Part shown: positions 1 to 64,000 of the stretch, piece by piece
Position numbering within the stretch: position 1 is the stretch's first letter
Layout: every line of letters begins with the position of its first letter
Source of the DNA: an uncultured bacterium
GTDB lineage: Bacteria > Joyebacterota > Joyebacteria > Joyebacterales > Joyebacteraceae
DNA: 64,000 nt
Direction: 5' to 3'
Assembly: GCA_964521425.1 (NCBI GenBank)
Contig: CAZFRO010000011.1
Span: 13,534-77,533, forward strand
Notes under the pieces: model-generated
Databases searched by the model: none
Seen by the model: only the letters and a program-made list of their open reading frames with translations
Told to the model about the DNA's origin: nothing
Made by a program: the position numbers and the translations under genes

Positions 1-1101
1 TACGCCGTTCTCTATGTCAGATCCGAGGACCTTCCACGGGACGAGTACGGGGATGCGTTCACGGACACACTTGGGACGCTCCTGGCTGCTGAGACGAACG
101 ACTACGGCGCCATGATCTACAGGCAGGACGTGATGGAGAACGCGACGATCGGTGCCTACGTGGGAGTCCGGGAGGGCGACGAGACCTACAGCCGCGTCGC
201 GGCGCTGACCGGAGGCATCGACGTGTTCGACAACCTGCGTCTGACCGGGCTTGCCGCCAGAACCTCGAACTCCGATGATGCGACCGACGACGACGCGTAC
301 TCGCTGACCTGGTCGTACAATTCACCGGATATGGGCAGTGCAGGGGAGATCGAGTACATAGGAGAGGAGTTCAGTCCGGGGATCGGGTTCATTCTGCCGA
401 CCTGGCGGAGCCGCGTCGGCTTCAAGGGCCACTTCTGGAAACGTCACGAGCGTGACGGCGCACTTGTCGATCACTTCAACACGACCTGCTGGACCGGTCG
501 GTACGAGAATCTGGATGGTGAGGTCGTCGAGTACTGGGGTGGTGGGGAACTCACCGTCAGGTTCAACGACGAGACTCTCGTCGGAGTCACGGCCAACCGC
601 TCGCACGATGCCTTGAACTACGCCGACCACCCGGACAGGATGACAGGCAGCGTCTACGTTGTGACGAACAGCGTGGCCTGGACAGGCTACATCGCCTCCG
701 CTGAGTTCGGTGACTACCACGACTCGCAGCTCACACGCGGAAGAGTAGGGGGACGGCTGCAGCCGGTTGAGCCTCTGACGATGGAGTTCAATGTCAGAGC
801 CGTCTTTCTCCGTGAGTTCCGGGATGTGGACTGGTGGGTCGGCGACATGAGGACCAACTATCGCATCTCGTCGACGATGTTTCTGCGCAACATAGTGCAG
901 GGCACGCATTTCAGACAGGGGAGTGACGGAGACGACGTTACGCACAGCCGGTACGACCTGAGCCTTCTCTACGGGTGGGAATTCAGCCCCGGCAGCATGC
1001 TCTATGTCGCGTACGATCAGGCGCTTGTTGACGACGGCGGCGAGGCCGAAATCCTCGAGCCCGTCATCACGATCAAGACCTCCTATCTATTCGCGCTATA
1101 G
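1..1101 (+). CDS. Hypothetical protein, 5' partial. The reading frame is open from position 1, so the listed Met at 112 is internal. Possibly outer-membrane associated (C-terminus ...TIKTSYLFAL).
   Basis: In-frame translation from nt 1 has no stop before the ORF at 112..1101. The protein is Asp/Gly/Tyr/Trp-rich with a beta-strand-like character. No recognisable catalytic motif. Confidence 0.4.
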   Translation, partial: YAVLYVRSEDLPRDEYGDAFTDTLGTLLAAETNDYGAMIYRQDVMENATIGAYVGVREGDETYSRVAALTGGIDVFDNLRLTGLAARTSNSDDATDDDAYSLTWSYNSPDMGSAGEIEYIGEEFSPGIGFILPTWRSRVGFKGHFWKRHERDGALVDHFNTTCWTGRYENLDGEVVEYWGGGELTVRFNDETLVGVTANRSHDALNYADHPDRMTGSVYVVTNSVAWTGYIASAEFGDYHDSQLTRGRVGGRLQPVEPLTMEFNVRAVFLREFRDVDWWVGDMRTNYRISSTMFLRNIVQGTHFRQGSDGDDVTHSRYDLSLLYGWEFSPGSMLYVAYDQALVDDGGEAEILEPVITIKTSYLFAL

Positions 1102-1181
1102 CGCGGGGGAGGGCACTGTTGTATAGTCGCATACTGACGCGAAATCGTACATCTGGCTTGCGCTCCAGGGAGAGCATACGG

Positions 1182-2564
1182 ATGGTGAGGCCTCAGTCGC
1201 TTGCTCGCATGATCGTCCTTGCTCTTATGCTGATCCTGCCACAGGGCCGTGTCGCGGCCGAATCGATCACAATGCGGCAGGCGGTCGAGCTGGCCAGGCA
1301 GAACAACCTCGCGGTCAGGGCGGCCTCCGAGGATCATCAGGCGGCTCTCTGGGGAGTCAGGAGCGCCCGGGCGTCTCTGTTTCCCTCAATCAGCTTCAGT
1401 TCCTCGGCGCGTCGCGTCGACCCCGATACATACGACCGTGCCAATGCGTCTCTCGACTTCCTGGAGGAGATGGGGATCGAGGTCGAGCCGTTCATGTACG
1501 AGACGACCTACGAAACGGGTTTCAGTGCGTCGGTCCCTCTGTTTAACGGAGGAAGGCTGTGGGGAGGTGTCGGACTCGCCGGCGCTGCCCGAGATGCGGC
1601 CCTCCACTCGCTTGAGTCCACGGTACGCGCGATTGAGGTTGTGGCGAAGGAGTCCTACCTGAATGTGCTCCGGACGCAGGCGCTTCTGGGAGTTGCGAGC
1701 GACGCAGCATCCGCTTCTGAGAAGAGAGTTGAGACTGCCGGGCGGGAGGTCGAGGTCGGCATCTCAGACAGGTCAGAGCTGCTACAGTGGGAGGCTCAGC
1801 TTGCCGAGGACAGGATGCTCCTCGTTGACGCGGAGAACTCGGTCGTGCTCGCTCGCATGCAGTTGGCTAACGTTCTCGGGCTGCCGCTCGATGCGGATCT
1901 CGAACCACAGGACGTCTCACGACTCGAACTCAAGGCGCGCACCGGTCGTTTCATTGGTCTCATTGGTGAGAGCCTGATGAGCGAAGATGAGGCGCGGAGG
2001 CTTCTGGCGCTGAACCCCGATTTCCTCGCTCCGGGGGACGCCGCGAGAATCAGCGCCTGCGGTGTGACGATCGCGCGCGGCGCCTTCCTCCCATCGCTGA
2101 ATGCGCAGGGCGCCTACGGCTGGAAAGCCGACGGCGACATCAAGCCGGACAACGAGGTTGCCTGGTCAATGACGATGTTCCTGGAGGTCCCCGTCTTCAC
2201 GAGCTTCAGGAACCTATCAGACTATCAGATGAGCCGGCGCTCGCACCTCGCAGCCGTCAGGATGAAGGAAGACGCCGAGCGTCAGATGATCGTCGGCTTC
2301 CGAGCCGCTGCGGCAACGCTCAAGTCGCGGCTCAAAGGCCTCGATGCCGCCGAGAGATTCGTCGCACTGTCGGGTGAACACTTCAGCAGCACGGAGAACA
2401 TGTTCGATCAGGGAATGGTCTCAGGCAACGATCTCATCGATGCCCGGATCGCATACGACAGAAGCAGGGTCGGGTATATCAACGCGCTCTACGACTGCTT
2501 CATCAGCCTGGCGGAGCTGGAGCAGCTCCTGGGCGAGTCGCCCGCAGTAGAGAGGACACAATGA
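1182..2564 (+). CDS. Outer membrane efflux protein (TolC-like OMF). An alternative TTG start lies at 1119.
   Basis: Signal peptide MVRPQSLARMIVLALMLILPQGRVAAE. N-terminal motif RQAVELARQNNLAVRAASEDHQAALWGVRSARASLFPSIS is typical of the TolC/OEP family. Ends 4 nt into the downstream MFP gene. Confidence 0.8.
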   Translation: MVRPQSLARMIVLALMLILPQGRVAAESITMRQAVELARQNNLAVRAASEDHQAALWGVRSARASLFPSISFSSSARRVDPDTYDRANASLDFLEEMGIEVEPFMYETTYETGFSASVPLFNGGRLWGGVGLAGAARDAALHSLESTVRAIEVVAKESYLNVLRTQALLGVASDAASASEKRVETAGREVEVGISDRSELLQWEAQLAEDRMLLVDAENSVVLARMQLANVLGLPLDADLEPQDVSRLELKARTGRFIGLIGESLMSEDEARRLLALNPDFLAPGDAARISACGVTIARGAFLPSLNAQGAYGWKADGDIKPDNEVAWSMTMFLEVPVFTSFRNLSDYQMSRRSHLAAVRMKEDAERQMIVGFRAAAATLKSRLKGLDAAERFVALSGEHFSSTENMFDQGMVSGNDLIDARIAYDRSRVGYINALYDCFISLAELEQLLGESPAVERTQ

Positions 2565-3640
2565 AGAGACTCATGGCAGTTGTTCCCGTGATCGCACTCG
2601 TGATCGCCGGATGCGGCCGCCCGGGTGAAGGCTCTGATGAGTCCAGGCGCCCGGCGCCGGTTCCCGTGGAGGTGACCGCGATCGAACGCAGCAGCATCAC
2701 GGCGTTCGTACGCGGAACCGGGACGATCACGGCACGCGATGATGTCCTAGTGGCTGCTGAGGCAGGGGGGCGTGTCGTCGGCATTCCTGTTGTCGTCGGT
2801 GACGATGTGGAGGTGGGTGGTGTGCTTGTCGTGCTCGATGATGAGCTGCCGGCGCTGGCTGTGAAGCAGGCTGAGGCTCAGCTCCTGATGGCCGAGGCCG
2901 ATCTGAGGGATGCCGAGGCCGGATTCAAGCGAGCGACCTATCTCTGGAAGAGCGGGGACATCTCGGACGCGGACTACGAGGCGATCGAAACGAGGGCGAT
3001 AGCAGCGCGCGGCCTTCACATGACCGCGGAGGCGGCTCTGGCCGGTTCCGCGCGGCAGCTGAGGGATACGCTTGTGACCTCACCGATCGCGGGCACGGTT
3101 GCGTTCGTTCACGTTGAGAAGGGGCAGCTGGTAGCTCCGGGCACCCCGGTCGTCCACGTCATCAACGATGCCGAACTCGAGGTGGATCTTGGTATCGCAG
3201 AAGAGGATGTCGTGAATGTGAAGCCGGGAGCCCGAGCGGAGATCGAGGTTCGGCCGCTGCCCGGCGAGATCTTCAGAGGCAGGGTGGAATACGTGGGACC
3301 TCGCGCCGACGACCTTTCGAAGACCTATCCCTTGAGAGTCACAATCAGAAACCGAGACGGCGCACTCCGCGCCGGAATGGTCGCGGATGTCAGCGTTGCG
3401 GCTCACGTGATGCGTGATGTCATAGTGATCGAGCGTGACTGGGCGTTCGACCGGTACGGCGAACAGGCCGTCTTCGTGGCTGTGGATTCAGTGGCCGTCC
3501 AGAGGAAGGTAACACTGGGGCGTGTCGTGGGTGCCCGCGTGGTCGTGCTTACCGGACTGGAGTCCGGGGACAGACTGGTCACGCTGGGACTGAGTCAGCT
3601 GAGCGACGGTGCGCGTATCGGGATCAAGACTGAGCATTAG
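2561..3640 (+). CDS. RND efflux periplasmic adaptor (membrane fusion protein, HlyD family); lipoprotein.
   Basis: Lipobox VIALVIAGCG. Coiled-coil and biotinyl-lipoyl-like segments typical of MFPs. ATGA overlap with the upstream OMF gene, and the RND pump follows. Confidence 0.85.
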   Translation: MKRLMAVVPVIALVIAGCGRPGEGSDESRRPAPVPVEVTAIERSSITAFVRGTGTITARDDVLVAAEAGGRVVGIPVVVGDDVEVGGVLVVLDDELPALAVKQAEAQLLMAEADLRDAEAGFKRATYLWKSGDISDADYEAIETRAIAARGLHMTAEAALAGSARQLRDTLVTSPIAGTVAFVHVEKGQLVAPGTPVVHVINDAELEVDLGIAEEDVVNVKPGARAEIEVRPLPGEIFRGRVEYVGPRADDLSKTYPLRVTIRNRDGALRAGMVADVSVAAHVMRDVIVIERDWAFDRYGEQAVFVAVDSVAVQRKVTLGRVVGARVVVLTGLESGDRLVTLGLSQLSDGARIGIKTEH

Positions 3641-3661
3641 ATTGGCCGGGGGAGATTCAAG

Positions 3662-6600
3662 ATGACGCTAGGGGAGTTCTCCGTAAGGCAGCCTGTGCTG
3701 GTGAATCTCGTGATGATCGGGGTTCTCCTGATAGGGTTCTTCACGTTCTTCAGCATGCCTGCGGAACTCATGCCGAACGTCAGCATGGATGAGGCGGTCG
3801 TCTGGGTGGCCTACCCCGGGGTTGCGCCCGAGGAGATCGAGACCCTCGTGACGAAACCGCTCGAGGATGAGATTGACAACGTTGAAGATGTGGATCATGT
3901 GGTCTGCCGTTCCAGCGAGAGTCGTTGCGTGATCGCTGTCGCATTCACTCCCGGGCTTTCGGACGACGAGTTTGACAAGCGGATTCTCGACCTCAGATCG
4001 GCGGTGTCCGCCGCCGGATCCGCACTGCCGGATGACATCACCGACCCCGTTGTCATCCCTATCAAGATGGGCGAAGTAGCGCCCATCATGTCGATAAGCA
4101 TTGGTGGACCGGAAAGCGAGACCCTGCTTCGAGAGGTCGCCGAGGATCTCAGCGAGGAGTTGCTGGATCTCAAGCACATCGCTGATGTCGACATCGTTGG
4201 AGAGCAGGAACGCGAGATACGCGTCGAACTCGATGCCGCGCGACTGAAGGCGTACGGAGTTCCCATCGGCAGCGTTGTCGCTTCGCTGTCGGCCCGCAAC
4301 CTCAATGTCCCCGGGGGGACGCTCGATGCAGGTGATTCCGAGTATATCGTCCGCGCGATAGGGGAGTTCGAGTCGCTTGAGGACATCGCGAACCACGTTG
4401 TGCTCTCCGATCCCTTTGGGCGTCAGATCCGAATCCGCGATCTCGGTGCGGTGCGCGACACCCTTGCCGACAACCTCACGCTGGCTCGCCTCAACGGCGA
4501 GCGGAGCGTCACACTCTGGGTGATGAAGGAGGACGACGGCAGCGTAGTCAAGGTCGCTGCAAAGGCGCGGGACCTCGTGGCGGAGTTTGATTCCAGAGTC
4601 ACGGAGGACGTGAGCTTTGAGATCAGAAACGATGCGTCGACCGTCGTGGAGGACTCCCTCGCGGTTCTCAAACGAAACGGCGCGTTCGGCATCCTGCTTG
4701 TGGCCCTGACGCTCTTCATCTTCATCGGGGCCCGCAACGCGCTTCTCGCATGCATAGGCATCCCGTTCAGCTTCTTCGGCGCGTTCATTCTCATGAACGC
4801 GGTCGGCATGAGCATAAACACGCTTTCGCTCTTCTCTCTTGTGCTCGTTCTAGGGATGCTTGTCGACGATGCCATCATCGTCATCGAGAATATCTATCGT
4901 CACATGGAGATGGGCAAACCACCACGTGAAGCGGCCATCATCGGGGTTCAGGAGGTACAGGCCCCGGTCACGGCCGCTGTTCTGACTACGGTCGCGGCGT
5001 TCCTTCCGCTTCTGCTCATGAGCGGAACCTGGGGCAAGTTCATGGCGGTGATTCCGAAGACCGTCACGTTCGCGCTTCTTGTCTCTCTGATCGAGGCTCT
5101 GTTCATACTGCCGTCGCACATGGCGGACTTCAGCCGCGTCTCCCGCAGACAGAACACGTACCATCCGCTGTTCCTGACGCTTACGCGGAGATACGAGGTT
5201 GCGCTGAGGCACGTGCTGCGCAGGCGCTACCTCGCCGTTCTTGCCATCATCGTGCTGGCCGTGATAGCCATTGGTCTCGCGACCACTCTCGATGTCAGGA
5301 TCTTTGAGGACGAAGACATCAACCAGATCGAGGTCAGAGCCCAGATGAAGGTGGGGATGCGGCTCGAGGAGACAGACATCGCCGCCAGGAGGCTCGAGGC
5401 CATAGTCGCCTCGCTTCCTGCGGACGAACTTGAGGCGGTCGTCACGCGTGTCGGCTTCATGATCATGAACTACCGGGGCGAGCTGGCGTCCAACAACATG
5501 CAGATCAACGTCGATCTTGTGGACGCGGACTCGCGCCAGCGCTCTGACGTTGAGATCATGGATGCGCTCAGGAGCGAGATGTCGGAGGTCCCCGGCCTGA
5601 CATGGCTCTCACTGTCGAAACCTGTACACGGCCCCCCGACCGGCATGCCGGTCGAGGTCCGCATCAAGGGTGACGACCTCGATGTCTTGAAGGTGATAGC
5701 AGCCCAGATCAGGGTGAAGCTTGCGGAGTACCCCGGTGTCGTCGACATTGATGACAACGCCAATCCGGGGAAGTCCGAACTCAGGGTCACCGTCGACCAG
5801 GAGCGCGCATCGCTCTACGGGCTTACGGTCACGAGCATAGCCTCGGCGCTTAGGATCGGTTTCGAGGGCGTTGAGGCGACGAAATACAGAGGCGGTGGCG
5901 GCGACGAGGTCGATGTCGTTGTCCGGCTCAGGGAGCGGGATCGCGTCAACATGGATGACCTGAAGCGACTTCCGATCTCGACCAGCAGCGGAGTTGCCAT
6001 ACCACTCAGCAATGTCGCCCGGCTGACGATCGATGAGGCTCCGGCGGAACTGCACCGTCGAAACGGGGAACGCGTCGTCACAGTCACCGCCGGCGTGGAC
6101 GAGAACACGACTTCGACCGAGGTAAACCGCTTCCTGCAGACTGAGTTCTCCGATATCTCCGTCATGTACCCGGGCTATCGGCTTGACTTCGGAGGTGAGT
6201 TCCAGGCGACGCAGGAGTCGTTCGCGTCGCTGTTCCTGGCGTTCTTCGTGGCAATCCTCCTCATCTACGCGATTCTGGGTACGGAGTTTCAGTCGTTCAT
6301 CCAACCGCTTGTCATCATGTTCACGGTCCCCTTTGCCTTCATCGGTGTCGTTATCGGTCTTCTGGTCATGCGCTTCCCGCTGACCTTGACCGCCGGAATC
6401 GCCGTCGTCGCACTGGCCGGAGTCGTTGTCAACGACTCGATCGTTCTCGTGGATTTCATCAAGAACTCGCGTCTGAAAGGCGTGGATCGATGGGAGTCGG
6501 TCGTGAAGGCGGGGTGCATGAGGCTGCGCCCGATCCTCCTGACCTCGATCACAACCATCTTCGGAATCCTGCCTCTGGCGATGGGCTGGGGTGGCTCGTC

Positions 6601-6841
6601 CGAGAGCTGGGGGCCGATGGCCTCCTCGATTGCGTGGGGGCTGGCCTTTGCGACGGTTCTGACGCTCTTCGTGATTCCGGCTCTCTACTCGATCGTGGAT
6701 GATATCCGTGCGCGCTTCGGCAAGCTCCACGTCCCCGGCGGCAAGTCCCCAGAACTCACGCCCCACGTGGCGGAGGAGTTGGGTCGGTTGAAGCGGGGCG
6801 CAGCGCTATCGTCCAACGCGGATGAATCGGAGAGAGCATGA
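3662..6841 (+). CDS. Efflux RND transporter permease subunit (AcrB/CzcA superfamily).
   Basis: 1059 aa with 12 predicted TM segments in two 6-TM halves flanking large periplasmic loops. Conserved RND signatures are present (GMLVDDAIIVIENIYRH, VVNDSIVLVDFI). Confidence 0.9.
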   Translation: MTLGEFSVRQPVLVNLVMIGVLLIGFFTFFSMPAELMPNVSMDEAVVWVAYPGVAPEEIETLVTKPLEDEIDNVEDVDHVVCRSSESRCVIAVAFTPGLSDDEFDKRILDLRSAVSAAGSALPDDITDPVVIPIKMGEVAPIMSISIGGPESETLLREVAEDLSEELLDLKHIADVDIVGEQEREIRVELDAARLKAYGVPIGSVVASLSARNLNVPGGTLDAGDSEYIVRAIGEFESLEDIANHVVLSDPFGRQIRIRDLGAVRDTLADNLTLARLNGERSVTLWVMKEDDGSVVKVAAKARDLVAEFDSRVTEDVSFEIRNDASTVVEDSLAVLKRNGAFGILLVALTLFIFIGARNALLACIGIPFSFFGAFILMNAVGMSINTLSLFSLVLVLGMLVDDAIIVIENIYRHMEMGKPPREAAIIGVQEVQAPVTAAVLTTVAAFLPLLLMSGTWGKFMAVIPKTVTFALLVSLIEALFILPSHMADFSRVSRRQNTYHPLFLTLTRRYEVALRHVLRRRYLAVLAIIVLAVIAIGLATTLDVRIFEDEDINQIEVRAQMKVGMRLEETDIAARRLEAIVASLPADELEAVVTRVGFMIMNYRGELASNNMQINVDLVDADSRQRSDVEIMDALRSEMSEVPGLTWLSLSKPVHGPPTGMPVEVRIKGDDLDVLKVIAAQIRVKLAEYPGVVDIDDNANPGKSELRVTVDQERASLYGLTVTSIASALRIGFEGVEATKYRGGGGDEVDVVVRLRERDRVNMDDLKRLPISTSSGVAIPLSNVARLTIDEAPAELHRRNGERVVTVTAGVDENTTSTEVNRFLQTEFSDISVMYPGYRLDFGGEFQATQESFASLFLAFFVAILLIYAILGTEFQSFIQPLVIMFTVPFAFIGVVIGLLVMRFPLTLTAGIAVVALAGVVVNDSIVLVDFIKNSRLKGVDRWESVVKAGCMRLRPILLTSITTIFGILPLAMGWGGSSESWGPMASSIAWGLAFATVLTLFVIPALYSIVDDIRARFGKLHVPGGKSPELTPHVAEELGRLKRGAALSSNADESERA

Positions 6842-6875
6842 GCGAGACTTCCCCAGTGAGTGAATCGGAGAGAAC

Positions 6876-7808
6876 GTGAGTGAGACTTTCCCGACAGTGA
6901 CCGGCAGAGTACTAGCCTGCTTCCATGACGAGTGGGAGGTCGCCCTGAGCGGTGGCGACGTCATCCGCTGCCGTATCCGGGGAAAGCAATTCACGAAACT
7001 CCCGGACGGGCGGAAGCCCGTGGTTCCGGGAGACCTGGTCGAACTCAGCCTCCTGAGAGACGGCTCGGGCGTCATCGAACGCGCGCTTCCGAGGGAGACC
7101 GTCCTCTCCAGACTGCTTCCCGGGAGACGCAGGCCGGCCGAGCAGATCATCATCTCGAACGTGAAGCAGCTCGTGACCGTGGCATCCCTTGGGGCTCCGA
7201 GCCTCAACAGGCGCCTGCTGGATCGGTTCCTGATTATCTCGGAGGTGGCCGAGTTGCACTCGGTCGTTGTGTTCAACAAGACAGACCTCGTTCCCGAGAA
7301 GGAGTGGCGTCCGGCTGCTGCGGCCTACGAGGACGCAGGCTACGAGGTGATTCCCACGTCAGCCACGAAGGGCACGAATGTCGACAGGCTCGCGTCGGTG
7401 CTTGCAGGTACATTCTCCGTTCTTGCGGGTCCGAGCGGAGCGGGGAAGAGCTCACTTCTGAACATCATCAGACCCGGGCTTGGTCTCAGAGTGAAGGAAG
7501 TAAGCAGGAAGAGTGGAAAGGGCAAGCACGCGACGACCAACGTGACCGTATTTCGTATGGGTGATGAAACGCTCGTCGCCGACACCCCAGGCTTCCGCGA
7601 GCTAGGCTTCTGGAAGATACGTCCTAGCGAGCTGGACTACCTGTTTCCGGAGTTCCGTGATCACATCGCGAGGTGTCGTTTCAGAGGATGCAGTCATTCG
7701 CATGAGCCCGATTGTGCCATCAAGGAAGCCGTGGAGACCGGGGCACTGAACGCCGCGCGCTACGACAGTTATCTGAGGCTTCTCAAGGAACTGAAGGAGG
7801 GAGCGTAG
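6876..7808 (+). CDS. rsgA: Ribosome small-subunit-dependent GTPase A (RsgA/YjeQ).
   Basis: Circularly permuted GTPase motifs: VVFNKTDL, LAGPSGAGKSSLLN, DTPGF. C-terminal zinc finger CRFRGCSHSHEPDCAIKEAV. Confidence 0.9.
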   Translation: MSETFPTVTGRVLACFHDEWEVALSGGDVIRCRIRGKQFTKLPDGRKPVVPGDLVELSLLRDGSGVIERALPRETVLSRLLPGRRRPAEQIIISNVKQLVTVASLGAPSLNRRLLDRFLIISEVAELHSVVVFNKTDLVPEKEWRPAAAAYEDAGYEVIPTSATKGTNVDRLASVLAGTFSVLAGPSGAGKSSLLNIIRPGLGLRVKEVSRKSGKGKHATTNVTVFRMGDETLVADTPGFRELGFWKIRPSELDYLFPEFRDHIARCRFRGCSHSHEPDCAIKEAVETGALNAARYDSYLRLLKELKEGA

Positions 7809-7888
7809 GCCCTCGCAGGTCCACGCCTGACTCCACGGGCGCCCAATGCCCGACCACGGCGCGCCGCTCGCAGTGAGGAGGTGCTAGA

Positions 7889-9109
7889 TTGCAGGTCGTT
7901 CTCTATGAAGATGCCGGTACCAAGTGGTTTGGTCCGCTCACGCTTCTCCGGCCGGTCTTCGATCTGAGATGTGGATCGCTGCTCTTGAGGGAGAAACTCG
8001 AGGTCAGGAGGCCCGGTTGGGCGGTCAGTCTGCTTCCACGCCGGGAGCTTGCTCCACTGGTATCGGAGCTCTATCCGGGGCGAGGCATTGACGGTCTTCA
8101 GGATTCAGACGTACTGCTTCTGTCCGCTCGTGTGATCGTTACCGACGAGCTTCTGGCCGCCATCGAGGCCGAGTCGGCTGAAGCTCTTTTGACATCCGGC
8201 GGCGAGCCTGTCGGAGCGCTCCTCCGCGGAGGAACTGCTGAGAGAGTACGCGCGGTGGGTGAGGCGAACGGAGATCTGGGTGTGCTCGACATACCACTGT
8301 CTCGTGAGCTACCGGCCCGCGTGGTCTGTTACCCGTGGGAACTCGTGCGATTGACGGCCGAGGAGATAGAGGCTGACGCTGCGGTCTCAGGACGTTTGGG
8401 GACCATGGAGGGAGAGGTTCATCCTTCAGCACAGCTGATTGAGCCGGCCAGGATCTCGATAGGAGAGGGAAGCACGCTCGGTCCGGGAGTCGTGATTGAC
8501 GCGCGAACCGGTGCGGTCGTTGTGGACGCGAACGTCGAGGTGATGGCCAACGCTGTGATACTGGGACCCGCTTTCGTGGGCGCCGGATCTTCCATGAAGG
8601 TGGGCGCCAGGATCTACCCGGGCACGTCAATCGGCAGATCGTGCAAGGTGGGAGGTGAGGTGGAGGGATCGGTGCTTCATTCGTTCACGAACAAGCAGCA
8701 CGAGGGGTTTCTCGGTCACGCCTACCTTGGAAGCTGGGTCAACATCGGCGCCGCGACGGATAACAGCGACCTCAAGAATAACTACGGCGCCGTTCGGGTC
8801 GAACTGAACGGTGAGACCGTCGACACCGGACACACATCCGTCGGTGCGACGATCGGCGATCACACCAAGACCGCCATCGGGACGAAGCTGAACACCGGTA
8901 CTGTGATAGGCGTCTTCTGCAACGTGGTGAGCAACGGCTTCGCGCCGAAGTCCATTCCCTCTTTCTCTTGGGGGAACGGGGACGGCTTCGTCGAACACGA
9001 CATCGAGCGGGCGATCGCGACCGCCCGCATCGTCATGGCGCGACGCGGCGTGGACCTGACGGGGACGGAAGAGGCCGCCATCCGCGATGTTCACCGAAGA
9101 CGAAGATAA
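7889..9109 (+). CDS. Putative sugar nucleotidyltransferase/acyltransferase with a left-handed beta-helix (GlmU-like alternative family, TIGR03991-like).
   Basis: N-terminus MQVVLYEDAGTKWFGPLTLLRPVFDLRCGSLLLREKLE resembles the conserved N-terminus of the alternative GlmU-like family. C-terminal hexapeptide repeats (ARIYPGTSIGRSCKVGGEVEGSVL...). Confidence 0.6.
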   Translation: MQVVLYEDAGTKWFGPLTLLRPVFDLRCGSLLLREKLEVRRPGWAVSLLPRRELAPLVSELYPGRGIDGLQDSDVLLLSARVIVTDELLAAIEAESAEALLTSGGEPVGALLRGGTAERVRAVGEANGDLGVLDIPLSRELPARVVCYPWELVRLTAEEIEADAAVSGRLGTMEGEVHPSAQLIEPARISIGEGSTLGPGVVIDARTGAVVVDANVEVMANAVILGPAFVGAGSSMKVGARIYPGTSIGRSCKVGGEVEGSVLHSFTNKQHEGFLGHAYLGSWVNIGAATDNSDLKNNYGAVRVELNGETVDTGHTSVGATIGDHTKTAIGTKLNTGTVIGVFCNVVSNGFAPKSIPSFSWGNGDGFVEHDIERAIATARIVMARRGVDLTGTEEAAIRDVHRRRR

Positions 9110-9116
9110 GGGAACC

Positions 9117-9150
9117 CCCCGCCTGTGCTGGAGACGGGGGGTCGGGGGGG
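9117..9150. terminator. GC-rich hairpin between convergent genes; putative bidirectional terminator.
   Basis: ccccccg-N13-cgggggg inverted repeat lying between the stop at 9109 (+) and the stop at 9184 (-). Confidence 0.35.
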
Positions 9151-9183
9151 GGACAGAGCGAATTACTCGCTCCGGCCGCACTA

Positions 9184-10263
9184 CTAGTTGTCGGCCTTGA
9201 GCTCCTCCAGATCCTTCTTGAGCTCCTCCAGGGCCTCACGAAGCACGTCCATCTCCTCCTGCAGCATCTCCTTCTTGGCATTTCGGAATTCCTCGATGGC
9301 AATGCTGCGCTGACTCGAGGAATTGGTCTTGAGTGCCTCGATGTACTCGTCAGAGTCGGGTTCAGGTAGGACGACCTCCAGGATCACCTCGGAGCCCTTG
9401 CGGATGATGACGATTGGCGTCTCGGTGTCGGCCGCCATGTCACTGATCGCATCGACCAGCTCGTCAGTGTTCGCGACCACCGTGTCACCGATCTTGATGA
9501 TGACGTCACCGGCTTCGATGCCGGCGGCCGCAGCGGGACTGTCCTCGACGATCTCCTCGACGAGTACTCCGTTCCCGCCGGGAATCTGGAAGTACTCAGC
9601 CAGCCCTTCACTCAAGTCATCAACGTAGACCCCCAACCTGCCCTTGCCGGCCCATCCCATGCCGATGTCCACTCTCGGAATGAACATATCGTCGAGCTTC
9701 CCGAGAGCCTCAAGTCCTTCCAGGCCTAGAATCCCGAGAGCCGCAAGCCCACGCAGACCGGAGAGATGTTCGCCCTCGTCTCCGAACACGAAGTGGTGAG
9801 GACGGACACCGAGGACGACGTTCTTGACCACCTTCTTCCCGTCTCTCAGGAGTTCTATCTCGAGCTTGGTGTAGGGATCCATGCCGCCGACCAGCGCGAT
9901 GAGCTGCTTCGTGCTCGTGACGTCGTTGCCGCTCATGCTTACAATAAGGTCACCCGTCTGAATGCCCGCCTCTTCCGCGGGGCTGTCTTCGTAGATCTCC
10001 GTGACGATGACCACGTGTTCCTTACCGACTCCCAGGCTCTCGCGCTTCTTCTCATCGAGATCCGTAATGCCCACGCCGAGCCAACCGGTGTCGTCACCCG
10101 TCAACTCGATCGTCACGGTTCTCTCGCTGTCGCTGCCGTCGCCTTGCACCTTGACGATGATGGTTTCCTCGTCGACCTCGCCGGCTACGAGCATCGCAGG
10201 CAGGAGCAGAAGCGCCAGGAATGCACCTGACAGGATCAATACCGCGCGTGTTCGCCCCATCAT
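9184..10263 (-). CDS. Secreted protein with two PDZ domains and a C-terminal coiled-coil; no protease domain recognisable.
   Basis: Signal peptide MMGRTRAVLILSGAFLALLLLPAMLVAG. Two PDZ-like segments (GVGITDLD...IQTGDLIVSMSGNDV and GVYVDDLS...IEAGDVIIKIGDTVV). Glu/Leu/Lys-rich C-terminal tail. The probable start is the MMGRT Met at 10263; the longer ORF extends to 10341. Confidence 0.7.
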   Translation of the reverse strand: MMGRTRAVLILSGAFLALLLLPAMLVAGEVDEETIIVKVQGDGSDSERTVTIELTGDDTGWLGVGITDLDEKKRESLGVGKEHVVIVTEIYEDSPAEEAGIQTGDLIVSMSGNDVTSTKQLIALVGGMDPYTKLEIELLRDGKKVVKNVVLGVRPHHFVFGDEGEHLSGLRGLAALGILGLEGLEALGKLDDMFIPRVDIGMGWAGKGRLGVYVDDLSEGLAEYFQIPGGNGVLVEEIVEDSPAAAAGIEAGDVIIKIGDTVVANTDELVDAISDMAADTETPIVIIRKGSEVILEVVLPEPDSDEYIEALKTNSSSQRSIAIEEFRNAKKEMLQEEMDVLREALEELKKDLEELKADN

Positions 10264-10401
10264 GTTCGACTTCCTTGATCTCTCGTGCCCCCGGCTGGCC
10301 AAAGGCAGGAAGATATGCTGGTCTTGCAGGCTCGTCTCCACCCTCCACTCGTTTTCGACACGGTGTCGGTCGTAAGGTTGAAAGGACCACGTTGCTGTCG
10401 G

Positions 10402-10833
10402 CTATCGACTGTTCATCATGAGTAGCGAGAATCCGACGAGGGCAGAGAACACGGCGCCGAGTATCAGAGCCAGGACCACCGGAACGGCCACCACCACGAC
10501 AGACTTGCCGCGATCGAGCTTGTAGACTTCCCCGACAGCCAGAACGCCGACCACCAGGAGCCAGAGCCCGGAGAGGACCATGAGAGTGGGGCCGAGGAGC
10601 GGTATGACGGCGATCCAACGGATGATAGATGCGCATCCGACCACGTTGATCAGCGACTTGAACTCGCCGGTGGCCCCGAAGATGAGCGATGCAGCGAGAT
10701 GCATGAGGCCCACGGCTATGAAGGCCCCTGCAACGAAGATGATCGGGAACAGGATGATGCCGCCGGGGCAACTGCCAGCGCCAGCCCGCCGATGGCCAGA
10801 ACGCCGATTGCGGGTCTCGCCCGTCGCCTGCAT
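10402..10833 (-). CDS. Small polytopic membrane protein (Yip1-like topology?). The N-terminus is uncertain and a frameshift or alternative start is possible.
   Basis: At least four hydrophobic helices after an Arg/Gly-rich, probably spurious, N-terminal extension. An adjacent frame (10716..10901) also encodes a TM-like segment. Confidence 0.35.
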   Translation of the reverse strand: MQATGETRNRRSGHRRAGAGSCPGGIILFPIIFVAGAFIAVGLMHLAASLIFGATGEFKSLINVVGCASIIRWIAVIPLLGPTLMVLSGLWLLVVGVLAVGEVYKLDRGKSVVVVAVPVVLALILGAVFSALVGFSLLMMNSR

Positions 10834-11188
10834 TTCCTGCAGGCTGGGATTGGCTGGGCCAGAGAGTCACAGTGAACCTTCGTCAGTGTCGACGGGGTCA
10901 CTATATGGGCTCTCCGCTCGTCGTGGCAAGCGGAAACAGCCGGAGAGAGCGATCGTTGTAGTGAGCAAGACTCAGATTCGAGTGATACACGTGGCTCACG
11001 TTATCCAGCTTCACGCCTCATGGCACAATCTATGCAACCTAGCTGGAACGAGAGAGGCTATTCGAGTGCATTGTAACAGTGCGTTCGAGGGGGATGCAGT
11101 CTTCAAGACAGAGATAGGATTGAGGCTGCCAACGGCAGAGCGCCGGGCGGGCATTGTTGCGCCGGTCGGCTCCAGGAGGGAAGCACAG

Positions 11189-11650
11189 ATGAGGAGAGGG
11201 CATTTCGTTTTGAGGACGGTCGCCGTAGCGGCGTTCGTTGTCATGATCGCGACCGGTTGCAGCATGATAGGGCCGGAGTCCGCGTGGGATGGCAACAACG
11301 GAACGGTTACAGGAACGGTCAACAATCGCATGGGCACGCCGATCGAGGCGATGACGGTCCAGATGTGGGCCGAAGTCGGAAGCGACGCTCGCGAGGTGAC
11401 CTACGAGGTCACAAGCGGCGCCGATGGTACGTTCGAACTGAGCGACATCGATCTGGGCGATCCGCACTCGTTCGCACAGGTATATGAGGTGTACGTCAAT
11501 CGCATGAAGGACACAGACGTATCGCTCAATGAGGAGTACGTGAGCTACTACGGCTCGGTGACCGTTACGAAGGACTCCGACTGCGTTGTGGCCGTTGTGC
11601 TTGATCTTGTGGACACCGATCCTGGTGATCCGGAGTCGATGTTCGAATAG
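11189..11650 (+). CDS. Small lipoprotein with a carboxypeptidase-regulatory-like (transthyretin-like) beta-sandwich domain.
   Basis: ATG at 11189 preceded by a GGAGGG RBS. Lipobox AAFVVMIATGC. GTVTGTVNNRMGTPIEAMTV resembles the CarbopepD_reg fold. The long ORF from 10580 is an upstream extension overlapping the antisense membrane gene. Confidence 0.65.
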   Translation: MRRGHFVLRTVAVAAFVVMIATGCSMIGPESAWDGNNGTVTGTVNNRMGTPIEAMTVQMWAEVGSDAREVTYEVTSGADGTFELSDIDLGDPHSFAQVYEVYVNRMKDTDVSLNEEYVSYYGSVTVTKDSDCVVAVVLDLVDTDPGDPESMFE

Positions 11651-11695
11651 AACGGATGGACCGTTGCCCTGGTTGACCAGTGGTTGATTGTGAGA

Positions 11696-11724
11696 GCGGG
11701 GCTGCCGCGTGCGGCAGCCCCGTC
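11696..11724. terminator. Perfect GC-rich hairpin (ggggctgccgc-gt-gcggcagcccc); putative bidirectional terminator for the lipoprotein gene (+) and tRNA-Leu (-).
   Basis: Inverted repeat gctgccgc/gcggcagc with a 2-nt loop, flanked by G and C runs and sitting between two convergent transcription units. Confidence 0.4.
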
Positions 11725-11727
11725 TGT

Positions 11728-11816
11728 TGGTGCCGGAGGCCGGAATCGAACCGGCACGGAGCTAACGCTCCGCGGGATTTTGAGTCCCGTGCGTCTACCA
11801 ATTTCACCACTCCGGC
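11728..11816 (-). tRNA. tRNA-Leu (anticodon CAA), CCA encoded.
   Basis: Reverse complement gives GCCGGAG...GGGACTCAAAATCCC...(long variable arm CGGAGCGTTAGCTCCGT)...GGTTCGATTCCGGCCTCCGGCACCA. The 7/5/5 stems pair correctly. The six-frame ORF 11565..11843 is this tRNA mistranslated. Confidence 0.9.
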
Positions 11817-12037
11817 ATAGTCGCCAGACCACGAATCTAGCATCGCAGAGGTGATGCGTCAACTGCGCGGCGGGATTCGCTCGGCCTATGCACACGAAGA
11901 CGGCCCATCGACGGTCCATCGAGGGTGCGTGACCGGCCGGAAGAGGGACAGGAGCTGGAAGGCCACAATCGAGATTGCGCTTGACTGAGTGCTCAAGAGT
12001 GCTAGTATCTTCTTCCTGAGTTACGAAGAAGATGCGT

Positions 12038-12114
12038 GGGGCCATAGCTCAGTTGGGATGAGCGCCTGACTGGCAGTCAGGAGGTCGGGGGTTCGATCCC
12101 CCCTGGCTCCACCA
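12038..12114 (+). tRNA. tRNA-Ala (anticodon GGC), CCA encoded.
   Basis: GGGGCCATAGCTCAGTTGGGA...CCTGA-CTGGCAG-TCAGG...GGTTCGATCCCCCCTGGCTCCACCA. G3:U70 Ala identity pair present. Confidence 0.92.
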
Positions 12115-12212
12115 CTCACATAGTGAGCGATCAAGTCGCGCCGGGTGGCCCAGGAGGTTGCTCGGCGATGCTCTAGGCGAGCACAGATGCACCGAGTAAG
12201 GCGCCGCGTGGC

Positions 12213-12241
12213 TTGACAGCGCAATCGTAACATGATATCAT
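12213..12241 (+). promoter_or_regulatory. Sigma70-like promoter (TTGACA-N17-TATCAT) about 240 nt upstream of the giant peptidase gene.
   Basis: TTGACA at 12213-12218 and TATCAT at 12236-12241, inside a local AT-richer stretch with a catgatat direct repeat. Confidence 0.4.
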
Positions 12242-12478
12242 GATATGAGGCGTTCAGAGAGCCTGAACATGTCTGAATTGTAAGTCAGCAACAGGAGTCC
12301 GCATCTACTCAGACTGCTACTGCTTTTGAGCGCAAGCGACGATTCATCGACACTCATCTCCGGGGGGGACGAGTGAAGCGCAAAAGGGCAGTTGGTCGGA
12401 GTAGTGGCTGACTCCTGTTTTCTTTTGTCACAGAGTTGCGCCACCTATCTGTTGCATGGCTGCTAGTGGGGGAACCGA

Positions 12479-15400
12479 ATGCGATCCGCACTCCTTGTCA
12501 CGTTGCTTATCTTCGCGACAACCTTGGCTTCGGCCCCGGCTCTAGCCGGGCCCGTCGCGCACACCGAACTGACCGCTGACGACATTGTGTTGGGACAGAC
12601 GAGGGGATTCGAGACCCTGAGCTTCACCGGCGGAAGGCGGCTGGCGGGTGAGGGGGAACCGGACATCCCGGCTCGTATCATCCACTTCGTGATTCCGGAT
12701 GGGATGACCGTGGGAGATCTCGTGATCACTGAGGGCGATGAGATCGTTCTCAATGGCACGCATGCGATCCATCCAGTCCAGACCGATGTTCCGATCGGCG
12801 AGAGCGCGCCGTGGGTCGAGCCCGACGAACGCATCTACGGGAGTGATCTCTCCTATCCTCCGAAGCGAGCCGTCTACCTCGGGGATGGATTCCTCGGCGG
12901 GTATCGCATCGCTACCGTCGCACTCTATCCTGTGCAGCTGAGGCCGCTGTCAGGACAGCTCGTGCTGGCGCCCGAGCTGACCGTCGAACTTAGTCTGGAG
13001 CCGTCCGATAGAAGAGCGGCGGCCCGAGAGAGAATCACCGCCACTTCCGACAGGCTCTATCGTCGTCTCATCGAGACCATCGTAGACAATCCTGATGAGG
13101 TGACTGTCCTCAGGAATGTGGGGACCAACGTGATCACCGGTCCGCTGAGTGGAGGGTTTGCGCCTCGGTACTCACCGTCACTCGAGGGTAGCCCCGTCGA
13201 GTACGTCATCGTCACCACGGACGAACACGCGCCGTATTTCCAGGAACTCGCTGACTGGAAGACGCAGAAGGGTGTGCCGGCCGTTGTTCGAACCGTGTCA
13301 TGGATCAATGCGAATTACCCCGGGGGGTGCGACACCGCTGAGCGCATACGGTTCTTCCTCCAGGATGCATACGCTCTGTGGGGGACGACATATGTGCTGC
13401 TCGGAGGAGACACGGAGTTCGTTCCCGTGCGGTACGGAAGAACGGCCTACTACGGTGGTGAGAGTATCCCAACCGACCTCTACTACTCGGACCTGGACGG
13501 TAACTGGAACGCCGACGGAGATGCTCTGTTCGGTGAGGGCTACAGAACCGAAGAAGAACCGGGCGATGGTGTTGATCTCTATCCGGACGTTTTCGTCGGC
13601 CGCGCTCCGGTGAGCAATGTCGTAGACGTAGAGGCGTTCCTCGACAAGTGCGAAGCGTACAGGGAGAGTCCCGTACCGCACTTCGTCGATCGTAACCTGT
13701 ACTTGGGAGAGGTGCTCTTTCCATACGACTGGGAGAGTGGACCGTACAGCCTTGATGGCGCAGCCGACATCGTCGAGCCCGGGTTGCCGTCCGTCCCCGG
13801 TCAGATCTCCAATGTCGCACTGTACGCGAACTGGTCTTCGTTTCCAGAATCCTATCCTATCAGCGCCGCGGCGGCTGCGGAATCGCTGGAACAGGGGTAC
13901 AACCTAAATGTCCACGTCGGCCACGGGAACAAGGACATCATGAGGGTAGGTGTTAACAACTACATCACGATGTCCGGCATGTCGGGTCTCACGAACGGCA
14001 TCGACAAGGCTGGGTTCCTCTGGCTGCTCGACTGTACATCCTCGGCCATCGACTTCGATTGCATAGCGGAGCGCGCCATCATCAATCCTACTGGTGGGGG
14101 CTTCGCCACACTGGGGCCGACCCGGTATGCTTTCCCCACGACGTGCCGCGACTACTACTGGGACTGGTTGGACCTTCTGTATGTCTCCGGATGCCAGGAG
14201 ATCGGACCTCTCTTGGGGATGACGACCACGCTTCACGCGAGCTTCGCGGAATCAGGTCGCGACAACACCGACAGGTGGACGCAGTTTTCCATGCTTCTGC
14301 TGGGTGACCCCGAGATAGCCATGAGAACAGTGCGTCCGAGGAACCTCTCGGTGGCCTTCTCTGGCGCCATGCAGGTTGGGGAAGATGGGATGACGTTCAA
14401 CGTGACCGACCCCGGTCTCGTGGAGGGCGCGAAGGTCTGTGTCTCCTCTTCGTCCGGGGATGTCTACGCCTACGGAACAACGGATGGCGTGGGTGAGGTC
14501 CACATTGATTTCACCCCGACTGTGACCGGCGTGCTCCAGGTCACCGTCACGTGCCCCAACTACTACGTCTTCGAATCAGAGATCAATGTGGTCATCGCGG
14601 CCGGAGCCTACGTACATCTCGCGGACGTGACCGTGGACGATGACGACATCGGAGGAAGCTCCGGGAACGAGAACGACAGGCCGGAGCCGGACGAGACCCT
14701 GGAACTTGACATCAGCGTCCGGAACGGCGGAATCGCAACGGCTTCCGCGGTCTCAGCCTTCATCTCATCAATCGATCCGTACATTGTGATCGAGGCGGAC
14801 TCGGTGTTCGTCGGTGATGTGGAACCCGGTGTGACTGCAGAGTTCCCCGCCGCCTTCCGGATCTTTGTCACATCCGACTGTCCGAACAACCACGACGCGG
14901 AGTTGACCCTGGACTTCTCGGAGGCAGGGAGAGCCACGTGGCAGGAGGAGTTCGAGGTTCGCGTCTATGCACCGGAGCTCGTTCACCTCTACACGCAGCT
15001 CGATGATTCAGTCGGTGGTGATGGAGACGGCATCCCCGAGTTGGGGGAGACCGTGACTCTCCTCCTCGACGTCTGGAATGAAGGCAACGGAGACGCGGAC
15101 GGGATCACCGGCGTGCTCAGCTACTCCGAGCCGGCCTGGGTCGGTTTCACGGACAGCACCGACGTCTGGGGAGATATCTCAGCCGGTACGGCTGCTCCCG
15201 GCCTCGATGGTATTGAATTCGAGATCCTCGGCCATCTCTCCGAGTACTTCGAGCTTCTGCTTGCCGACGAGTATGGCAAGACATGGACACAGCGCCTTGA
15301 TATCCACAGGCCTGATCCGCCAGACACGATCTTTGGCGATGTCGTGGGCACGACCATCAGTCTCAGCTGGGAGCAGAACATCGAGCCCGATCTCAGAGGA

Positions 15401-17212
15401 TACGATGTGTGGAGGAGCCAGAACCAGTCCGGCCCCTACGACGTAGCCAACACGGCGATCGTCGAGGGCATGTCGTATTTCGCTGATAGTGGATTGGATG
15501 AGAACACGCGCTACTACTACTATGTTGTCGCTGTGGACTCATCAGGGAACGTGAGCACCGCTTCCCCCGTGCTCAGTATCAGCACCAATCCGCCAAGTCT
15601 GTCGGGATGGCCGCTTGCCACGTCGGGGGGCATGTACTCGAGTGTGGCAGTCGCCGATCTCGACGGCGACGGTTCGAAGGAGATACTGGTCGCCTCCGAG
15701 CAGCTCTATGCGTGGCACGCGGACGGCACGGAGGTCCGGGATGGAGACGGCGATCCAAGGACAGGCGGCATCTTCGCAATCGATGGTCAGGGCGGATACC
15801 GCTGCACGCCCGCAGTCGGCGAGGTGGACGGCGACAGCGGTGTGGAGATCGTCGCGGCAGCCTGGGCCGACGTGGGGAGTGGCGATCCTGAGCACGAGGT
15901 GTTCGTGTGGAACGGGGAAGACGGCAGCGTGGTCTCGGGGTGGCCGGTTACGACCGGGAGGTTCTGCTGGGCCAGTCCGGCCCTCGCCGATCTCGACCAC
16001 GATGGGCGAAGCGAGATCATAATCCCCTGCGCTGACGGCAAGCTCTACTGCTGGAGCTACAACGGATCTGAGTTCATAGACGGAGATAGCGACCCGCTCA
16101 CAGTCGGCGTTTTCGCCGATCTTGGGAATCCCTATATCTACGCTTCCCCCGTGATCGCGGACATAGACGGTGACGGGGAACTGGAGATACTGCAGCCGGC
16201 CGCTACAGAGAGCGTCTACTGTTTCAATGCGGATGGCTCCAGAGTGCCGGGTTGGCCGATATCAATTGGGCTCAAGGCATACAGCTCACCGGCTGTCGGA
16301 GACGTTGATGGGGATGGCGATCTGGAGATCGCGATCGCCTCCCACACGTGGGATGTCTCGCTGTTCGATCATGAGGGGATCCCGCTCGCCGGATGGCCGA
16401 AGTCGATGGCGAACAATGGAGATTTCCCACCCTCACCTGTTCTTGCGGACCTGACCGGAGACGGATTCCTCGAACTGGTTCAGGTGGGCTCTGACGGCGA
16501 GATTATGATATGGGACTACCAGGGCAGCGCGATGAGCGGATGGCCGCAGTTGCTGGGCGGGAACGTGAAATCGAGTCCGGCGATCGCCAATGTCGATGCC
16601 GATCCGGATCTCGAGCTGATCGTAGGCAGTGATTCTGGAAAGCTGTTTGCCTTCGATCTTGATGGCTCGGTTCTGGACGGCTGGCCGATCCAGACGGGCG
16701 CCTACATCTACGGGTCTCCGACCGTGGACGATGTCGACGGAGACGGTGATGTCGAGGTCGTGGTTGGCGGAATGGACACCAAGGTGTATGTCTGGGACTG
16801 TGAGGGCGCTTACGACGGTGGCGCCAGTGTAGAGTGGGGGTGTTTCCTTCACGATCTGTGGCGGACGCAGCTCTATGGTTTTGAGATTCCTGTCGGGGTC
16901 AGCAACGATGATGTCGTAGATCTCGGTGGACGACTTCTGGAACAGAACGTCCCGAATCCATTCAACCCGCTTACGACGATCGAGTTCATTGTGCCGACCA
17001 CTGAGGGCAGCGCGCCCGTGACTCTCTCCATCTATACGGTTGGGGGAGCGGTTGTCCGCACGCTTCTGGATTCGCACGTGGAGCCCGGACGGCACGCGGC
17101 AGTCTGGGACGGCCGTGATGGACACGGCAGGCCGGTCGCATCGGGTGTCTACTTCTACAGGATTGCCGTCGGCGACAGGAGCGAGTCGAAGAAGATGCTG
17201 CTCATCAAGTAG
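12479..17212 (+). CDS. Giant secreted gingipain-family (peptidase C25, clan CD) cysteine peptidase with an FN3 domain, an 8-blade FG-GAP beta-propeller and a type IX secretion C-terminal sorting domain.
   Basis: Signal peptide. His-Gly...Ala-Cys catalytic dyad context NVHVGHGN (His at 13922-13924) and LWLLDCTSS (Cys at 14033-14035). FN3-like segment (RGYDVWRSQ...YYYYVVAVDSSGN). Eight repeats of the ADLDGDG-x-EIL type. C-terminal NVPNPFNPLTTIEF...IYTVGGAVVRTL...WDGRDGHGRPVASGVYFYRI matches the Por/T9SS CTD. Confidence 0.85.
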   Translation: MRSALLVTLLIFATTLASAPALAGPVAHTELTADDIVLGQTRGFETLSFTGGRRLAGEGEPDIPARIIHFVIPDGMTVGDLVITEGDEIVLNGTHAIHPVQTDVPIGESAPWVEPDERIYGSDLSYPPKRAVYLGDGFLGGYRIATVALYPVQLRPLSGQLVLAPELTVELSLEPSDRRAAARERITATSDRLYRRLIETIVDNPDEVTVLRNVGTNVITGPLSGGFAPRYSPSLEGSPVEYVIVTTDEHAPYFQELADWKTQKGVPAVVRTVSWINANYPGGCDTAERIRFFLQDAYALWGTTYVLLGGDTEFVPVRYGRTAYYGGESIPTDLYYSDLDGNWNADGDALFGEGYRTEEEPGDGVDLYPDVFVGRAPVSNVVDVEAFLDKCEAYRESPVPHFVDRNLYLGEVLFPYDWESGPYSLDGAADIVEPGLPSVPGQISNVALYANWSSFPESYPISAAAAAESLEQGYNLNVHVGHGNKDIMRVGVNNYITMSGMSGLTNGIDKAGFLWLLDCTSSAIDFDCIAERAIINPTGGGFATLGPTRYAFPTTCRDYYWDWLDLLYVSGCQEIGPLLGMTTTLHASFAESGRDNTDRWTQFSMLLLGDPEIAMRTVRPRNLSVAFSGAMQVGEDGMTFNVTDPGLVEGAKVCVSSSSGDVYAYGTTDGVGEVHIDFTPTVTGVLQVTVTCPNYYVFESEINVVIAAGAYVHLADVTVDDDDIGGSSGNENDRPEPDETLELDISVRNGGIATASAVSAFISSIDPYIVIEADSVFVGDVEPGVTAEFPAAFRIFVTSDCPNNHDAELTLDFSEAGRATWQEEFEVRVYAPELVHLYTQLDDSVGGDGDGIPELGETVTLLLDVWNEGNGDADGITGVLSYSEPAWVGFTDSTDVWGDISAGTAAPGLDGIEFEILGHLSEYFELLLADEYGKTWTQRLDIHRPDPPDTIFGDVVGTTISLSWEQNIEPDLRGYDVWRSQNQSGPYDVANTAIVEGMSYFADSGLDENTRYYYYVVAVDSSGNVSTASPVLSISTNPPSLSGWPLATSGGMYSSVAVADLDGDGSKEILVASEQLYAWHADGTEVRDGDGDPRTGGIFAIDGQGGYRCTPAVGEVDGDSGVEIVAAAWADVGSGDPEHEVFVWNGEDGSVVSGWPVTTGRFCWASPALADLDHDGRSEIIIPCADGKLYCWSYNGSEFIDGDSDPLTVGVFADLGNPYIYASPVIADIDGDGELEILQPAATESVYCFNADGSRVPGWPISIGLKAYSSPAVGDVDGDGDLEIAIASHTWDVSLFDHEGIPLAGWPKSMANNGDFPPSPVLADLTGDGFLELVQVGSDGEIMIWDYQGSAMSGWPQLLGGNVKSSPAIANVDADPDLELIVGSDSGKLFAFDLDGSVLDGWPIQTGAYIYGSPTVDDVDGDGDVEVVVGGMDTKVYVWDCEGAYDGGASVEWGCFLHDLWRTQLYGFEIPVGVSNDDVVDLGGRLLEQNVPNPFNPLTTIEFIVPTTEGSAPVTLSIYTVGGAVVRTLLDSHVEPGRHAAVWDGRDGHGRPVASGVYFYRIAVGDRSESKKMLLIK

Positions 17213-17283
17213 CGCGGCGATGCGTCGTGTTCGAAAGAGATGAAGATCGCCGGCCGGCGATCGCGTTCGGATCGATCTAAATA

Positions 17284-17314
17284 GAAGCGCCCGGGAAATA
17301 AGCCCGGGCGCTTC
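17284..17314 (+). terminator. Rho-independent-type terminator hairpin downstream of the peptidase gene.
   Basis: gaagcgcccggg-aaataa-cccgggcgcttc, a perfect 12-bp stem. Confidence 0.55.
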
Positions 17315-17431
17315 GTCGTGTCCAGCCGGATCCACAGCGTGAGTCAGCGTGGGATGCGGTCGAGTCATCCCACCGATCTCAGCAGCGCGCGAGAATCTAC
17401 AAACAGCCTATAGCATGGGCGTCTTTTTCAC

Positions 17432-17461
17432 TTGACAGCGTCAGGGGCGGACGGCTAGTAT
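17432..17461 (+). promoter_or_regulatory. Sigma70-like promoter of the mraZ/dcw operon (TTGACA-N18-TAGTAT).
   Basis: TTGACA at 17432-17437 and TAGTAT at 17456-17461, about 55 nt upstream of the mraZ ATG. Confidence 0.5.
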
Positions 17462-17468
17462 CCCGCGA

Positions 17469-17493
17469 GTGGGCTGAAGTGGGATGAAGTGGG
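17469..17493 (+). promoter_or_regulatory. MraZ operator: three direct GTGGG repeats spaced exactly 10 bp apart between the -10 element and the mraZ start.
   Basis: aGTGGGctgaaGTGGGatgaaGTGGGcc. This matches the TGGGN-repeat MraZ binding architecture described for the E. coli Pmra. Confidence 0.6.
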
Positions 17494-17517
17494 CCGGATC
17501 TTGCTCTGGATGTCCAT

Positions 17518-17982
17518 ATGACCTCTTTTCTGGGTAGATACATACACACGCTCGACGCGAAGGGTCGCCTCTCGATCCCCTCGAAGTTCAGGAAGGCTAC
17601 GGGGGAGATCTTCGTCCTCACGCTTGGACTCGATGGGTGTCTCTTCTTCTATCCCCGCGATGAGTGGCAGCGCGTTGAGAGTGATCTGCGCGGACTCTCC
17701 TTCACCTCCCGCAAATCGAGATTCTTCAAGCGGGAGATCGCGTCGCGAGCGTGCGAAGTCAGTGTGGACAGTCATGGGCGCATTGTCATCCCGCAGGAAC
17801 TCAGGGAGCTTGTTGGACTGGAGAAGGACGTGCTCGTGATCGGTGCGATAGAGCGCGTTGAGTTCTGGGATCCCAAGCGACACCAGAAGTACAAGGAGGA
17901 GTTCGGTCTCTCATACGAGGAGGTCGCCGAGACCCTCTGGGAGAACCCGGGTGACCTGACCGGCAACGGGGGGGAGGGGTAA
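17518..17982 (+). CDS. mraZ: Transcriptional regulator MraZ.
   Basis: MTSFLGRYIHTLDAKGRLSIPSKFR and a second DxxGR repeat (VDSHGRIVIPQELR). First gene of the dcw cluster. Confidence 0.92.
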   Translation: MTSFLGRYIHTLDAKGRLSIPSKFRKATGEIFVLTLGLDGCLFFYPRDEWQRVESDLRGLSFTSRKSRFFKREIASRACEVSVDSHGRIVIPQELRELVGLEKDVLVIGAIERVEFWDPKRHQKYKEEFGLSYEEVAETLWENPGDLTGNGGEG

Positions 17983-17985
17983 GAC

Positions 17986-18348
17986 ATGACCATCCTCCCG
18001 AGGGAGACGGAGAGGGCGACCGTACTCCACATGGCCGGGTCCATTGGAGGAGCGCGCGACCTCGGCCGGCTGCATCGACACCTTGCCGGCCTTCTGGCCT
18101 TGCGTAAGACGCGAATCGTCCTCGATTTCTCCGACGTGGATCACGTGGACTACCAGGACGCGGGAGAACTCGCTAAGGAGTTCGAATTCGTCCATTCGTA
18201 CCGAGGTGAATTGATGGTAGCCGGTCTGAGCCCATACGTGAGGAACATCTTGCTCCTCGCAGGACTCCACGGCTTCCTCGAGATGAGCACATACGGCGCG
18301 AACACATACATGGGGCCGGCATCTACCCACGATCTTCGAGCGAGCTGA
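17986..18348 (+). CDS. STAS-domain protein (SpoIIAA-like anti-sigma-factor antagonist fold) lacking the phosphorylatable Ser.
   Basis: VLDFSDVDHVDYQDAGELAKEFEFVHSYRGELMVAGLSPYVRNILLLAGLHGFLE aligns with the STAS consensus (vlDlsgvtfiDSsGlg...GgelvlvglspqvrrvleltGl). The DSSG Ser position is DYQDAG here. Lies between mraZ and rsmH. Confidence 0.6.
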   Translation: MTILPRETERATVLHMAGSIGGARDLGRLHRHLAGLLALRKTRIVLDFSDVDHVDYQDAGELAKEFEFVHSYRGELMVAGLSPYVRNILLLAGLHGFLEMSTYGANTYMGPASTHDLRAS

Positions 18349-18376
18349 CCGTACTCGCCCGTCCCGTTCTCGCCGT

Positions 18377-19354
18377 TTGCAGCAAAACGCCGCGTATCTG
18401 AAACAAAGCGAAGTGAGAATGCAGGCTCTGCATCTGCCAGTGATGGTTGCCGAGGTCATCGACTACCTCGTAACCCGCACGGATGGTCAGTATATCGACT
18501 GCACCCTGGGTGGTGGGGGGCACGCGAGTCGGATTCTCAATAATGCTCCAGCCGGCCGGCTCCTTGGTCTGGACCTGGACAGCACGGCATGCGACGAGGC
18601 CGAGAAGGTGCTCAAGCCGTTCGGAGAGAGAGTGGAGATCGCAGAAGGTAATTTCGCAGATCTGTCCGTACTCGCCGGCGAGCGGGGATTCGCCGGAGTG
18701 GACGGCATTCTCTTTGATCTTGGGTTCTCCTCCATGCAGCTCGACGATGCGGAGCGCGGATTCAGCTACAGCTTTGACGGACCGATCGATATGCGCCTGG
18801 GCAGAGACCACGGCATGAGCGCCTTGGGGCTCATCGCGAAGAGCGATGAGCGGTCGCTGTCTCAGATTCTCTACAGGTTTGGAGAGGAACATCGTGCTCG
18901 TCCCATCGCACGGGCCATCATCGAGGCTAGAGACGCGGGGCGATGCCAGACAACGGCGGAACTGGCAAACGCTGTGGTGAGCACTAAGCCCCGGAACCGG
19001 AACAAGACCCTGGCCCGTGTGTTTCAGGCGCTCAGAATTGCTGTCAACTCTGAACTCGACAACCTGCGCTCTGGCCTGGCACAGGCGGAATCACTCCTGC
19101 GCACGGGTGGAAGGGTCGTCGTTATCTCGTATCACTCGCTAGAAGATCGCATCGTCAAACAGCACTTCGTGAGGGCCGAGCGGCCGTGCGTCTGTCCGAG
19201 GGACCTTCCAGTCTGCGCGTGCGGGCGCAAGCCCACACTGCGCATTCTCACACGGCGCGTGGTTCGACCGCGCGACGTCGAGATCGCAGGAAACCCGAGG
19301 GCACGGTCGGCGAAGCTCAGAGCTGCAGAGAAACTGGCTCCGCACGAGAACTGA
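18377..19354 (+). CDS. rsmH: 16S rRNA (cytosine1402-N4)-methyltransferase RsmH (MraW).
   Basis: HLPVMVAEVIDYL...YIDCTLGGGGHASRIL SAM-binding motif. Position in the dcw cluster. Confidence 0.92.
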   Translation: MQQNAAYLKQSEVRMQALHLPVMVAEVIDYLVTRTDGQYIDCTLGGGGHASRILNNAPAGRLLGLDLDSTACDEAEKVLKPFGERVEIAEGNFADLSVLAGERGFAGVDGILFDLGFSSMQLDDAERGFSYSFDGPIDMRLGRDHGMSALGLIAKSDERSLSQILYRFGEEHRARPIARAIIEARDAGRCQTTAELANAVVSTKPRNRNKTLARVFQALRIAVNSELDNLRSGLAQAESLLRTGGRVVVISYHSLEDRIVKQHFVRAERPCVCPRDLPVCACGRKPTLRILTRRVVRPRDVEIAGNPRARSAKLRAAEKLAPHEN

Positions 19355-19444
19355 CCGGGCCGCCGGTCTGTCGGAGGCCATGAGGCGCCGGCAACCGGTC
19401 AGCCCGGGAAGACGTGGAACCAAGGCGGAGAATCAGATCCGGGG

Positions 19445-19846
19445 ATGAATGGAGGCACGAGGATCGTGAAGAAGCCTGGTCCCATCACACGACTAGTGAA
19501 CAGGGTGGGTGGACCACTTCACGCGAAGGGGCTTCTGATCTGGTGCGCCGTGCTCGTGACCGGCGTCCTCTGCATCTGGCAGCAGGTCTACGCCACGAGA
19601 CTCGCATCCGAGATCGATGAACTCCAGCACAGACGGGAATGCCTCAGGACGGAGATTGGGTTTCTGAGAATGGAGTGTGTGTCCCTCTCGAGCCGGGAGC
19701 GGATTCAGGAATACGCAGAGGACCGCCTCGGCATGCGTCATCCGAAGCCGGGCGAGATCATTCGCCTTGAGGATGCCATTATCAGTCGCACGATTCGGCC
19801 GGAGGACCTGGCCGCGGGGATCGACGATGCACATACCAACGGTTAG
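19445..19846 (+). CDS. ftsL: Cell division protein FtsL (single TM plus coiled-coil).
   Basis: 133 aa with one TM helix (LLIWCAVLVTGVLCIWQQV) followed by a leucine-zipper-like coiled coil. Sits between rsmH and ftsI. The start may be internal. Confidence 0.7.
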   Translation: MNGGTRIVKKPGPITRLVNRVGGPLHAKGLLIWCAVLVTGVLCIWQQVYATRLASEIDELQHRRECLRTEIGFLRMECVSLSSRERIQEYAEDRLGMRHPKPGEIIRLEDAIISRTIRPEDLAAGIDDAHTNG

Positions 19847-21944
19847 AGACACAACGACCGGGCACGTCCACCCGAAGCGATTCAGCGCGGCGCTTCTTGT
19901 GGGTTTGGGCGTGTGGGCGTTCATTCTGTTGCGCCTGATCCTGATCCAGGTCGTGCACGCGCCCCGTCTGGCCAGTCTGGCAGAGCGTCAGCAGGTTGTG
20001 GAAGTCAAGCTGGCTCCCGAGAGGGGTCAGATCTACGACAGGAACATGGTTCGCCTCACCGATAACCTCACAGTCAGTTCCATCTGTGCCTACCCCGGGG
20101 AGATCAAGTCGCCGAGGACCGTAGCACGGGGGCTGGCGAGAGCACTCGGCGGCTCCGCGGCTTCGTACGAGGCACGCCTCAGGAAGAAGACGAGCTTCGT
20201 GTGGATTGAACGTCAGGTGGAGCCTGCGAGAGCTGAGGCTCTTGCGGCGCTCGATCTTCCGGGCATCGAGTTCCTCGCTGAAACAAAGCGGGTCTATCCG
20301 TTCGGCAGGGGCGCGTGCCATGTCATCGGATACACGGACATCGACGGGAGCGGCATCTCCGGAATGGAGAGCCGTATGGACGACCTGCTCACCGGCTCTG
20401 AGGCAACGATCTACTACTACATGGACAGCAGACACCAGCGTACGCCCGCACCGGCCAGCACTCGAACGACTCCCGACGACGGCAAGTCGGTTGTGCTCAC
20501 CATCGACATGAACCTGCAGGCGATCGCCGAGGTTGAGCTTGAACGCACAGTGTGGGAGTACGGGGCGAAGAGCGGGATCGTGGTCGTGCAGGATCCATGG
20601 ACCGGAGACATTCTCGCGATGGCCAACTGGCCGTCCTTCGACTGCAACCGGCCGGATCGCTTCGCTGAGGAGAACTGGCGCAACAGAGCGGTGACCGACC
20701 AGTTCGAGCCGGGATCGACTTTCAAGGTCTTCACGGCCTGCGCCGCTCTCGCCACAGGCGCCGCCGATCTGACATCCGTCTACTACGCATTCCAGGGGAA
20801 GGGGCGGTTCGGTAGCTTCACCATTCGGGATGTCAAGCCGCACGGCTGGATGGACTTCGAAACGGCGCTCGTGAAATCGTCTAACGTTTGCTTCGCGCAG
20901 ATAGCAGGTGAAGTCGGAGAGAGTCCTCTCTATTCGTACGCGAGAGACTTCGGATTCGGCTGTCTCACGGCCGTCAATCTCCCCGGTGAAGTGCGCGGGA
21001 CACTCAGGGAACCGACCGAATGGAGCTCACGCTCCGTGCACACGATAGGCATCGGGCAGGAGGTCGCAGTAACGGCGATTCAGCTCGTCACCGCCTACTC
21101 CGCCATTGCGAACGGCGGCTTCCTCATGGAGCCGCGCATCGTGAAGTCAGTTCTCGACGACGATGGACGGGTCGCGGAGGAGGCGAGACCGTGCGTCGTC
21201 CGGCGCGTCGTTGATCCGGAGGTCGCTGCTGCTGTGCGCGGCATCATGTTTGAGGTGACAGAGCGCGGAACCGGGATGAAGGCTTCGCCCAGTGAAGTGA
21301 GCGTGGCCGGCAAGACGGGTACCGCCCAGAAGGTTGTGCCGGGCATCCGCGGGTACGCGCCCGGGAAATGGGTCTCATCGTTCGTCGGCTTCGCTCCGGT
21401 TGAGGAGGCGGGGATCGTCTGTCTGGTTCTGCTGGACGAGCCGAGCGGGAGAGGTCTGGGCGGGCAGGTAGCGGCTCCGGTCTTCCGTCGCATCGTTGAG
21501 CAGCTAATCAGAGGATCCGGTCACGACCTGGTGTTCGGGAGACAGCGGCTAGAGAGGCGAGCGGACGGGGATCCTCTCTACTGTGATGCCGCTCTGAACG
21601 CCGCATCGGACATGAGTGCCTCATCCGACCCCGGCTCAGAAGACCGCGGTTTCGGGATTGGCGAGAGCCTCATCACACTGGCGGTACCGCTACAGAACCT
21701 GGCCGGTGCGTCCGACAACATGACCGCCACCATCCTGCCGGCCTCTGGTGGTGTGGACGCCGGCGATCCGGCGCGCATGCCCGAGCTTCGCGGGATGAGT
21801 GTGAGAGCCGCCCGCAGACTTGCCACGAGTTTCGGGCTTGCTGTGGCTTTCGAGGGGAACGGATTGGTTCAGACGCAGTCACCAAGACCCGGGTCGGGGA
21901 TTGAGCCGGGAGACAGGGTCTTCTTGACCTGCGCTCCCGGATAG
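19827..21944 (+). CDS. ftsI: Peptidoglycan D,D-transpeptidase FtsI (PBP3 class B) with a C-terminal PASTA domain.
   Basis: TM anchor. STFK (GSTFKVF), SSN (VKSSNVCF) and KTGT motifs. C-terminal PASTA-like segment MPELRGMSVRAARRLATSFGLAVAFEGNGLVQTQSP. Start taken as the ATG at 19827 (MHIPTV...); the ORF is open from 19677. Confidence 0.9.
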   Translation: MHIPTVRDTTTGHVHPKRFSAALLVGLGVWAFILLRLILIQVVHAPRLASLAERQQVVEVKLAPERGQIYDRNMVRLTDNLTVSSICAYPGEIKSPRTVARGLARALGGSAASYEARLRKKTSFVWIERQVEPARAEALAALDLPGIEFLAETKRVYPFGRGACHVIGYTDIDGSGISGMESRMDDLLTGSEATIYYYMDSRHQRTPAPASTRTTPDDGKSVVLTIDMNLQAIAEVELERTVWEYGAKSGIVVVQDPWTGDILAMANWPSFDCNRPDRFAEENWRNRAVTDQFEPGSTFKVFTACAALATGAADLTSVYYAFQGKGRFGSFTIRDVKPHGWMDFETALVKSSNVCFAQIAGEVGESPLYSYARDFGFGCLTAVNLPGEVRGTLREPTEWSSRSVHTIGIGQEVAVTAIQLVTAYSAIANGGFLMEPRIVKSVLDDDGRVAEEARPCVVRRVVDPEVAAAVRGIMFEVTERGTGMKASPSEVSVAGKTGTAQKVVPGIRGYAPGKWVSSFVGFAPVEEAGIVCLVLLDEPSGRGLGGQVAAPVFRRIVEQLIRGSGHDLVFGRQRLERRADGDPLYCDAALNAASDMSASSDPGSEDRGFGIGESLITLAVPLQNLAGASDNMTATILPASGGVDAGDPARMPELRGMSVRAARRLATSFGLAVAFEGNGLVQTQSPRPGSGIEPGDRVFLTCAPG

Positions 21945-21953
21945 AGGGCATCT

Positions 21954-23477
21954 GTGCTTCAGAAACTCGGTGACATTCTCAGAGGAAGCGGCGTGCAGTT
22001 TCAGATTGCCGACATGCACGGGAAGACCTCGATCGATGAGATCGACGTGAGCGCCGTGGAGCATGACTCACGGATGGTGAAAGAGAATGGTCTCTTTGTC
22101 GCCGTCAGAGGGTTCGTCTCCGATGGGCACTCCCATGTGGCCGAGGCTGCGAGGCGGGGAGCAGTCGCCGCTCTCGTTGAGGAGCCGACCGGCGCTTCCG
22201 GGGTCACGGAGATCGTGGTCGCCGACACGCGATCCGCGATGGGTCCCGTGGCGCACGAATTCCACGGAAGACCGTCGGAGCATCTCAAGATTCACACGAT
22301 CACGGGGACAAACGGCAAGACGACGACCCTTCACCTCATCGATTCGATTCTCAAGGAGAGCGGCATCAAGACGGGCGTCATCGGGACCTTGGGGTATCGC
22401 GGGGCAGGGGCGGGCACGGCCGCAGAACGGACGAGCCCGGAATCGACCGACCTGGCCAGACTCCTGGCATCGATGCTGGACGATGGTGTCGAGGCTGTCA
22501 CGATGGAGGTGTCGTCACACGCTCTCTCTCTCGGGCGCGTGCTTGGCATGAAGATGGACACGGCGACATTCACCAATCTGTCGCATGACCACCTCGACTT
22601 CCACGGCTCGATCGCGGAATACGGCGCTGCCAAGAGCAGGCTGTTTGATCTCATAGCAGGCGACGCCAACAAGCCGGGGGCATCGGCGATCGTGAATCGC
22701 GACGACGCCTTCGGCCGGGAGATCCTGGCGTCACTGTCGGACGCCGAGAGAGTCACGGTGCTTTCCTACGGGATGACCGATGGGGACGTATACGCCTCGA
22801 ACGTTGAGACGGCCCCTGAGGGAACGACGGCCGTCTTCCACACGCCGGTCGGCGACGTCGACGTACAACTCAATCTCATCGCCGGCTTCAACGTCATGAA
22901 TGCCCTGGCGGCCACCGCCGTGGCCGTTACCCAGGGTATCTCGCTCGACGCGATCCGTGCCGGCCTCAGCAACGTGACGCGTGTTGCCGGAAGGCTGGAG
23001 CTTGTCCCGGGAGCGCGTGGGTTCTCGGTTGTTGTCGATTACGCACACACTCCCGACGCTCTTGAGAAGGTCCTTGCGGCCGTCCGGGATCTGAATCCGG
23101 CTCGCGTCATAACAGTATTCGGATGTGGCGGCGACCGAGACCGGAGCAAGCGCCCGGTGATGGGTCGCATCGCCGCTCTCGCATCGGATCTGGTCATGGT
23201 CACCTCGGACAACCCGCGGACAGAGGAGCCCGGCGCCATCATCGCCGAGATCCTCGAGGGCGTGCGTGAGGCCGGTGGTAGCTCCGAGGTAACCGTCATT
23301 GAAGATAGGCGGGAGGCCATCGTGGCTGCCGTCAGAGCGGCCGCAACCGGTGACATCGTTGTCATCGCCGGGAAGGGGCACGAGGACTACCAGATCATCG
23401 GCAGTGAGACACTCCACTTCGATGATCGTGAAGAGGCCCGGGCGGCGATCGCTGCCCGAGAAGCAGAGGCGCACTGA
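21954..23477 (+). CDS. murE: UDP-N-acetylmuramoyl-L-alanyl-D-glutamate--2,6-diaminopimelate ligase MurE.
   Basis: ITGTNGKTTT P-loop. DNPR motif (DNPRTEEP) indicating meso-DAP specificity. dcw position. Confidence 0.93.
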   Translation: MLQKLGDILRGSGVQFQIADMHGKTSIDEIDVSAVEHDSRMVKENGLFVAVRGFVSDGHSHVAEAARRGAVAALVEEPTGASGVTEIVVADTRSAMGPVAHEFHGRPSEHLKIHTITGTNGKTTTLHLIDSILKESGIKTGVIGTLGYRGAGAGTAAERTSPESTDLARLLASMLDDGVEAVTMEVSSHALSLGRVLGMKMDTATFTNLSHDHLDFHGSIAEYGAAKSRLFDLIAGDANKPGASAIVNRDDAFGREILASLSDAERVTVLSYGMTDGDVYASNVETAPEGTTAVFHTPVGDVDVQLNLIAGFNVMNALAATAVAVTQGISLDAIRAGLSNVTRVAGRLELVPGARGFSVVVDYAHTPDALEKVLAAVRDLNPARVITVFGCGGDRDRSKRPVMGRIAALASDLVMVTSDNPRTEEPGAIIAEILEGVREAGGSSEVTVIEDRREAIVAAVRAAATGDIVVIAGKGHEDYQIIGSETLHFDDREEARAAIAAREAEAH

Positions 23478-24872
23478 ATGGAGAGGGTGCTCTTGATCGA
23501 GATGGCACAGGCCCTGGGTGTGGTCAGCGACGGTCCTCCGGCTGCGGTAGCAGCGGGGGTCTCGATCGATTCACGGACCACGCGTGCGGGCGATCTCTTC
23601 ATCGCCATCCGCGGAGAGCGCTACGACGGGCACGAGTTCATCGGCGCGGCGTTCGAGCGAGGTGCCGTTGCCGCGGTGGTTGCCGAGTCGGTCGAGATCC
23701 GATCGGGTTCAGGACCGCTCGTCCGCGTTCCTGACACGACCGATGCTCTCCTGACCCTGAGCGGCTGGTACAGAGACAGGTTCGCACCGCGCGTCGTTGG
23801 TGTGACGGGAACGAACGGCAAGACGACGACCAAGGACATGACCGCCGCGGTGCTGGCCGAGAAATGGTGTGTGGCAAAGACAGCGGGCAACTACAACAAC
23901 CACATCGGAGTCCCGCTCACGCTCTTCGGAATAGAAGAGCGGCACGATGCGGCCGTCGTCGAGATCGGCATGAGCAACCCGGGCGAGATTGCGCGCCTGG
24001 GAGCGGTGGTGAAGCCGCATGTGGGCATCATAACGAATGTCTCAGAGGCACACATCGAGACGATGCACGACATAGAGACGGTGGCAGAGGCCAAGGGAGA
24101 GCTTCTGGACGTTCTTGAGCCTGGAGGAAGCGCCATCCTGAATGCGGATGATCCTCGTGTCATGTCGCAGGCGGGGCGAACTCGGGCAGACGTTACGACG
24201 TTCGGTCTGTCGGAAGGCGCCGACGTGAGAGCTGTCGCCATGGAGACGAGTGCATCCGGTGTGCGCTTCCGCGTCGAGAAAAGCGACACCATAGGCGTGT
24301 CCACCACGATCACCCTTCCGGTTCCCGGGCGGCACAACGTGATGAACGCCCTCGCCGCCATCGCCGCAGGTGCGGTGCTCGGCGTGCCGGCGAGTGAGGC
24401 GGCGGGTGCGCTGTCGGGCTTCGAACCGAGTCCGATGAGGATGGCCATCCTGACCGTCGGAGGAAGAACGGTCATAAACGACGCCTACAACAGCAATCCA
24501 GGATCGCTTCGAGCCGCGCTCGAGACTCTCGTGTCAGTGGGACGCGGGAAGGAGACCGCCGCGGTGATAGGAGACATGCTCGAGATGGGCGAGAGGAGCG
24601 AGGACGTCCATCGCGAGGCCGGTGTCACGGCAGCAGAGCTTGGCGTGGAGAGGCTCTATCTCTTCGGAAGCGAGATCGAGGCTCTTCGGGACGGAGCGAT
24701 AGACAGCGGAATGCCACCCGACAGGGTGAGAGCGTATAGAGATAAGGACGCACTGGCACGGGATCTTGATAGAGACCTCGCACCAGACGGCGTTGTTTTG
24801 TTGAAGGGGTCGCGCGGAATGCGCATGGAGGAAGTGGTTGAGTTGCTGGTGAAGGAGACGCCCGTCTCCTAG
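23478..24872 (+). CDS. murF: UDP-N-acetylmuramoyl-tripeptide--D-alanyl-D-alanine ligase MurF.
   Basis: VTGTNGKTTTKDM, Mur ligase middle and C-terminal domains. Its start is contiguous with the murE stop. Confidence 0.92.
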   Translation: MERVLLIEMAQALGVVSDGPPAAVAAGVSIDSRTTRAGDLFIAIRGERYDGHEFIGAAFERGAVAAVVAESVEIRSGSGPLVRVPDTTDALLTLSGWYRDRFAPRVVGVTGTNGKTTTKDMTAAVLAEKWCVAKTAGNYNNHIGVPLTLFGIEERHDAAVVEIGMSNPGEIARLGAVVKPHVGIITNVSEAHIETMHDIETVAEAKGELLDVLEPGGSAILNADDPRVMSQAGRTRADVTTFGLSEGADVRAVAMETSASGVRFRVEKSDTIGVSTTITLPVPGRHNVMNALAAIAAGAVLGVPASEAAGALSGFEPSPMRMAILTVGGRTVINDAYNSNPGSLRAALETLVSVGRGKETAAVIGDMLEMGERSEDVHREAGVTAAELGVERLYLFGSEIEALRDGAIDSGMPPDRVRAYRDKDALARDLDRDLAPDGVVLLKGSRGMRMEEVVELLVKETPVS

Positions 24873-24912
24873 CCAGCGGGACCACTTGGCTCCCCATCGG
24901 AAAAGGGCTGAC

Positions 24913-25995
24913 ATGTTGTATCATTGGTTGTACCCCCTAAGGGACTACATATCTGCCTTCAATGTTTTCCGATACATCACCTTCCGTTCGGCGTACGCGG
25001 CCATGACAGCCCTGCTCATAAGCTTCCTCCTGGGCCCCTTCTTCATTCGCATGCTCAAGCGCCACGCGCTCACCAATGGCGTGCGCGAATACGCACCGGA
25101 GTCGCACATCGACAAGGCCGGAACGCCAACGATGGGTGGACTTCTCATTCTCGTCGCTACGATCGTTCCCACGCTTCTGTGGGCACGCCTCGACAACGAG
25201 TTCATCTGGCTCATGGTGATGACCACGCTCTGGCTTGGGCTCGTTGGTTTCACGGATGATTACCTCAAGGTCGTCAGGAAGCGCAGGAAGGGACTGGTCG
25301 CGCGCTACAAGCTTGCCGGACAGCTCGTGCTGGGGCTCGTCATCGGAGCGTTGATCTACCGCGGGACGTTCATCGCGGATCCAACGAACGTGGCGGTCCC
25401 GTTCCTTAAGGATGCGTTCCTGTCTCTCGGTCCGGCCTATGTGCTCTTCGTGATGATCGTCATCACGGCCAGCTCCAATGCGGTGAATCTGACCGACGGT
25501 CTGGACGGTCTCGCGATAGGCCTGGTTGTCTTCTGCGCACTTGTGTTCGCCGCCATGAGCTACGTCACGGGACACGTCAGGTTCAGCGACTACCTGAACA
25601 TCCCGTTCATATCGGGGGCAGGGGAACTCACGGTCTACTGCTCTGCGCTCATGGGCGCCGGGCTCGGGTTCCTGTGGTTCAACTCACACCCCGCTGAGAT
25701 CTTCATGGGTGACACGGGTTCGCTGGCGGTAGGTGGTGCACTCGGAACACTGGCGATTCTGATCAAGAAGGAGGTGTGGCTTTTGATCGTCGGCGGGATC
25801 TTCGTCATCGTCGCCGCGTCGGTCATCATCCAGGTCGCCTCATACAAGCTTCGAGGCAAACGGGTGTTTCTCATGGCTCCTCTCCATCACCATTTCCAGA
25901 AGCTGGGGTGGCAGGAGAGCAAGATAGTCGTACGATTCTGGATCGTTGGAGCTCTCTTCGCGCTCCTCTCGCTCTCGACGCTGAAGCTTCAGTGA
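24913..25995 (+). CDS. mraY: Phospho-N-acetylmuramoyl-pentapeptide-transferase MraY.
   Basis: Polytopic protein with NAVNLTDGLDGLA and the HHH motif (MAPLHHHFQK). ATG at 24913; the ORF is open from 24886. Confidence 0.93.
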   Translation: MLYHWLYPLRDYISAFNVFRYITFRSAYAAMTALLISFLLGPFFIRMLKRHALTNGVREYAPESHIDKAGTPTMGGLLILVATIVPTLLWARLDNEFIWLMVMTTLWLGLVGFTDDYLKVVRKRRKGLVARYKLAGQLVLGLVIGALIYRGTFIADPTNVAVPFLKDAFLSLGPAYVLFVMIVITASSNAVNLTDGLDGLAIGLVVFCALVFAAMSYVTGHVRFSDYLNIPFISGAGELTVYCSALMGAGLGFLWFNSHPAEIFMGDTGSLAVGGALGTLAILIKKEVWLLIVGGIFVIVAASVIIQVASYKLRGKRVFLMAPLHHHFQKLGWQESKIVVRFWIVGALFALLSLSTLKLQ

Positions 25996-26082
25996 TTGGG
26001 GCCTTGCACAGGACGCACGACTCGAACCGGAAAGCGTAGCGTGACCTCATGAAAACCGGTTGGTGGGGAGCCAAAGAGCGAA

Positions 26083-27510
26083 GTGGGAGGAGGGGTGTAC
26101 TCCTTGGGAACTCGGGTACGGCGAGAGCTGGCAGGGAAGAGAGTGCTCGTGGTCGGTTTGGCGAGAAGCGGAAGAGCGGCAGTCGATCTGCTTCTGAGCG
26201 TGGGAAGCAAGGTGGTGGCGGCCGATCGCAGGGGCGAGTCCGAACTCGCTCTCTCCTCCGTGGACTGGCGCGAGAGAGGAGTTGAACTCGTGCTTGGTGA
26301 GCATCCTCGTGGACTCACGAACGGTATCGATCTCGTGGTCACCAGCCCGGGAGTGCCGCTCACGGCTCCTCTTCTGTGCGAGGCGCGCGACAACGGCATT
26401 CCCATTATCGGAGAACTCGAGCTTGCGTATTCATACTCAGATGCGGAGTGGGTAGCAGTGACGGGAACGAACGGAAAGACGACCACCACGGCCCTCATCG
26501 GGGAACTCGTGAGTAGCTCGGGACGCCGGGTTGCCGTCGGCGGGAATATCGGCGAGGCGATATCCGGAGAGATCATCGGTCTGCCGCCCGACGGGCTCGT
26601 CGTCGCGGAGGTGTCGAGCTTCCAGCTGGACACGATCGAGACCTTCAGGCCGCATGTCGGTGTCCTGCTCAACATCACAGAGGACCATCTCGACCGTTAC
26701 GACTCGTACGATGACTACATTGCAGCGAAGCTCAGGATCTTCGAGAACCAGACCTCCGACGACTACGCGGTTCTGAACATCGACGACGAGCTTCTCAATA
26801 AGGCTATGCATGAAATACCCGGGACTGTTGTTCCCGTGAGCAGATTCAGGGAAGTCGAAGGCGGCGTCTTCGTGCGGGACGGATGGATAGTGTCGCAGAT
26901 CGGTGGTCGTGAGACGGCCGTCATGCCCGTGAGCGAACTCGGCCTTCCGGGGCCGCACAATCTCTGGAACTCACTCTCCGCACTGGCGGCGGCGCTTCTC
27001 GTCGACATCGATTATGTGGATGCGTCAGACGTGCTCAGGACGTTCAGGTCCCTCGAACACCGGCTGGAGGACGTGGCTCTGATAGATGGAGTGCGCTATG
27101 TAAACGACTCGAAGGCGACCAACGTCGACTCCGTCAAGTACGCGCTCATGAGCTACGACGCCCCGATCATCTGGATAGGGGGGGGCAGGGACAAGGGCTC
27201 GGCGTTCGATATCTTGAGGGAACAGGCGGGCCAGGGTGTGAAGGAGGCCATCTTCATCGGAGAGGCTTCGGCCAAGATGAAGGCCGCGTTCGATGGGATT
27301 GTGCCCGTCAGGCTCGCGGAATCGCTCAGGGAAGCGATCGAGCTGGCCAGGACGACGGCCGAACGCGGCGATGTCGTTCTCCTGTCACCGGCTTGCGCGA
27401 GCTTCGATATGTTCAAGGACTTCGAAGACCGGGGACGCAGATTCAAGGATGAGGTAGCCCGGCTGGTGAACGCGGCCGCGGGGCACGGCGGGAAGGGGAA
27501 CAAGGCGTGA
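26083..27510 (+). CDS. murD: UDP-N-acetylmuramoylalanine--D-glutamate ligase MurD.
   Basis: VTGTNGKTTTTALIGE, with a Rossmann-like N-terminus (KRVLVVGLARSGRAAV). Confidence 0.92.
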   Translation: MGGGVYSLGTRVRRELAGKRVLVVGLARSGRAAVDLLLSVGSKVVAADRRGESELALSSVDWRERGVELVLGEHPRGLTNGIDLVVTSPGVPLTAPLLCEARDNGIPIIGELELAYSYSDAEWVAVTGTNGKTTTTALIGELVSSSGRRVAVGGNIGEAISGEIIGLPPDGLVVAEVSSFQLDTIETFRPHVGVLLNITEDHLDRYDSYDDYIAAKLRIFENQTSDDYAVLNIDDELLNKAMHEIPGTVVPVSRFREVEGGVFVRDGWIVSQIGGRETAVMPVSELGLPGPHNLWNSLSALAAALLVDIDYVDASDVLRTFRSLEHRLEDVALIDGVRYVNDSKATNVDSVKYALMSYDAPIIWIGGGRDKGSAFDILREQAGQGVKEAIFIGEASAKMKAAFDGIVPVRLAESLREAIELARTTAERGDVVLLSPACASFDMFKDFEDRGRRFKDEVARLVNAAAGHGGKGNKA

Positions 27511-28649
27511 GAGGAGCGATCAGATACGACAGGCCTCTCATCTGGACGGTGCTTCTGCTCGTCCTGGTCGGCATGATGACCGTCTACACGGCCAGCATCT
27601 ACTTCTCGAGCATCAAGCTCGGGGGGGAGAATGTCATGGTGCAGAGGCAGACCATCAGGCTCCTGGTCGGATTCGCCGCGATGGGTGCGTTCGCCTTCGT
27701 CGACTACAAGTGGTACCGGCGATTCGCGAAGCCGGCGATGCTGATATCGCTCCTGCTCCTCGTGCTCACGCTTACCTCCGGGAAGACCATCAAGGGAGCG
27801 ACCTCAACGCTCCTGATCATCCAGACGGGTGAGGTGGCGAAACTGGTTCTCGTCCTCTACCTTGCCGACGTTCTTGACCGCAGGCAGAACGATCTTGGCG
27901 ACTTCGCACATGGACTCGCTCCACGGCTCGTGCTGGTTGCGTTGACGGTGGCTCTCATAGCCGGACAGCAGGACTACGGGAGCGCTCTCGCCATTCTGAT
28001 TCTCGCGCTGACAATGCTCTTCCTTGGAGGAGCCAAGCTGTCGCATATCTCGGCGCTCGGCCTCGCGGCCGCACCGCTGGGGTTCCTTGCGTACAAGCTT
28101 GTCCCCCGCATTACTGAGCGCGTCGGTATCTGGCAGTCGACCTACGATCTGTCGCTTGCTGGAGTGAACACACAAGGGCCCGTCTACCAGGTCTACCAGT
28201 CGCTGATCGCCCTGGGTTCGGGCGGGATCATCGGACGGGGACTGGGAGCGAGCCGCCAGCGGGCGTTCATCCCGGATTCGCACACTGACTTCGCATTCTC
28301 AATATGGGGCGAGGAGCTGGGACTCATCGGGACATTCATTCTCGTCGCACTGTTTGTGTCCCTCATGGTGCGTGGGCTGAAGATCGCCGCCAGATCACAC
28401 GATTCCTATGGGTCCCTTCTGGCTGGTGGACTCACGATGATGATCGTGATCTACGCAGCGATAAACATAGCGGTCGTCACGGCCAGCATGCCGACAACCG
28501 GCCTGCCGCTCCCGTTCGTGAGCTACGGCGGTACGTCACTCGTTGTGAACATGGCCGCAGCCGGCATTCTGATAAACATGTCGCGTCGCAGGGTATTCGA
28601 AACGGTCGGTGCCCAGTCACGCGAGAGTCGAAGAGGGAAGAGGTCGTGA
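27507..28649 (+). CDS. ftsW: Peptidoglycan glycosyltransferase FtsW (SEDS family).
   Basis: 10-TM SEDS protein with conserved motifs (PDSHTDFAFS, LPFVSYGGTS). Sits between murD and murG. Confidence 0.9.
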   Translation: MRGAIRYDRPLIWTVLLLVLVGMMTVYTASIYFSSIKLGGENVMVQRQTIRLLVGFAAMGAFAFVDYKWYRRFAKPAMLISLLLLVLTLTSGKTIKGATSTLLIIQTGEVAKLVLVLYLADVLDRRQNDLGDFAHGLAPRLVLVALTVALIAGQQDYGSALAILILALTMLFLGGAKLSHISALGLAAAPLGFLAYKLVPRITERVGIWQSTYDLSLAGVNTQGPVYQVYQSLIALGSGGIIGRGLGASRQRAFIPDSHTDFAFSIWGEELGLIGTFILVALFVSLMVRGLKIAARSHDSYGSLLAGGLTMMIVIYAAINIAVVTASMPTTGLPLPFVSYGGTSLVVNMAAAGILINMSRRRVFETVGAQSRESRRGKRS

Positions 28650-28654
28650 GGATT

Positions 28655-29746
28655 ATGATCGCCGGAGGAGGCACAGGGGGGCACATATTTCCTGGGATCG
28701 CGATCGCCGAGGCGATCGAGGAACTCTCCCCGGAGGCGGAGGTCTTCTTCATGGGACGCAGGGGATCGATCGAGGAGCGCGTCGTGCTGGGGACGGGAAG
28801 ACGGTTCGTGACCGTGCCTTCGATGGGAGTCACCCGTGGATCCGTCATCAGGAATGCCGTGGTCCCGTTCGCCGTGGCCGCGGGCTGCCTGAAAGCGGTC
28901 TGCGCTCTCGCTATGAAGCGACCGGACGCCGCCGTTGGGACCGGCGGGTTCGCCAGTCTTCCGCCCGTGCTTGCGGCTCGCGCCGTAGGAGTCCCGATCG
29001 TCCTTCAGGAGCAGAACTCCTGGCCGGGGCTCGCTACGAGGGTCCTCTCGAGGTTCGCGGAGGTCGTGCACGTGACCTTCGCGGAATCAGGGGGTCACCT
29101 CCCGCACGCGAAGAGGATTGAGCAGTCGGGAAACCCTGTCCGACGAGGATTCGATGAGATTGATCGCACCGTCGCACGCCGCACCCTCGGCCTCACGCAT
29201 GAAGCAGATGTTGTGATGGTTGTAGGTGGGAGCCGAGGGGCCAGGCGGTTGAGTCTTGCGGTGGCCGAAGCCATGCCGCGGCTGTCTCAAGCAGGGATCG
29301 AGTTCATCATCCAGACCGGTGCGGATGAGCTTGAACATGTTCGGGCTCAGGTAGCGTCGGTCGGTGCGCGGGCCATCGTCGAGGTCTTCTTCGAGGATAT
29401 CGCCCCGCTCTACGCGGCGTGTGACATCGTCGTCTCACGCGCTGGGGCCACAACGCTGGCTGAGACGGCCATCGTTGGGCGGCCATCCGTTCTCGTTCCG
29501 TACCCGCATGCGACTGACGATCATCAGATGAAGAACGCTCGCTCCGTGGAGGATGGCGGAGCGGCTGTAGTGATTCCCAACGGTGAGCTAACTGGAGATC
29601 GGCTTGCCGGCGCACTTGAAAATCTCCTTCGCGATCGCACGCGGCTGACGAGTATGTCAAGCGCAGCCAGAGTCCTCGCGCGGCCCGATGCGGCTGACCG
29701 GGTCGCGCGGGACGTTCTGGCAGTGGCGTCGCAGACAAGGCACTGA
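28655..29746 (+). CDS. murG: Undecaprenyldiphospho-muramoylpentapeptide beta-N-acetylglucosaminyltransferase MurG.
   Basis: MIAGGGTGGHIFPGIAIAEAI N-terminal G-loop. ATG at 28655 (or GTG at 28646) just after the ftsW stop. The long ORF from 28304 is a spurious upstream extension overlapping ftsW. Confidence 0.9.
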   Translation: MIAGGGTGGHIFPGIAIAEAIEELSPEAEVFFMGRRGSIEERVVLGTGRRFVTVPSMGVTRGSVIRNAVVPFAVAAGCLKAVCALAMKRPDAAVGTGGFASLPPVLAARAVGVPIVLQEQNSWPGLATRVLSRFAEVVHVTFAESGGHLPHAKRIEQSGNPVRRGFDEIDRTVARRTLGLTHEADVVMVVGGSRGARRLSLAVAEAMPRLSQAGIEFIIQTGADELEHVRAQVASVGARAIVEVFFEDIAPLYAACDIVVSRAGATTLAETAIVGRPSVLVPYPHATDDHQMKNARSVEDGGAAVVIPNGELTGDRLAGALENLLRDRTRLTSMSSAARVLARPDAADRVARDVLAVASQTRH

Positions 29747-29831
29747 CCGGCCCGCCCTTGAAGCCTATCGCAGTTGGGGCCGGCGGATACGATGAAGGGC
29801 GGGGTGACCCGCCGGGAGCAGAGACGAAACG

Positions 29832-31220
29832 ATGACAATGTTCGGCAGAGTCAAGTGTGTTCATCTTGTGGGGATAGGTGGCGTCGGGATGGGGGGGATC
29901 GCGGAGATCCTTCTTACCCTCGGTTTCGACGTGTCCGGCTCCGATCTTCATCAGGGAGATATCACCGAAAGGCTGACGCGCCTTGGGGGCAGGATCCACT
30001 ACGGACATGAAGCCGCCAATGTCGAGGGAGCCGATGTCGTGGTCACCTCAACCGCGATTCCGCCGGACAACCCAGAGGTTGTGGCGGCTCGTGCGGCGAT
30101 GATCCCGGTCATCCCACGCGTTGAAATGCTCGCCGAACTGATGCGCATGAAGTACTCGGTGGCCGTCGGTGGAACGCACGGCAAGACTACTGTCACATCT
30201 CTTATCGCGACCGTGCTTACGGCCGGTGGACTGGATCCCACGGTCGTCGTTGGTGGAACCGTGAAGACCATGGGTACAGGCGCCCGGCTTGGATCCAGCG
30301 AGTACATCGTGGCGGAGGCCGATGAGAGCGACGGGTCGTTCCTGAAACTCTCACCGACGATGGCCGTCATCACGACCATCGATGAGGAGCATCTCGATTT
30401 CTACGAGGGGATAGACGAGATCAAGAAGGCGTTCGTTCGGTTCGCCAACAGCATCCCGTTCTATGGCTGCTCGGTGGTTTGCCTGGACCAGCACAGCATC
30501 CAGTCAATAATCCCCGACATTCACCGCAGGGTCGTGAGCTACGGCCTGACCGGTCAGGTGGACGTACAGGGTTACGACATTGAGTCATCAGGGGAGCTGA
30601 CGTCGTTCTCCGTGATCGTACGCGGAGAGGATATGGGCAGAATCGAGATGCACATGCCGGGGCTTCACAATATCTACAACTCGCTCGCCGCAGTCACGGT
30701 GGGCCTGGAACTCGGCGTGGGGTTCGGAGACATCGCCAGGTCTCTGAAGGAGTTCGAGGGAATAGCCCGCAGGTTCGAGATCAAAGGGGAGGTCAACGAT
30801 GTGCTTGTACTGGATGATTACGGCCACCACCCAGCAGAGATCGGAACGACTCTCGCGGCAGCAGCCGCTTGCTGGAACAGAAGACTCGTCGTCCTCTTTC
30901 AGCCTCACAGATATACACGAACGCAGAAGCTATCCGATGAGTTCGGAAGATCGTTCTACGACGCCGACGTACTTATGGTCACAGGAATCTACGCCGCCAG
31001 CGAAGCACCCATCGAGGGGGTGAGCGGAGCCAATATTGTAGAGGCCGCGATACGATACGGCCATAGAGACGCATCGTACATCGAGGACATGGATGAGTTG
31101 TTCGCGCGCGCTGTCGAGGTCATACGTCCCGGCGATGTCGTCGTGACACTCGGAGCCGGCGACATCTACAAAGTGGGGGATCGTATCCTCACAGCCATAA
31201 GCGAGCGAGACAACTCCTGA
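29832..31220 (+). CDS. murC: UDP-N-acetylmuramate--L-alanine ligase MurC.
   Basis: VHLVGIGGVGMGGIAEIL and GGTHGKTTVTSLIATVL motifs. Confidence 0.93.
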   Translation: MTMFGRVKCVHLVGIGGVGMGGIAEILLTLGFDVSGSDLHQGDITERLTRLGGRIHYGHEAANVEGADVVVTSTAIPPDNPEVVAARAAMIPVIPRVEMLAELMRMKYSVAVGGTHGKTTVTSLIATVLTAGGLDPTVVVGGTVKTMGTGARLGSSEYIVAEADESDGSFLKLSPTMAVITTIDEEHLDFYEGIDEIKKAFVRFANSIPFYGCSVVCLDQHSIQSIIPDIHRRVVSYGLTGQVDVQGYDIESSGELTSFSVIVRGEDMGRIEMHMPGLHNIYNSLAAVTVGLELGVGFGDIARSLKEFEGIARRFEIKGEVNDVLVLDDYGHHPAEIGTTLAAAAACWNRRLVVLFQPHRYTRTQKLSDEFGRSFYDADVLMVTGIYAASEAPIEGVSGANIVEAAIRYGHRDASYIEDMDELFARAVEVIRPGDVVVTLGAGDIYKVGDRILTAISERDNS

Positions 31221-31228
31221 CTTCGCGG

Positions 31229-32167
31229 ATGCGGAGCGGGGCGAGGTTACTCATGCTGGACCAAGACATCATCACAGAACTCAGGGCGATAGCTCCCGGA
31301 TGCGTTCATCCGGACGAGCCCATGGCCAAGCATACGTCCTTCGGTCTGGGAGGTCCTGCCGATGTCTACGTCCAGCCGCTCGACGAAGGTAGCCTCAAGG
31401 AGTGCGCGACGCTTCTGAAGGGCGCCGGTGTGGCGATCAAGATTCTGGGGCGAGGCACCAATCTGCTCGTGAGAAGCGGGGGCATCGAAGGAGCCGTCCT
31501 TTCCACCGAGCAGGCGCTCAGCACGCTGCGTGCCGACGGCGGAGTCGTGACCGTTGGCAGTGGGATCCCGCTGAGCGGACTCCTGAGCTTCTGCGCCGAG
31601 TCCGGTCTTACTGGGCTTGAGCCTCTCGCCGGGATTCCCGGCAGTGTCGGTGGAGCCGCCGTCATGAACGCCGGAAGCTACGACGTCTGGTTCGCAGACC
31701 ATCTCGAATCCGTTGTGGTCTTCGAACCAGGGGAGAGTTCCGTGCGGGTCGCAGGAAGCGAACTCGATGCCTCCTACAGGCGCATGGGCATTCCGGAGGG
31801 ACACGTCGTCGAGAGGGTCGTCCTGACCCTTGCCGACGAGAGTCCTTCAACTGTCGCAGCACGACTGCAGGAGATCATCGAGCGGAAATGGCGAACGCAG
31901 CCGGTCGGCATGCGAAGTGCCGGATGCGTCTTCCGCAATTTCCCAGACAAGGCCGCGTGGGCGCTCATCGATTCGGTTGGCCTCGTCGGAGCTCGCATCG
32001 GTGGAGCCGTCGTGTCCGACGTGCACGCCAATTTCATACTGAATGACCGGGGGGCGACTCCCGAGGACGTCGAGGAGCTGATCACTCTGATCCGTGAACG
32101 AGTCAGCGATCACACAGGGCGTGATCTTGAGACTGAGGTGGAGATCGTAGGCAGGAGGGCGCATTGA
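31229..32167 (+). CDS. murB: UDP-N-acetylenolpyruvoylglucosamine reductase MurB.
   Basis: FAD-binding PCMH-type domain (FGLGGPADVYV, RGTNLLV) and a C-terminal MurB domain. dcw position. Confidence 0.88.
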   Translation: MRSGARLLMLDQDIITELRAIAPGCVHPDEPMAKHTSFGLGGPADVYVQPLDEGSLKECATLLKGAGVAIKILGRGTNLLVRSGGIEGAVLSTEQALSTLRADGGVVTVGSGIPLSGLLSFCAESGLTGLEPLAGIPGSVGGAAVMNAGSYDVWFADHLESVVVFEPGESSVRVAGSELDASYRRMGIPEGHVVERVVLTLADESPSTVAARLQEIIERKWRTQPVGMRSAGCVFRNFPDKAAWALIDSVGLVGARIGGAVVSDVHANFILNDRGATPEDVEELITLIRERVSDHTGRDLETEVEIVGRRAH

Positions 32168-32970
32168 GGGGGACGGACCGGACACGTACAGCACGGCATG
32201 ATCGCGAAAGGTCCCAGCGCCAGGGTGGGGGAGCGAAGCGGATCACCATCGTGGCGAGCGCACTGCTGCTCCTGACCGGGATAGCGTTCTCGGCCTACAA
32301 GGCGTCCGCATGGGGCGACGAGGCCGGGCGTTTCCCGCTGTCTCTCATGGAGGTCAGCGGGAATGTAGTCCTGACCGAGGCGGAGGTTGTCGAACTCGCC
32401 GGAATCGAGCCGGGGATGGACCTTCTCTCCATCGATCTCGGACGCGTCGAGGCAACGATTACATCGAATCCGAGGGTCGAGCGGGCGTATGTGACTCGCC
32501 GGCTTCCCGATCACGTGCTCATCCGGCTTGACGAGAAGCTGCCGGCCGCCATCGTGCCCTCAGGCTCCTCCGGATTCATGGAGGTCGCAGCCGACGGTAG
32601 CGTGCTGCCGGGCGCCGAGCGGACTCCATTCATTGACATTCCTCTTATCAGTGGGCTCAACGAACCTCCCTCAGAGGGCGAGGTGTTTGACTCGGAGAAT
32701 CTGAGGACGGCTCTGAGTCTCCTGAACACCGCGAGAGAGCTTTCGCCCCCATTCTGGGCGGAGATATCAGAAGTGCATATTGCGCCGGGGTCGGGTCTGG
32801 TTATCTACACGGTAGCCGACGGGGCAGAGATCAGGTTTGGCTCCGGCGCTTACGACACGATGACGCTGTCACAACTCTGGGCGGTCCTGAACGATCTCAG
32901 GGCGAGAGGTGTGAAGGCCGAGACCATAGACATGAGATTCAGAAGCCAGGTTGTCGTGAGGACCGCCTGA
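32164..32970 (+). CDS. ftsQ: Cell division protein FtsQ (POTRA domain).
   Basis: Single TM, a POTRA-like segment, and its position between murB and ftsA. Overlaps the murB stop by 4 nt. Confidence 0.8.
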   Translation: MRGTDRTRTARHDRERSQRQGGGAKRITIVASALLLLTGIAFSAYKASAWGDEAGRFPLSLMEVSGNVVLTEAEVVELAGIEPGMDLLSIDLGRVEATITSNPRVERAYVTRRLPDHVLIRLDEKLPAAIVPSGSSGFMEVAADGSVLPGAERTPFIDIPLISGLNEPPSEGEVFDSENLRTALSLLNTARELSPPFWAEISEVHIAPGSGLVIYTVADGAEIRFGSGAYDTMTLSQLWAVLNDLRARGVKAETIDMRFRSQVVVRTA

Positions 32971-33009
32971 GGCGGACCTCGAGGACGTGCGTAGGACGGG
33001 AGGCCCCAC

Positions 33010-34233
33010 TTGAAGCGGAGCGAGATCATTGTCGGCCTCGATCTGGGTTCGAGCAGGATTAAGGTAGTCGTCGCGGATGTCGGGGATTCGGAGCTTCCGG
33101 AGATCCTCGGGATCGGTGAGTCGCGTTCCACGGGGATAGAAGCCGGCGTCATAGTCAACATGGAGAGGGCGGCGGACTCTATTCGCGAGGCGGTCATGGC
33201 AGCCGAGAAGAGCGCGGACGTTGAAATCGGCACCGCTGCGATCTCACTCAACGGGGAGCACATCAAGGGCATCGACAGCCGGGGCGTCATAGCCGTCTCC
33301 GGAGCGAACGGTGAGATCACGCGATCTGAGGTGTCCACCGTGCTCGATGCGGCCAAGACCCTGGCTCTGCCGGTTGGTCGATCGGTCGTGGACGTGCTTC
33401 CTCAGGAGTTCTTCGTCGACGGGCAGCGGGGGATCCGCGATCCCATCGGCATGTCGGGCGTGCGCCTCGGGTCCAAGGTCCACATCGTCACGGCCGAGGA
33501 GCGCGTAATCGACAACTCCATCAGAGCCGTGCGGAAGGCCGGGGTGAGGGAGAGCATCATGGTTGCCAAGCCGGTTGCGGCGGGGCTCTCGTCGCTCCCC
33601 GCTGACGAACGAGAACTCGGCGTTCTCCTCGTGAACATCGGCGCCGACACGACGGGTGTTGCCCTTCACCACGGGGGGGCGATTCGGTGTGCCGGGGTTG
33701 TTGGATGGGGAGCATCGAGCATCACAAACGACATTGCCGTGGGGCTCAGAATGCCGCTGGTCAAGGCAGAACTCCTCAAGCGCAAGTCAGGCTGCGCCAA
33801 GATGTCCATGATCGGGAACTCGGCTCTCGAGATCCCGAGCGTGGGTGGTCGACCATCGCGGGAGAGCTCGACACACATGCTGTCCGCCATCATCGAACCC
33901 CGGGTTCGTGAGATCCTCGAACTGGCATTGGCCGAAGTCGGGGACACGGAGTATTGGGGGAGGACCGCGGCGGGTGTTGTCCTGACAGGCGGGGGAGCGA
34001 AGCTCAGTGGTGTGGCCGACGTGGCCGAGGACATCTTTGGAATGCCGGCGAGAGTCGGACTCCCCGACAGAGTGTCGGGGCTCTTCGATGCGATAGCGGA
34101 TCCATCTCATGCTGCGGTTGTCGGTGTTGCCATTGCGGCGTCACGTGCACCGAGAAGACGGCGCAGACGGAATGATGGGGCGGTTCTTGGAACCGTCCGC
34201 AAGGTCAGGCAGTGGGTCGACGGCCTCCTTTAG
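33010..34233 (+). CDS. ftsA: Cell division protein FtsA (actin-like ATPase).
   Basis: [16 protein letters not shown] phosphate-1 motif and [21 protein letters not shown] start at 33010. Confidence 0.92.
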
Positions 34234-34330
34234 GAGGCGTTCCGGAGGAATACAAATGGGTAAACGACGGAAAGCAAGCAGTGGACAGACGGGATCGCGG
34301 CTCAAGGGCCGCGGCCCGGAAGGAGGAACG

Positions 34331-35545
34331 ATGCGGTTCCAGTTCGACGCCGAGCCTGATATGAGTGCTTCGATCAAGGTCGTGGGCGTGGGCGGGGCGG
34401 GAGGCAATGCGATCAACAGGATGATAGAGTCGGGCTTCACCGGTGTGGAGTTCATCGCCATCAACACGGACGCTCAGGCGCTTGAGGGCTCACTCGCCGC
34501 AACCCGGATCCAGATCGGTCGCGAGCTGACGCACGGGCTGGGATCCGGCGGAAAGCCGGAGGTCGGCAGGAAGGCGATCGAGGAGGATGAGGAGCAGGTT
34601 GCCAATGCCATCAAGGGTGCGGACATGGTGTTCATCACCGCCGGGATGGGCGGGGGCACCGGCACGGGCGCGGGCCCGGTCGTGGCGCGGATGGCGAAGA
34701 AGATGGGGGCTCTCGTGGTGGGGATCGCCACGAAGCCGTTCCTCTTCGAGGGTCAGTTGAGAATGCGACAGGCTGTCGAAGGCGTTGACGCCCTCAGGCA
34801 GGCGGTCGACACTGCCATCGTGATTCCGAACCAGCGGCTTCTGGCCGTCGCCAGCAAGAACACACCGGTCGGTGAGGCTTTCCGTATCGCCGATGAGGTT
34901 CTGCTCCGTGCGACAAAGGGGGTCACCGACCTCATCATGATTCCAGGGCTCATCAATCTCGATTTCGCCGATGTGAAGTCGGTGATGCTCGAGATGGGAG
35001 ATGCAGTGATGGGCACCGGTATCAGCGGCGGCAAGAACAGAGCCGTCGAGGCGGCGCAGCAGTCGATATCGAGTCCTCTTCTCGAGGATGCCACGATCAG
35101 GGGGGCAAAGGGCGTTCTCGTCAATGTGACGGGCGGCGCAGACCTCTCCCTCCATGAGATCAGTGAGGCCGCGATGGTGGTCAACGAGGCCATCGGGGCC
35201 GAGACGAACATGATCTTCGGGGCGGTGATTGATGAGTCACTTAAGGACAAGGTCATGATCACGGTCATCGCCACAGGAATCGGTGCAGAGCGTAAGAGTG
35301 CGGTGGTGGAGCCCAAGAGGGAGCGCGCTGCCAAGCCGGCTGCGCGAATCATCGCAAGGGCAGAGACCGCAACGAAGGCGCCACAGCGTCCCCGGTCGGC
35401 CCCGAGGAAGATCGAGTCCCCGGAGCCCAAGCGGAAGCGCAATGAGCCTGCCCAGAGGGTTGTCATGTGCGCCAAAGGCGGTTCGCGCAAGAACTCAAGG
35501 CGGGAACTCGAGATACCTACGTTCTTGCGCAGACAGATGGACTGA
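34331..35545 (+). CDS. ftsZ: Cell division GTPase FtsZ.
   Basis: [30 protein letters not shown] tubulin signature. ATG at 34331 directly after an AGGAGG RBS. The ORF from 34109 is an upstream extension overlapping ftsA. Confidence 0.93.
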
Positions 35546-35593
35546 GTATAATGGGCCTGCACAGGCCGCACATGTTGAGCGAGGAGGAAGACC

Positions 35594-37255
35594 GTGTCAC
35601 TCTTCACCAAGCTGTTCGGATTAGGTGAGAGCGATCACTACAACAAGGGAATCGAGCACTACAACCGCGGTGACTACGACAGCGCCGTCGTGGAGTTTGA
35701 GCGTGTTATCGCCGAGACCACGAACAAGTCCAATCCCTACTATCAGCTCGGCATGTTCTACGCCGCGGAGACGCACGCCCACCTCGGTTTCGCGTTCTAC
35801 AGGCAGGGGAGTCTGGATGAGGCGGAGGAGCAGTTCCGAAAGGCCGTGGAGGAGAACAACCGGTATCCCGATCTCCACTACCATCTCGGAATGATCAGCG
35901 AGAAACAGGGGCGCTTTGATGAGGCTGTGGAATCGCTCCAGCGCGCTATCGAGATTAACCCCGACTACATGGAGGCCTACTGCTATCTGGCTATAGCGTT
36001 CTCAGAACGAGGGCGGCATGAAGATGCCATACGGGCGTTTGAGAAGGCGATGAAGCTGGGGCTGGACATTCCGGTTCCGGAAACGCCACAGATCAAAGAG
36101 GCCTACGATCGGATCCTGACCGCTCCCTTCGAAGAACTCCGTGGGGCAACGGTCGGGAAGGAGGAGTTCAGGACACTTCTCAACGACGCAATCACCGCCT
36201 TCAATGCGGGGCAGGTGGAGGAGGCGGTGCAGGGGTTCGAGCGCGCGGTCAAGCTCAAGCCGAAGTACCCCGATATCCGCGCTCGCCTGGCGATAGCCTA
36301 CGGCGAACTCGAACGCTACGACGCAGCCGTCGCCGAACTGGATGAGGGGTTGAGCATCAACCCCAACTACGTCGATGCACTCTTCTACCGTGGCGTCTTC
36401 TGTCTCAAAGCCGGTCGCTATCGGGATGCTCAGGAGAGCCTCAAGCGAGCCGTCGAGCTGGAGCCCGACTACTGGGATCTCAGATGCTATCTCGGCGTCG
36501 CCTACTTCAAGCGTGGGATGCTCTCCGAATCTAGCGAGGAACTCCTGCGGGTGGTCGAAGCATCTCCCCGGTATCCGCTCGCCAACTACTACCTCGGAAT
36601 GGTGTATCACTCGGAGGGTGAGACCGAGAAGGCCGTTGCCTCATTCAAGCAGGCGTTCGAGGACACGGCGTTCTGGAGCGACGCGCCCGGGATACCCGCG
36701 GAGGCGCTTCTTGAGAGTGGCGACTACGACACGGCGATCGAACGGTACAAGGCCGTGATCGCTCAGAACGGCGATTACGCAGACCTCAGGTGCGGTCTGG
36801 GCGTGGCCTATCTGGCCCGCGGAAAACACGAGGAAGCCGCCCGTGAACTGGAGCAGGCCATCAGCATCAACCCGGAGTATGCCGAGGCTCATGCATATCT
36901 GGGCCGCGCCAAGGCCGCTCTCGGGCGAGAGGACGAAGCGATAGCGCACCTGTCCAAGGCTCTTCTGTTCAAGCCCGGGTATGCAGATCTACACCGCGAG
37001 CTTGCCGATCGCTACATCGCGAGCGAAAGGTACAACGAGGCCATAGGCGAACTCGAGAGGGCCGTTGAGATCAACTCAGACTATGTGGAAGCAAGACTGA
37101 CGCTCGGTCTCACGTACCGACGGGTCGATCGGGCCGATGAATCGGATGAGCAGTTCCGTGAGGTGCTCAGGGTTGATTCTCGCAATCCGGTGGCCAGGGC
37201 GCAGCTCTCGGACTGGACGCCAAGTCACGGAGAGCTCAGGAAGATCAGGCTCTGA
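35594..37255 (+). CDS. Tetratricopeptide repeat protein (about 13 TPR units).
   Basis: Repeated A-x3-LG-x-AY-x-G-x4-EA-x3-F-x-KA-x-E-x-NPDY patterns throughout. Confidence 0.8.
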   Translation: MSLFTKLFGLGESDHYNKGIEHYNRGDYDSAVVEFERVIAETTNKSNPYYQLGMFYAAETHAHLGFAFYRQGSLDEAEEQFRKAVEENNRYPDLHYHLGMISEKQGRFDEAVESLQRAIEINPDYMEAYCYLAIAFSERGRHEDAIRAFEKAMKLGLDIPVPETPQIKEAYDRILTAPFEELRGATVGKEEFRTLLNDAITAFNAGQVEEAVQGFERAVKLKPKYPDIRARLAIAYGELERYDAAVAELDEGLSINPNYVDALFYRGVFCLKAGRYRDAQESLKRAVELEPDYWDLRCYLGVAYFKRGMLSESSEELLRVVEASPRYPLANYYLGMVYHSEGETEKAVASFKQAFEDTAFWSDAPGIPAEALLESGDYDTAIERYKAVIAQNGDYADLRCGLGVAYLARGKHEEAARELEQAISINPEYAEAHAYLGRAKAALGREDEAIAHLSKALLFKPGYADLHRELADRYIASERYNEAIGELERAVEINSDYVEARLTLGLTYRRVDRADESDEQFREVLRVDSRNPVARAQLSDWTPSHGELRKIRL

Positions 37256-38985
37256 TGTCTCGCGGACGCCGTCGGCGCAAGGACACGTCCACCAAGGGCA
37301 GGTCCAGCAAGGACACGTCCACCAAGAATAAGTCCACGAAGGGTAGAGCCACCAAGGACACGTCCGCCGAGGGTAGGGTGGAGACGTGGCTTGAAGGCCC
37401 ACCAAGATCCATGGGCGGCAGGGGGCGAGAGCTCTCTGTCGCTCTCTGCTATCCCTCCGAGTACTCGCTCGGCATGAGCAATCTCGGCTTCCAGTTCACA
37501 CTGGGGCTTCTCATCTCGGATGAGAACGTTCGCTGCGAGCGGGTCTTCTGGGACGAGGGATCCGGGCATCTGGGAAGAAGCTGTGAAACCGGCACACCGC
37601 TCAGCGACTTTGATGTGATCGCATTCTCCATCTCATTTGAAGATGACTACTTCAATCTCGTTCGCGTGCTTCAAGCAGCCGGCCTTGCGCCGTTTGCGGC
37701 TGAGAGAGGGGAGAGTGATCCCCTCATCGTCTTCGGGGGCGTCTGTGCGTTCCTGAACGCCGAACCGATTGCGCCGCTCGTCGATGCCGTTCTGGTCGGT
37801 GAAGCCGACGCGCTGCTTCATCCATTCCTGGCCGTGCTCCTGGCCGAGCGTGAGAGTGGGCGGGAGGTGATCATCCGCGCACTCGCCGAGGTCCCCGGCA
37901 TCTATGTCCCGGCTCTCGTCGATGTGAAGCGCGATGAGACGGGCAGGGTCGCAAGCTTCTCATGCCATGAGGGAGTCTCCCTGCCGATCCGCTCGGCGTG
38001 CGGGGGGGGTGGATTCGCGGAGACCGTAGTCCTCTCGTCCGACGCGTACTTCAGCGACATGTTCCTGATCGAGATCTCGCGCGGGTGTCGGAGGGGATGC
38101 CGTTTCTGCGCCGCCGGCCACATATACGGGGCCGTCCGACACAGAGCGGCGACGGATTGCATAGAACGTGTGCGAGCGGCGCTGCCGTTCGCGCGTAAGG
38201 TCGGTCTGGTGAGCGCGTCGTTGGGTGACCATCCCGAGATCCGCCTGATACTCCGCGAGCTTGTGTCGATGGGTGTTGAGGTAAGCGTGGCGTCGCTGCG
38301 AATAGAGAGTGTCGATGCCGAGCTGGCCGGTCTGCTTGTCGACTGCGGTGTGAGGACCGCCACGCTCGCTCCGGAAGCCGGGACGGAGCTGCTGCGTCGC
38401 AGGATAGGGAAGGGCACGAGTGATGCGACGATACTCCGTGCGGTAGCTGTTGCTTCGGCGGCCGGGATGAAGAAGGTGAGGCTCTACTTCATGTTGGGGC
38501 TTCCCGGAGAGACGGACGAGGACATTGAGGCCATCGCCGGGCTTGTCCGTCAGGCTCAGTCAGCGGCCTCCGGGGAGGGTAGGGCCAGAGTCACCGTCAG
38601 TCTCTCCCCGTTCGTTCCGAAGCCGAGGACGCCGCTCGAGTGGGCGCCGGCGGCGGGAGAGCGGGAGCTCCGTCAGAGAATAGCCATGCTTCGCCGGCTG
38701 CTTTCCACGAAACCCCGCGTTCGGCTTACGAGCGCCGGGCCGCGAGAGGCGAGGCGGGAGGCCGTGCTGGCACGTGGAGGACGTGAGCTGGCGGGGCCGA
38801 TCGTGGCGGTTGCGACTCAAGGTGTGCCGTGGAAGGCGGCGCTTAAGCGCGCCGGCGTGGATGCGGAGTGGATCGTCGGAAGAGAGTACGATAGAGATGA
38901 GCTTCTTCCATGGGAGACCGTCGATTCGGGGCCATCGAAGGACGCTCTGAGGCTGGTCTACGAGAAGCTCATGCCAAGACGATAG
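37255..38985 (+). CDS. Radical SAM protein (TIGR03960-like, B12-binding-like N-domain) with an N-terminal Lys/Thr/Ser-rich tandem repeat.
   Basis: CxxxCxxC motif in EISRGCRRGCRFCAAGHIYG. N-terminal region YPSEYSLGMSNLGFQF is typical of the family. The N-terminal 45 aa consist of KDTSTKG-type repeats and the true start may be internal. Confidence 0.75.
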   Translation: MSRGRRRRKDTSTKGRSSKDTSTKNKSTKGRATKDTSAEGRVETWLEGPPRSMGGRGRELSVALCYPSEYSLGMSNLGFQFTLGLLISDENVRCERVFWDEGSGHLGRSCETGTPLSDFDVIAFSISFEDDYFNLVRVLQAAGLAPFAAERGESDPLIVFGGVCAFLNAEPIAPLVDAVLVGEADALLHPFLAVLLAERESGREVIIRALAEVPGIYVPALVDVKRDETGRVASFSCHEGVSLPIRSACGGGGFAETVVLSSDAYFSDMFLIEISRGCRRGCRFCAAGHIYGAVRHRAATDCIERVRAALPFARKVGLVSASLGDHPEIRLILRELVSMGVEVSVASLRIESVDAELAGLLVDCGVRTATLAPEAGTELLRRRIGKGTSDATILRAVAVASAAGMKKVRLYFMLGLPGETDEDIEAIAGLVRQAQSAASGEGRARVTVSLSPFVPKPRTPLEWAPAAGERELRQRIAMLRRLLSTKPRVRLTSAGPREARREAVLARGGRELAGPIVAVATQGVPWKAALKRAGVDAEWIVGREYDRDELLPWETVDSGPSKDALRLVYEKLMPRR

Positions 38986-39011
38986 CTGGCAGGATGTGAG
39001 TTCGGAGACCC

Positions 39012-42000
39012 TTAGTCCGGCTCGATGCTCTTTCGGATGGCCGCGAGCAGGTTGTTGAACTCGTACGGCTTCTGGAGGAACTGGTACCCGCGGTCGCGGA
39101 TCTCTGTCCACTGTGACTTCTGGCCCGTGTAGCCGCTGCTGAGAAGGACGTTGATGTCCGGGGAGCGAGTCAGAAGCTCGTCCACAAGCGTGACCCCGCT
39201 CTTGCCGGGCAGAACAACGTCACTGAAGATGAGATCGAATCTCCCTTCCTCCTGGTCGAACAGCTCAAGCGCCTGCTCAGCACTCTCGGCGGCAACGATG
39301 TCGTAGCCGCTGTCCTTGAGCGCGCCCACTGCGAAGTCCCTTACCAGAGGCTCGTCCTCCACGAGCAGGATGCGTTCTCCGCGTCCCGACTCCACGATCT
39401 TAAGCGAAGCCTCATCCGACGTATCATCGGGCCCGGCATCCGTCGTCGGGATGTGAATGAGGAAAGTCGTGCCGTGGCCGACCTCCGTCTGAACCTGGAT
39501 CCATCCCTCGTGCTGGCGGATGATGCCGTAGGCGCCGGCAAGGCCAAGACCCGTGCCCTCGCCGCGTCCCTTGGTTGTGAAGAAGGGCTCGAAGATCCTG
39601 TCCACGACCTCGGGGGGTATTCCGGATCCGGAGTCCGTAACCGAGATGCAGATGTACTCCCCGGATGAGCAATCACCCTTGGACGGACAATCGTTCTCGC
39701 CCACCTGGATACACTTGGCGCCCACGGTCAGACTTCCTCCGTGCGGCATCGCATCGCGCGCGTTGACGACCATGTTGATGAGCACCTGTTCGATCTGCCC
39801 GCCGTCCACCTTGATACAGGGGAGACCGTCGGCGATATCCGTATGAAGCGCGATGTCCTCTCCGATGAGCCGCCTCATCATCTTCTCCAGGTCGGCGATG
39901 ATGCCGCCTGCGTCCAGGATCTTGGACTCGAGCGGCTGCCTGCGGCTGAACGCAAGAAGCTGGCCCGTGAGGTTGGCTGCTCGGTCGGCGCCCTTCTTGA
40001 CCTCGGTGATGTACGATCTGAGTGGGTTATCGTCCTCCATCTTCGCAAGTGCGAGATCCGAGTACCCGGTGATGGCTGTGAGGAGATTGTTGAAATCGTG
40101 AGCGACACCTCCCGCGAGCCGTCCGACGGCCTCCATCTTCTGCGCCTGCAAGAGCTGCCCCTGAGCCTCGGAGAGTTCCGCCAGGCTCTTCTCGAGTTCA
40201 CCGAGGGCATTGACCTTCCGCCACGATGCCGCTATCTGGTTCGCGAGCGCCGTGAGGATCGCCACATCGGCCCGTTTGAGATCGGGAGACAGCATCACCA
40301 GCGCGCCGAAGACCTCTCCCTCGGTGACAAGTGGGGCTGCGACGAGATGCTCGATCTTACCACGGTGACATGCATCCGGCGGGGACGTGGCTGCATCTCT
40401 GAATGAGTCTCCGACGACGCTTCGTCCATCCTCGACAAAGATGCTGCTCCCGTCGAGAAGCGTGGCCCTCGAGTCTGCCGGAATGAGCTCCGTGAGCGAT
40501 TGCGCCTGGGCCGAGTCGTCCAGCATCAGGGCTCTGGTGCAGGTGTCCAGATCCAGGAGCGAGGCGGCAGCCGTGTCGAGAACCTGCTTGGGTGTGAGAG
40601 CGCGAGCCATGGCAAGCGCGGCCGAGTTCACGGCGTGGAGCAGCTTCTCAGCTCGTTTCCGGTCAGTGATGTCTCTCAGAATCCAGACGTATGAGTGCGG
40701 TTTGCCATCGGGATCTGTCATCGGTGAGACAGTCATCTCACAGTCGAATGTTGTTCCGTCCCGGTGTCTATTGACGTGGGTTCCGTGCCAGATGCCACCG
40801 GAGGTCACGGCCTTGATCATCGCCGCGTGGATCTTGGCAGCAGAAGGCTCCGCGCTGAGTGTGTCGGGAACCAGACCAAGAAGCTCATCGTGATCGTAGC
40901 CGTACGTCAGCTCGGCTGCACTGTTGACGTAGGTGATCCTGAACTCGAGGTCCGTCACCATGATGCCATCGGAGACCTGGGTCGGGATCGAACTGAGGAA
41001 GCGCAGCTGATCCTCGGCCCGCCGGCGTTCGATCGACGTTCCGATCTGTCCGGACACGAACTTGAGCATTGCCAGGTCGTCTTCATCGAACTCGTCCGGA
41101 TTGTCATAGCTCTGGACCACGATCGCGCCGATGACCTCGCCTCGGGCGTGGAGCGGAACACCAAGCCAGATATCGCTGGGCGTGCCGATCATGTCGACCT
41201 CTCCGCGTGCCACCATTGCGTCGCCCGTCTCCTGGTCGAGCAGGAGGGCCCTGTCGTTGTGTATGACGTTGGCCGTGAGACTTCTCCCGGCCGGGAACGA
41301 TCCGTAGATACCCTGGTCGTGCTGATCCAGGAAGTAGGGAAGGGCAATGGTGTCGGTGTCGCTGTCGTAGAGCGCTATGAAGAAGTTATCGGTGTTCAGG
41401 ACCTTCCCCAGCTCCGTGTGGATCGTCTCGTAGAGCTCATCCATGTCCTCAGTAGTGTGCGCGGCGCTCGCGACCACGTAGGCGACCTGCTGCATCGCCT
41501 CGGCGCGCCTCATCTCGGTGATATCCATGCCTGAACTCAAGGTCCCCGTGATGGTTCCATCTGCGCCGTATATCATCGTGTTGTGCCAGGCCACCGTCCG
41601 TGTGTTGCCCTTGGCCGTCACAATTTCGTTCTCGTAGTGCGCCACGGGCACGATATCGCCCGCCATGAGCAGTTTGAACGCCCCTCTTACCTCCTCGCGG
41701 GAGTCCTCCGGCACGAACCAGTCGAACCAGTTCTGCCCGATCACCTCGTCCTCGCTCGACTCCAGCATCTCGCAGCCGCGTGTGTTGATCATCGTGACCA
41801 GGCCATCGGGTCCCAGGGCCACGAATGCCGCCTCAGCGAGGTCCAGGTAGCCCTGGGCGCGATCGCGGGCGTGCTTCATCTTCTCGACGGCCTCGAATCG
41901 GAGAAGGGCCGCCGCCAGCATCTCCGCCGCCGCTGCTATCGGTCCCATATCCTCCGGTGGAGGCGTCTTCATGGCGGAGGCCTGCTCGAACGAGAGAAAA

Positions 42001-42920
42001 CCGATCACTTCAGCCGCGGAGTGAATGGGCACCATCAGCGCCGAGCGCACCCCCAGCATGTCGAGTGACCTCTGGTCGGTCGCAGCCTCTTCCGGGAGGT
42101 CTCTGACATCCTCGATGACGGCGTTTCTCCCGGCGAGGATCTCGGACGTGCACCAGGGAAGCAGAGCGATGCTGAGATCCTGCTTGCTCCCGTCGGTTGC
42201 GGGTGAGTGATGGGGATTCCACTCGTGGGTCTTGTCTATTCTGTCCTCCGCCCGGAATCTGTAGATGCCGGCGCGGTCGACGGAGAGGGCGGTCGCCAGG
42301 TTTCTGAGTATCTCTCCGATATCGACGGAGACATCCCGTACGAGAGCGCGGGAGAAATCCGCCACGGCGCGGTCGAGCGCCCGTCTGTGTTCGAGGGCAT
42401 GTGCAGCGTCCGAATGCGCTCGGAGATCGGTTGCCGTCAGAGCTATGGCACACGGTCTGCCATCAGGGCTGGTCAGCACTCTTGCGTTCACGAGCATCGA
42501 GAAGAGCGAACCTGATCTGTGGACGTGTTGCACCACGAGTGCGCTGACACTGCCCCCTGCGGAGAGCGAGTCCAGCGCGTTCCGGGTCTGAGGCGGTTGG
42601 AACTCCGCTCGCAGCATTGAGATGCTCTTCCCTGCCAGTTCGCCGGGTTCGTACCCGTGCGCCTCGGCGAAGTAGTGGTTAATGTAGGTGATCGTGCCAT
42701 GTGTGTCGGTGGCCACGAAGCCGTGGTTGGTCTGTTCGCTCATGGCCTCCATGGTCTCTGCGTTCAGCCCGATGCGTGAGCGCTGTCCGACGAAGTAGCT
42801 GAGCATGAGCCCGGTGCCGAGCGTGAAAGCAGTGAGAGTGAGGCGAAAGACCCAGCCAAGCGGGGTGATTCCAGTGATGACGGCCTGCATAAACGTGATG
42901 TCGTAGAAGGCAACGAGCAA
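39012..42920 (-). CDS. Multi-sensor hybrid histidine kinase: N-terminal TM region, multiple PAS and GAF domains, HisKA, HATPase_c and a C-terminal receiver domain.
   Basis: HisKA H-box ([22 protein letters not shown]), G-boxes (GTGLGLA), and receiver ([29 protein letters not shown]...[14 protein letters not shown]). Several PAS/GAF-like blocks with coiled-coil linkers. Confidence 0.9.
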
Positions 42921-43300
42921 CGCAGAATGGGCGATCTACAGCACAGCCGCGGAGCCCAGGCTCAGTAGCACGGTCCTCTGTCTTGCGCTCATGTGCTCTC
43001 CATCACAGGAATGGTCCTTGAATAGGGCACTCTACGACACTCGGGCGAGTCGCAGCAGGGCACCCTGCGCGCACCGTCCAATCGTCCCGGATTCGTAGTA
43101 CTGTGGATGCACAAGTCGTACCAGTATCGAGCCACGCCGGGCCCTCAAGGTGGCGTCTGGTGTTGTATTTCCCCTTTGCCTGACGCCGGGGATTGTGGTA
43201 GCTTTCGCGTACACAAGCGGATTCGGTCGGGATCGCGCCTGGCGTGGCAAAGGGCACAAGGCACGGGGTCTGAAGGTGAACCCTATCCTGGAGGTGCAGG

Positions 43301-43636
43301 TTGAAGTTCAAGACCAAGATGGAGGGAGACGTCGCGGTCGTCCATATATCCGGAAACCTCATGGGTGGAGCGGAGAGCGACGACGTGAGAAATGAGATCA
43401 AGCGGTTGCTCGACGACGGGGGTCGCAAGTTCATCATTGATCTCAAAGGGGTGCCGTGGATCAACAGTACGGGACTGGGGACTCTCATGGCCATCTACAC
43501 GAGTGTCCAGCGTGAAGAGGGTGCTCTCAAGCTGGCGCACGTTTCAGACAGGATCCGGAGCCTCTTTATGATCACCAAACTCCTGACGATCTTCGATACT
43601 CATCCGACACAGCAGGAAGCATTGGACAGCTTCTGA
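43301..43636 (+). CDS. STAS-domain anti-sigma-factor antagonist (SpoIIAA/RsbV-like) with a canonical phosphorylatable Ser.
   Basis: KFIIDLKGVPWINSTGLGTLMAIY matches the DxxxxxfiDSsGlg STAS core. 111 aa. Followed by an RsbW-like kinase gene. Confidence 0.8.
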   Translation: MKFKTKMEGDVAVVHISGNLMGGAESDDVRNEIKRLLDDGGRKFIIDLKGVPWINSTGLGTLMAIYTSVQREEGALKLAHVSDRIRSLFMITKLLTIFDTHPTQQEALDSF

Positions 43637-43661
43637 TCGAGGCCCCTGCCCGGGAGACCGG

Positions 43662-44084
43662 ATGTCTGAAGCAGCATCAGGAGTTGAGGAGCTCGTCCTC
43701 CCGAATGAACTGGATGTTCTGGGACAGGTGGACTCGCTGGCCGGCAAGTACGGGAAGTTGGCGGGTTTCGACGACGGTCCTCTCATGGAGATTGCGATCG
43801 CCGTTGTCGAGGCGGTGACCAACGCCGTCGTGCACGGAAACGACTTGAGTGAGACGACGCAAGTCATCGTCAGGTTTGAATGGTCACCGGGAACATTCAA
43901 GGTGATAGTTCACGATGAGGGGGGCGGTTTCGATCTCGACAAGGTCTGCGATCCAACTGATCCCGAGAGATGCATGGGGACTTCGGGTCGCGGCATCTAC
44001 ATCATGCGCGAGGTGATGGACTCGGTGGTGTTCGAGATGGGGAAGGGTACGGGTACGACCCTCACGCTTGAGAAGGCGGTCTGA
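43662..44084 (+). CDS. Anti-sigma regulatory factor, Ser/Thr protein kinase (RsbW/SpoIIAB-like, HATPase_c).
   Basis: N-box AVVEAVTNAVVHGN, VIVHDEGGGFD G1 box, GRGIYIMRE. 140 aa. Immediately downstream of the STAS gene. Confidence 0.8.
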   Translation: MSEAASGVEELVLPNELDVLGQVDSLAGKYGKLAGFDDGPLMEIAIAVVEAVTNAVVHGNDLSETTQVIVRFEWSPGTFKVIVHDEGGGFDLDKVCDPTDPERCMGTSGRGIYIMREVMDSVVFEMGKGTGTTLTLEKAV

Positions 44085-44139
44085 CGGCACAGCAGCAGTC
44101 CAAGAGCGATATTCCAGAAGTGATACGAAGAAGGGGCCC

Positions 44140-44167
44140 TCGGATGAGGGCCCCTTCCTGCATTTCA
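44140..44167. terminator. Perfect hairpin between convergent rsbW-like and rpmB genes; putative bidirectional terminator.
   Basis: gaaggggccctc-ggat-gagggccccttc. Confidence 0.5.
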
Positions 44168-44178
44168 CTTCCCGCTCG

Positions 44179-44382
44179 TTAGGCAGCCGTTTTCCGGTAC
44201 TTATCAATTGCGCCTGAGCGTATGCAGCTCGTGCAGACGGACAGCTTCTTCGGGGTGCCGTCGATCACGACTTTCACCCGCTGCAGATTGGGGAGCCACC
44301 TGCGCTTCGTGACATTGTGCGCGTGGCTGACGTTGCTCCCTACCCGCGGGTGCTTTCCGCATATATCGCACTTACGTGACAT
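44179..44382 (-). CDS. rpmB: 50S ribosomal protein L28.
   Basis: [57 protein letters not shown] is unmistakably L28. 67 aa with an RBS GGAGGAAG upstream. The long six-frame ORF 44179..45159 is this gene plus a spurious extension antisense to recG. Confidence 0.92.
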
Positions 44383-44472
44383 GTTCTTCCTCCATCCGGA
44401 TATCAGTCGAAACCCGAATCTAGCACAGGCCGTAATGCCCCGCAAGCACTTTCCTGAGTTTGAGAGGGTGGC

Positions 44473-46632
44473 TTGACCCTCCCTGCCTGCTCGACTAGAA
44501 TGCGGGTGTTCCGGAATCCTACCCAGGAGGGCATCATCGCCACCGAGACAACCATACTCTCGCCTGTAAGGTTCCTGAAGGGCGTAGGTCCGAAGTCCGC
44601 AGGAGTCCTTGCTAAGGCTGGTGTGGAGACCATAGAGGACCTTTTCTACTACGTCCCACGGGCGTACACGGACTGGTCCGAGGTCTCCGAGGTGGATCGG
44701 CTCAGAGTCGGCGACAGGGTCACCGTGATCGTCAAGGTGCTCTCGTCCGACCTGAACAGATGGCGGGGTGGTCGCTCCGTATTCATGGCCGCGCTCGAGG
44801 ACGATTCCGGCGCCATCTTCGCGCGATGGTACAACCAGCCCTACCTTAAGACGACCCTCACAAAAGGCTCCAGGATCGTTCTGAGCGGAGAGGTGCGATT
44901 CGACCGGCACGCCCGTCGGAAGGAGTTCATCAATCCTGCCTTTGAGCTGATGGGTGAGAAGGACGTGGCGGAACTCGTTCACGCGGGGAGGATAGTGCCT
45001 GAGTATTCGCAGACGGGTGGTATCTCCGGGAAGCGAATCAGACGCATCATGAAGACCGCGCTCGACCGTCACCTTGACGAGGTCACGGAGCTCTTGCCTG
45101 CCTGGGTTGTGAAGAAGAGATCCCTGCCGGCCCGCAGAGATGCCTTTCGCGACGTCCACTTCGCGACGTCACTCGAGATTGCAGGGCGCGCCAGGATGCG
45201 GCTCGCCTACGAGGAGTTCTTTCTCTTCCAGGTCGTGGTTGCCGCGAGACGCAAGCGTCTCAAGACGCGGGAGTCAGGTGTCAAGGGATACACGTGGGAT
45301 GAGCACGAACACGAGAGGTTCCTCGCGACGCTGCCGTTCGAGCTGACGGCAGCCCAGAACCGGGTCATTTCAGAGATCAGGACCGACATCGAGGAGCCCG
45401 GGACCATGAACCGTCTGCTTCAGGGCGACGTCGGTTCCGGGAAGACGGTTGTGGCTGCCGCAGCGATGCACCACGCCGTAGCAGCGGGTTTCCAGGTCGC
45501 GATCATGGCTCCCACAGAGATCCTCGCTGAGCAGCACTACGCCAGCATCTCATCGCTCCTCGGCGCCCTCGGCAACAGGATCGTGCTCCTTCGTGGAGGA
45601 ATGAAGGCCAAGGAGAGGGCAGAGGCGCTTGAGTCCATATCGACCGGGGCGGCAGCCGTGGTCGTGGGAACGCACGCCCTCATTCAGAAGGGCGTCGAGT
45701 TCCATCGTCTGGGGCTCGTGATCGTTGATGAGCAGCACCGGTTCGGTGTCGCGCAGAGGGCGGCCCTGAGGAAGAAGGGCCGTTCGCCGGACGTGCTCGT
45801 CATGACGGCGACCCCGATACCGCGGACGCTTTCGCTTACCGTCTATGGAGATCTCGACGTCTCGGTGATCGATGAGCTTCCACCTGGAAGGACGCCGGTC
45901 ACAACTGCCGTTCGGGACGAGTCAAGCCGCGGGCGAGTCTACGACTTCCTCCGGTCACAGGTGGAAGATGGCCGCCAGGTCTTCATCGTTTACCCGCTTG
46001 TCGAGGAGTCGGACAAGATCGAACTCGCGGCCGCTACTAAGATGCACGAGGAACTGAACCAGAAGGTCTTTCCTGATATCGCCATCGGGCTCGTGCACGG
46101 ACGGATGAATGCCGAGGACAAGGCGAGTGTCATGAACGCCTTCTCCTCGGGTGAGATCAGCATTCTCGTTTCCACGACGGTCGTAGAGGTGGGTGTCGAT
46201 ATTCCCAACGCGACGGTCATGGTCATAGAGCACTCCGAGCGGTTCGGGCTGGCGCAGCTTCATCAGCTCAGGGGACGTGTGGGACGCGGAGAGCACCGTT
46301 CATACTGCATTCTCATGGTCGGTCGCAGCGCCTCGGACGAAGCGAGGGAACGGATCCAGGTGCTGGCGGATACTTCTGACGGCTTCGTCATCGCGGAGCG
46401 AGATCTCAAACTCCGGGGCCCCGGGGAGTTCATGGGGGTGAGGCAGCACGGGATCCCGAAGTTCGCGGTCGCCGATCTTGCAATGGACATGCGGCTTCTT
46501 GTCAATGCACGGGAGGACGCATTCGAGCTTCTGGAGAAGGACGGCGCGCTCGAGGAGCCTGCGAGCCGTGCGGTCGTGGACGCCATCAAGCGTAGATTCA
46601 AGGGCCGGGGTGCGCTGATAGATGTGGGCTAG
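44473..46632 (+). CDS. recG: ATP-dependent DNA helicase RecG.
   Basis: Wedge domain, helicase motifs [15 protein letters not shown], and TATPIPRTL (specific to RecG/Mfd). The start may be a downstream Met. Confidence 0.9.
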
Positions 46633-46684
46633 GGGCGTGCGCTCAAGCGGCGTTGGAACGTGAGATGAGCACGGAGGAGTTCAG

Positions 46685-47248
46685 GTGGAGGGAGCAAGGA
46701 AGATGACAAGAGACGAGTGCGTTTCAGTGCTCAAGGAGAACTGCGGGAACAAGAATCTCCTGAAGCACATGTTCGCTACTGAGGCCGTCATGAAGGGGCT
46801 CGCAGAGCGGCTCGGAGAGGACGCCGAGTCGTGGGGAATGGCCGGGCTCATGCATGATCTCGATGTCGAGGAGACCGCCGACACGCCGGAGACGCACGGC
46901 CTGATATCGGCCGAGAAGCTCGAGAAGATGGGCTTCTCGGATGGAATCGTCCATGCGGTCAAGGCGCACAACAGCCACGTGCCGCGGGAGAGCGCCATGG
47001 ATCGGGGGCTCTACGCTGGTGATCCCGTCACGGGGCTCATTGTCGCGGCCACGCTCATGCATCCGGAGAAGAAGTTGGCGCTCGTTGATGTCCCGTTCGT
47101 CATGCGGCGCTACAAGGAAAAGCGCTTCGCCGCCGGCGCGAGTCGTGAGCAGATGGAGACTGTGCGTGAGCTGGGTATCGAGCTTGAGGAGTTCATCGGT
47201 ATCGCGCTTCTGGCGATGCAGGGGATAAGCGACGAGCTTGGTCTCTAG
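46685..47248 (+). CDS. HD-domain (HDIG-like) metal-dependent phosphohydrolase.
   Basis: HMFATEAVMKGLAE...AGLMHDLD...KAHN pattern of the HD superfamily. 187 aa. Confidence 0.7.
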   Translation: MEGARKMTRDECVSVLKENCGNKNLLKHMFATEAVMKGLAERLGEDAESWGMAGLMHDLDVEETADTPETHGLISAEKLEKMGFSDGIVHAVKAHNSHVPRESAMDRGLYAGDPVTGLIVAATLMHPEKKLALVDVPFVMRRYKEKRFAAGASREQMETVRELGIELEEFIGIALLAMQGISDELGL

Positions 47249-47266
47249 CGGTCTTGCTTGTGGCAG

Positions 47267-48520
47267 CTAGTAGAGCAGCTTCTCGGGGTTGACCCGCTTG
47301 TTGTGCTCTCTCACCTCGAAGTGTACGTGCGGGCCTGTGGAGATGCCCGTGCTTCCTACCTTGGCTACCTGCTGCCCCTTCTTCACGGTCTCACCCCTCT
47401 TGACGAGGAGCGTCGAGCAGTGTCCGTACAACGTCTCGCAACCGTTCGGATGCTCGATGACGACTGTCTTCCCGTAGCCGCCCTTCCAGCCTACGAACGT
47501 CACTCGTCCCGCGAGGGCTGAGCGAATCGGGCTTCCATGTCTGGCAGCGATGTCGAGGCCAGTGTGCATCATCCGGCGCTTGTGAACCGGGTGGAACCTG
47601 TATCCGTAGCGGCTCGAGATTCTGCCGTAGACCGGCCAGGCCATCCGGAACAGCTGCTCCAGTGCCCGCGTGCCCGGCACGAAGATCCTCTGGCCTATCT
47701 GGAGGGCCTTGACGTCCAGCCCCGGGTTTGCGTTCACGAGTTCCGCAAGCTCAACCCCGTACTTCGTGCAGATGCTGCTGACGGTGTCACCTCTCTTCAC
47801 GACGGAGTAGGTGCCGTCCGTGTCCGGTATCTCCAGTATCTGGCCGGGTCTCAGGTACCGCGCGCTCGGGAGGTCGTTCATGCCTATTATCGTTTCCATG
47901 CGCACGTGGTACTTCTTCGCGATGTTCCAGAGGCATTCACCGCGTGCGACAGCGTGTCTGACTATCGTCGGCGCGCCGCGCTTCGCCCTGCCATTTCCGC
48001 CAAGCGGCATCTTGCCTGCGAGCGGGTAGAGGAACTCCATTGAACGGTCCCAACTTCGCTCTCTCGAATAGAGCAGCGGCAGTCGAACGTCGGTCTCCCG
48101 TCTCGGCACACGCACGTAGCTCGCCCCGTTCGCACAGGCCAAGAGGTCGAGGTCGACACCGTTCGTGCCTGCTATCGCCTCGAGTCCCTCTCCTGCAGCA
48201 GCGATGTAGTCGTAGCTCTGGACCTCTTCAGGGATGGGCGTCATGACGCCGATGACGTCGAAGCCGGACTTGAGGTATGCGCTCCCCGACGTGCCCATGA
48301 CCCTGCCCCAGGGGGAGAGCTGATGGAACATCGGTGTTCGTGGGTTGAACGCGAGGGAAGACGTGTCTGCTGCGTGGCTTGCCGTGAGTCCTGAGGCAAC
48401 AGCCAGCATCAGCACCAGCGCGGACAGGAGCGAGTAGAATCGCACTCCGTCCGGCAGCTGTCTGAAGCGTTCGACCAGCCTGGTCATACGCCAGGCGCCT
48501 ATGTTCTTATCACGGTTCAT
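47267..48520 (-). CDS. Peptidoglycan DD-metalloendopeptidase, M23 family, with two LysM domains.
   Basis: Two LysM repeats (GECLWNIAKKYHVRMETIIGMNDL..., VVKRGDTVSSICTKYGVELAELVNANPGL). C-terminal M23 motifs HTGLDIA...HCS...GSTGISTGPHVHFEV. N-terminal signal/TM. ATG at 48520. Confidence 0.85.
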   Translation of the reverse strand: MNRDKNIGAWRMTRLVERFRQLPDGVRFYSLLSALVLMLAVASGLTASHAADTSSLAFNPRTPMFHQLSPWGRVMGTSGSAYLKSGFDVIGVMTPIPEEVQSYDYIAAAGEGLEAIAGTNGVDLDLLACANGASYVRVPRRETDVRLPLLYSRERSWDRSMEFLYPLAGKMPLGGNGRAKRGAPTIVRHAVARGECLWNIAKKYHVRMETIIGMNDLPSARYLRPGQILEIPDTDGTYSVVKRGDTVSSICTKYGVELAELVNANPGLDVKALQIGQRIFVPGTRALEQLFRMAWPVYGRISSRYGYRFHPVHKRRMMHTGLDIAARHGSPIRSALAGRVTFVGWKGGYGKTVVIEHPNGCETLYGHCSTLLVKRGETVKKGQQVAKVGSTGISTGPHVHFEVREHNKRVNPEKLLY

Positions 48521-48703
48521 AGATGAACTAAAAAATATACGGGTACTCGACGCGGCTGTCAACAACCGCGTCGCCACGTGCTGCTTCATACAGCAAGTGC
48601 TTACGGAATAGCACATTCGTCTACGGGAAGCAAGCAGGCCCCCCGCAAGGGTGGCACGTTCAGGCGGCCGGAATCGACTTGAGTCGGACGCAGTCCCAGG
48701 GCT

Positions 48704-49579
48704 CTACAGCAGTCTGTATGTGAGTCCAAGCGAGAGAGTCTGCCTGAATCTCGGGTCTGAATCGACCTCCCGGTCGTAGAGCGCATCAAGACTGAGGTTC
48801 ACCGTCAGGAAATCTACTATGCTCGCCGTGAAGGTGTTCTTCCATTCGGCGTCAGGAGATCTCCAGTCGTCGTTCTCGAGTGCATCCGATTCTGAGTTGT
48901 AGAGCGCCGCAAAGACCGAGAACCTGCTCGTGAGAGTGATCTGCTCCTCTGCGAGGGGAGTGAAGAACTCAGTCACGAACTCGGCCCCGCTCTCGGAGAT
49001 CGTCTCAGATCCGTATTCGTCAGTTCCTTCGTCGTACACGGCCCCATCTATGTTCTGCCGGACGGCGCCGCCGAGCCTCACCGACCACGTCCTCTTCTCT
49101 TCCTCGATGAGCATTCTCGCCACGCCTATGCTCTCGGTCAGGCGGATCGGGTTTAGATACCTCATCTCTGTCGGGTCTCTCTCGTCGGTGAATGCCGACT
49201 CGAACCGACCGGAGACGTAGGGATCGACCGCCCCGCCGAGCGTCATCCTGAACACCGTTTCGAAGTCAATGAGGTCCGTGGAGTTGAGTGGGGTGATCCA
49301 GGTGCCCGTCTCCGCATCCTGGGCATGGGTCTGACCGTACTCGATCTTGAGAGTGCTCTTCGAGTGCACCTTGTCGGAGAGCTGGTTTGCAGCGGTCGAA
49401 TTCGAGACCAGCGTCCAGGAGATCGAACCGACTTCCTTACCCGCCCAATTGTCGCTGTAGCTCTGCAGGGTGAGTGTCAGGTTCTCGTCGGACGTGATCT
49501 CCCATTGAGCTCCCCACGCAAGCGAAGATGCGATCAGTACCAGCGCGAGCCCCATGACGATAGTAGCGCGTTGCCTCAT
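48704..49579 (-). CDS. Outer-membrane beta-barrel-like protein (DUF3078-like).
   Basis: Signal peptide MRQRATIVMGLALVLIASSLAWGAQ, alternating amphipathic beta strands, C-terminal LSLGLTYRLL. ATG at 49579 with an RBS GGAGGGGA. The longer ORF to 49825 is an upstream extension. Confidence 0.55.
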   Translation of the reverse strand: MRQRATIVMGLALVLIASSLAWGAQWEITSDENLTLTLQSYSDNWAGKEVGSISWTLVSNSTAANQLSDKVHSKSTLKIEYGQTHAQDAETGTWITPLNSTDLIDFETVFRMTLGGAVDPYVSGRFESAFTDERDPTEMRYLNPIRLTESIGVARMLIEEEKRTWSVRLGGAVRQNIDGAVYDEGTDEYGSETISESGAEFVTEFFTPLAEEQITLTSRFSVFAALYNSESDALENDDWRSPDAEWKNTFTASIVDFLTVNLSLDALYDREVDSDPRFRQTLSLGLTYRLL

Positions 49580-49845
49580 TGATCCCCTCCTTGGTTTGGC
49601 CGGTGCGCTTCCCCGATATCCAGGGGGCGCGAAGTCGACCGACGCTTCCTTCTCCCGTCTCCTTGGGCCTGTCATCCTGAGAGGATTGGATGCAGGGCCT
49701 GAGACTTGGGTTCGGCTCGACTTGGCCTTGACACCCGGCATCCACGGGGCTAACATGACCGCGGATTCCGGACGGTCAGGGTTCGGGGGTTCTGTAGGTC
49801 TACCCGAGCCGGTCCGAGTCGTCATGAAGCTCTTCAGGAGTTGTC

Positions 49846-51159
49846 ATGGTTCTCGCAAGTCCCATCGTGTGGGGAGGGCTCCTTCTTCTCGTCGGTGTCG
49901 CCAGTGGCTGGCTGCTGGGACGTGGACGCTCGGTCCGCGTTGACCGCGAGCACAGCGATATCGTCAAGAGCAAGCAGCAGCTTCAGGCTATCTTTGACGG
50001 CATCACGGACGGGCTCATCATTGTTGACGGGGATTTTCGTATCGTCGCCGTGAACAAAGCCGAGGCCGCTTTCATAGGGATGGAACCGCAGGACATCGTC
50101 GGACGCCCGTGCTTCGAGGTGTACTGTCGTGGTGATGCCGCCTGTGAGGCATGTCCGGCGCACGCGACGTTCGCGAACGGTGCAGCGATTCTCGTGTCGC
50201 AGCTCAAACTCGCCACCGGGTTTCACAGGAGGGGCGTCGACGTCTACACATTCCCTGTGAAGAACGAGAGCGGGGAGACCGTTCAGGCTATCCAGTACAT
50301 AAAGGACGTGGCCGACCGGATGAAGCTGCAGGACCAGCTCCGCGAGGTCGAGCAGCTTACTGGCATAGGGCGGATGGCGGCGAATGTCGCTCACGAAATA
50401 CGCAACCCGCTCATAGCTGTCGGTGGCTTCGCCAGACAGCTTCACGAGGACATGGATTCGGAAGACCCGCGACGCGAGCTTACGCTCATCATCATTGAGG
50501 AGGTGACGAGGCTAGAACAGATTCTGTGCGAGCAGCTCACGCTCGAGCGGCATCTCCAGCCGGTTCTCCGTCCGCTCGATATTAACCAGATCCTCCGCGA
50601 CGTCAGGAAGCTTGTGTCTCACGGTGTGCTCTCCTCACAGATTCACCTCGTGGGAGAACTGCAGGATGGTCTTCCCATGACAGTGGGGGATGCCAACCAG
50701 CTCAAGCAGGTGTTCCTGAACATCATTGGGAACGCGATACAGTCTACGGAGGATGGTGGGACGATCACGGTGACGAGCCTGCAGAAGGGCGATACCATAG
50801 TCGTCCGCATCCAGGACACCGGCCCTGGGATTCCCGATGACGTCATGAGCAAGCTGTTTGTTCCTTTCTTCACAACAAGGAAATCGGGGTCGGGGCTGGG
50901 CCTCGCGGTTACGCGCCGCATCGTTGAGAATCATGGCGGCACGATCAGCGTAGAGAGCAAAGTGGGTGAGGGTTCCACGTTTCAGGTGGTTCTTCCGATA
51001 GTGAGATCGACCGCCGAAATGGAGCACGAACGCGTATATGGCAGCGCAGGTGATGAGATGGCCTCGGAAGGCCGTGGCGGATCGCGGGATGGCGAGCGAT
51101 CACGAGCCGTGGACGAAACGAGCGGAGGTGAGAATGACGAAGCTCCTCGTCGTGGATGA
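49846..51159 (+). CDS. Sensor histidine kinase (N-terminal TM, a PAS domain with a CX4CX5CX2C cluster, HisKA, HATPase_c).
   Basis: H-box MAANVAHEIRNPLIAV, G-boxes DTGPGIP and GSGLGLAVTRRIVENHGGTISVESKVGEGSTF. Cys cluster RPCFEVYCRGDAACEACP in the PAS-like region. Confidence 0.85.
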   Translation: MVLASPIVWGGLLLLVGVASGWLLGRGRSVRVDREHSDIVKSKQQLQAIFDGITDGLIIVDGDFRIVAVNKAEAAFIGMEPQDIVGRPCFEVYCRGDAACEACPAHATFANGAAILVSQLKLATGFHRRGVDVYTFPVKNESGETVQAIQYIKDVADRMKLQDQLREVEQLTGIGRMAANVAHEIRNPLIAVGGFARQLHEDMDSEDPRRELTLIIIEEVTRLEQILCEQLTLERHLQPVLRPLDINQILRDVRKLVSHGVLSSQIHLVGELQDGLPMTVGDANQLKQVFLNIIGNAIQSTEDGGTITVTSLQKGDTIVVRIQDTGPGIPDDVMSKLFVPFFTTRKSGSGLGLAVTRRIVENHGGTISVESKVGEGSTFQVVLPIVRSTAEMEHERVYGSAGDEMASEGRGGSRDGERSRAVDETSGGENDEAPRRG

Positions 51160-51499
51160 TGAGCGGAATATCCGTAAGCTCTACGAGAGCGAACTTACTC
51201 GTGCAGGATACGAGGTTGAGACTGCGGAGAGTGCTGAGGAAGCGCTCGAGATGATCGCGAAGTCGCCGCCGGACCTCGTTGTGCTCGATATCCGTCTTGA
51301 GGGCATGGACGGTATCGACTGCCTGAGGACGATCATGGAGACGCGGCGGGATCTTCCCGTCGTGTTGAACTCAGCGTATTCGACGTACAAACAGGACTTC
51401 GCGTCGTGGATGGCCGATGCATACGTTGTGAAGTCGGCCGATCTGAGCGAGCTTAAGACGAAGATCAAGGAGGTTCTGGAGAGCCGGGGCAAGCTGTAG
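51134..51499 (+). CDS. Single-domain response regulator (CheY-like receiver).
   Basis: MTKLLVVDDERNIRKLYESEL...DLVVLDIRLEGMDGID...VVKSADLSELK, with Asp and Lys of the receiver. ATG at 51134 behind a GGAGGTGAG RBS, overlapping the kinase 3' end. Confidence 0.85.
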   Translation: MTKLLVVDDERNIRKLYESELTRAGYEVETAESAEEALEMIAKSPPDLVVLDIRLEGMDGIDCLRTIMETRRDLPVVLNSAYSTYKQDFASWMADAYVVKSADLSELKTKIKEVLESRGKL

Positions 51500-51533
51500 G
51501 ACTCTCACAGATACCGGGAAGGATGCCGGCCGG

Positions 51534-52652
51534 ATGGTGTCTCTGAAGACCTCGCTCAAGCGGGAGTTCCTGGATATCAAGAAGCGCCTTCGAAGCGCTC
51601 CAGACGAGATCACCGCTCTCAAGGAACTCGCATCCGTGTATGTCGACTCGGAGCGGTACGCGGATGCCGTCGTGATTCTGCAGCAGTTTCTGGCGAAGTG
51701 TCCGATGGATGTGGATGCGATGCTGACCTGTGGCACATGCTATCGCAAGCTCGGACTGCTGGAGGCCGCCGCGACCGAGTTCGAACGCGCCGCACGGAGC
51801 GATCCCCAAAGCGCTATAGCGTACTACAACCTCGGCAGGGTCTACGATATGAGTGGACGCAGCGACGATGCTGTCGAACAGCACATGAAGGCAATCAGTC
51901 TTGAACCCGACACGGCAGAGCCGTACTACCGGCTCGGAGTTACCCTTGCCGGCAGAAACGAACTCGAGGAGGCCGAGAGCTGGTACCGCAAGGCCATCGA
52001 CGCGGAGTACGAATGCGCCAAGGCCCATACCAATCTCGGATACGTGCTCGACGCGGCTGGTCGATCGGACGAGGCCATACTGGAGTTCAAGCGTGCCATC
52101 GAGATAGACCCGGACAACGCGGAGATGCACCTGAACCTCGGAGCCATCTACGGAGAGAGAGGAGCCCTCTCCGATGCGGTGGAGGAGTTCAGGAAGGCAA
52201 CGACCGCAGAGCCGACGAGCGCTGAGGCGCGCTTCAACCTCGGAGTCGCTCTCGCCGGCCTCCACCGAAACGACGAGGCACTGCCCGAACTTGAGCTTGC
52301 GGTTAAGTACTCTCCGGACAACATGGCGGCGCACTCCCAGCTCGGCGTGGCGCTTCTCCACAAGGGCCTGTTCGCTCGTTCGATCGTAGCGTTCAAGCGC
52401 GTCATCGCTCTTGAGGGTGAGACGGGGGAGTCGTGCTACCAGATGAGCCTTGCTCTCGCCTCGCTCGACCGGCTCGAGGACGCAGTCCGGTGCCTTGAGA
52501 CGGCCGCTCGCGAAGAGCCTGACGATCCGCGGATTCACTACCAGATGGGTCTTGTCCTCGACAGACTTGGACGCAGCGTCGAGGCTTCCACCGCCTACCA
52601 GGAATCAGATCGCCTGCACGCCCGCACGTCGAAACAGGGGGGGGTAGGATGA
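51534..52652 (+). CDS. Tetratricopeptide repeat protein.
   Basis: Tandem TPR units (AIAYYNLGRVYDMSGRSDDAVEQHMKAISLEPD...). 372 aa. Confidence 0.8.
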   Translation: MVSLKTSLKREFLDIKKRLRSAPDEITALKELASVYVDSERYADAVVILQQFLAKCPMDVDAMLTCGTCYRKLGLLEAAATEFERAARSDPQSAIAYYNLGRVYDMSGRSDDAVEQHMKAISLEPDTAEPYYRLGVTLAGRNELEEAESWYRKAIDAEYECAKAHTNLGYVLDAAGRSDEAILEFKRAIEIDPDNAEMHLNLGAIYGERGALSDAVEEFRKATTAEPTSAEARFNLGVALAGLHRNDEALPELELAVKYSPDNMAAHSQLGVALLHKGLFARSIVAFKRVIALEGETGESCYQMSLALASLDRLEDAVRCLETAAREEPDDPRIHYQMGLVLDRLGRSVEASTAYQESDRLHARTSKQGGVG

Positions 52653-54322
52653 GGAGCTGTCGCCGGACACAGGTCGGTCCCGTGTCCTACGGATCTGCCG
52701 GGCACGCGGTCGTGTCGCTCGTCCTCTTGGTGCTATTGGTCGGCGGTCTCTTCGGACCGGCGAGCTCGGCGCTCCCACGTACTCCGTCGGATCTCCCGCT
52801 TGATCACTGGGGATATCCCCTTCTGGAACGGCTGAGAGCTCGCGGCGTTCTTGAGATCGATCTCACGACCAGACCGGTCGCGAGGAGCGCGGTGCGGGCG
52901 GCGCTTGAGGAGGCCGGAGAGCGGCCCGAGCTGACAGCGCGCGAACTGTGGATGATCGAGAGGCTTAGGGCGGAGTTCATCGGCGGCGAGGTCGATGCGC
53001 CCACTGCGGGTGTCTCGGACGGTCGGGCCTCTCTGGGGTTCGGTGTGGAACTGTCCATCCTCACGAGGGCCGCTCATGGCGGCGAGCCTTGCCAGGTCGT
53101 GGACTGGCTGCCGGACGGCGCGAGGTCCGCGGCGGCGCTCCCCACGCCCCTGCATGGGACGCGCTTCGCCCCCTCAGATGATGACGGAATGAGCATGGAG
53201 GTTCTCGCCTCCTACGATCTCTGGGGCGGCTTCGGTGACGTCGTCGGATTCTACTCTGACGTCGACATCCTCCTGCACGGGCAGGAGGGCGAGCGAGTGG
53301 AGAGGGTCTCAGGACGAGCACGGACCTGGAGGGGGATCACTGCCGAGGCCGAACATGCCTACGTCAAGATCGAGAGACCGCATCTCTCGGTCGCAATCGG
53401 AAGACGTGGTCCGGCGTGGGGGCGGTCGAACTATGGGCGCCTGCTCCTATCAGGCAACGCGCCGACGTTCGATCAACTTGACGCGAGCTTCCGTCTGGGA
53501 CACTTCTCGTTTCACACGCTTCACGCACTCGTCGAGTACACGAAGACCTGGACTGAAGAGGACCTGGGCGACGATGACAACATCATGATCGCCGGACACC
53601 GGATGGTCGTGGCGAGAGACCACCTCACCGTGGGCCTGAGCGAACTCGTCGTCTACAGCAACATCACTCCCGATCCGGTCTATCTGAACCCGCTGGTGCC
53701 CTACTACCTCGCGCAGCACAATCAGCGGGAGGACGACAACATCTTCTGGCTTCTGGACTTCGACTGGCTTGCCGCCATCGGACACGAGTTCTACGGTGAG
53801 TTCCTTGTCGATGATCTGCAGTACGAGCGCTACACGGAGAACCCGGACAAGTACGGCGTGACGCTCGGCTACACGTTCTACGGTGCACCGGCCGGCCGCT
53901 TCGACGTCGAACTCACGGCCGAGTACTCACAGGTGAGGAAGTGGACATACACTCACAAGCGGATTGAGCACCGGCTGGAGCACGACGGCATTCCGGTGGG
54001 GTTTGAGCTCGGTCCGGACTCTGACAAGCTGACGCTTCTGGCGACCGTGCACCCATCGCCCGCGTGGTCGATCGGGGCGGGCTATGTGAGCAGAAGGAGC
54101 GGGGAGGGGAGTCTCGACGCTGCATTCATCAAGGGTGTCGACAATCCGGACACTCGCTTCCCTTCGGGAGATGTCTTGCGGATGGACGAGGTGTCCTTGA
54201 AGCTGGCCTACGACACTCTCGAGGGAGGGACCAAGGGCAGCCTCGAACTCAAGTGGTACAACGCCTTCGGCTGCGCGGCTGACGGATGGGAGATTCGCGC
54301 TGGAATCGGTTTCAGGATCTAA
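52649..54322 (+). CDS. Wzi-like capsule assembly outer-membrane protein (Caps_assemb_Wzi-like).
   Basis: Signal/TM, then N-terminal LPLDHWGYPLLERLRARGVLEID resembling the conserved Wzi N-terminus. Long beta-rich remainder. Overlaps the TPR gene stop by 4 nt. Confidence 0.5.
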   Translation: MRSCRRTQVGPVSYGSAGHAVVSLVLLVLLVGGLFGPASSALPRTPSDLPLDHWGYPLLERLRARGVLEIDLTTRPVARSAVRAALEEAGERPELTARELWMIERLRAEFIGGEVDAPTAGVSDGRASLGFGVELSILTRAAHGGEPCQVVDWLPDGARSAAALPTPLHGTRFAPSDDDGMSMEVLASYDLWGGFGDVVGFYSDVDILLHGQEGERVERVSGRARTWRGITAEAEHAYVKIERPHLSVAIGRRGPAWGRSNYGRLLLSGNAPTFDQLDASFRLGHFSFHTLHALVEYTKTWTEEDLGDDDNIMIAGHRMVVARDHLTVGLSELVVYSNITPDPVYLNPLVPYYLAQHNQREDDNIFWLLDFDWLAAIGHEFYGEFLVDDLQYERYTENPDKYGVTLGYTFYGAPAGRFDVELTAEYSQVRKWTYTHKRIEHRLEHDGIPVGFELGPDSDKLTLLATVHPSPAWSIGAGYVSRRSGEGSLDAAFIKGVDNPDTRFPSGDVLRMDEVSLKLAYDTLEGGTKGSLELKWYNAFGCAADGWEIRAGIGFRI

Positions 54323-54332
54323 GATTTCCGCC

Positions 54333-55154
54333 TTGCTCTCGCTCATGAGGCCCCTGAACGGCCTCATCGGAGCCGGAGCAGTTGTGGCTGGAGCGCTGAT
54401 CGTCGGACGCCCGTTCTCGGTGGCTCCCGCAGTGCTCGGAGCGGCCGCGGCTCTTGCGGCGGTCGGGGGGGCGAACGCTCTCAACGACTGCCTCGATAGA
54501 GAGGCCGATGCCGTGAATCGGCCTCTGCGCCCGATCCCGAGTGGACGTGTCAGTGTCGGTGAGGCGGCGACAGCATCCGGCATCGCCTACGCTCTGGCAC
54601 TCGCTCTCGGAGCGCTGGCAGGTGGATGGTCGTTTCTGATGGTGGCGACCTGGGTCGGATTGACCGCCCTCTACTCGGCGAGCCTCAAGCGGATTCTCAT
54701 CATGGGCAATCTCGTGGCGGCCCTGCTCACCGCATCGATCGTTGTTCTGGGTGGAGTGACACAGGGGAAGATCGGACCGCTCGCGATCCCGTTCGTCATG
54801 GCGTTTCTGGCAAACGTGGGGCGGGAGATAGTGAAGGACATCGAGGACACCGAGGGCGACGCCCGTGTTGGTGTGGTGACGCTCGCAACGAGATTCGGTC
54901 CCGAACGCGCCTACATGATCGCCCGCCTTGTCACGGTGGCGCTCATGGGTGTGATCGCGGTTCCATACTTCGCGAGGATCTACGGCCTCGGGTACGCAGT
55001 CATGGGCGGTGCGATAGAGCTGGTCCTCGTCTGGCAGCTGGTTCTTCATCCGCGCAATCCAGAGCCTGCTGATCTCAGGCTTCACGCGCAGGCGTTCAAG
55101 CTTGCGATGGTGATGGGTCTCGCAGCTTTCCTGGTTGGGGGAGTGAACGTATGA
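54333..55154 (+). CDS. UbiA-family prenyltransferase (polyprenyl transferase, membrane).
   Basis: NALNDCLDREADAVNRPLRPIPSGRVS first Asp-rich motif and a second motif REIVKDIEDTEGD. 8-9 TM helices. Confidence 0.8.
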   Translation: MLSLMRPLNGLIGAGAVVAGALIVGRPFSVAPAVLGAAAALAAVGGANALNDCLDREADAVNRPLRPIPSGRVSVGEAATASGIAYALALALGALAGGWSFLMVATWVGLTALYSASLKRILIMGNLVAALLTASIVVLGGVTQGKIGPLAIPFVMAFLANVGREIVKDIEDTEGDARVGVVTLATRFGPERAYMIARLVTVALMGVIAVPYFARIYGLGYAVMGGAIELVLVWQLVLHPRNPEPADLRLHAQAFKLAMVMGLAAFLVGGVNV

Positions 55155-55948
55155 GTGTGCTGCAGGGGATAGCGCTCGGGTTGTTGCAGGGTCTCACTGA
55201 GTTCCTGCCGGTCTCGAGTTCGGGCCATCTGGCACTCGCCGAGCACTTCTTCGGAGTGGAGACCCCGGGCGTGACGTTCGAGGTTCTGGTTCACTTCGGG
55301 ACGGCGCTCGCGGTCATCTGGTTCTTCCGGCGGCGCGTGGCGTCGATTGTCACCGCAGCGCTTGGTTTTCTCTTGCACCGCGACTACGATGCACGTGAGG
55401 CGCGTCTTGCCTTCCATCTCGTCGTGGCCACGATCCCGGCCGCGATCATCGGTCTGCTTCTCGAGGATGTCGTTGGACGGTTTTTCTCTGCCCCGATTCT
55501 GGTCTCGGTTCTCCTGCTTCTGACCGGCACCATGCTCTGGTTCACGAAGCGGATCGAGAAGGGCGTACGCGCGGAAGGGAGCATCAAAGACGCCATTCTC
55601 ATCGGCGTGGCGCAGGCTGCCGCAATTCTGCCCGGCATCTCACGCTCCGGAGCCACGATCTCTGCGGGATTGGCTCTCGGTATCGACAGGACGAAGGCGG
55701 CCGAGTTCGCGTTTCTCCTCTCCATACCGGTGATTCTCGGGGCCACCGTCATGAGCATCGGTGATGCGGTTGCCATGAGAGGTGAACTGGGCGTCGCCAC
55801 GGCTGCAGGCACAGTGGCCGCCTTCCTGAGCGCGCTACCCGCGATCGCCATTCTCATGAAGGTCGTGACAGTGGGGCGTCTGCACCGTTTCGCATACTAC
55901 TGCTGGGCGGTGGGTGCCTTGGGACTCGTGTTTTCAATCGTACGCTAG
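55151..55948 (+). CDS. uppP: Undecaprenyl-diphosphate phosphatase UppP (BacA).
   Basis: MSVLQGIALGLLQGLTEFLPVSSSGHL N-terminal motif and SRSGATISAGLALG second motif. Overlaps the upstream UbiA gene by 4 nt. Confidence 0.9.
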   Translation: MSVLQGIALGLLQGLTEFLPVSSSGHLALAEHFFGVETPGVTFEVLVHFGTALAVIWFFRRRVASIVTAALGFLLHRDYDAREARLAFHLVVATIPAAIIGLLLEDVVGRFFSAPILVSVLLLLTGTMLWFTKRIEKGVRAEGSIKDAILIGVAQAAAILPGISRSGATISAGLALGIDRTKAAEFAFLLSIPVILGATVMSIGDAVAMRGELGVATAAGTVAAFLSALPAIAILMKVVTVGRLHRFAYYCWAVGALGLVFSIVR

Positions 55949-56010
55949 GGATTTCCGATCGGCTGGGGAAGTGCTACGGAAGTAGGGCTTCCGGAAGAGG
56001 AGGTTCACTC

Positions 56011-57372
56011 ATGAGAGCAATAGCGGTAATGATGCTCCTGTTCATAGCGCTTGCCCCGCTCGTGCAGGCCGAGCAGGAGAGCATCTCGATAACCGTCTAC
56101 AACACGGATCTCGCGCTAGTGAAGGACCTGCGACGGATCGATCTCGATAGTGGCGTGTCCGAAGTGAGGTTCAGCGATGTAGCGCAGCGTATCGACCCGA
56201 CCTCCGTCCACTTCCGCGTGCTTGAGGGGGCGGACGCATCGGTCTGGGAACAGAACTACAGGTTCGACCTGGCCAGCTCGTCGAAGATCCTTGAGAAGTA
56301 CCTCGAGAAGAACATAGACGTCGTCACAGAGGATGCCGACCTCTTCACAGGCACTCTCGTCAGTGTGGATGGAAGCATGATCGTGCTTGACCAGGGAAGG
56401 GGCAGAGGTCCCATCATCACGCTCAACAGGGACAAGCTGGCGTACATCCGCTTCCCGTCGCTTCCGAAAGGACTCATATCCAAGCCATCGCTCGTTTGGC
56501 GAATCGGCAGTGATGAATCGGGCGAGCGTCTGGTCGAGGTGACCTATCTGACATCGAGCATCAACTGGCACGCGGAGTACGTCGGCGTCGTAAGCGAGAA
56601 GGACGATGAGATAGATCTTGCGGCGTGGGTCTCCATAGACAACCGATCCGGCACGGCCTACACGGATGCGAAGCTCGATCTGGTTGCGGGAGACGTACAC
56701 AGAGCTCCCGTACAGGACATGGACAGAGCCTACAAGGGCGCCCGCGCGATGGCAGTGGAGGGGATGGCGGCGCCGGAATTCCACGAGGAGCAGCTCTTCG
56801 AGTACCATCTGTACAAGCTCGACGCGAGGGCTACCTTGAGCGATCGGGAGATCAAGCAGCTCACGTTCTTCCCAAGCACCGGTGTTACAGTTGAGAAGAT
56901 CCTCGAATTCGACAGTCGTCAGGGCACCGATGTGCGAGTGCTCCTCGAGTTCGAGAACTCGGAGGAGATGGGGCTGGGACAGCCCCTGCCGGCGGGCACC
57001 GTCAGGATGTACAAGGAGGACTCCGCCAGCGATCTTCAGTTCATCGGTGAGGACAGGATAGATCACACCGCGACGGACGAGGATGTCAGGCTCTACCTCG
57101 GCAATGCTTTTGATGTGGTAGCCGAGCGGAAGATGATGGATTCGAGGAAGATAACGAAGCGTGTGCATGAAGAGGACTACGAGATCACGCTTCGGAATCA
57201 CAAGGATGAGGACGTCGTCATTCGTGTAGTCGAGCACTTCTACGGCTACTGGACGATCACGGATACGACGCACGAGTTTGAAAAGAAGGATGCCGGCCGC
57301 ATCAACATCTCTGTGCCGGTGGAGGCAGAGGGCGAGACGGTCGTGAAGTACACTGTCCGCTACGAATACTAG
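56011..57372 (+). CDS. Secreted DUF4139/DUF4140 family protein (MuiA/TIGR02231-like).
   Basis: Signal peptide. N-terminus ISITVYNTDLALVKDLRRIDLDSGVSEVRFSDVAQRIDPTSVHF is typical of the DUF4140 N-domain. 453 aa. Confidence 0.6.
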   Translation: MRAIAVMMLLFIALAPLVQAEQESISITVYNTDLALVKDLRRIDLDSGVSEVRFSDVAQRIDPTSVHFRVLEGADASVWEQNYRFDLASSSKILEKYLEKNIDVVTEDADLFTGTLVSVDGSMIVLDQGRGRGPIITLNRDKLAYIRFPSLPKGLISKPSLVWRIGSDESGERLVEVTYLTSSINWHAEYVGVVSEKDDEIDLAAWVSIDNRSGTAYTDAKLDLVAGDVHRAPVQDMDRAYKGARAMAVEGMAAPEFHEEQLFEYHLYKLDARATLSDREIKQLTFFPSTGVTVEKILEFDSRQGTDVRVLLEFENSEEMGLGQPLPAGTVRMYKEDSASDLQFIGEDRIDHTATDEDVRLYLGNAFDVVAERKMMDSRKITKRVHEEDYEITLRNHKDEDVVIRVVEHFYGYWTITDTTHEFEKKDAGRINISVPVEAEGETVVKYTVRYEY

Positions 57373-57408
57373 AACTGGTTCTGGAGCCGTCATCAGACGG
57401 CACCGAGG

Positions 57409-58146
57409 ATGTCGGAGGGGCGAATGGAGTCCGTCGGTGAACTCCTGAGAAAAGAGCGCGAAGCGCAGGACAAAACGATCGAAGACGTCGCTAGGGCAAC
57501 GCGTATGAGTGGGCTCACCATTGCGGCGCTTGAAGAGGACCGCTTCAGCGTGATGCCCGCAATCGTCTATGTGAAGGGCCACCTTCGGACCTACGCGCGC
57601 TATCTGGGTCTCGATGGGGAGGAGATCATAGAGAAGTACCTCCGGTACACGCAGCAGCAGGAGGAGGTCGAGCCGGACGAGTGGGACACCGTCGAACTCG
57701 AGCTTCACGAGCAGACGCAACGCTCAAACAAGCTCGCTCTCTGGATCGCAATCGCGCTCATAGGGATTGTCATCGTCGTGGTCGCACTTGTCTGGTGGTC
57801 CAGAAGATCGCCCGTGGAGGTTCCTCCGCCGGAGCCCACACCCGCCCAGCAGCTCCAGGCAGCTGCCGCGCAGGACACGCTCATCGAGTGGCACACGCTC
57901 GAACTGACGGCCGTTGCCCGCGAGAGGACGTGGCTCAGGATTGTTGCGGACGGCACTCCCGTGGCGGACCTCACGCTCGGCGCCGGCGATCAGAGGACCT
58001 GGCAGGCGGACGAGCGGTTCGTGCTTGACGTCGGCAATGGTGGTGGTTTGGAGCTCTATCTTGACGGCGTCTTTCTCGGCACCGCCGGCGCCGGGACAAG
58101 ACTGGTTGAAGGGCTCGTAGTCGACGATGGTGGGATGTCGCGCTAG
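57409..58146 (+). CDS. rodZ: RodZ-like cytoskeleton protein (N-terminal XRE-type HTH, single TM, C-terminal DUF4115).
   Basis: LGELLRKEREAQDKTIEDVARATRMSGLTIAALEEDRF (HTH), TM LALWIAIALIGIVIVVVALVWW, C-terminal LRIVADGTPV...ERFVLDVGNGGGLELYLDG. Confidence 0.7.
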   Translation: MSEGRMESVGELLRKEREAQDKTIEDVARATRMSGLTIAALEEDRFSVMPAIVYVKGHLRTYARYLGLDGEEIIEKYLRYTQQQEEVEPDEWDTVELELHEQTQRSNKLALWIAIALIGIVIVVVALVWWSRRSPVEVPPPEPTPAQQLQAAAAQDTLIEWHTLELTAVARERTWLRIVADGTPVADLTLGAGDQRTWQADERFVLDVGNGGGLELYLDGVFLGTAGAGTRLVEGLVVDDGGMSR

Positions 58147-58184
58147 TCAGCAACGTACGCCGGCCGCAAGTGAGTTGAGGCAGG

Positions 58185-60320
<2,136 letters not shown>

Positions 60321-60360
60321 CCGCCGGCATCCTCTGCGGCGCCGAACTCAAGAGAGACAG

Positions 60361-61233
60361 GTGATATCGATGGAAGCGAGCATGCGCGCTGCGATACGTA
60401 CGGCCCTTGACGAGGACGTGGGGACCGGTGACGTTACGACGGAATCGACGGTGCCCGAGGGGCACCGCTCGCGGGCGACGATCGTGGCCAAGGAAGAGGG
60501 TGTCATCGCGGGTCTCAAGGTGGCGGAGGCGGTCTTCCGTGAGCTTGACCCGGATATCGACATAAACGTCCGTGTTATCGATGGGGAGCACGTGGCGCAC
60601 GGGGATCTGATCGCCGAACTCACGGGAAGGACGCGCGCGATTCTCACAGGCGAACGCGTTGCGCTCAATTTCCTGGCCAGGCTGTCGGGCGTAGCCACGA
60701 TGACCGCGAAGTACGCGGACGTGCTCCGCGGTACCGGTGTTGTCCTGCTCGATACACGTAAGACGACACCAGGCATGCGGCTCCTGGAGAAGTACGCGGT
60801 TGGGATAGGCGGAGGGGCGAACCACAGGATCGGGCTTTGGGACATGGCCCTCATCAAGGAGAACCACATCACCGCCGCCGGCGGCATCGGTCCCGCCGTA
60901 TCCAGCGTGAGGAAGAGCTACCCCGATCTCTCGGTGGAGGTCGAGGTGAGAAACCTCGATGAACTTAACGAGGCGCTCAAGGCGGACGTTGACCGCGTGA
61001 TGCTCGATAACATGTCGATCGATGAAATGCGCCGGGCCATCCAGACGGCCGGCGAGCATGACCATCCCGCGGACGTCGAGATCTCCGGAGGCGTGACCCT
61101 CGATGGCCTGGCAGCGATTGCCGAGCTTGGTCCGGGCTTCATCTCCGTTGGGGCACTGACACACTCAGCTCCAGCTCTCGACCTCAGCCTTCTTGTGGAA
61201 GACATCGCAGATGAAACCCGACCCGCGGATTGA
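60361..61233 (+). CDS. nadC: Nicotinate-nucleotide pyrophosphorylase (carboxylating), quinolinate phosphoribosyltransferase.
   Basis: LDEDVGTGDVTT..., RKTTPGMRLLEKYAVGIGGGANHRIGLWDMALIKENHI, MLDNMS, ISGGVT motifs. Confidence 0.9.
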   Translation: MISMEASMRAAIRTALDEDVGTGDVTTESTVPEGHRSRATIVAKEEGVIAGLKVAEAVFRELDPDIDINVRVIDGEHVAHGDLIAELTGRTRAILTGERVALNFLARLSGVATMTAKYADVLRGTGVVLLDTRKTTPGMRLLEKYAVGIGGGANHRIGLWDMALIKENHITAAGGIGPAVSSVRKSYPDLSVEVEVRNLDELNEALKADVDRVMLDNMSIDEMRRAIQTAGEHDHPADVEISGGVTLDGLAAIAELGPGFISVGALTHSAPALDLSLLVEDIADETRPAD

Positions 61234-61966
61234 CTGGGACATCACGTGGATGGATGAGGTCACATCCACGAACGCTCTCGCGCTCGACGTGGCGAAGTCT
61301 GGCTGCTCGGAAGGCGCGGTCATCGTCGCCAGATCTCAGACAATGGGACGCGGGCGTCGCGGGAACGTGTGGCACTCTCCCGTGGGCGGCCTCTGGTTCT
61401 CGCTCGTCCTGAGGCCGGAGCTTAAGGGAGATGAACTGTGGGGGCTTACCGCGCTCTCCGCACTGTCCGCCGTTGCGGGCGTTCGCAACCTGACTGGCCT
61501 TTCGGTAGGGATCAAGTGGCCCAACGATCTCTACCTTGATGGGAGGAAACTGGGCGGGGTCATGGCCGAATCGTCTGGGGGCGCCGTCGTCATCGGAATA
61601 GGGATCAATGCGAACGTCAAGCCCACGGATCTGCCGAGTGTAGAGTGGTATCCGGTCACATCACTTCTTGACGCAGGTGGTGAGAGCGTCGATCCGGCTC
61701 TCTTGCTCGATGGGATCCTCTCGGAACTCAGCGAGCGATACAGGCTCCTGGTGGAGCAGGGGTTCTCCGCCCTCCTTGCAGAGTGGCGCGAGCGGTCCGT
61801 CGTGCTGGGGGAACGTGTGCATGTGGTGTGTGACGGGAGTGCTTTGACGGGGACCGCGGTCGAGCTTGACGAGCGTGGTGGCATCGTAGTCAGACTGGAG
61901 GACGGGACCGAGCGGCGCTTTGAGCCACGTGCGGGCGTCAGCCTGGGGTTGAGGGATTCACCTTGA
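61193..61966 (+). CDS. birA: Biotin--[acetyl-CoA-carboxylase] ligase, group I (no HTH).
   Basis: QTMGRGRRGNVWHSPVGGLWFSLVLRP (GRGRRG biotin-binding loop), KWPNDLYLDGRKLGG. The start may be the internal Met at 61211. Overlaps the nadC 3' end. Confidence 0.85.
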   Translation: MWKTSQMKPDPRIDWDITWMDEVTSTNALALDVAKSGCSEGAVIVARSQTMGRGRRGNVWHSPVGGLWFSLVLRPELKGDELWGLTALSALSAVAGVRNLTGLSVGIKWPNDLYLDGRKLGGVMAESSGGAVVIGIGINANVKPTDLPSVEWYPVTSLLDAGGESVDPALLLDGILSELSERYRLLVEQGFSALLAEWRERSVVLGERVHVVCDGSALTGTAVELDERGGIVVRLEDGTERRFEPRAGVSLGLRDSP

Positions 61967-62020
61967 CAGGGACCGGAGAATTGCCGTATTTTGGCTAAGA
62001 GTTTGCTACTTAGCTGAATA

Positions 62021-62092
62021 AGGCTAAGAAGCCAGAATTAGCTGAATAAGGCTAAGAAGCCAGAATTAGCTGAATAAGGCTAACTAGATGAG
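62021..62092. repeat. AT-rich 28-bp tandem direct repeat (agctgaataaggctaagaagccagaatt), 2.6 copies, immediately upstream of the SatD-like gene.
   Basis: Identical copies at 62021-62048 and 62049-62076, plus a partial copy at 62077-62092. The ggctaaga core also occurs at 61995. Strong local GC drop in a high-GC genome. Confidence 0.85.
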
Positions 62093-62103
62093 AAGGGCCG
62101 ATC

Positions 62104-62748
62104 ATGGGGAAGACCACTGATCAGACATTCGTGGCTGTGATAGGGGATCTGTGCGGATCCCGGCAGGCGGCTGACCGTCAGCGCACGCAGGTTCGTCTTG
62201 AGCAAGCCATGGCGCGCGTAAACGAGGTCTTCGCCGGTGACCTCACGGCGGGCTTCCTGGTAACACTCGGCGATGAGTTCCAGGGGCTTCTGCCCATACC
62301 AGACAAGGTAATGGACATCATCGCGGAGCTGGAGTCAGCGCTGACTGGGATACCGGTGAGATACGGGATCGGTATCGGCACACTGGTGACGCCGATCAAG
62401 CGAACAGCTGTAGGGATGGACGGTCCGTGCTTCCACCTGGCGCGGGACGCGGTTGAGAGAGGGAAGGGTGAGAATCGTTGGGTCACGGTTGCAGGATTCG
62501 GGCAGGCTCGTGACAAACTCATGAACGGTATACTGAACCTCATGGGCGCCCTCAGGGGCCAGTGGACGGAGATACAGGCGGAGACCTTTCATGCCGCCCG
62601 CACTGCCGACAAGCAGAAACAAGTGGCCGCGGCTCGGAACGTCGCCGAATCGACGGTTAGTAGGTCGCTCAAGTCCGCTCACCATGATCCCATGATTGAG
62701 GCCGAGGCAATCGTAGTACATCTTCTCGAAGGTGGAGTCGTGGAATGA
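62104..62748 (+). CDS. SatD-like protein: N-terminal nucleotidyl-cyclase/GGDEF-like palm domain plus a C-terminal sigma70-region-4-like HTH.
   Basis: FVAVIGDLCGSR...FLVTLGDEFQGLL...RYGIGIGTLV...AVGMDGPCFHLARDA parallels the class III cyclase layout (FxDIVGFT...IGDA...RIGIHTG...GDTVNLASRME). C-terminal KQVAAARNVAESTVSRSLKSA is an HTH. 214 aa. Confidence 0.55.
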   Translation: MGKTTDQTFVAVIGDLCGSRQAADRQRTQVRLEQAMARVNEVFAGDLTAGFLVTLGDEFQGLLPIPDKVMDIIAELESALTGIPVRYGIGIGTLVTPIKRTAVGMDGPCFHLARDAVERGKGENRWVTVAGFGQARDKLMNGILNLMGALRGQWTEIQAETFHAARTADKQKQVAAARNVAESTVSRSLKSAHHDPMIEAEAIVVHLLEGGVVE

Positions 62749-63521
62749 ACCTCGGCATGGAGACCTTCATAGGCAGCAATGCCGGCGTGCTTCTCGTTCT
62801 GCTCGTGGGCGGACACGTGCTGGCTGATTTCCTCGTGCAGACCGAGAGCGTTGCCAGAGAGAAGGAGACGGCCGCCGGCGCGCTTTTCAAACACGGGATG
62901 GCGACACTTGTGACGCACGCGCTTCTCCTTCTTCCGTACCGGAACGCGGGTGTGTTCCTGGGAATAGCAGCACTCGCCGTCGTCCACACGTTTGCGGATT
63001 GGGCGAGACGCGCCATAGAGAGAGGAATCCCTGAGAGAGCGCTCCCGGGCTTCCTGCTGGATCAGCTCGGGCACCTTGCTGTCGCGGTGCTCCTCTGGTG
63101 GCTCTTCGTGCGGGCCGGTGTTCACGAGAGTTCTGCCGTCTGGTTTTCGCCGGACGTGGCGGCTGTGACTGTGAAGGTGCTGGTCGTTGCCGCCGGCTAC
63201 GCATTCTGTTGGAAGGGCGGCACCGCCGTTGTGAGAAACCTCCTGGCTCGCTATCCTCAGGTGCTTCCCGAGACAACAGAGAAAGCAGGGCGAGCCGAGT
63301 ACGCGATGGGGCGTACGATCGGAGTGCTCGAGCGGTTCATCATCTTCACGCTGGTGCTGTTTGGGCAGTGGGGGGCGCTAGGGTTCGTGATAGCGGCGAA
63401 ATCGATCGCACGATTCAAGGAACTGGAGAACCAATCATTCGCGGACTACTACCTTATGGGAACGCTGGCCAGCGTACTCTCCGCTATAGTAGCGGGGATC
63501 ATCGTGAGTGCCGTCATCTGA
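62745..63521 (+). CDS. DUF3307-like polytopic membrane protein (partner of SatD-like genes).
   Basis: About 7 TM helices. Duplicated H-x-x-A-D-[FW] motif (HVLADFLVQT and HTFADWARRAIERG). Start overlaps the SatD-like stop (ATGA). Confidence 0.5.
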   Translation: MNLGMETFIGSNAGVLLVLLVGGHVLADFLVQTESVAREKETAAGALFKHGMATLVTHALLLLPYRNAGVFLGIAALAVVHTFADWARRAIERGIPERALPGFLLDQLGHLAVAVLLWWLFVRAGVHESSAVWFSPDVAAVTVKVLVVAAGYAFCWKGGTAVVRNLLARYPQVLPETTEKAGRAEYAMGRTIGVLERFIIFTLVLFGQWGALGFVIAAKSIARFKELENQSFADYYLMGTLASVLSAIVAGIIVSAVI

Positions 63522-63553
63522 GATCTGGAAGCGCGCGCCGCGCGACTTGAGAG

Positions 63554-64000
63554 GACTTGACTGATGCTCCTGGCAATCGACGTTGGAAACACCAACACGG
63601 TCCTCGGGTTCCTCAGCGGAACGGACGTGCTCGGCAGCTGGCGCGTCGCCACGAATCGTATGCAGACCCCTGACGAACTCGGGTTTCGGGTGAATGAGAT
63701 CTGCGATATGGCCTGCGGTGGACTCGAGCAGATCGAGGGTGTCGTGATCTGCTCCGTCGTGCCGCCGCTGACATCGGCATATGTCCGCATGTCGAAGAAC
63801 CTGCTGAAACTTCCACCGGTCGTCCTGAGATCCGACACCGACATGGACATCACGATCGACTACTACGATCCCACCGAGGTAGGGGCCGACCGATTGGCGA
63901 ACGCGGTGGCGGTGCACGAACTGATAGGCGGTCCGGTCATTGTCGTCGACTTCGGGACGGCGACGACGTTCGATGTGATCACAGCCGACGGCCACTACCG
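63554..64000 (+). CDS. coaX: Type III pantothenate kinase CoaX, 3' partial (runs off the window).
   Basis: MLLAIDVGNTNTVLGF...VVICSVVP...VVVDFGTATTFDVI, the actin-fold Bvg accessory factor family. No stop before 64000. Confidence 0.85.

What the first reader, a model, noticed from the sequence alone, without database searches (positions are those of the whole stretch)
12479..17212. 1577-aa gingipain-like C25 peptidase fused to an FN3 domain, an 8-bladed FG-GAP propeller and a T9SS sorting signal
The catalytic His (GHG) and Cys (LLDCTSS) of clan CD are intact, so this is probably an active secreted or surface-anchored cysteine peptidase. The very large FG-GAP (integrin-alpha-like) propeller following the protease is unusual for gingipains, which normally carry haemagglutinin/adhesin domains; it suggests a different substrate-targeting or adhesion module. 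The C-terminal Por-type domain implies export by a type IX secretion system and probable covalent attachment to the cell surface. This is also a useful lineage marker.
Basis: partly seen in the sequence, partly recalled or inferred. Interest (0 to 1): 0.6.

Follow-up and report, generated by a model that had tools for sequence, protein, structure and literature searches.

The report
Gingipain-like secreted protease with propeller
This gene from an uncultured Eisenbacteria bacterium encodes a large secreted cysteine protease of the gingipain family, with a calcium-type eight-bladed propeller and a C-terminal export tag. The reading of the sequence is correct, but the design is the standard one in this phylum, not a rarity.

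Summary
The order is: Sec signal peptide, gingipain-type prodomain, C25 catalytic domain, three Ig-like beta-sandwiches, FN3, an eight-bladed FG-GAP propeller, and a C-terminal beta-sandwich of the T9SS type-A/FlgD-Ig kind.

- **Catalytic domain.** It scores 174 bits against Pfam. His482 and Cys519 are invariant in 105/105 full-length homologues. The AlphaFold model matches RgpB at TM 0.84.
- **Gingipain-like, not PorU-like.** The NCBIfam PorU sortase model gives 56 bits against a cutoff of 420.
- **Not rare.** An identical protein is already in public collections. Over 100 same-architecture homologues come from Candidatus Eisenbacteria, and 2373 cluster representatives match the N-terminal 976 residues at E<=1e-30.
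- **Genomic position.** Orthologues keep a fixed position just upstream of mraZ and the dcw cluster.
- **Export tag.** It scores just under NCBI's cutoff here (21.4 vs 23). The same tag passes the cutoff on paralogues and on a GH57 enzyme in the same genome.
- **Not shown.** No T9SS machinery gene lies in the roughly 84 kb I could read, so T9SS export and surface attachment remain inferred.

Verdict: a well-supported but ordinary annotation of an uncharacterised family. A conserved structured RNA leader upstream was noticed in passing.

The parts
12213..12241 (+). Sigma-70-like promoter TTGACA-17 nt-TATCAT with an extended-10 TG, about 240 nt upstream of the start codon
   Evidence: The consensus scan gives 11/12 matches. 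Both hexamers are conserved in five orthologous loci. Function is inferred.
12243..12431 (+). Conserved structured 5' leader, or a separate small RNA. It is a long imperfect hairpin (about 12291-12417) followed by the U-run TGTTTTCTTTT.
   Evidence: MFE -75.6 kcal/mol, z = -4.56. The consensus fold of the 412-column upstream alignment, which includes this leader, has 95 pairs, 7 of them with compensatory changes. A 21-nt invariant core is present in the close orthologues. There is no Rfam match. Its link to the peptidase gene is inferred.
12468..12473 (+). Shine-Dalgarno-like GGGGGA, 5 nt before the ATG
   Evidence: Read from the sequence. Invariant in the orthologue alignment.
12479..17212 (+). 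Complete coding sequence, 1577 aa plus stop
   Evidence: An identical protein, P0001, is in public collections.
12479..12547 (+). Sec signal peptide, residues 1-23 (MRSALLVTLLIFATTLASAPALA | GP)
   Evidence: Read from the sequence: a basic n-region, a hydrophobic core and A-L-A at positions -3 to -1. No predictor was run.
12548..13093 (+). Gingipain-type prodomain, residues about 24-205
   Evidence: Pfam Propeptide_C25, 32.6 bits against a cutoff of 22. Family profile hits the Kgp prodomain 5mun at E 2.8e-14 and the RgpB prodomain 4ief_A at 3.6e-8. Foldseek to 4ief_C gives TM 0.68.
13202..14320 (+). C25 catalytic domain, residues 242-614, with His482 (13922-13924) and Cys519 (14033-14035)
   Evidence: Pfam E 5.9e-51. 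Foldseek to RgpB 1cvr gives E 3.6e-26 and TM 0.84. His and Cys are invariant in 105/105 homologues.
14348..14593 (+). First Ig-like beta-sandwich, residues about 624-705. It corresponds to the IgSF domain that follows the catalytic domain in RgpB and Kgp.
   Evidence: AlphaFold strands. Alignments to 1cvr and 4ief_B run through this region.
14612..15298 (+). Two further beta-sandwich domains, residues about 712-842 and 845-940, each with the motif DD..G.GDG.P..GE
   Evidence: AlphaFold model with pLDDT about 90. CARDB hits (PF07705) occur in some homologues. There is a weak TIGR03900 match at residues 734-875.
15320..15583 (+). Fibronectin type III domain, residues about 948-1035
   Evidence: Pfam fn3 20.4 bits, below the cutoff of 25. 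phmmer to 3mpc gives E 2.4e-5. The family profile hits titin and RPTP FN3 domains at E 1e-11 to 1e-8. The model shows a beta-sandwich.
15593..16840 (+). Eight-bladed FG-GAP beta-propeller, residues about 1039-1454, with eight D-rich (DxDxDG-type) loops
   Evidence: FG-GAP_3 76 bits and FG-GAP 53 bits. Eight groups of four strands in a model with pLDDT 93. Foldseek hits eight-bladed propellers: BamB at TM 0.78, Rsa4 and Bap1 6mlt. The profile hits PLL/PHL lectin propellers at about E 1e-13.
16937..17209 (+). C-terminal sorting-type beta-sandwich, residues about 1487-1577. It starts with PNPFNP and ends with GVYFYRI...SKKMLLIK.
   Evidence: FlgD_ig 30.7 bits (cutoff 27). TIGR04183 21.4 bits (cutoff 23). 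The same domain ends unrelated proteins in this genome and phylum.
17284..17314 (+). Perfect 12-bp GC-rich hairpin (GAAGCGCCCGGG / CCCGGGCGCTTC), 72 nt after the stop codon, with no T-run. A likely end of the transcription unit.
   Evidence: Read from the sequence. The next promoter-like site, at 17432-17461, precedes mraZ. Function is inferred.

Best explanation
The gene encodes a secreted, latent cysteine endopeptidase of the gingipain family (MEROPS C25) from a Candidatus Eisenbacteria bacterium.

Proposed course of events:
1. The Sec signal takes the protein to the periplasm.
2. The C-terminal beta-sandwich is recognised as an outer-membrane export tag of the T9SS type-A kind, and the protein is moved to the cell surface or the medium.
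3. The N-terminal prodomain keeps the enzyme inactive until it is cut off. Activation then frees the His482/Cys519 dyad.
4. The stalk (three Ig-like domains and one FN3) holds out an eight-bladed propeller of the calcium-binding type. This propeller serves as the binding module for a polymer or surface, either glycan or protein. It takes the place of the haemagglutinin/adhesin domains of Porphyromonas gingipains.

Shown here: the ORF, every domain, the conserved dyad, the gingipain-like fold of the prodomain and catalytic domain, eight blades, and the tag shared with unrelated enzymes.

Inferred: enzymatic activity, latency and its release, the export route, and what the propeller binds. Substrate specificity is unknown.
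For: - **Domains.** Pfam and NCBIfam domain scores.
- **Dyad.** His482 and Cys519 align to RgpB His211 and Cys244. They are invariant in 105 homologues down to 35% identity.
- **Structure models.** pLDDT is 91.7 and 93.4.
- **Fold matches for the catalytic part.** RgpB E 3.6e-26 with TM 0.84-0.86, Kgp E 2.3e-25, RgpB prodomain TM 0.68.
- **Family profile against solved structures.** RgpB 1.5e-22, Kgp prodomain 2.8e-14, PLL/PHL lectin propellers about 1e-13, FN3 domains, FlgD Ig domain 1e-6.
- **The C-terminal domain is a shared tag.** It also ends a roughly 1150-aa C25 protein in 9 loci and a DUF7901/GEVED protein in 2 loci. It ends a GH57 enzyme a few kb past the window in the same genome (TIGR04183 30.9 bits; family-tag HMM E 3.8e-23). 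It ends a metallophosphatase in a closed Eiseniibacteriota genome.
- **Paralogues pass TIGR04183.** They score 24.4 and 32.2 bits.
- **Tag features match published CTD descriptions.** These are a seven-strand sandwich, 67-88 residues, a conserved glycine before strand 4, and lysine in the last strand (PMC11285876). Here the tag is about 90 residues, G1523 is invariant, and the protein ends in KKMLLIK.
- **Stand-alone transcription unit.** Own promoter-like site and a downstream hairpin.
Against: - TIGR04183 is 1.6 bits below its curated cutoff in this protein.
- No T9SS core gene was seen in the 64-kb window, in 20 kb of flanking contig, or in any related locus. These cover only a small part of any genome.
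- Eisenbacteria are not among the non-Bacteroidota phyla listed as possible T9SS holders in PMC11285876. NCBI taxonomy does not place the phylum in the FCB group.
- The residue that sets S1 specificity could not be assigned. The position aligned to RgpB Asp163 (D430) is not conserved in the family.
- No activity, localisation or expression data exist.
Confidence: 0.7

Rival explanations
1. The protein is the Eisenbacterial counterpart of PorU. PorU is the C25-family signal peptidase/sortase that removes the C-terminal tags of T9SS cargo. On this reading the protein is not a digestive or surface protease.
For: PorU is also a C25 peptidase of more than 1100 aa that keeps its own C-terminal tag. 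The family profile hits PorU 6za2 at E 1.6e-16, and Foldseek gives E 1.8e-12. The orthologue has a tightly conserved length (about 1570-1580 aa) and a fixed genomic position across the phylum, as expected of a housekeeping component. No protein reaching the NF033707 cutoff was seen in the loci scanned.
Against: The NCBIfam PorU model NF033707 scores 56 bits against a cutoff of 420, and its best stretch is only the tag. RgpB and Kgp match far better than PorU by profile (1.5e-22) and by fold (E 1e-26, TM 0.84). The protein carries a gingipain-type N-terminal prodomain. Genomes hold two or three such proteins, which is not expected of a single sortase.
Confidence: 0.07
2. The protein is a secreted C25 peptidase, but the C-terminal Ig-like domain is not a T9SS signal. 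It would be a FlgD-type Ig domain used for binding or folding, with export by another route such as type II secretion or vesicles. Alternatively the protein stays periplasmic.
For: Pfam's FlgD_ig model passes its cutoff while TIGR04183 does not. The profile also hits true FlgD structures at E 1e-6. No T9SS machinery gene was found in any DNA read. No literature supports T9SS in this phylum.
Against: The domain is strictly C-terminal on at least six different architectures. These are three C25 layouts, GH57, DUF7901/GEVED and a metallophosphatase. That pattern marks a sorting tag, not a functional module. TIGR04183 passes its cutoff on four of them. NCBI names one homologue 'T9SS type A sorting domain-containing protein'. 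The same tag occurs on Ignavibacteriaceae proteins, and Ignavibacteriota is among the phyla suggested to hold T9SS.
Confidence: 0.18
3. The protein is a catalytically dead adhesin. On this reading the C25 fold is retained only as a scaffold, and the propeller is the working part.
For: NCBIfam holds a Bacteroidota family with an inactivated M6-like protease head, FG-GAP repeats and a type-A tag (NF052323). The propeller region here matches it at 104 bits.
Against: His482 and Cys519 are invariant in 105/105 homologues. So are the neighbouring Gly481, Glu531, Gly539, Gly546 and Pro553. A prodomain is retained, which makes sense only for an enzyme that must be kept latent.
Confidence: 0.03

Closest known systems
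Gingipains RgpB and Kgp of Porphyromonas gingivalis (MEROPS family C25; PDB 1cvr, 4ief, 4rbm, 5mun)
   Same: The order signal peptide, prodomain, catalytic domain, IgSF domain and C-terminal export tag is shared. The His/Cys dyad is at the aligned positions. Fold match is TM 0.84-0.86 for the catalytic plus Ig part and 0.68 for the prodomain.
   Different: Identity is only about 17%. There are no haemagglutinin/adhesin (cleaved-adhesin) domains. Instead there are two extra beta-sandwiches, an FN3 domain and an eight-bladed FG-GAP propeller. The S1 specificity residue is not assignable. The host is an uncultured environmental phylum, not a Bacteroidota pathogen.
PorU, the T9SS C-terminal signal peptidase/sortase (NCBIfam NF033707; PDB 6za2)
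   Same: C25 catalytic fold, large multidomain size and a C-terminal tag of the same fold.
   Different: It scores 56 bits against a cutoff of 420. The fold and profile matches are clearly weaker than to gingipains. This protein has the gingipain-type prodomain and a propeller.
T9SS-dependent M6-like inactivated metalloprotease (NCBIfam NF052323)
   Same: The overall logic is shared: a peptidase-type head, then FG-GAP repeats, then a type-A sorting tag. The back half matches at 104 bits in 5 stretches.
   Different: The score is far below the cutoff of 600. The head is an M6 metalloprotease fold that is inactivated. Here the head is a C25 cysteine peptidase with an intact dyad.
Bacterial eight-bladed and FG-GAP/lectin propellers: Vibrio cholerae Bap1 (6mlt), Photorhabdus PLL/PHL lectins (5c9o, 5mxe), rhamnogalacturonan lyase YesX (2zuy)
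   Same: Repeats of about 47-55 residues with D-rich loops. The fold or profile matches are Bap1 E 8.5e-10, PHL 9e-14 and YesX 4e-4. These proteins bind sugars or matrix polymers.
   Different: None of them is fused to a peptidase. Whether the propeller here binds sugar or protein is untested.
Paralogues in Eisenbacteria: the C25-propeller protein at about 50% identity and the C25 protein of about 1150 aa beside it
   Same: Prodomain, catalytic domain, first Ig domain and tag are shared. Against the 1150-aa protein, identity is 32% over 722 aa, and 47% in the tag.
   Different: The 1150-aa form has no propeller. The paralogue pair sits in another locus in tandem. The window's gene belongs to the orthologue group next to mraZ.

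Membership tests
Peptidase family C25 (gingipain family, clan CD) | Match to the Peptidase_C25 profile above the curated cutoff | tested here: met
   PF01364 scores 174.3 bits against a cutoff of 23, covering profile positions 1-373 of 374.
Peptidase family C25 (gingipain family, clan CD) | Catalytic His and Cys at the positions of RgpB His211 and Cys244 | tested here: met
   His482 and Cys519 align to them. Both are invariant in 105/105 homologues.
Peptidase family C25 (gingipain family, clan CD) | Caspase-like alpha/beta fold followed by an Ig-like domain, as in the RgpB and Kgp crystal structures | tested here: met
   Model pLDDT is 91.7. Foldseek gives 1cvr E 3.6e-26 with TM 0.84, 4ief TM 0.86 and 4rbm TM 0.76.
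Peptidase family C25 (gingipain family, clan CD) | N-terminal inhibitory prodomain (zymogen form) | tested here: met
   PF08126 scores 32.6 bits against a cutoff of 22. The profile hits 5mun at 2.8e-14 and 4ief_A at 3.6e-8. Foldseek to 4ief_C gives TM 0.68. That it inhibits is inferred.
Peptidase family C25 (gingipain family, clan CD) | Peptidase activity with defined P1 specificity (Arg or Lys in gingipains) | not testable with these tools
   The residue aligned to RgpB Asp163 (D430) is variable in the family: D44, H30, gap 30. No coordinates were available to inspect the pocket.
T9SS type A C-terminal sorting domain (TIGR04183 / PF18962) | Match to the sorting-domain profile above the curated cutoff | tested here: inconclusive
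   TIGR04183 scores 21.4 bits against a cutoff of 23 in this protein. The homologous tags of the paralogues score 32.2 and 24.4 bits. The GH57 protein of the same genome scores 30.9 bits, and a DUF7901 protein scores 23.2 bits. PF13860 FlgD_ig passes here at 30.7 against 27.
T9SS type A C-terminal sorting domain (TIGR04183 / PF18962) | Strictly C-terminal beta-sandwich of about 70-90 residues, shared by otherwise unrelated secreted proteins of the same organism | tested here: met
   The family-tag HMM hits the last 80-90 residues of five other architectures, including the GH57 protein of the same genome at E 3.8e-23. A sixth, the metallophosphatase, carries Pfam FlgD_ig. The model shows a sandwich at residues about 1499-1575.
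T9SS type A C-terminal sorting domain (TIGR04183 / PF18962) | T9SS core machinery (SprA/Sov, PorV, PorU, GldK/L/M/N or PorK/L/M/N) in the same genome | not testable with these tools
   None was found in the window or in about 20 kb of flanks.
T9SS type A C-terminal sorting domain (TIGR04183 / PF18962) | Removal of the tag and attachment of the cargo to anionic LPS | not testable with these tools
   This needs proteomics. It is not universal even among Bacteroidota cargo (established knowledge).
PorU sortase (NF033707) | Match to the equivalog-domain model above the cutoff | tested here: not met
   It scores 56.1 bits against a cutoff of 420, and the best stretch is the tag only.
FG-GAP / VCBS beta-propeller | Repeats matching the FG-GAP profiles and forming a closed propeller | tested here: met
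   PF13517 scores 76.1 bits (cutoff 26.9) in 7 stretches, and PF01839 scores 53.1 bits (cutoff 22.1). There are eight D-rich loops. The model has eight four-stranded blades at pLDDT 93.
FG-GAP / VCBS beta-propeller | Calcium binding by the DxDxDG loops | not testable with these tools
   The motif is canonical in blades 1, 4, 5 and 8 and degenerate in 2, 3, 6 and 7. Binding is inferred from integrin-type repeats.
Fibronectin type III domain | Match to PF00041 above the cutoff, or an equivalent fold | tested here: inconclusive
   The single sequence scores 20.4 bits against a cutoff of 25. The family profile hits many solved FN3 domains at E 1e-11 to 1e-6. The model is a beta-sandwich. Homologues carry PF00041 hits.

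The most novel reading that the evidence does not exclude
This nearly universal, length-conserved and position-conserved C25-propeller protein might not be a feeding protease. It could be the processing enzyme of the phylum's tagged secretome. In that role it would do the job of PorU: cutting the C-terminal tags and anchoring cargo. Its build would be gingipain-like, with a propeller docking it to the cell-surface polymer. This would also place a working T9SS-type pathway in a phylum where none has been reported.
Probability: 0.07. Interest if true: 0.6.

Novelty: new variant of a known kind. Interest (0 to 1): 0.3.

Why it matters
Eisenbacteria have no cultured member and their physiology is guessed from genomes.

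- **Lifestyle.** A conserved latent surface or secreted cysteine protease sits among other enzymes that carry the same C-terminal tag: GH57, a metallophosphatase and further C25 proteins. This points to a lifestyle built on extracellular breakdown of polymers.
- **Secretion.** The tags point to a T9SS-type secretome outside Bacteroidota.
- **Enzymology.** The family offers a gingipain catalytic core joined to a lectin-like, integrin-like propeller in place of haemagglutinin domains. It comprises 2373 cluster representatives at E<=1e-30. This is a natural experiment in how C25 peptidases are aimed at their targets.

None of this overturns current views. The value lies in annotation and in choosing a target for biochemical work.

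Tried and rejected
- **Chance ORF in GC-rich DNA.** Rejected: profile hits at E 1e-51 and an identical database protein.
- **PorU identity.** Tested with NF033707 and by fold and profile ranking. Not met.
- **T9SS machinery.** I scanned all sizeable ORFs of the window and about 20 kb beyond each end. I also scanned the paralogue locus and a locus of a closed Eiseniibacteriota genome. Nothing was found, but the coverage is too small to mean absence. The two proteins of about 400 aa upstream of the tandem C25 genes were checked as possible PorV. They are secreted tandem-repeat proteins with a faint MAM-like hit (E 0.0075, below the cutoff), not barrels.
- **Literature.** Five of the nine paper searches looked for Eisenbacteria with T9SS or for the C25+FG-GAP combination. 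None found anything specific.
- **S1 specificity and third catalytic residue.** The pairwise alignment suggests E419 and D430. Neither is conserved in the family, so no call was made.
- **Prodomain cleavage site.** R185 is invariant. R230-Y231 is conserved in 76/105 homologues and resembles the RgpB Arg-Tyr junction as I recall it. This is only a lead.
- **Known RNA families.** An Rfam search of the upstream region found only the two tRNAs.
Full report
**Observation.** The window holds one long ORF at 12479..17212 on the + strand: ATG start, 1577 aa. An in-frame stop lies 12 nt upstream and a GGGGGA run sits 5 nt before the ATG. The N-terminus MRSALLVTLLIFATTLASAPALA|GP reads as a Sec signal peptide. 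This is read directly from the sequence; no predictor was run.

Pfam gives the following scores:
- Propeptide_C25 at residues 41-184, 32.6 bits against a cutoff of 22.
- Peptidase_C25 at residues 242-614, 174 bits, E 5.9e-51.
- FG-GAP_3 at 76 bits, and FG-GAP at 53 bits.
- FlgD_ig at residues 1507-1562, 30.7 bits against a cutoff of 27.
- fn3 at residues 948-1031, 20.4 bits, below the cutoff of 25.

NCBIfam gives TIGR04183 (T9SS type A sorting domain) at 21.4 bits against a cutoff of 23. It gives the PorU sortase model at 56 bits against 420. It also gives the 'T9SS-dependent M6-like inactivated metalloprotease' model at 104 bits against 600, matching over the FG-GAP repeats.

**Catalytic part.** phmmer against solved structures finds RgpB. 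The alignment places His482 on RgpB His211 and Cys519 on Cys244. I aligned 105 full-length homologues with identity down to 35%. Both residues are invariant in that alignment, together with a set of neighbouring glycines, prolines and Glu531.

An AlphaFold model of residues 25-1000, built on this alignment, has mean pLDDT 91.7. Foldseek against the PDB ranks:
- RgpB: 1cvr E 3.6e-26 with TM 0.84, and 4ief TM 0.86.
- Kgp: 4rbm E 2.3e-25.
- PorU: 6za2, only E 1.8e-12.
- The RgpB and Kgp prodomains as separate matches, TM 0.68 and 0.59.

The family profile against PDB sequences agrees: RgpB 1.5e-22, PorU 1.6e-16, Kgp prodomain 2.8e-14.

The protein is therefore a gingipain-type zymogen and not a PorU-type sortase. 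The residue aligned to the RgpB specificity residue Asp163 is not conserved in the family, so I make no claim about which bond it cuts.

**Middle and C-terminal parts.** The model shows three beta-sandwich domains after the catalytic domain. The first corresponds to the Ig-like domain of RgpB and Kgp.

The model of residues 940-1577 has pLDDT 93.4. It shows an FN3-like sandwich, then eight groups of four strands, then a final sandwich. Eight D-rich loops of the FG-GAP kind can be read at residues 1064, 1119, 1175, 1228, 1279, 1326, 1375 and 1418. Foldseek returns eight-bladed propellers: BamB at TM 0.78, Rsa4 and Vibrio Bap1. The profile hits Photorhabdus PLL/PHL lectin propellers near E 1e-13. 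It hits integrin alpha-V only weakly, and it hits FN3 domains of titin and receptor phosphatases.

**The C-terminal tag.** It starts with PNPFNP, has an invariant glycine (G1523) between strands, then GVYFYRI, and ends in SKKMLLIK. It is about 90 residues long. These features fit the published description of T9SS C-terminal domains. That description is a seven-strand sandwich of 67-88 residues, with a functional glycine before strand 4 and a conserved lysine in the last strand, as in the KLIKK peptidases (PMC11285876).

An HMM built from the family's tag finds the same domain at the very end of other proteins:
- A C25 protein of about 1150 aa, in nine loci.
- A DUF7901/GEVED protein, in two loci.
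- A GH57 enzyme that lies a few kb past the window end in the same genome, E 3.8e-23.

Pfam annotation also puts a FlgD_ig domain on a metallophosphatase in a closed Eiseniibacteriota genome. TIGR04183 passes its cutoff on the GH57 protein (30.9 bits), on both paralogous C25 proteins (32.2 and 24.4) and on the DUF7901 protein (23.2). A strictly terminal domain shared by unrelated enzymes is what a sorting tag looks like.

The machinery could not be shown. No T9SS core gene is in the window. None is in the 20 kb of contig beyond it, nor in the other loci read. The library has no paper linking Eisenbacteria with T9SS. [quoted passage not shown]

**Who has it.** The protein is identical to an unnamed entry seen on 12-21 public contigs. 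The best 120 hits carry the same domains, whole or cut short. Most are 1565-1710 aa. Where named, they are 'C25 family cysteine peptidase', 'VCBS repeat-containing protein' or 'T9SS type A sorting domain-containing protein', from Candidatus Eisenbacteria and in one case from Krumholzibacteriota. Twenty-five genome loci are all from Eisenbacteria or unnamed MAGs.

An exhaustive search with residues 25-1000 finds 2373 cluster representatives at E<=1e-30. Of the best 150, 90 are longer than 1400 aa. At least 61 of those 90 have both FG-GAP motifs and the terminal tag. The layout is therefore common in uncultured bacteria, although I found no paper that describes it.

**Context.** Upstream lie an RND efflux operon, rsgA, a nucleotidyl transferase, a PDZ protein, a Yip1 protein, a small lipoprotein, tRNA-Leu and tRNA-Ala. 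Downstream lie mraZ, a STAS-domain gene, rsmH, ftsL, ftsI and the mur genes. Orthologues of 52-94% identity keep exactly this position in nine loci.

A second paralogue group at about 50% identity sits elsewhere, directly after the 1150-aa C25 gene. That 1150-aa protein shares the prodomain, catalytic domain, first Ig domain and tag, but has no propeller.

The gene looks monocistronic. It has a strong promoter-like site at 12213-12241 and a perfect 12-bp hairpin at 17284-17314, and a separate promoter-like site precedes mraZ.

**Mechanism proposed.**
- Shown: all domains, the conserved dyad, the gingipain-like prodomain and core, eight blades, and the shared terminal tag.
- Inferred from knowledge of gingipains and T9SS cargo: Sec export, recognition of the tag at the outer membrane, removal of the prodomain to activate the enzyme, and use of the propeller as a calcium-dependent binding module in place of the haemagglutinin/adhesin domains.
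- Not supported: covalent anchoring.

**Rivals.**
- A PorU-like processing role is unlikely, given the failed model cutoff, the better gingipain match and the paralogy.
- A non-T9SS role of the terminal domain remains possible until the genome is checked.
- A dead-enzyme adhesin is unlikely, given the invariant dyad and the retained prodomain.

**Verdict.** It is a variant of the gingipain design. Interest is modest.

Noticed in passing
window 12213-12431: Between tRNA-Ala and the peptidase gene lies a promoter-like site followed by a conserved RNA element of about 190 nt. The element is a long imperfect hairpin (about 12291-12417) ending in a U-run. Its fold has z = -4.56, and it has a 21-nt invariant core in five orthologous loci. 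It has no Rfam match. It could be an attenuating leader of the peptidase gene or a separate small RNA. Only weak traces appear upstream of more distant orthologues (L009, L013, L015).
   Followed up: partly
window 17986-18348: A 120-aa gene for a STAS-domain protein (anti-sigma-antagonist type) sits between mraZ and rsmH at the head of the dcw cluster. It is conserved there in every Eisenbacteria locus that has this context. mraZ and rsmH are normally adjacent.
   Followed up: partly
L032 14966-18124 (same genome, about 4 kb past the window end): A 1052-aa glycoside hydrolase family 57 protein ends in the same C-terminal tag. TIGR04183 scores 30.9 bits, above its cutoff.
   Followed up: yes
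L031 6180-9584 and 10001-14788 (also L010, L012, L016, L019-L022, L025): There is a conserved tandem of two C25 genes. The first is a form of about 1150 aa without a propeller. The second is the propeller paralogue at about 50% identity. Two tandem secreted proteins of about 400 aa precede them, both ending in SWGxIKxxYR.
   Followed up: partly
L004 15149-17377 and L014 14912-17347: In two more distant genomes, a gene for a 743-812 aa DUF7901/GEVED protein with the same C-terminal tag is inserted between the peptidase orthologue and mraZ.
   Followed up: partly
L034 19482-21437 (closed genome CP070702.1): A 651-aa metallophosphatase of the purple-acid-phosphatase type carries the FlgD_ig-type domain, 4 kb from a 1700-aa member of the peptidase family.
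   Followed up: no
window 39012-42920 (- strand): A 1302-aa hybrid sensor kinase with GAF and three PAS domains, HisKA, HATPase and a receiver domain. No link to the finding was seen.
   Followed up: no
window 11066-11650: A small lipoprotein-like ORF (lipobox IATGC) with a weak CarboxypepD_reg-like domain lies just upstream of the tRNAs. It is conserved in that position in orthologous loci at 31-77% identity.
   Followed up: partly

Follow-up and report, generated by a model that had tools for sequence, protein, structure and literature searches.

A STAS-domain protein with tyrosine in the phospho-acceptor column, encoded between mraZ and rsmH in Candidatus Eisenbacteria and other uncultured lineages: a possible partner of MraZ or RsmH

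The window, that is the whole stretch of 64,000 nucleotides analysed here, carries a gene for a STAS-domain protein between mraZ and rsmH in the dcw (mra) operon. This is almost certainly a real gene and a member of an undescribed orthologous subfamily, here called dcw-STAS, which is marked by H53, Y56, Y84 and A92-G93 and by its mraZ-rsmH slot and which is found in Candidatus Eisenbacteria, Desulfobacteria MAGs and several deep uncultured lineages. Being an undescribed, switch-less family that holds this slot in several uncultured lineages, it is therefore probably a third partner of MraZ/RsmH. The best explanation overall, which we favour tentatively and short of an even chance, is a kinase-free dcw-STAS module acting on the product of an adjacent gene. 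In the literature searched (mraZ with STAS; dcw with anti-sigma factor antagonist; dcw synteny), no prior description of an mraZ-linked STAS gene was found.

Results

The gene and its neighbours in the window are as follows:

17518..17982, + strand: mraZ (154 aa); Pfam MraZ 6.7e-32, TIGR00242 122 bits (cut-off 98)
17973..17977, + strand: GGAGG Shine-Dalgarno sequence for the STAS gene, within the mraZ 3' end and 8 nt upstream of the ATG; read from the sequence
17986..18348, + strand: dcw-STAS gene (120 aa); PF01740 match, AF2 model and dN/dS
17986-18291, + strand: STAS core, residues 1-102; core pLDDT at least 90
18292-18345, + strand: predicted disordered tail, residues 103-120; tail pLDDT below 50, TGA stop next
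18419..19354, + strand: rsmH (mraW), 16S rRNA m4C1402 methyltransferase; Methyltransf_5 1.4e-101, TIGR00006 310 bits
19445..19846, + strand: ftsL; Pfam FtsL 5.5e-9

The STAS ORF starts with ATG and stops with TGA. A spacer of 3 nt (GAC) separates its ATG from the mraZ stop codon (TAA, 17980-17982), and 70 nt lie between its end and the start of rsmH, which was placed at ATG 18419 and not at TTG 18377 according to the conserved N-terminus in alignments. Genes for a PBP3-like transpeptidase and for mur ligases follow downstream of ftsL. The original prediction had put a STAS protein gene 3 nt after the mraZ stop and before rsmH, and coordinates and Pfam agree with it. The profile search that it had proposed as a check also supports the STAS assignment: the protein scored 32.0 bits against PF01740 (E = 1.1e-7), for which the gathering threshold is 22.6, and its alignment runs over positions 5-98 of the 106 in the profile.

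The AF2 model reached a pLDDT of 82 overall and a pTM of 0.73, with values of 90 or more for residues 1-100, and the modelled order of secondary structure was beta-beta-alpha-beta-alpha-beta-alpha-alpha. SpoIIAA, RsbV and TM1442 were the best Foldseek matches, with a probability of 1.00 and a TM of about 0.7 to 1th8_B, 6m36 and 1vc1, and the related UsfX-RsfB complex 8ih8 was also among the matches. The gene almost certainly encodes a protein of one STAS domain, folded like SpoIIAA and RsbV. This protein stayed below the models for anti-sigma factor antagonists (TIGR00377, 27.7 against a cut-off of 53.45; TIGR02886, 21.3 against 114.75), while certain outgroup members pass the TIGR00377 cut-off, e.g. 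P0179 with 55.2 bits. The mlaB model gave no match for the window protein, whose neighbours are dcw genes and not mlaFED; among dcw-STAS relatives, weak matches to NF033618 (mlaB_1) appeared in only 7 of 60. There is no dedicated NCBIfam model for the subfamily, and its genes are at present annotated as "anti-anti-sigma factor" or "STAS domain-containing protein".

The order mraZ-STAS-rsmH-ftsL, with the STAS gene directly between its two neighbours and on their strand, was present in all 29 Candidatus Eisenbacteria loci (22 GTDB species) obtained by a pattern-based scan, which recovers only carriers. The original prediction had taken the gene for an insertion in this genome, and had suggested looking at the dcw clusters of relatives. 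The same gene was there, and it is not a local insertion, because the slot is filled in 29/29 Eisenbacteria loci and in distant lineages as well. The start position of the gene is kept across 26 Eisenbacteria sequences, in which a purine-rich GGAGG/GAGGAG stretch precedes the start codon. Furthermore, the median dN/dS of the Eisenbacteria genes was 0.26 in the core and 0.95 in the tail, and these sequence comparisons indicate that the dcw-STAS domain is under purifying selection.

The residues that set the subfamily apart are found in two loops:

18136..18165, + strand: signature loop, residues 51-60 (V-D-H53-V-D-Y56-Q-D-A-G), in place of the canonical F-M-D-S-S-G phosphorylation loop
18229..18243, + strand: second signature loop, residues 82-86 (S-P-Y84-V-R), at the beta4/alpha3 junction; invariant in Eisenbacteria

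The replacement of Ser by Tyr was judged by profile alignments to three solved antagonists. In those to SpoIIAA and TM1442, Tyr56 aligns with the Ser of DS[SA]G that accepts the phosphate, in the loop at the N-terminal end of helix 2, so the canonical phosphorylatable Ser is gone from the window loop (D55-Y56-Q57-D58-A59-G60), as originally predicted. The further suggestion of a phosphomimetic protein is unsupported, because the column holds an invariant Tyr (55/55) and the residue after Tyr56 in Eisenbacteria is Q, R, H or K and never acidic. Among the 55 context-verified dcw members, H53 was present in 98%, Y56 in 100%, Y84 in 96%, A92 in 87% and G93 in 98%, whereas 34 canonical STAS controls had F, Q or Y at position 53, Ser in 100% at 56, P, R or K at 84 and R or K at 93. 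The window protein carries the whole set (H53, Y56, Y84 and A92-G93). Judged from the loop positions in the modelled secondary structure and from the SpoIIAA-SpoIIAB complex, H53, Y56 and Y84 would lie on one face of the domain.

Desulfobacteria MAGs and no fewer than six further deep lineages have distant relatives, with about 25-30% identity, in the mraZ/rsmH slot. In the outgroup contigs retrieved, mraZ and/or rsmH adjoins the STAS gene in 7/7. In a metagenome scan, STAS genes of the H53/Y56 (HxxY) type stood next to mraZ and/or rsmH in 32/32 cases, 27 of them with both genes, whereas canonical DS[STA]G STAS loci of the same scan were in this context in 0/42 (26 of these had room on both sides). 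The carriers are diverse: the STAS proteins formed 9 clusters at 50% identity, the neighbouring RsmH proteins were only 36-50% identical between lineages, and G+C ranged from 0.40 to 0.74. Altogether, roughly 90 loci were collected.

Two features upstream of mraZ were read from the sequence:

17432..17461, + strand: predicted promoter of the sigma-70 kind for the dcw (mra) operon, TTGACA-N18-TAGTAT; agrees with the consensus at 10 of 12 positions and is a consensus match only
17469..17493, + strand: three GTGGG boxes with a 10-nt period, putative MraZ binding repeats, just 3' of the -10 element

The first of these was the sole promoter-like site within 17200-19500, and no promoter or terminator was called between mraZ, the STAS gene and rsmH. 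GTGGG/GTGGT repeats likewise occur upstream of mraZ in L032, L033, L035 and L036. MraZ is known to repress its own operon via GTGG repeats, the MraZ operator, and in E. coli its toxicity is relieved by co-expression of mraW (White et al., 2022, bioRxiv); of the part played by MraW/RsmH the same authors write that it "remains unclear". In many lineages the STAS start overlaps the mraZ stop (-4 or -1 nt). Readthrough of the mraZ stop into the STAS gene, which is in the same frame in the window, was considered and rejected, as the frames differ in relatives such as L001.

Two conserved blocks were found in Eisenbacteria at and behind the STAS stop codon:

18340..18350, + strand: frozen 11-nt block GCGAGCTGACC (Ala119-Ser120-TGA-CC) across the stop codon; identical in 26/26 Eisenbacteria sequences
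18390..18398, + strand: block 2, (C)CGCGTA(Y)C, within the spacer before rsmH; CGCG invariant, the following TA in at least 90% of sequences

Block 1 occurs exactly once in each of the 29 Eisenbacteria loci. Its two codons are fixed (A119 always GCG and S120 always AGC, 26/26), whereas the other invariant residues are each encoded by 2-5 synonymous codons. Block 2 lies 23-30 nt (mostly 27-28) before the rsmH ATG, and its distance from the start of block 1 is 50-53 nt (mostly 51). The C-terminal "AS" is limited to Eisenbacteria plus L034 and the other lineages have different ends, so it was discarded as a motif that the proteins of the subfamily have in common.

Several other readings of the blocks and the spacer were tried and rejected. 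The spacer between STAS and rsmH gave no support for a conserved RNA fold: RNAalifold paired only 3 bp of invariant bases, a trivial result that lacks covariation, and Rfam had no match. Fusion of STAS to RsmH by a programmed frameshift or by readthrough of UGA-C is at odds with an rsmH frame of 0, 1 or 2 among the loci and with spacer indels that are not multiples of 3. Block 1 does not behave as a dispersed repeat or operator, occurring once per locus with near-matches in the window at chance level, and blocks 1 and 2 do not form -35/-10 elements for sigma-70 or ECF factors, as 40 nt is too wide a gap and no promoter-like site was called there. The complementarity of block 1 to 16S rRNA 1064-1072 is real, but 3.5% of shuffled 11-mers equal it, and a mimic of the RsmH target site, CGCCCGTC, is found in the spacer of only 13/26 loci and matched by 1.9% of shuffled spacers; both are kept as leads only.

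Discussion

Because the Ser switch is lost and neither a kinase nor a phosphatase gene adjoins dcw-STAS at the loci examined, where its neighbours are mraZ and/or rsmH, the protein would stand outside the classical phosphorylation cycle. The gene would be transcribed from the single, MraZ-controlled promoter, and its translation would be tightly coupled to that of MraZ through the Shine-Dalgarno sequence inside mraZ and the 3-nt gap here, and through the -4/-1 overlaps in other lineages. With a shared promoter and tight translational coupling, the amount of the STAS protein would track that of MraZ. The SpoIIAA-type docking face, rebuilt with His/Tyr/Tyr, may then bind a protein encoded next door, most likely MraZ, with RsmH as the alternative. 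In this way it could modulate the MraZ repression of the mraZ-rsmH-ftsL-pbp operon, as a kinase-free "partner switch" on the master regulator of the division operon. Such a putative phosphorylation-independent binding module, co-translated with MraZ and acting on MraZ or RsmH, is the likeliest of the roles considered, with a probability that we put slightly below that of the kinase-free module in general. Gene adjacency and coupled translation count as circumstantial signs of such a partner. No Rosetta-stone fusion of the dcw-STAS type to MraZ or RsmH was present among the longer hits. To our knowledge, no interaction between a STAS domain and an AbrB/MraZ-type protein is known in any system.

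The fullest form of the proposal is more doubtful. On this view, several uncultured lineages of phylum rank would have dcw-STAS as a dedicated third member of the MraZ-RsmH module, which is otherwise near-universal with two genes. The protein would work independently of phosphorylation, bind MraZ (or RsmH) directly and gate the control that MraZ exerts over the division operon. In Eisenbacteria there would also be a cis-acting element for rsmH/ftsL, made of block 1 and the CGCGTA 51 nt downstream.

The first alternative concerns a gene pair elsewhere in the window, about 25 kb downstream, where the original prediction had correctly placed a canonical STAS gene with an RsbW-like kinase gene and had seen a possible interaction partner of dcw-STAS:

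43301..43636, + strand: canonical STAS gene (111 aa, one domain) whose NSTG loop can be phosphorylated; PF01740 59 bits, reads WINSTGLG
43662..44084, + strand: RsbW/SpoIIAB-like GHKL serine kinase / anti-sigma factor (140 aa); HATPase_c_2 75 bits

The RsbW-like kinase of the window could bind dcw-STAS. If so, dcw-STAS might be a kinase-insensitive antagonist, which binds this kinase or a paralogue and is not switched off by phosphorylation, so that expression of the division operon sets a floor for sigma release. The nearest matches in sequence and structure are indeed anti-sigma antagonists (TIGR00377, SpoIIAA, RsbV and RsfB complexes), the window holds both an RsbW-like kinase gene and a canonical STAS gene, and the Asp and Gly around the site are retained in a high-G+C outgroup branch (D-Y-R-G versus D-S-S-G). 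Non-phosphorylatable antagonists also have a precedent in RsfA (Rv1365c) of M. tuberculosis, an anti-anti-sigma factor of UsfX that is reportedly redox-regulated via cysteines. However, the subfamily is linked to mraZ/rsmH and not to kinases: no HATPase_c_2 match was among the called genes of the dcw loci, and canonical STAS genes were absent from the dcw context (0/42). The only RsbW-like gene in the window is far from dcw-STAS and already has its own canonical antagonist next to it. Furthermore, the docking loop is rebuilt (H53, Y56, Y84, G93) and the TIGR00377 score is under the cut-off (27.7 < 53.45). We regard a partner encoded next door as at least as strongly indicated as the distant kinase, given the coupling to mraZ/rsmH in 32/32 against 0/42 for canonical genes, and consider the antagonist unlikely.

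It is just as conceivable that the conserved His/Tyr/Tyr patch forms a pocket for a ligand. A small-molecule sensor would use His53, Tyr56 and Tyr84 (plus Arg86 in Eisenbacteria) to bind a nucleotide or anionic metabolite, e.g. a nucleotide-linked cell-wall precursor or an alarmone, and report to the division operon. It is compatible with the kinase-free module, as its upstream input. The family-specific His, aromatic and Arg residues are concentrated in the two loops flanking the former phosphosite, and some STAS domains bind nucleotides or other ligands: SpoIIAA and Rv1739c bind GTP, and the STAS domain of YchM binds acyl carrier protein. However, no recognisable nucleotide-binding motif is present in the protein, and Arg86, which is kept in Eisenbacteria, has no conserved counterpart among the wider dcw members. 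A sensor is slightly less probable than an antagonist. A switch of altered chemistry, in which Tyr56 (or His53) is modified, for example by BY-kinase tyrosine phosphorylation or nucleotidylylation, appears very unlikely. It would account for a Tyr lying exactly in the phospho-acceptor column in 100% of the 55 context-verified members, yet about one tenth of the wider His-motif representative hits, whose genomic context is unverified, have Phe there, which favours an aromatic contact over a hydroxyl acceptor, and the locus has no tyrosine kinase gene linked with it. Finally, the notion of a non-functional ORF, arisen by chance in G+C-rich DNA or decaying after insertion, has the many spurious overlapping ORFs on both strands of the region and the near-neutral evolution of the last 18 residues in its favour, but comparisons between genomes refute it (the gene is conserved in 22 GTDB species, its dN/dS is 0.26 and the slot is filled in other lineages too) and it is opposed by a Pfam match above cut-off, a confident fold and a conserved start with Shine-Dalgarno sequence, so that its probability is practically nil.

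The kinase-free module may be set beside systems that are already known. With SpoIIAA/RsbV, whose structures (1th8_B, 6m36, 1vc1) are the top matches, dcw-STAS has in common a single domain of about 115 aa, the same beta-alpha fold and the core residues G18, D47, G74 and G80. It is different in the invariant Tyr for the phospho-acceptor Ser, in the rebuilt loops (H53, Y84, A92-G93), in having neither kinase nor phosphatase gene adjacent and in its fixed mraZ-rsmH slot, which no canonical gene of the 42 shares. RsfA is similar as a STAS antagonist without a Ser-phosphorylation switch and is thus a precedent for the antagonist; however, it is not dcw-linked and its regulation is said to be a redox one via cysteines. 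MlaB, a subunit of the MlaFEDB lipid transporter, is likewise a small STAS protein that serves as constitutive partner of a non-kinase protein, the ATPase MlaF, although it is a weak structural match (6xbd_K, Foldseek rank 44) with another operon, another partner and no common signature. In Bacillus, SpoIIE and SpoIIAA link partner switching to the division septum, via an FtsZ-bound PP2C phosphatase and a SpoIIAA that can be phosphorylated. This is a precedent for STAS signalling coupled to cell division, whereas no such arrangement of phosphatase and phosphorylatable STAS protein is encoded at the dcw-STAS locus. A further comparison is the MraZ-RsmH module itself, with the same operon, promoter and MraZ boxes; it has been described with two genes, whereas here a third conserved gene lies between them.

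The dcw-STAS genes merit a family model of their own for annotation. They widen the STAS repertoire: throughout this subfamily an invariant Tyr stands in for the phospho-Ser, the docking loops are rebuilt, and the signature predicts genomic context perfectly (32/32 vs 0/42). If the fullest form of the proposal is true, MraZ would have its first known protein regulator in dcw-STAS, and partner switching a form that needs no kinase. The mraZ-rsmH pair is among the most conserved in bacteria, and a conserved third gene, under purifying selection and tightly coupled to it in several deep lineages, provides a handle on MraZ control and on how the two genes of the pair are related.

The STAS gene and its operon

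The original prediction placed an ORF for a STAS-domain protein between mraZ and rsmH, and its coordinates proved exact. The flanking genes were identified unambiguously, and rsmH is followed in the window by ftsL, a PBP3-type transpeptidase and mur ligases. We use the name dcw-STAS for the subfamily sited in this slot. The features of the region were as follows.

12479-17212: C25 (gingipain-like) peptidase protein, 1577 aa, directly upstream of mraZ
17432-17461 (+): sigma-70-like promoter TTGACA-N18-TAGTAT, the sole such site in 17200-19500
17469-17493 (+): three GTGGG boxes with 10-nt spacing, directly after the promoter
17518..17982 (+): mraZ (Pfam MraZ 6.7e-32; TIGR00242 above cut-off)
17973-17977 (+): Shine-Dalgarno GGAGG for the STAS gene, within the mraZ 3' end
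17986..18348 (+): dcw-STAS gene, ATG to TGA, 120 aa
18340-18350 (+): block 1, GCGAGCTGACC, the last two STAS codons, TGA and two bases beyond
18390-18398 (+): block 2, (C)CGCGTA(Y)C, in the STAS-rsmH spacer
18419..19354 (+): rsmH (Methyltransf_5 1.4e-101; TIGR00006 310 bits)

The junctions of the dcw-STAS gene with both neighbours are tight. In the window, the mraZ stop TAA (17980-17982) is followed by GAC and then by the STAS ATG, and many non-Eisenbacteria lineages show a 4-nt or 1-nt overlap of the STAS start with the mraZ stop. A scan of 17200-19500 detected nothing resembling a promoter or terminator between mraZ, the STAS gene and rsmH. This geometry suggests that the three genes are co-transcribed and translationally coupled. 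The GTGGG boxes agree with the MraZ binding repeats known from other bacteria (White et al., 2022). Moreover, mraZ and the STAS gene of the window share one reading frame (17518-18348), split by TAA-GAC alone; readthrough of the mraZ stop as a conserved feature was rejected because the frames differ among relatives, e.g. in locus L001. The 1577-aa protein combines a C25 peptidase and propeptide, FG-GAP/beta-propeller repeats and a FlgD_ig/CHU_C-like C-terminal domain (type IX secretion-like), and its gene was also kept upstream of mraZ in the distant Eisenbacteria loci L001, L002 and L005.

Overlapping ORFs were numerous on both strands around the STAS gene, as expected for G+C-rich DNA, so independent support for this ORF was needed, and it was obtained. 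A search of 5.8 billion proteins returned 17 close homologues, all of 116-126 aa. Scanning one genome per GTDB species gave 22 loci, of which those with taxon names belonged to Candidatus Eisenbacteria. The order mraZ-STAS-rsmH-ftsL was present in 29/29 Eisenbacteria loci examined. The start-codon position and a purine-rich stretch upstream were also conserved. By the Nei-Gojobori method, the median dN/dS of residues 2-102 was 0.26 (0.08-0.2 in most close pairs), and that of the tail was about 0.95. The ORF is accordingly a functional gene and did not arrive by recent insertion.

A STAS fold without the phosphosite

The window protein scored 32 bits against Pfam STAS (gathering cut-off 22.6), which bore out its assignment, and 27.7 against the NCBIfam anti-sigma antagonist superfamily model, below the curated cut-off of 53.45. 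The AlphaFold2 model, built with 18 homologues as input, had a pLDDT of at least 90 across residues 1-100, a disordered tail (103-120) and the order beta-beta-alpha-beta-alpha-beta-alpha-alpha. Its top Foldseek PDB matches were SpoIIAA with SpoIIAB (1th8_B), RsbV with RsbW (6m36) and TM1442. When profiles were aligned to SpoIIAA of B. subtilis and to TM1442, D55-Y56-Q57-D58 matched up with D-S-S-G/D-S-A-G, placing Tyr56 in the phospho-acceptor column. Thus, this is a true STAS-fold protein that lacks the phospho-acceptor Ser, as had been predicted, and the loop pair around the former phosphosite has been rebuilt. The suggestion that the site is phosphomimetic found no support, because the Ser has given way to an invariant aromatic residue rather than to an acidic one, and the position after it is Q/R/H/K in the family.

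A subfamily with a fixed address

When 1.84 billion cluster representatives were searched exhaustively by profile, the Eisenbacteria proteins formed an isolated cluster at 209 bits, below which came two fragments and then scores of at most 83 bits. Where canonical proteins have the DSSG loop, most of the next-best small matches carried V-x-H-x-x-Y, and past strand 4 they carried G-x-S-x-Y. Eight look-ups of genomic context were made for relatives at this distance (identity about 25-30%) and seven returned a contig; mraZ and/or rsmH adjoined the STAS gene in 7/7. The order mraZ-STAS-rsmH-ftsL-PBP-murE was complete around P0024, P0028 and P0179, P0037 was flanked by the MraZ C-terminal half and the RsmH N-terminus, the genes of P0026 and P0031 overlapped the mraZ stop, and P0021 had rsmH downstream. 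The source of P0179 was annotated as a Desulfobacteria MAG, and further members came from MAGs labelled "Deltaproteobacteria" or "Pseudomonadota".

A metagenome scan that started from a single high-G+C branch gave 80 loci, among which both STAS types were represented, and therefore contained its own control. STAS genes with His53 and Tyr56 (HxxY) lay in mraZ/rsmH context in 32/32 loci (27 with both genes, 5 with a contig end on one side), compared with 0/42 for the canonical, phosphorylatable DS[STA]G type, for which there was room on both sides in 26/42. Two more dcw-embedded loci were variants or fragments: L086, with Tyr at 53, and the partial L072. The carriers fell into nine STAS clusters at 50% identity, their G+C ranged from 0.40 to 0.74, and the adjacent RsmH proteins shared 36-50% identity between lineages. 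The address between mraZ and rsmH is obligatory across deep lineages.

Signature columns in 55 unique dcw members and 34 canonical controls (window protein numbering)
Position 53: dcw H 98%; canonical F/Q/Y
Position 56: dcw Y 100%; canonical S 100%
Position 84: dcw Y 96%; canonical P/R/K
Position 92: dcw A 87%; canonical T/V
Position 93: dcw G 98%; canonical R/K

The members all came from MAGs or metagenomes, with taxon names for few loci and no cultured carrier among those found. Only the generic NCBIfam model TIGR00377 matched, and no group-specific one; the literature searched did not mention a STAS gene within the dcw cluster. Two variants of the subfamily were also seen. VRYVSYM (Tyr for His53) occurred in P0186 and in L086 (2980-3306), the latter still between mraZ and rsmH, and in P0033 an N-terminal zinc-ribbon domain was fused to a His/Phe-type STAS. 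In L031, a 110-kb ENA contig from an outgroup with dcw-STAS, the gene called after ftsL (6150-8411) encodes a 995-aa PBP transpeptidase-MurE-type Mur ligase, either an unusual fusion or a gene-calling artefact.

Frozen blocks at the STAS stop

Block 1 was identical in 26/26 Eisenbacteria sequences, synonymous positions and TGA included, and every invariant residue outside it used 2-5 synonymous codons. All 26 proteins end in Ala-Ser-stop despite the near-neutral tail before it, a conservation that resides in the DNA. Block 2, frozen in the same 26 sequences, began 50-53 nt (mostly 51) after the block 1 start and 23-30 nt (mostly 27-28) before the rsmH ATG. The 11-mer GCGAGCTGACC had one copy per locus. 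A STAS-RsmH frameshift or readthrough fusion was rejected since the frame relation varies among loci; a conserved RNA hairpin, a known Rfam family and a standard promoter were excluded.

Within block 1, CGAGCTGAC (18341-18349) is the exact reverse complement of the conserved 16S rRNA segment GUCAGCUCG (E. coli rrsB, L118, 1064-1072), and a 16S methyltransferase gene follows shortly after it; such a 9-nt match was also reached by 3.5% of shuffled 11-mers, and we regard it as a post hoc lead, too weak to build on. Equally weak is CGCCCGTC (18356-18363), right after the STAS stop, which repeats the target site of RsmH (16S rRNA C1402 region) in sense orientation: it was found as 7-8 nt in 13/26 Eisenbacteria loci (two subclades), was absent from the others, and was equalled by 1.9% of shuffled spacers. 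Block 1 was specific to Eisenbacteria; L034, from the lineage of P0037, has GCGAGCTAA, and the gene ends differ again in other lineages. The L034 protein also ends in RAS-stop, as the Eisenbacteria proteins do, and its 245-nt mraZ-STAS spacer (364-608) contains many short repeats (gtgcaaagtgcagaatgaag... / ...tttacactttgaactttgcactttgcaatttaca).

Possible function

By fold and ancestry, dcw-STAS belongs with the SpoIIAA/RsbV-like STAS domains. However, the defining features of phospho-regulated antagonists include a curated score, a Ser/Thr acceptor and kinase linkage; the window protein has none of these three and was therefore not placed among them. No kinase or phosphatase gene was linked to dcw-STAS. 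By analogy, the protein would most resemble a STAS adaptor that binds constitutively. For a STAS protein whose partner is not a kinase there is the example of MlaB, and for an antagonist without a Ser switch that of M. tuberculosis RsfA.

We tentatively propose that production of the STAS protein, from the MraZ-controlled promoter, keeps pace with that of MraZ, and that the classical docking face, now His/Tyr/Tyr, would attach to another protein encoded in the operon. MraZ is favoured as the partner, with RsmH as the alternative, because MraZ overproduction stops division in several species and we know of no described control of its activity. A further reason is that in E. coli the product of the gene downstream of mraZ counteracts MraZ (White et al., 2022).

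It is unlikely that the protein instead serves the RsbW-like kinase (43662..44084) as an antagonist or decoy that cannot be phosphorylated. The predicted canonical STAS and kinase pair does exist at 43301-44084 (+), but a canonical antagonist of this kinase is already encoded beside it (43301..43636), and this model leaves the exclusive tie of the HxxY type to mraZ/rsmH unexplained. The gene arranged head-to-head with the pair encodes a hybrid histidine kinase of 1301 aa (39012-42920 (-); three PAS, three GAF, HisKA, HATPase, receiver), which may be the sensory input of this canonical partner-switching module; the scanned ORFs adjoining the pair included no PP2C phosphatase. Ligand sensing by the His/Tyr/Tyr patch, compatible with either a same-operon partner or kinase antagonism, seems quite improbable. 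Modification of Tyr56 is very improbable, as Phe occupies this column in about 1/10 of the wider match set, members whose mraZ/rsmH context is unverified.

Docking to a product of its own operon remains our preferred, tentative reading. We regard dcw-STAS as a separate subfamily of STAS proteins, as yet without a name, that is set apart by its signature residues and its constant site in the dcw operon.

Follow-up and report, generated by a model that had tools for sequence, protein, structure and literature searches.

The SatD family raises the question of what a palm domain joined directly to a DNA-binding domain reads or makes. The satD locus examined here lies in a window of 64,000 nucleotides, which is the whole stretch of DNA that was analyzed. 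The family counts 5,120 representatives at 50% identity (E ≤ 1e-3), with about 3,200 to 5,100 clusters. It is found in at least 554 species genomes, spread over Eisenbacteria, Gemmatimonadota, Clostridia, Chloroflexota, haloarchaea, and Thermoplasmatales. The few papers found that name SatD repeat an "acid tolerance" label, which goes back to its place in an operon of Streptococcus mutans, and a literature search returned nothing on the fold or function of the SatD family or of DUF3307, the family of its neighbor. SatD may already be placed in the Pfam nucleotide-cyclase clan, so that a bare fold assignment may exist at the database level. With the present analysis, a large family without an assigned function gains a concrete biochemical hypothesis, which is a cyclase-type palm with an intact metal-nucleotide site predicted to span a dimer. 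It also gains residues to mutate, a candidate operator, and natural tandem proteins that would act like ready-made heterodimers.

The satD gene

The satD product belongs to the Pfam SatD family (PF16264), which it matches over residues 9–192 with a score of 109.6 bits, where the cut-off is 29 (E 2.2e-31). The original prediction, which had called it SatD-like from the letters of the DNA, was right on this point. The reading frame and all four motifs quoted in that prediction are present exactly as claimed: VIGDLCGS at residues 12–19, TLGDEFQGLL at 54–63, RYGIGIGTLV at 86–95, and AVGMDGPCFHLARDA at 102–116. A protein identical to this SatD (P0001) is encoded by 24 public contigs. The features of the locus are collected in Table 1.

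Table 1. Features of the satD locus (positions in the window).
Feature	Position	Strand	Details
Sigma-70-type promoter-like site	61963..61992	+	TTGACA 61963-61968, 18-nt spacer, TATTTT 61987-61992
GGCTAA half-site	61993..61998	+	Adjoins the -10 hexamer; read from the sequence
28-bp tandem repeat	62010..62093	+	Two perfect copies and a third at 75%
18-bp palindrome TTAGCtgaataaGGCTAA, one per repeat copy	62010-62027, 62038-62055, 62066-62083	+	Candidate SatD operators
RBS-like GAGAAGGG	62090-62097	+	Purine-rich, 6 nt before the satD ATG; read from the sequence
satD CDS	62104..62748	+	214 aa and stop; ATG at 62104, TGA at 62746-62748
Palm (GGDEF / class III cyclase-like) domain, aa 1-133	62104..62502	+	AF2, Foldseek, hhalign against GGDEF, conservation
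D15 codon	62146..62148	+	Candidate first metal-binding Asp, end of strand 1; 133/133
G56-D57-E58-F59 codons	62269..62280	+	In the beta2-beta3 hairpin; includes D57, the candidate for second metal ligand
D106-G-P-C-F-H-L-A-R114 codons	62419..62445	+	N-terminus of helix 3
Five-helix DNA-binding domain, aa 134-214	62503..62745	+	LuxR/sigma70-region-4 type HTH, predicted
DUF3307 polytopic membrane protein gene, 258 aa	62745..63521	+	Pfam PF11750, E 1e-13; start overlaps the satD stop as ATGA

Predicted fold of the N-terminal domain

The AlphaFold2 (AF2) model of SatD has a pLDDT of 93.9 and a pTM of 0.89. It places a beta-alpha-beta-beta-alpha-beta palm at residues 9–130, which is followed by five helices. 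The palm strands are at residues 9–16, 49–53, 58–63, 85–92, and 127–130, and the palm helices are at 25–42, 66–79, and 108–123. In this model, strand 1 has D15 at its C-terminal end, the beta2-beta3 hairpin holds GDEF, strand 4 contains RYGIGIG, and helix 3 opens with DGPCFHLAR. A Foldseek search of the PDB gave 45 matches at E ≤ 1e-3, every one of them a palm domain; the majority belong to class III adenylyl/guanylyl cyclases, and two Cas10 and two GGDEF structures are among them. The best match is the Rv1900c cyclase (1ybu; E 1.7e-5, probability 1.00). The top matches, 1ybu, 3et6, 5d0h, and others, range from E 1.7e-5 to 1e-3 with a probability of 1.00 and a TM-score of about 0.5 per target. 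GTP cyclohydrolase III and MabR (9f80), a GGDEF-like regulator with an HTH, stand lower in the list. The modeled SatD palm is the catalytic-domain fold of class III cyclases, and domains of this class, of which Rv1900c, Ma1120, and the mammalian AC C1-C2 pair are examples, are its best structural matches. The predicted structure thus bears out the cyclase/GGDEF-type palm that had been claimed for this protein and shows no unrelated fold.

SatD and class III cyclases share two Asp residues, one at the end of strand 1 and a Gly-preceded one in the beta2-beta3 hairpin (T-x-G-D versus T-I-G-D). The Gly-rich strand 4 reads RfGlGxG in SatD and RIGIHTG in the cyclases, and the invariant R114 on helix 3 of SatD may correspond to the Arg that the cyclases have on the next helix. 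The specificity pair of class III cyclases is Lys/Asp for ATP and Glu/Cys for GTP. Neither this canonical pair nor the Asn was recognized in SatD; among 133 SatD proteins there is no conserved Asn that could correspond to the transition-state Asn of the cyclases, and the nearby position is H/Y111. The SatD palm is fused to an HTH, whereas class III cyclases are fused to a sensor domain.

Profile comparisons of the palm

By sequence, the SatD palm is closer to GGDEF domains than to class III cyclases. Because no GGDEF or cyclase gene is present in the window or in the retrieved flanks, the comparator families were seeded with consensus-like queries, and they were verified by Pfam PF00211 labels or, in tblastn, through the DxDxFK / GG[DE]EF motifs. 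In hhalign, SatD residues 1–133 scored 29.7 against a profile of 81 GGDEF domains in local mode (E 2e-4, probability 46%) and 29.4 in global mode (E 1.5e-5, probability 57%). Column-shuffled controls (60 profiles) gave 13.8 ± 3.1 locally, with a maximum of 24.4, and 3.7 ± 2.4 globally, with a maximum of 11.7, which puts the real global score about 10 standard deviations higher. The accepted relationship between cyclases and GGDEF domains scores 28.8 by the same method. Over 125 columns the alignment stays in register, and it pairs D15 with the DxD Asp and G56-D57-E58-F59 with GGEEF.

The prediction had aligned the N-terminal part of SatD motif by motif with both palm families. The relationship to GGDEF stands, with both acidic motifs on metal-ligand positions, while the match to class III cyclases did not hold up in profile comparison. 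Neither full-length nor N-terminal SatD gave a significant hhalign match to a profile of 44 class III cyclases (probability 3–4%). The alignment of SatD with Guanylate_cyc was rejected because it was out of register and paired helix 2 of SatD with helix 1 of the cyclases. A sub-alignment of residues 44–133 gave a weak match in register (E 0.006), in which D57 falls on the cyclase IGD. The Pfam GGDEF and Guanylate_cyc HMMs matched neither this SatD nor the family members searched. GGDEF_2 (PF17853), the GGDEF-like domain of PucR/CdaR-type regulators, reached 15.6 bits with this SatD, below its cut-off of 24.5 (E 0.019), and gave weak matches at E ≤ 1 in 5 of 62 family members. Searches of SatD against PDB sequences by phmmer and profile hmmsearch returned weak HTH matches only and no palm match.

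It is improbable that the resemblance is one of fold only, in which case SatD would have a ferredoxin-like fold and its invariant residues would serve DUF3307 docking or non-nucleotide chemistry. Such a reading draws on the Foldseek TM-scores, on the moderate hhalign probabilities, and on the sequence-only searches, which reach no PDB cyclase or GGDEF. Against it, the top 45 structural matches are all cyclase, GGDEF, or Cas10 palms and include no other ferredoxin-like fold. In addition, the register with GGDEF covers the whole domain and puts invariant acidic residues on both metal ligands, and the GGDEF score is far above the shuffles and equal to the cyclase–GGDEF control.

The alignment with the GGDEF family, which includes PleD, DgcB (6hbz), and DosC (4zvf), further places R20 on the Lys that follows the DxD Asp and G-D-E-F on G-[DE]-E-F, and it matches SatD AR-x-A-x(4)-K-x(3)-R with GGDEF AD-x-ALY-x-AK-x-x-GRN. 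In place of the first Gly of GGDEF, SatD has a Leu (T-L-G-D-E-F); across the family, position 55 is L/A/T/V/I and Gly is never the majority, while GDEF is conserved. The guanine-reading segment N-D...G-H-x-x-G-D of GGDEF domains is unmatched or deleted in SatD in the hhalign alignment, and no RxxD I-site precedes the SatD hairpin. Because the guanine-binding residues and the I-site are absent, SatD is, judged from its residues, not a diguanylate cyclase.

Conserved residues and a probable composite site

A set of 133 diverse SatD proteins from bacteria and archaea shows 17 palm positions with at least 99% conservation, against one in the HTH half. These positions include D15, S19, R25, Q29, T54, G56, D57, E58, Q60, T96, D106, and R114. 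In the palm topology they fall at the end of strand 1, the following loop, the start of helix 1, the hairpin, the end of strand 4, and the start of helix 3. G56 and D57 are present in all 133 proteins, as are D106, G107, and R114, and E58 is present in 132. Both putative metal-binding acidic positions, which had been described as retained, are thus invariant in the family.

Six natural SatD-SatD tandem proteins, mutually 31–50% identical, were found; they are real genes that were seen on independent contigs, and one duplication is probably at the origin of them all. In all six, unit 1 alone keeps D15/S19/R-K20/R25/Q29/G56/D57, and unit 2 alone keeps Q60/T96/D106/R114. In heterodimeric class III cyclases, C1 holds the metal Asps and C2 holds the base-specifying and transition-state residues (Tesmer et al.; Linder & Schultz). 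The complementary degeneration of the tandem proteins mirrors this division, and because the loss of residues fits the C1/C2 logic, a single composite site probably spans a head-to-tail SatD dimer. Within this site, D106 and R114 are candidates for a role in trans, and Q60 and D106 may be the counterparts of the substrate-specifying pair of the cyclases. The putative spacing of D15, D57, and R114 and the dimer geometry were read from the modeled palm topology. The quaternary logic suggested by the tandem forms would be that of class III cyclases, which the original prediction had not foreseen. GGDEF domains differ in this respect, since they have two self-contained GTP sites that meet transiently, whereas the tandem proteins imply one composite site per dimer.

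The prediction had left it undecided whether the domain is catalytic or a degenerate nucleotide sensor. A sensor is a possible, if doubtful, answer: the palm would bind a nucleotide, such as an NTP or a second messenger, or another phosphorylated metabolite together with a metal, without turnover, and binding would switch the HTH, which is what is assumed for the GGDEF-like domains of the PucR type. A sensor joined to an HTH is far commoner than an enzyme joined to an HTH and is typical of one-component systems. The SatD palm is also minimal, with the GGDEF base-binding residues unmatched, and it has no Pfam GGDEF or Guanylate_cyc match. A precedent is given by the PucR/CdaR-type regulators, MabR (Rv2242) of M. 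tuberculosis (9f80) and BAD_0249 (3onq), which have the same module order as SatD, a palm-like domain and then a helical DNA-binding domain; MabR matches SatD in Foldseek over 225 columns (E 1.1e-3). In the PucR/MabR proteins a GGDEF-like fold is joined to an HTH without catalytic motifs, and the A-site of MabR is HGTWL and was judged non-catalytic (PMC11617747). In palm sensors that have degenerated, such a loss of the acidic pair is normal, whereas D15, D57, E58, and the Arg on the transition-state-Arg helix are kept in 132–133 of the 133 SatD proteins. The tandem forms also speak against a sensor, as they keep exactly one full residue set, as in active heterodimeric cyclases. SatD differs further from the PucR type in its lack of an N-terminal sensor domain, in its presumed obligate membrane partner, and in its HTH, which is probably of the LuxR/sigma70-r4-like type instead of PucR HTH_30.

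The predicted DNA-binding domain and its candidate operator

In the AF2 model, the C-terminal helices are at residues 134–151, 156–167, 171–178, 182–191, and 194–209. A fusion to a sigma70_r4/LuxR-like HTH had been proposed, and it is supported by these five helices and by Pfam matches at the family level, where Sigma70_r4 is found in 16 of 62 members, Sigma70_r4_2 in 10 (best E 1e-7), and GerE in 4 (best E 2e-8). The type of HTH is not recovered from this SatD by itself, whose own HTH match in Pfam is a faint one to LacI (E 0.15). The SatD profile reached GerE (1fse) in the PDB at E 0.07, and PucR HTH_30 is absent among the Pfam matches listed for the 62 family members.

The promoter-like site upstream of satD matches at 10 of 12 positions, and one such site was found where 0.5 was expected. 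TTGACA is present at the equivalent relative place in six orthologous loci (L005, L011-L013, L016, and L017), and the position of the GGCTAA half-site is kept in L005, L011-L014, and L017. The window holds three occurrences of TTAGC-N8-GCTAA, where 0.03 would be expected, and all of them are at the satD repeats. In relatives, TTAGCC-N6-GGCTAA is conserved with a copy number of 1–4, and it is triplicated here. TTAGCy-N6-GGCTAA is also found directly downstream of the promoter in orthologues with 52–58% protein identity, in which the surrounding DNA has diverged; the palindrome was recognized in the closest SatD clade only. No Rfam RNA family was detected in the repeat region or the 5' leader. 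SatD is predicted to bind the TTAGCC-N6-GGCTAA palindrome. The link between SatD and the upstream 28-bp repeats, which had been raised as a possibility, gains support from this comparison, in which the palindrome is kept beside the promoter while its flanks have diverged.

Proposed mechanism

SatD may best be explained as a one-component autoregulator that combines a composite nucleotide-metal site in the palm with an HTH, represses its own operon, and has DUF3307 as a partner; taken whole, this explanation has slightly better than an even chance of being right. The N-terminal 130 residues would form a minimal nucleotidyl-cyclase/GGDEF-type palm that keeps a complete nucleotide-metal site. Two SatD molecules would pair head to tail in class III cyclase fashion, so that one subunit gives the metal/phosphate half-site (D15, S19, R20, R25, Q29, and D57) and the other gives the base/ribose/transition-state half-site (Q60, T96, D106, and R114). 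The two HTH domains of the dimer would hold TTAGCC-N6-GGCTAA directly downstream of the -10 box, and SatD would thereby repress its own two-gene operon of satD and the DUF3307 membrane protein gene. Occupancy by NTP-Mg, and most likely its conversion too, would control the closure of the dimer and, with it, the hold on the DNA. DUF3307 would be an obligate partner, which either relays a signal from the membrane to SatD or, in turn, receives or destroys what SatD makes. The working principle, in which nucleotide substrate binding, dimerization, and repression of the own operon through an HTH reside in one polypeptide, would be that of BirA-type enzyme-repressors; the likeness ends there, as the biotin ligase fold of BirA is unrelated to the SatD palm.

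The SatD palm is about 50 residues shorter than the class III cyclases and lacks their dimerization arm, and it has no significant full-domain profile match to them. These points count against the autoregulator explanation, as do the lack of Pfam GGDEF and Guanylate_cyc matches, the GGDEF guanine-binding residues and the cyclase Asn, which have no evident counterpart in SatD, the commonness of sensor–HTH fusions, the probable single origin of the tandem proteins, and the recognition of the palindrome in the closest clade only.

SatD probably binds a nucleotide to control its own operon and may convert it, and the chances of catalysis appear to be about even. A bolder account, which is rather unlikely, makes SatD an active minimal class III-like cyclase or synthase inside a transcription factor, with occupancy setting DNA binding and with satD-DUF3307 as an unrecognized two-gene signaling module. 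DUF3307, with its invariant His/Asp, would then be a dedicated receptor, hydrolase, or input sensor. The signal would possibly be an undescribed one, because the putative base-reading residues Q60, T96, and D106 do not correspond to those of adenylyl, guanylyl, or diguanylate cyclases. If SatD is catalytic, it would be a cyclase fused directly to a DNA-binding domain and a new branch of prokaryotic nucleotide signaling. If it is non-catalytic, it would be an unusual palm-domain sensor that retains the full catalytic constellation.

The DUF3307 partner and the gene neighborhood

In 77 of 80 genome loci, satD lies next to a DUF3307 gene of the same orientation, and DUF3307, a SatE-like membrane protein, is the only other conserved neighbor of satD in these loci. 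The AF2 model of DUF3307 is all-helical with a pLDDT of 94.5. It has no meaningful fold match in the PDB (best E 0.27, TM ≤ 0.29), and therefore the DUF3307 fold offers no functional lead. In the Eisenbacteria clade, the pair lies within a stable housekeeping neighborhood (uvrB, nadC, birA, coaX, and groES/EL).

Anti-phage systems commonly include two-gene modules that combine a nucleotide-generating palm enzyme with an effector in the membrane, and the pair could be read as a mobile defense or toxin-antitoxin-like module, in place of a housekeeping regulator, in which the palm is a signal generator and DUF3307 the effector. This is very improbable. Among the PADLOC defense models, SatD gave only a faint Cas2b match (E 0.038), which would favor the idea, and DUF3307 gave nothing, so that no PADLOC family is reached at a meaningful level. 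The stable neighborhood in the Eisenbacteria clade speaks against mobility, as does the lack of recurring mobile-element genes beside the pair in the 80 loci, and SatD has its own HTH and a conserved candidate operator at its own promoter.

An apparent SatD-DUF3307 fusion in one locus (L032) was rejected as an artifact of a masked run of N. DUF3307 is also found beside the tandem forms of SatD, where the gene order is reversed.

The satD gene and its family

The SatD protein matches Pfam SatD (PF16264) with an E-value of 2.2e-31. GGDEF_2 is the one other Pfam family worth mentioning, matching residues 6-95 below its threshold (E 0.019), and NCBIfam has no model for the protein. Judged from its sequence, SatD is a member of Pfam SatD only. 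The identical protein is found on 24 public contigs, and the closest genomes are Candidatus Eisenbacteria MAGs (82-95% identity). Among 1.84 billion cluster representatives, 5,120 relatives were found with E<=1e-3, of which 3,241 reach E<=1e-10. The satD stop and the start of the next gene share ATGA, suggesting translational coupling.

Features of the satD region (window coordinates)
Feature	Position	Strand	Remarks
Promoter-like TTGACA-18-TATTTT	61963-61992		5' of satD
GGCTAA	61993-61998		after promoter-like site, before repeats
Three 28-bp repeats	62010-62093		5' of satD; TTAGCtgaataaGGCTAA in each
GAGAAGGG, Shine-Dalgarno-like	6 nt 5' of satD start	+	from sequence
satD	62104-62748	+	ATG start, 214 codons, TGA stop
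DUF3307 gene	62745-63521	+	directly 3' of satD

Palm fold of the N-terminal half

The original prediction placed a nucleotidyl-cyclase/GGDEF-type palm in the N-terminal half of SatD on the basis of four motifs, all of which are found in the protein (residues 12-19, 54-63, 86-95, and 102-116). An AlphaFold2 model built with 62 homologues is confident (pLDDT 93.9, pTM 0.89) and is composed of strand 9-16, helix 25-42, strands 49-53 and 58-63, helix 66-79, strand 85-92, helix 108-123, and strand 127-130, followed by five C-terminal helices (134-209). Foldseek comparison of this model with the PDB gave 45 matches at E<=1e-3, and all 45 are palm domains. The majority are class III adenylyl/guanylyl cyclases, including Rv1900c (1ybu, E 1.7e-5), Chlamydomonas GC (3et6), Ma1120, bPAC, RhoGC, CyaC, mammalian AC, and sGC; the remaining matches are Cas10 (3x1l, 6mut) and GGDEF (6hbz, 4zvf). 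GTP cyclohydrolase III (2qv6) and the C-terminal GGDEF-like+HTH fragment of MabR/Rv2242 (9f80) fall immediately under this cut. The assignment is specific because no other ferredoxin-like family occurs among the PDB matches. The model and the Foldseek matches agree on the predicted palm.

phmmer and hmmsearch of SatD against PDB sequences did not detect the relationship to palm domains. Against a class III cyclase profile of 44 verified PF00211 proteins, the SatD profile reached a probability of 3-4%, with the alignment out of register. The shift in register is probably due to the palm fold's internal beta-alpha-beta pseudo-symmetry, and it is a trap when motifs are compared by eye. When restricted to residues 44-133, the comparison gave a weak match in register (E 0.006), in which TlGDEF lies on TIGDAYM and RfGlGxG on RIGIHTG. 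In hhalign, the cyclase comparison repeatedly put helix 2 and strand 4 of SatD (residues 64-89) on helix 1 and strand 2 of the cyclases.

SatD(1-133) aligned in register over 125 columns with a GGDEF profile of 81 domains recovered from viral contigs (local E 2e-4, global E 1.5e-5). D15 lies on the first Asp of DxD and R20 on the Lys after it, G56-D57-E58-F59 on G-[DE]-E-F, the strand RfGlGxG on TiSiG, and AR-x-A-x(4)-K-x(3)-R-W-V on AD-x-ALY-x-AK-x-x-GRN-x-V. Compared with the class III cyclase-GGDEF scores, this signal equals that of two families accepted as homologous. The profile comparison thus upheld the prediction for GGDEF, in register and above shuffles, but not for class III cyclases. 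The observation and most of its interpretation stand, with one correction: SatD is nearer GGDEF in sequence and nearer class III cyclases in compact structure. SatD is not itself a GGDEF domain, as the GG, the guanine-binding residues, and the I-site are all absent, nor is it a member of Guanylate_cyc at the sequence level.

Profile comparison scores and controls
Comparison	Local score	Global score
SatD(1-133) vs GGDEF	29.7	29.4
60 column shuffles, mean ± sd	13.8 ± 3.1	3.7 ± 2.4
60 column shuffles, maximum	24.4	11.7
Reversed profile	16.0	6.8
DUF3307 vs GGDEF	15.9	
Class III cyclase vs GGDEF (accepted homology)	28.8	3.2

Conserved residues and a proposed composite site

An alignment of 133 non-identical SatD proteins from Eisenbacteria, Gemmatimonadota, Fibrobacterota, Clostridia, Chloroflexota, haloarchaea, and Thermoplasmatales has 17 positions at least 99% conserved in the palm versus 1 in the HTH half. 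I13, D15, S19, R25, Q29, T54, G56, D57, Q60, G90, G92, T96, D106, G107, and R114 are invariant, including the acidic pair D15 and D57, whose retention had been predicted. E58 and A113 are near-invariant (132/133 each), and position 20 is Arg or Lys in every aligned sequence. By palm topology, the conserved positions would fall where strands 1 and 4 end, where helices 1 and 3 begin, in the loop that follows strand 1, and in the hairpin. Topology, rather than model coordinates, suggests that this face corresponds to the active-site face of cyclases and GGDEF domains. The motif is gone from PucR-type GGDEF-like domains, which are considered non-catalytic (in MabR the site reads HGTWL; PMC11617747), whereas SatD keeps the acidic pair.

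Six of the best 150 SatD relatives contain two complete SatD units, each with palm and HTH (410-428 aa; proteins P0401, P0423, P0424, P0425, P0463, and P0464; genome loci L180-L183). Two were confirmed as genes on independent contigs, and the tandem genes adjoin DUF3307 in reversed order (DUF3307 first). In unit 2, D15 is replaced by R/A/C/S and D57 by H/Y, and the R25 region is deleted. The six proteins probably go back to a single duplication. Their pairwise identity is merely 31-50%, indicating that the complementary residue pattern is held by selection.

Residues in the six tandem SatD-SatD proteins
Residue	Unit 1	Unit 2
D15, S19, R/K20, R25, Q29, G56, D57	kept 6/6	lost 6/6
Q60, D106, R114	lost 6/6	kept 6/6
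T96	lost 5/6	kept 6/6
E58	E in 4/6, Q in 2/6	kept 6/6
F59	kept 6/6	kept 6/6

In heterodimeric class III cyclases (mammalian AC C1-C2), both metal-binding Asp residues come from one chain, and the base-specifying and transition-state residues come from the other. The complementary loss in the tandem proteins follows the same rule, from which we infer that SatD is a head-to-tail dimer, that its invariant residues fall into two sets, one metal/phosphate and one trans-acting, which together make up a single composite pocket, and that a single intact pocket suffices for function. This pattern argues for a true nucleotide-metal site and leans towards catalysis without proving it. SatD would work like a class III cyclase dimer joined to an HTH, a joining that resembles PucR-type GGDEF-like regulators.

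Predicted DNA-binding half and candidate operator

The predicted sigma70_r4/LuxR-like HTH has family-level support in the five C-terminal helices. Among 62 family members, Sigma70_r4 matches 16, and the best E-values for Sigma70_r4_2 and GerE are 1e-7 and 2e-8, respectively. The family profile matches GerE (1fse) weakly (E 0.07).

The 64-kb window has three instances of the palindrome pattern, versus 0.03 expected, all of them at the repeats upstream of satD. The 28-bp repeat is a multiplied operator-like palindromic unit, TTAGCy-N6-GGCTAA plus a 10-bp spacer. In the orthologous loci L005, L016, and L017 (SatD identity 52-58%), TTAGCC-N6-GGCTAA lies straight after TTGACA-N17-TAATAT and the surrounding DNA differs. 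There are four copies in locus L011, three in the window, two in L012-L014, and one in L005 and L017. These differences among close relatives indicate that the repeat grows and shrinks on short evolutionary time scales. An RNA hairpin would be another explanation of the palindrome; the conservation of half-site sequence without covariation and the lack of an Rfam match in the upstream repeat region favour a protein operator. In the simplest reading, a SatD dimer would repress its own promoter via this operator.

DUF3307 and the gene neighbourhood

Of 80 genome loci, 77 have the membrane-protein gene DUF3307 beside satD in the same orientation, and two of the remaining three are truncated by contig ends. 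No further gene is a conserved neighbour of satD. The AlphaFold2 model of DUF3307 is confident (pLDDT 94.5), all-helical and polytopic, with 7-8 membrane helices, and no PDB relative of the model was found (best E 0.27). The invariant residues H24, D28, H81, D85, Q107, and H110 suggest a putative intramembrane metal site; E196, R197, K219, and R223 form a second conserved patch. The C-terminal half (GRTIGxLER...AAKSIARF) is highly conserved and lies outside the Pfam model. DUF3307 may sense an input, receive the product, or act as a hydrolase. PADLOC models matched neither SatD nor DUF3307.

The Eisenbacteria neighbourhood of satD is housekeeping (uvrB, nadC, birA, coaX, groES/EL). The order rodZ-like/uvrB/nadC/birA/satD/DUF3307/coaX/groES/groEL is conserved among Eisenbacteria relatives, as seen in the window (58185-64000) and in loci L001 and L005-L007 (SatD identity 53-100%). 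birA of the window (61193-61966) has no HTH-family match among its Pfam matches. An apparent 544-aa SatD-DUF3307 fusion (L032:2992-4626) was rejected as an artefact, in which two reading frames are bridged by a stretch of masked Ns in that genome's record.

Nature of the SatD family

Literature searches found no paper on SatD fold or function, and the published texts found on SatD or its operon give an acid-tolerance label only. Pfam may already contain the bare fold relationship as a clan assignment. As satD of the window is ordinary among the many members of its family, the novelty lies in the nature of the family: these widespread regulators are predicted to join a palm to an HTH and to have an intact cyclase-type site that spans the dimer, together with an obligate membrane partner. 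The model of SatD as a dimeric nucleotide-site protein and autoregulator is slightly favoured; within it, a catalytic and a non-catalytic site are about equally probable. It is rather unlikely that the satD-DUF3307 module is a genuinely new nucleotide-signalling system. SatD-DUF3307 pairs with every invariant palm residue also occur in the archaea Natronomonas, Halolamina, Haloferacaceae, and Thermoplasmatales (loci L035, L037, L038, L051-L053, and L058), which points to an ancient origin or inter-domain transfer.
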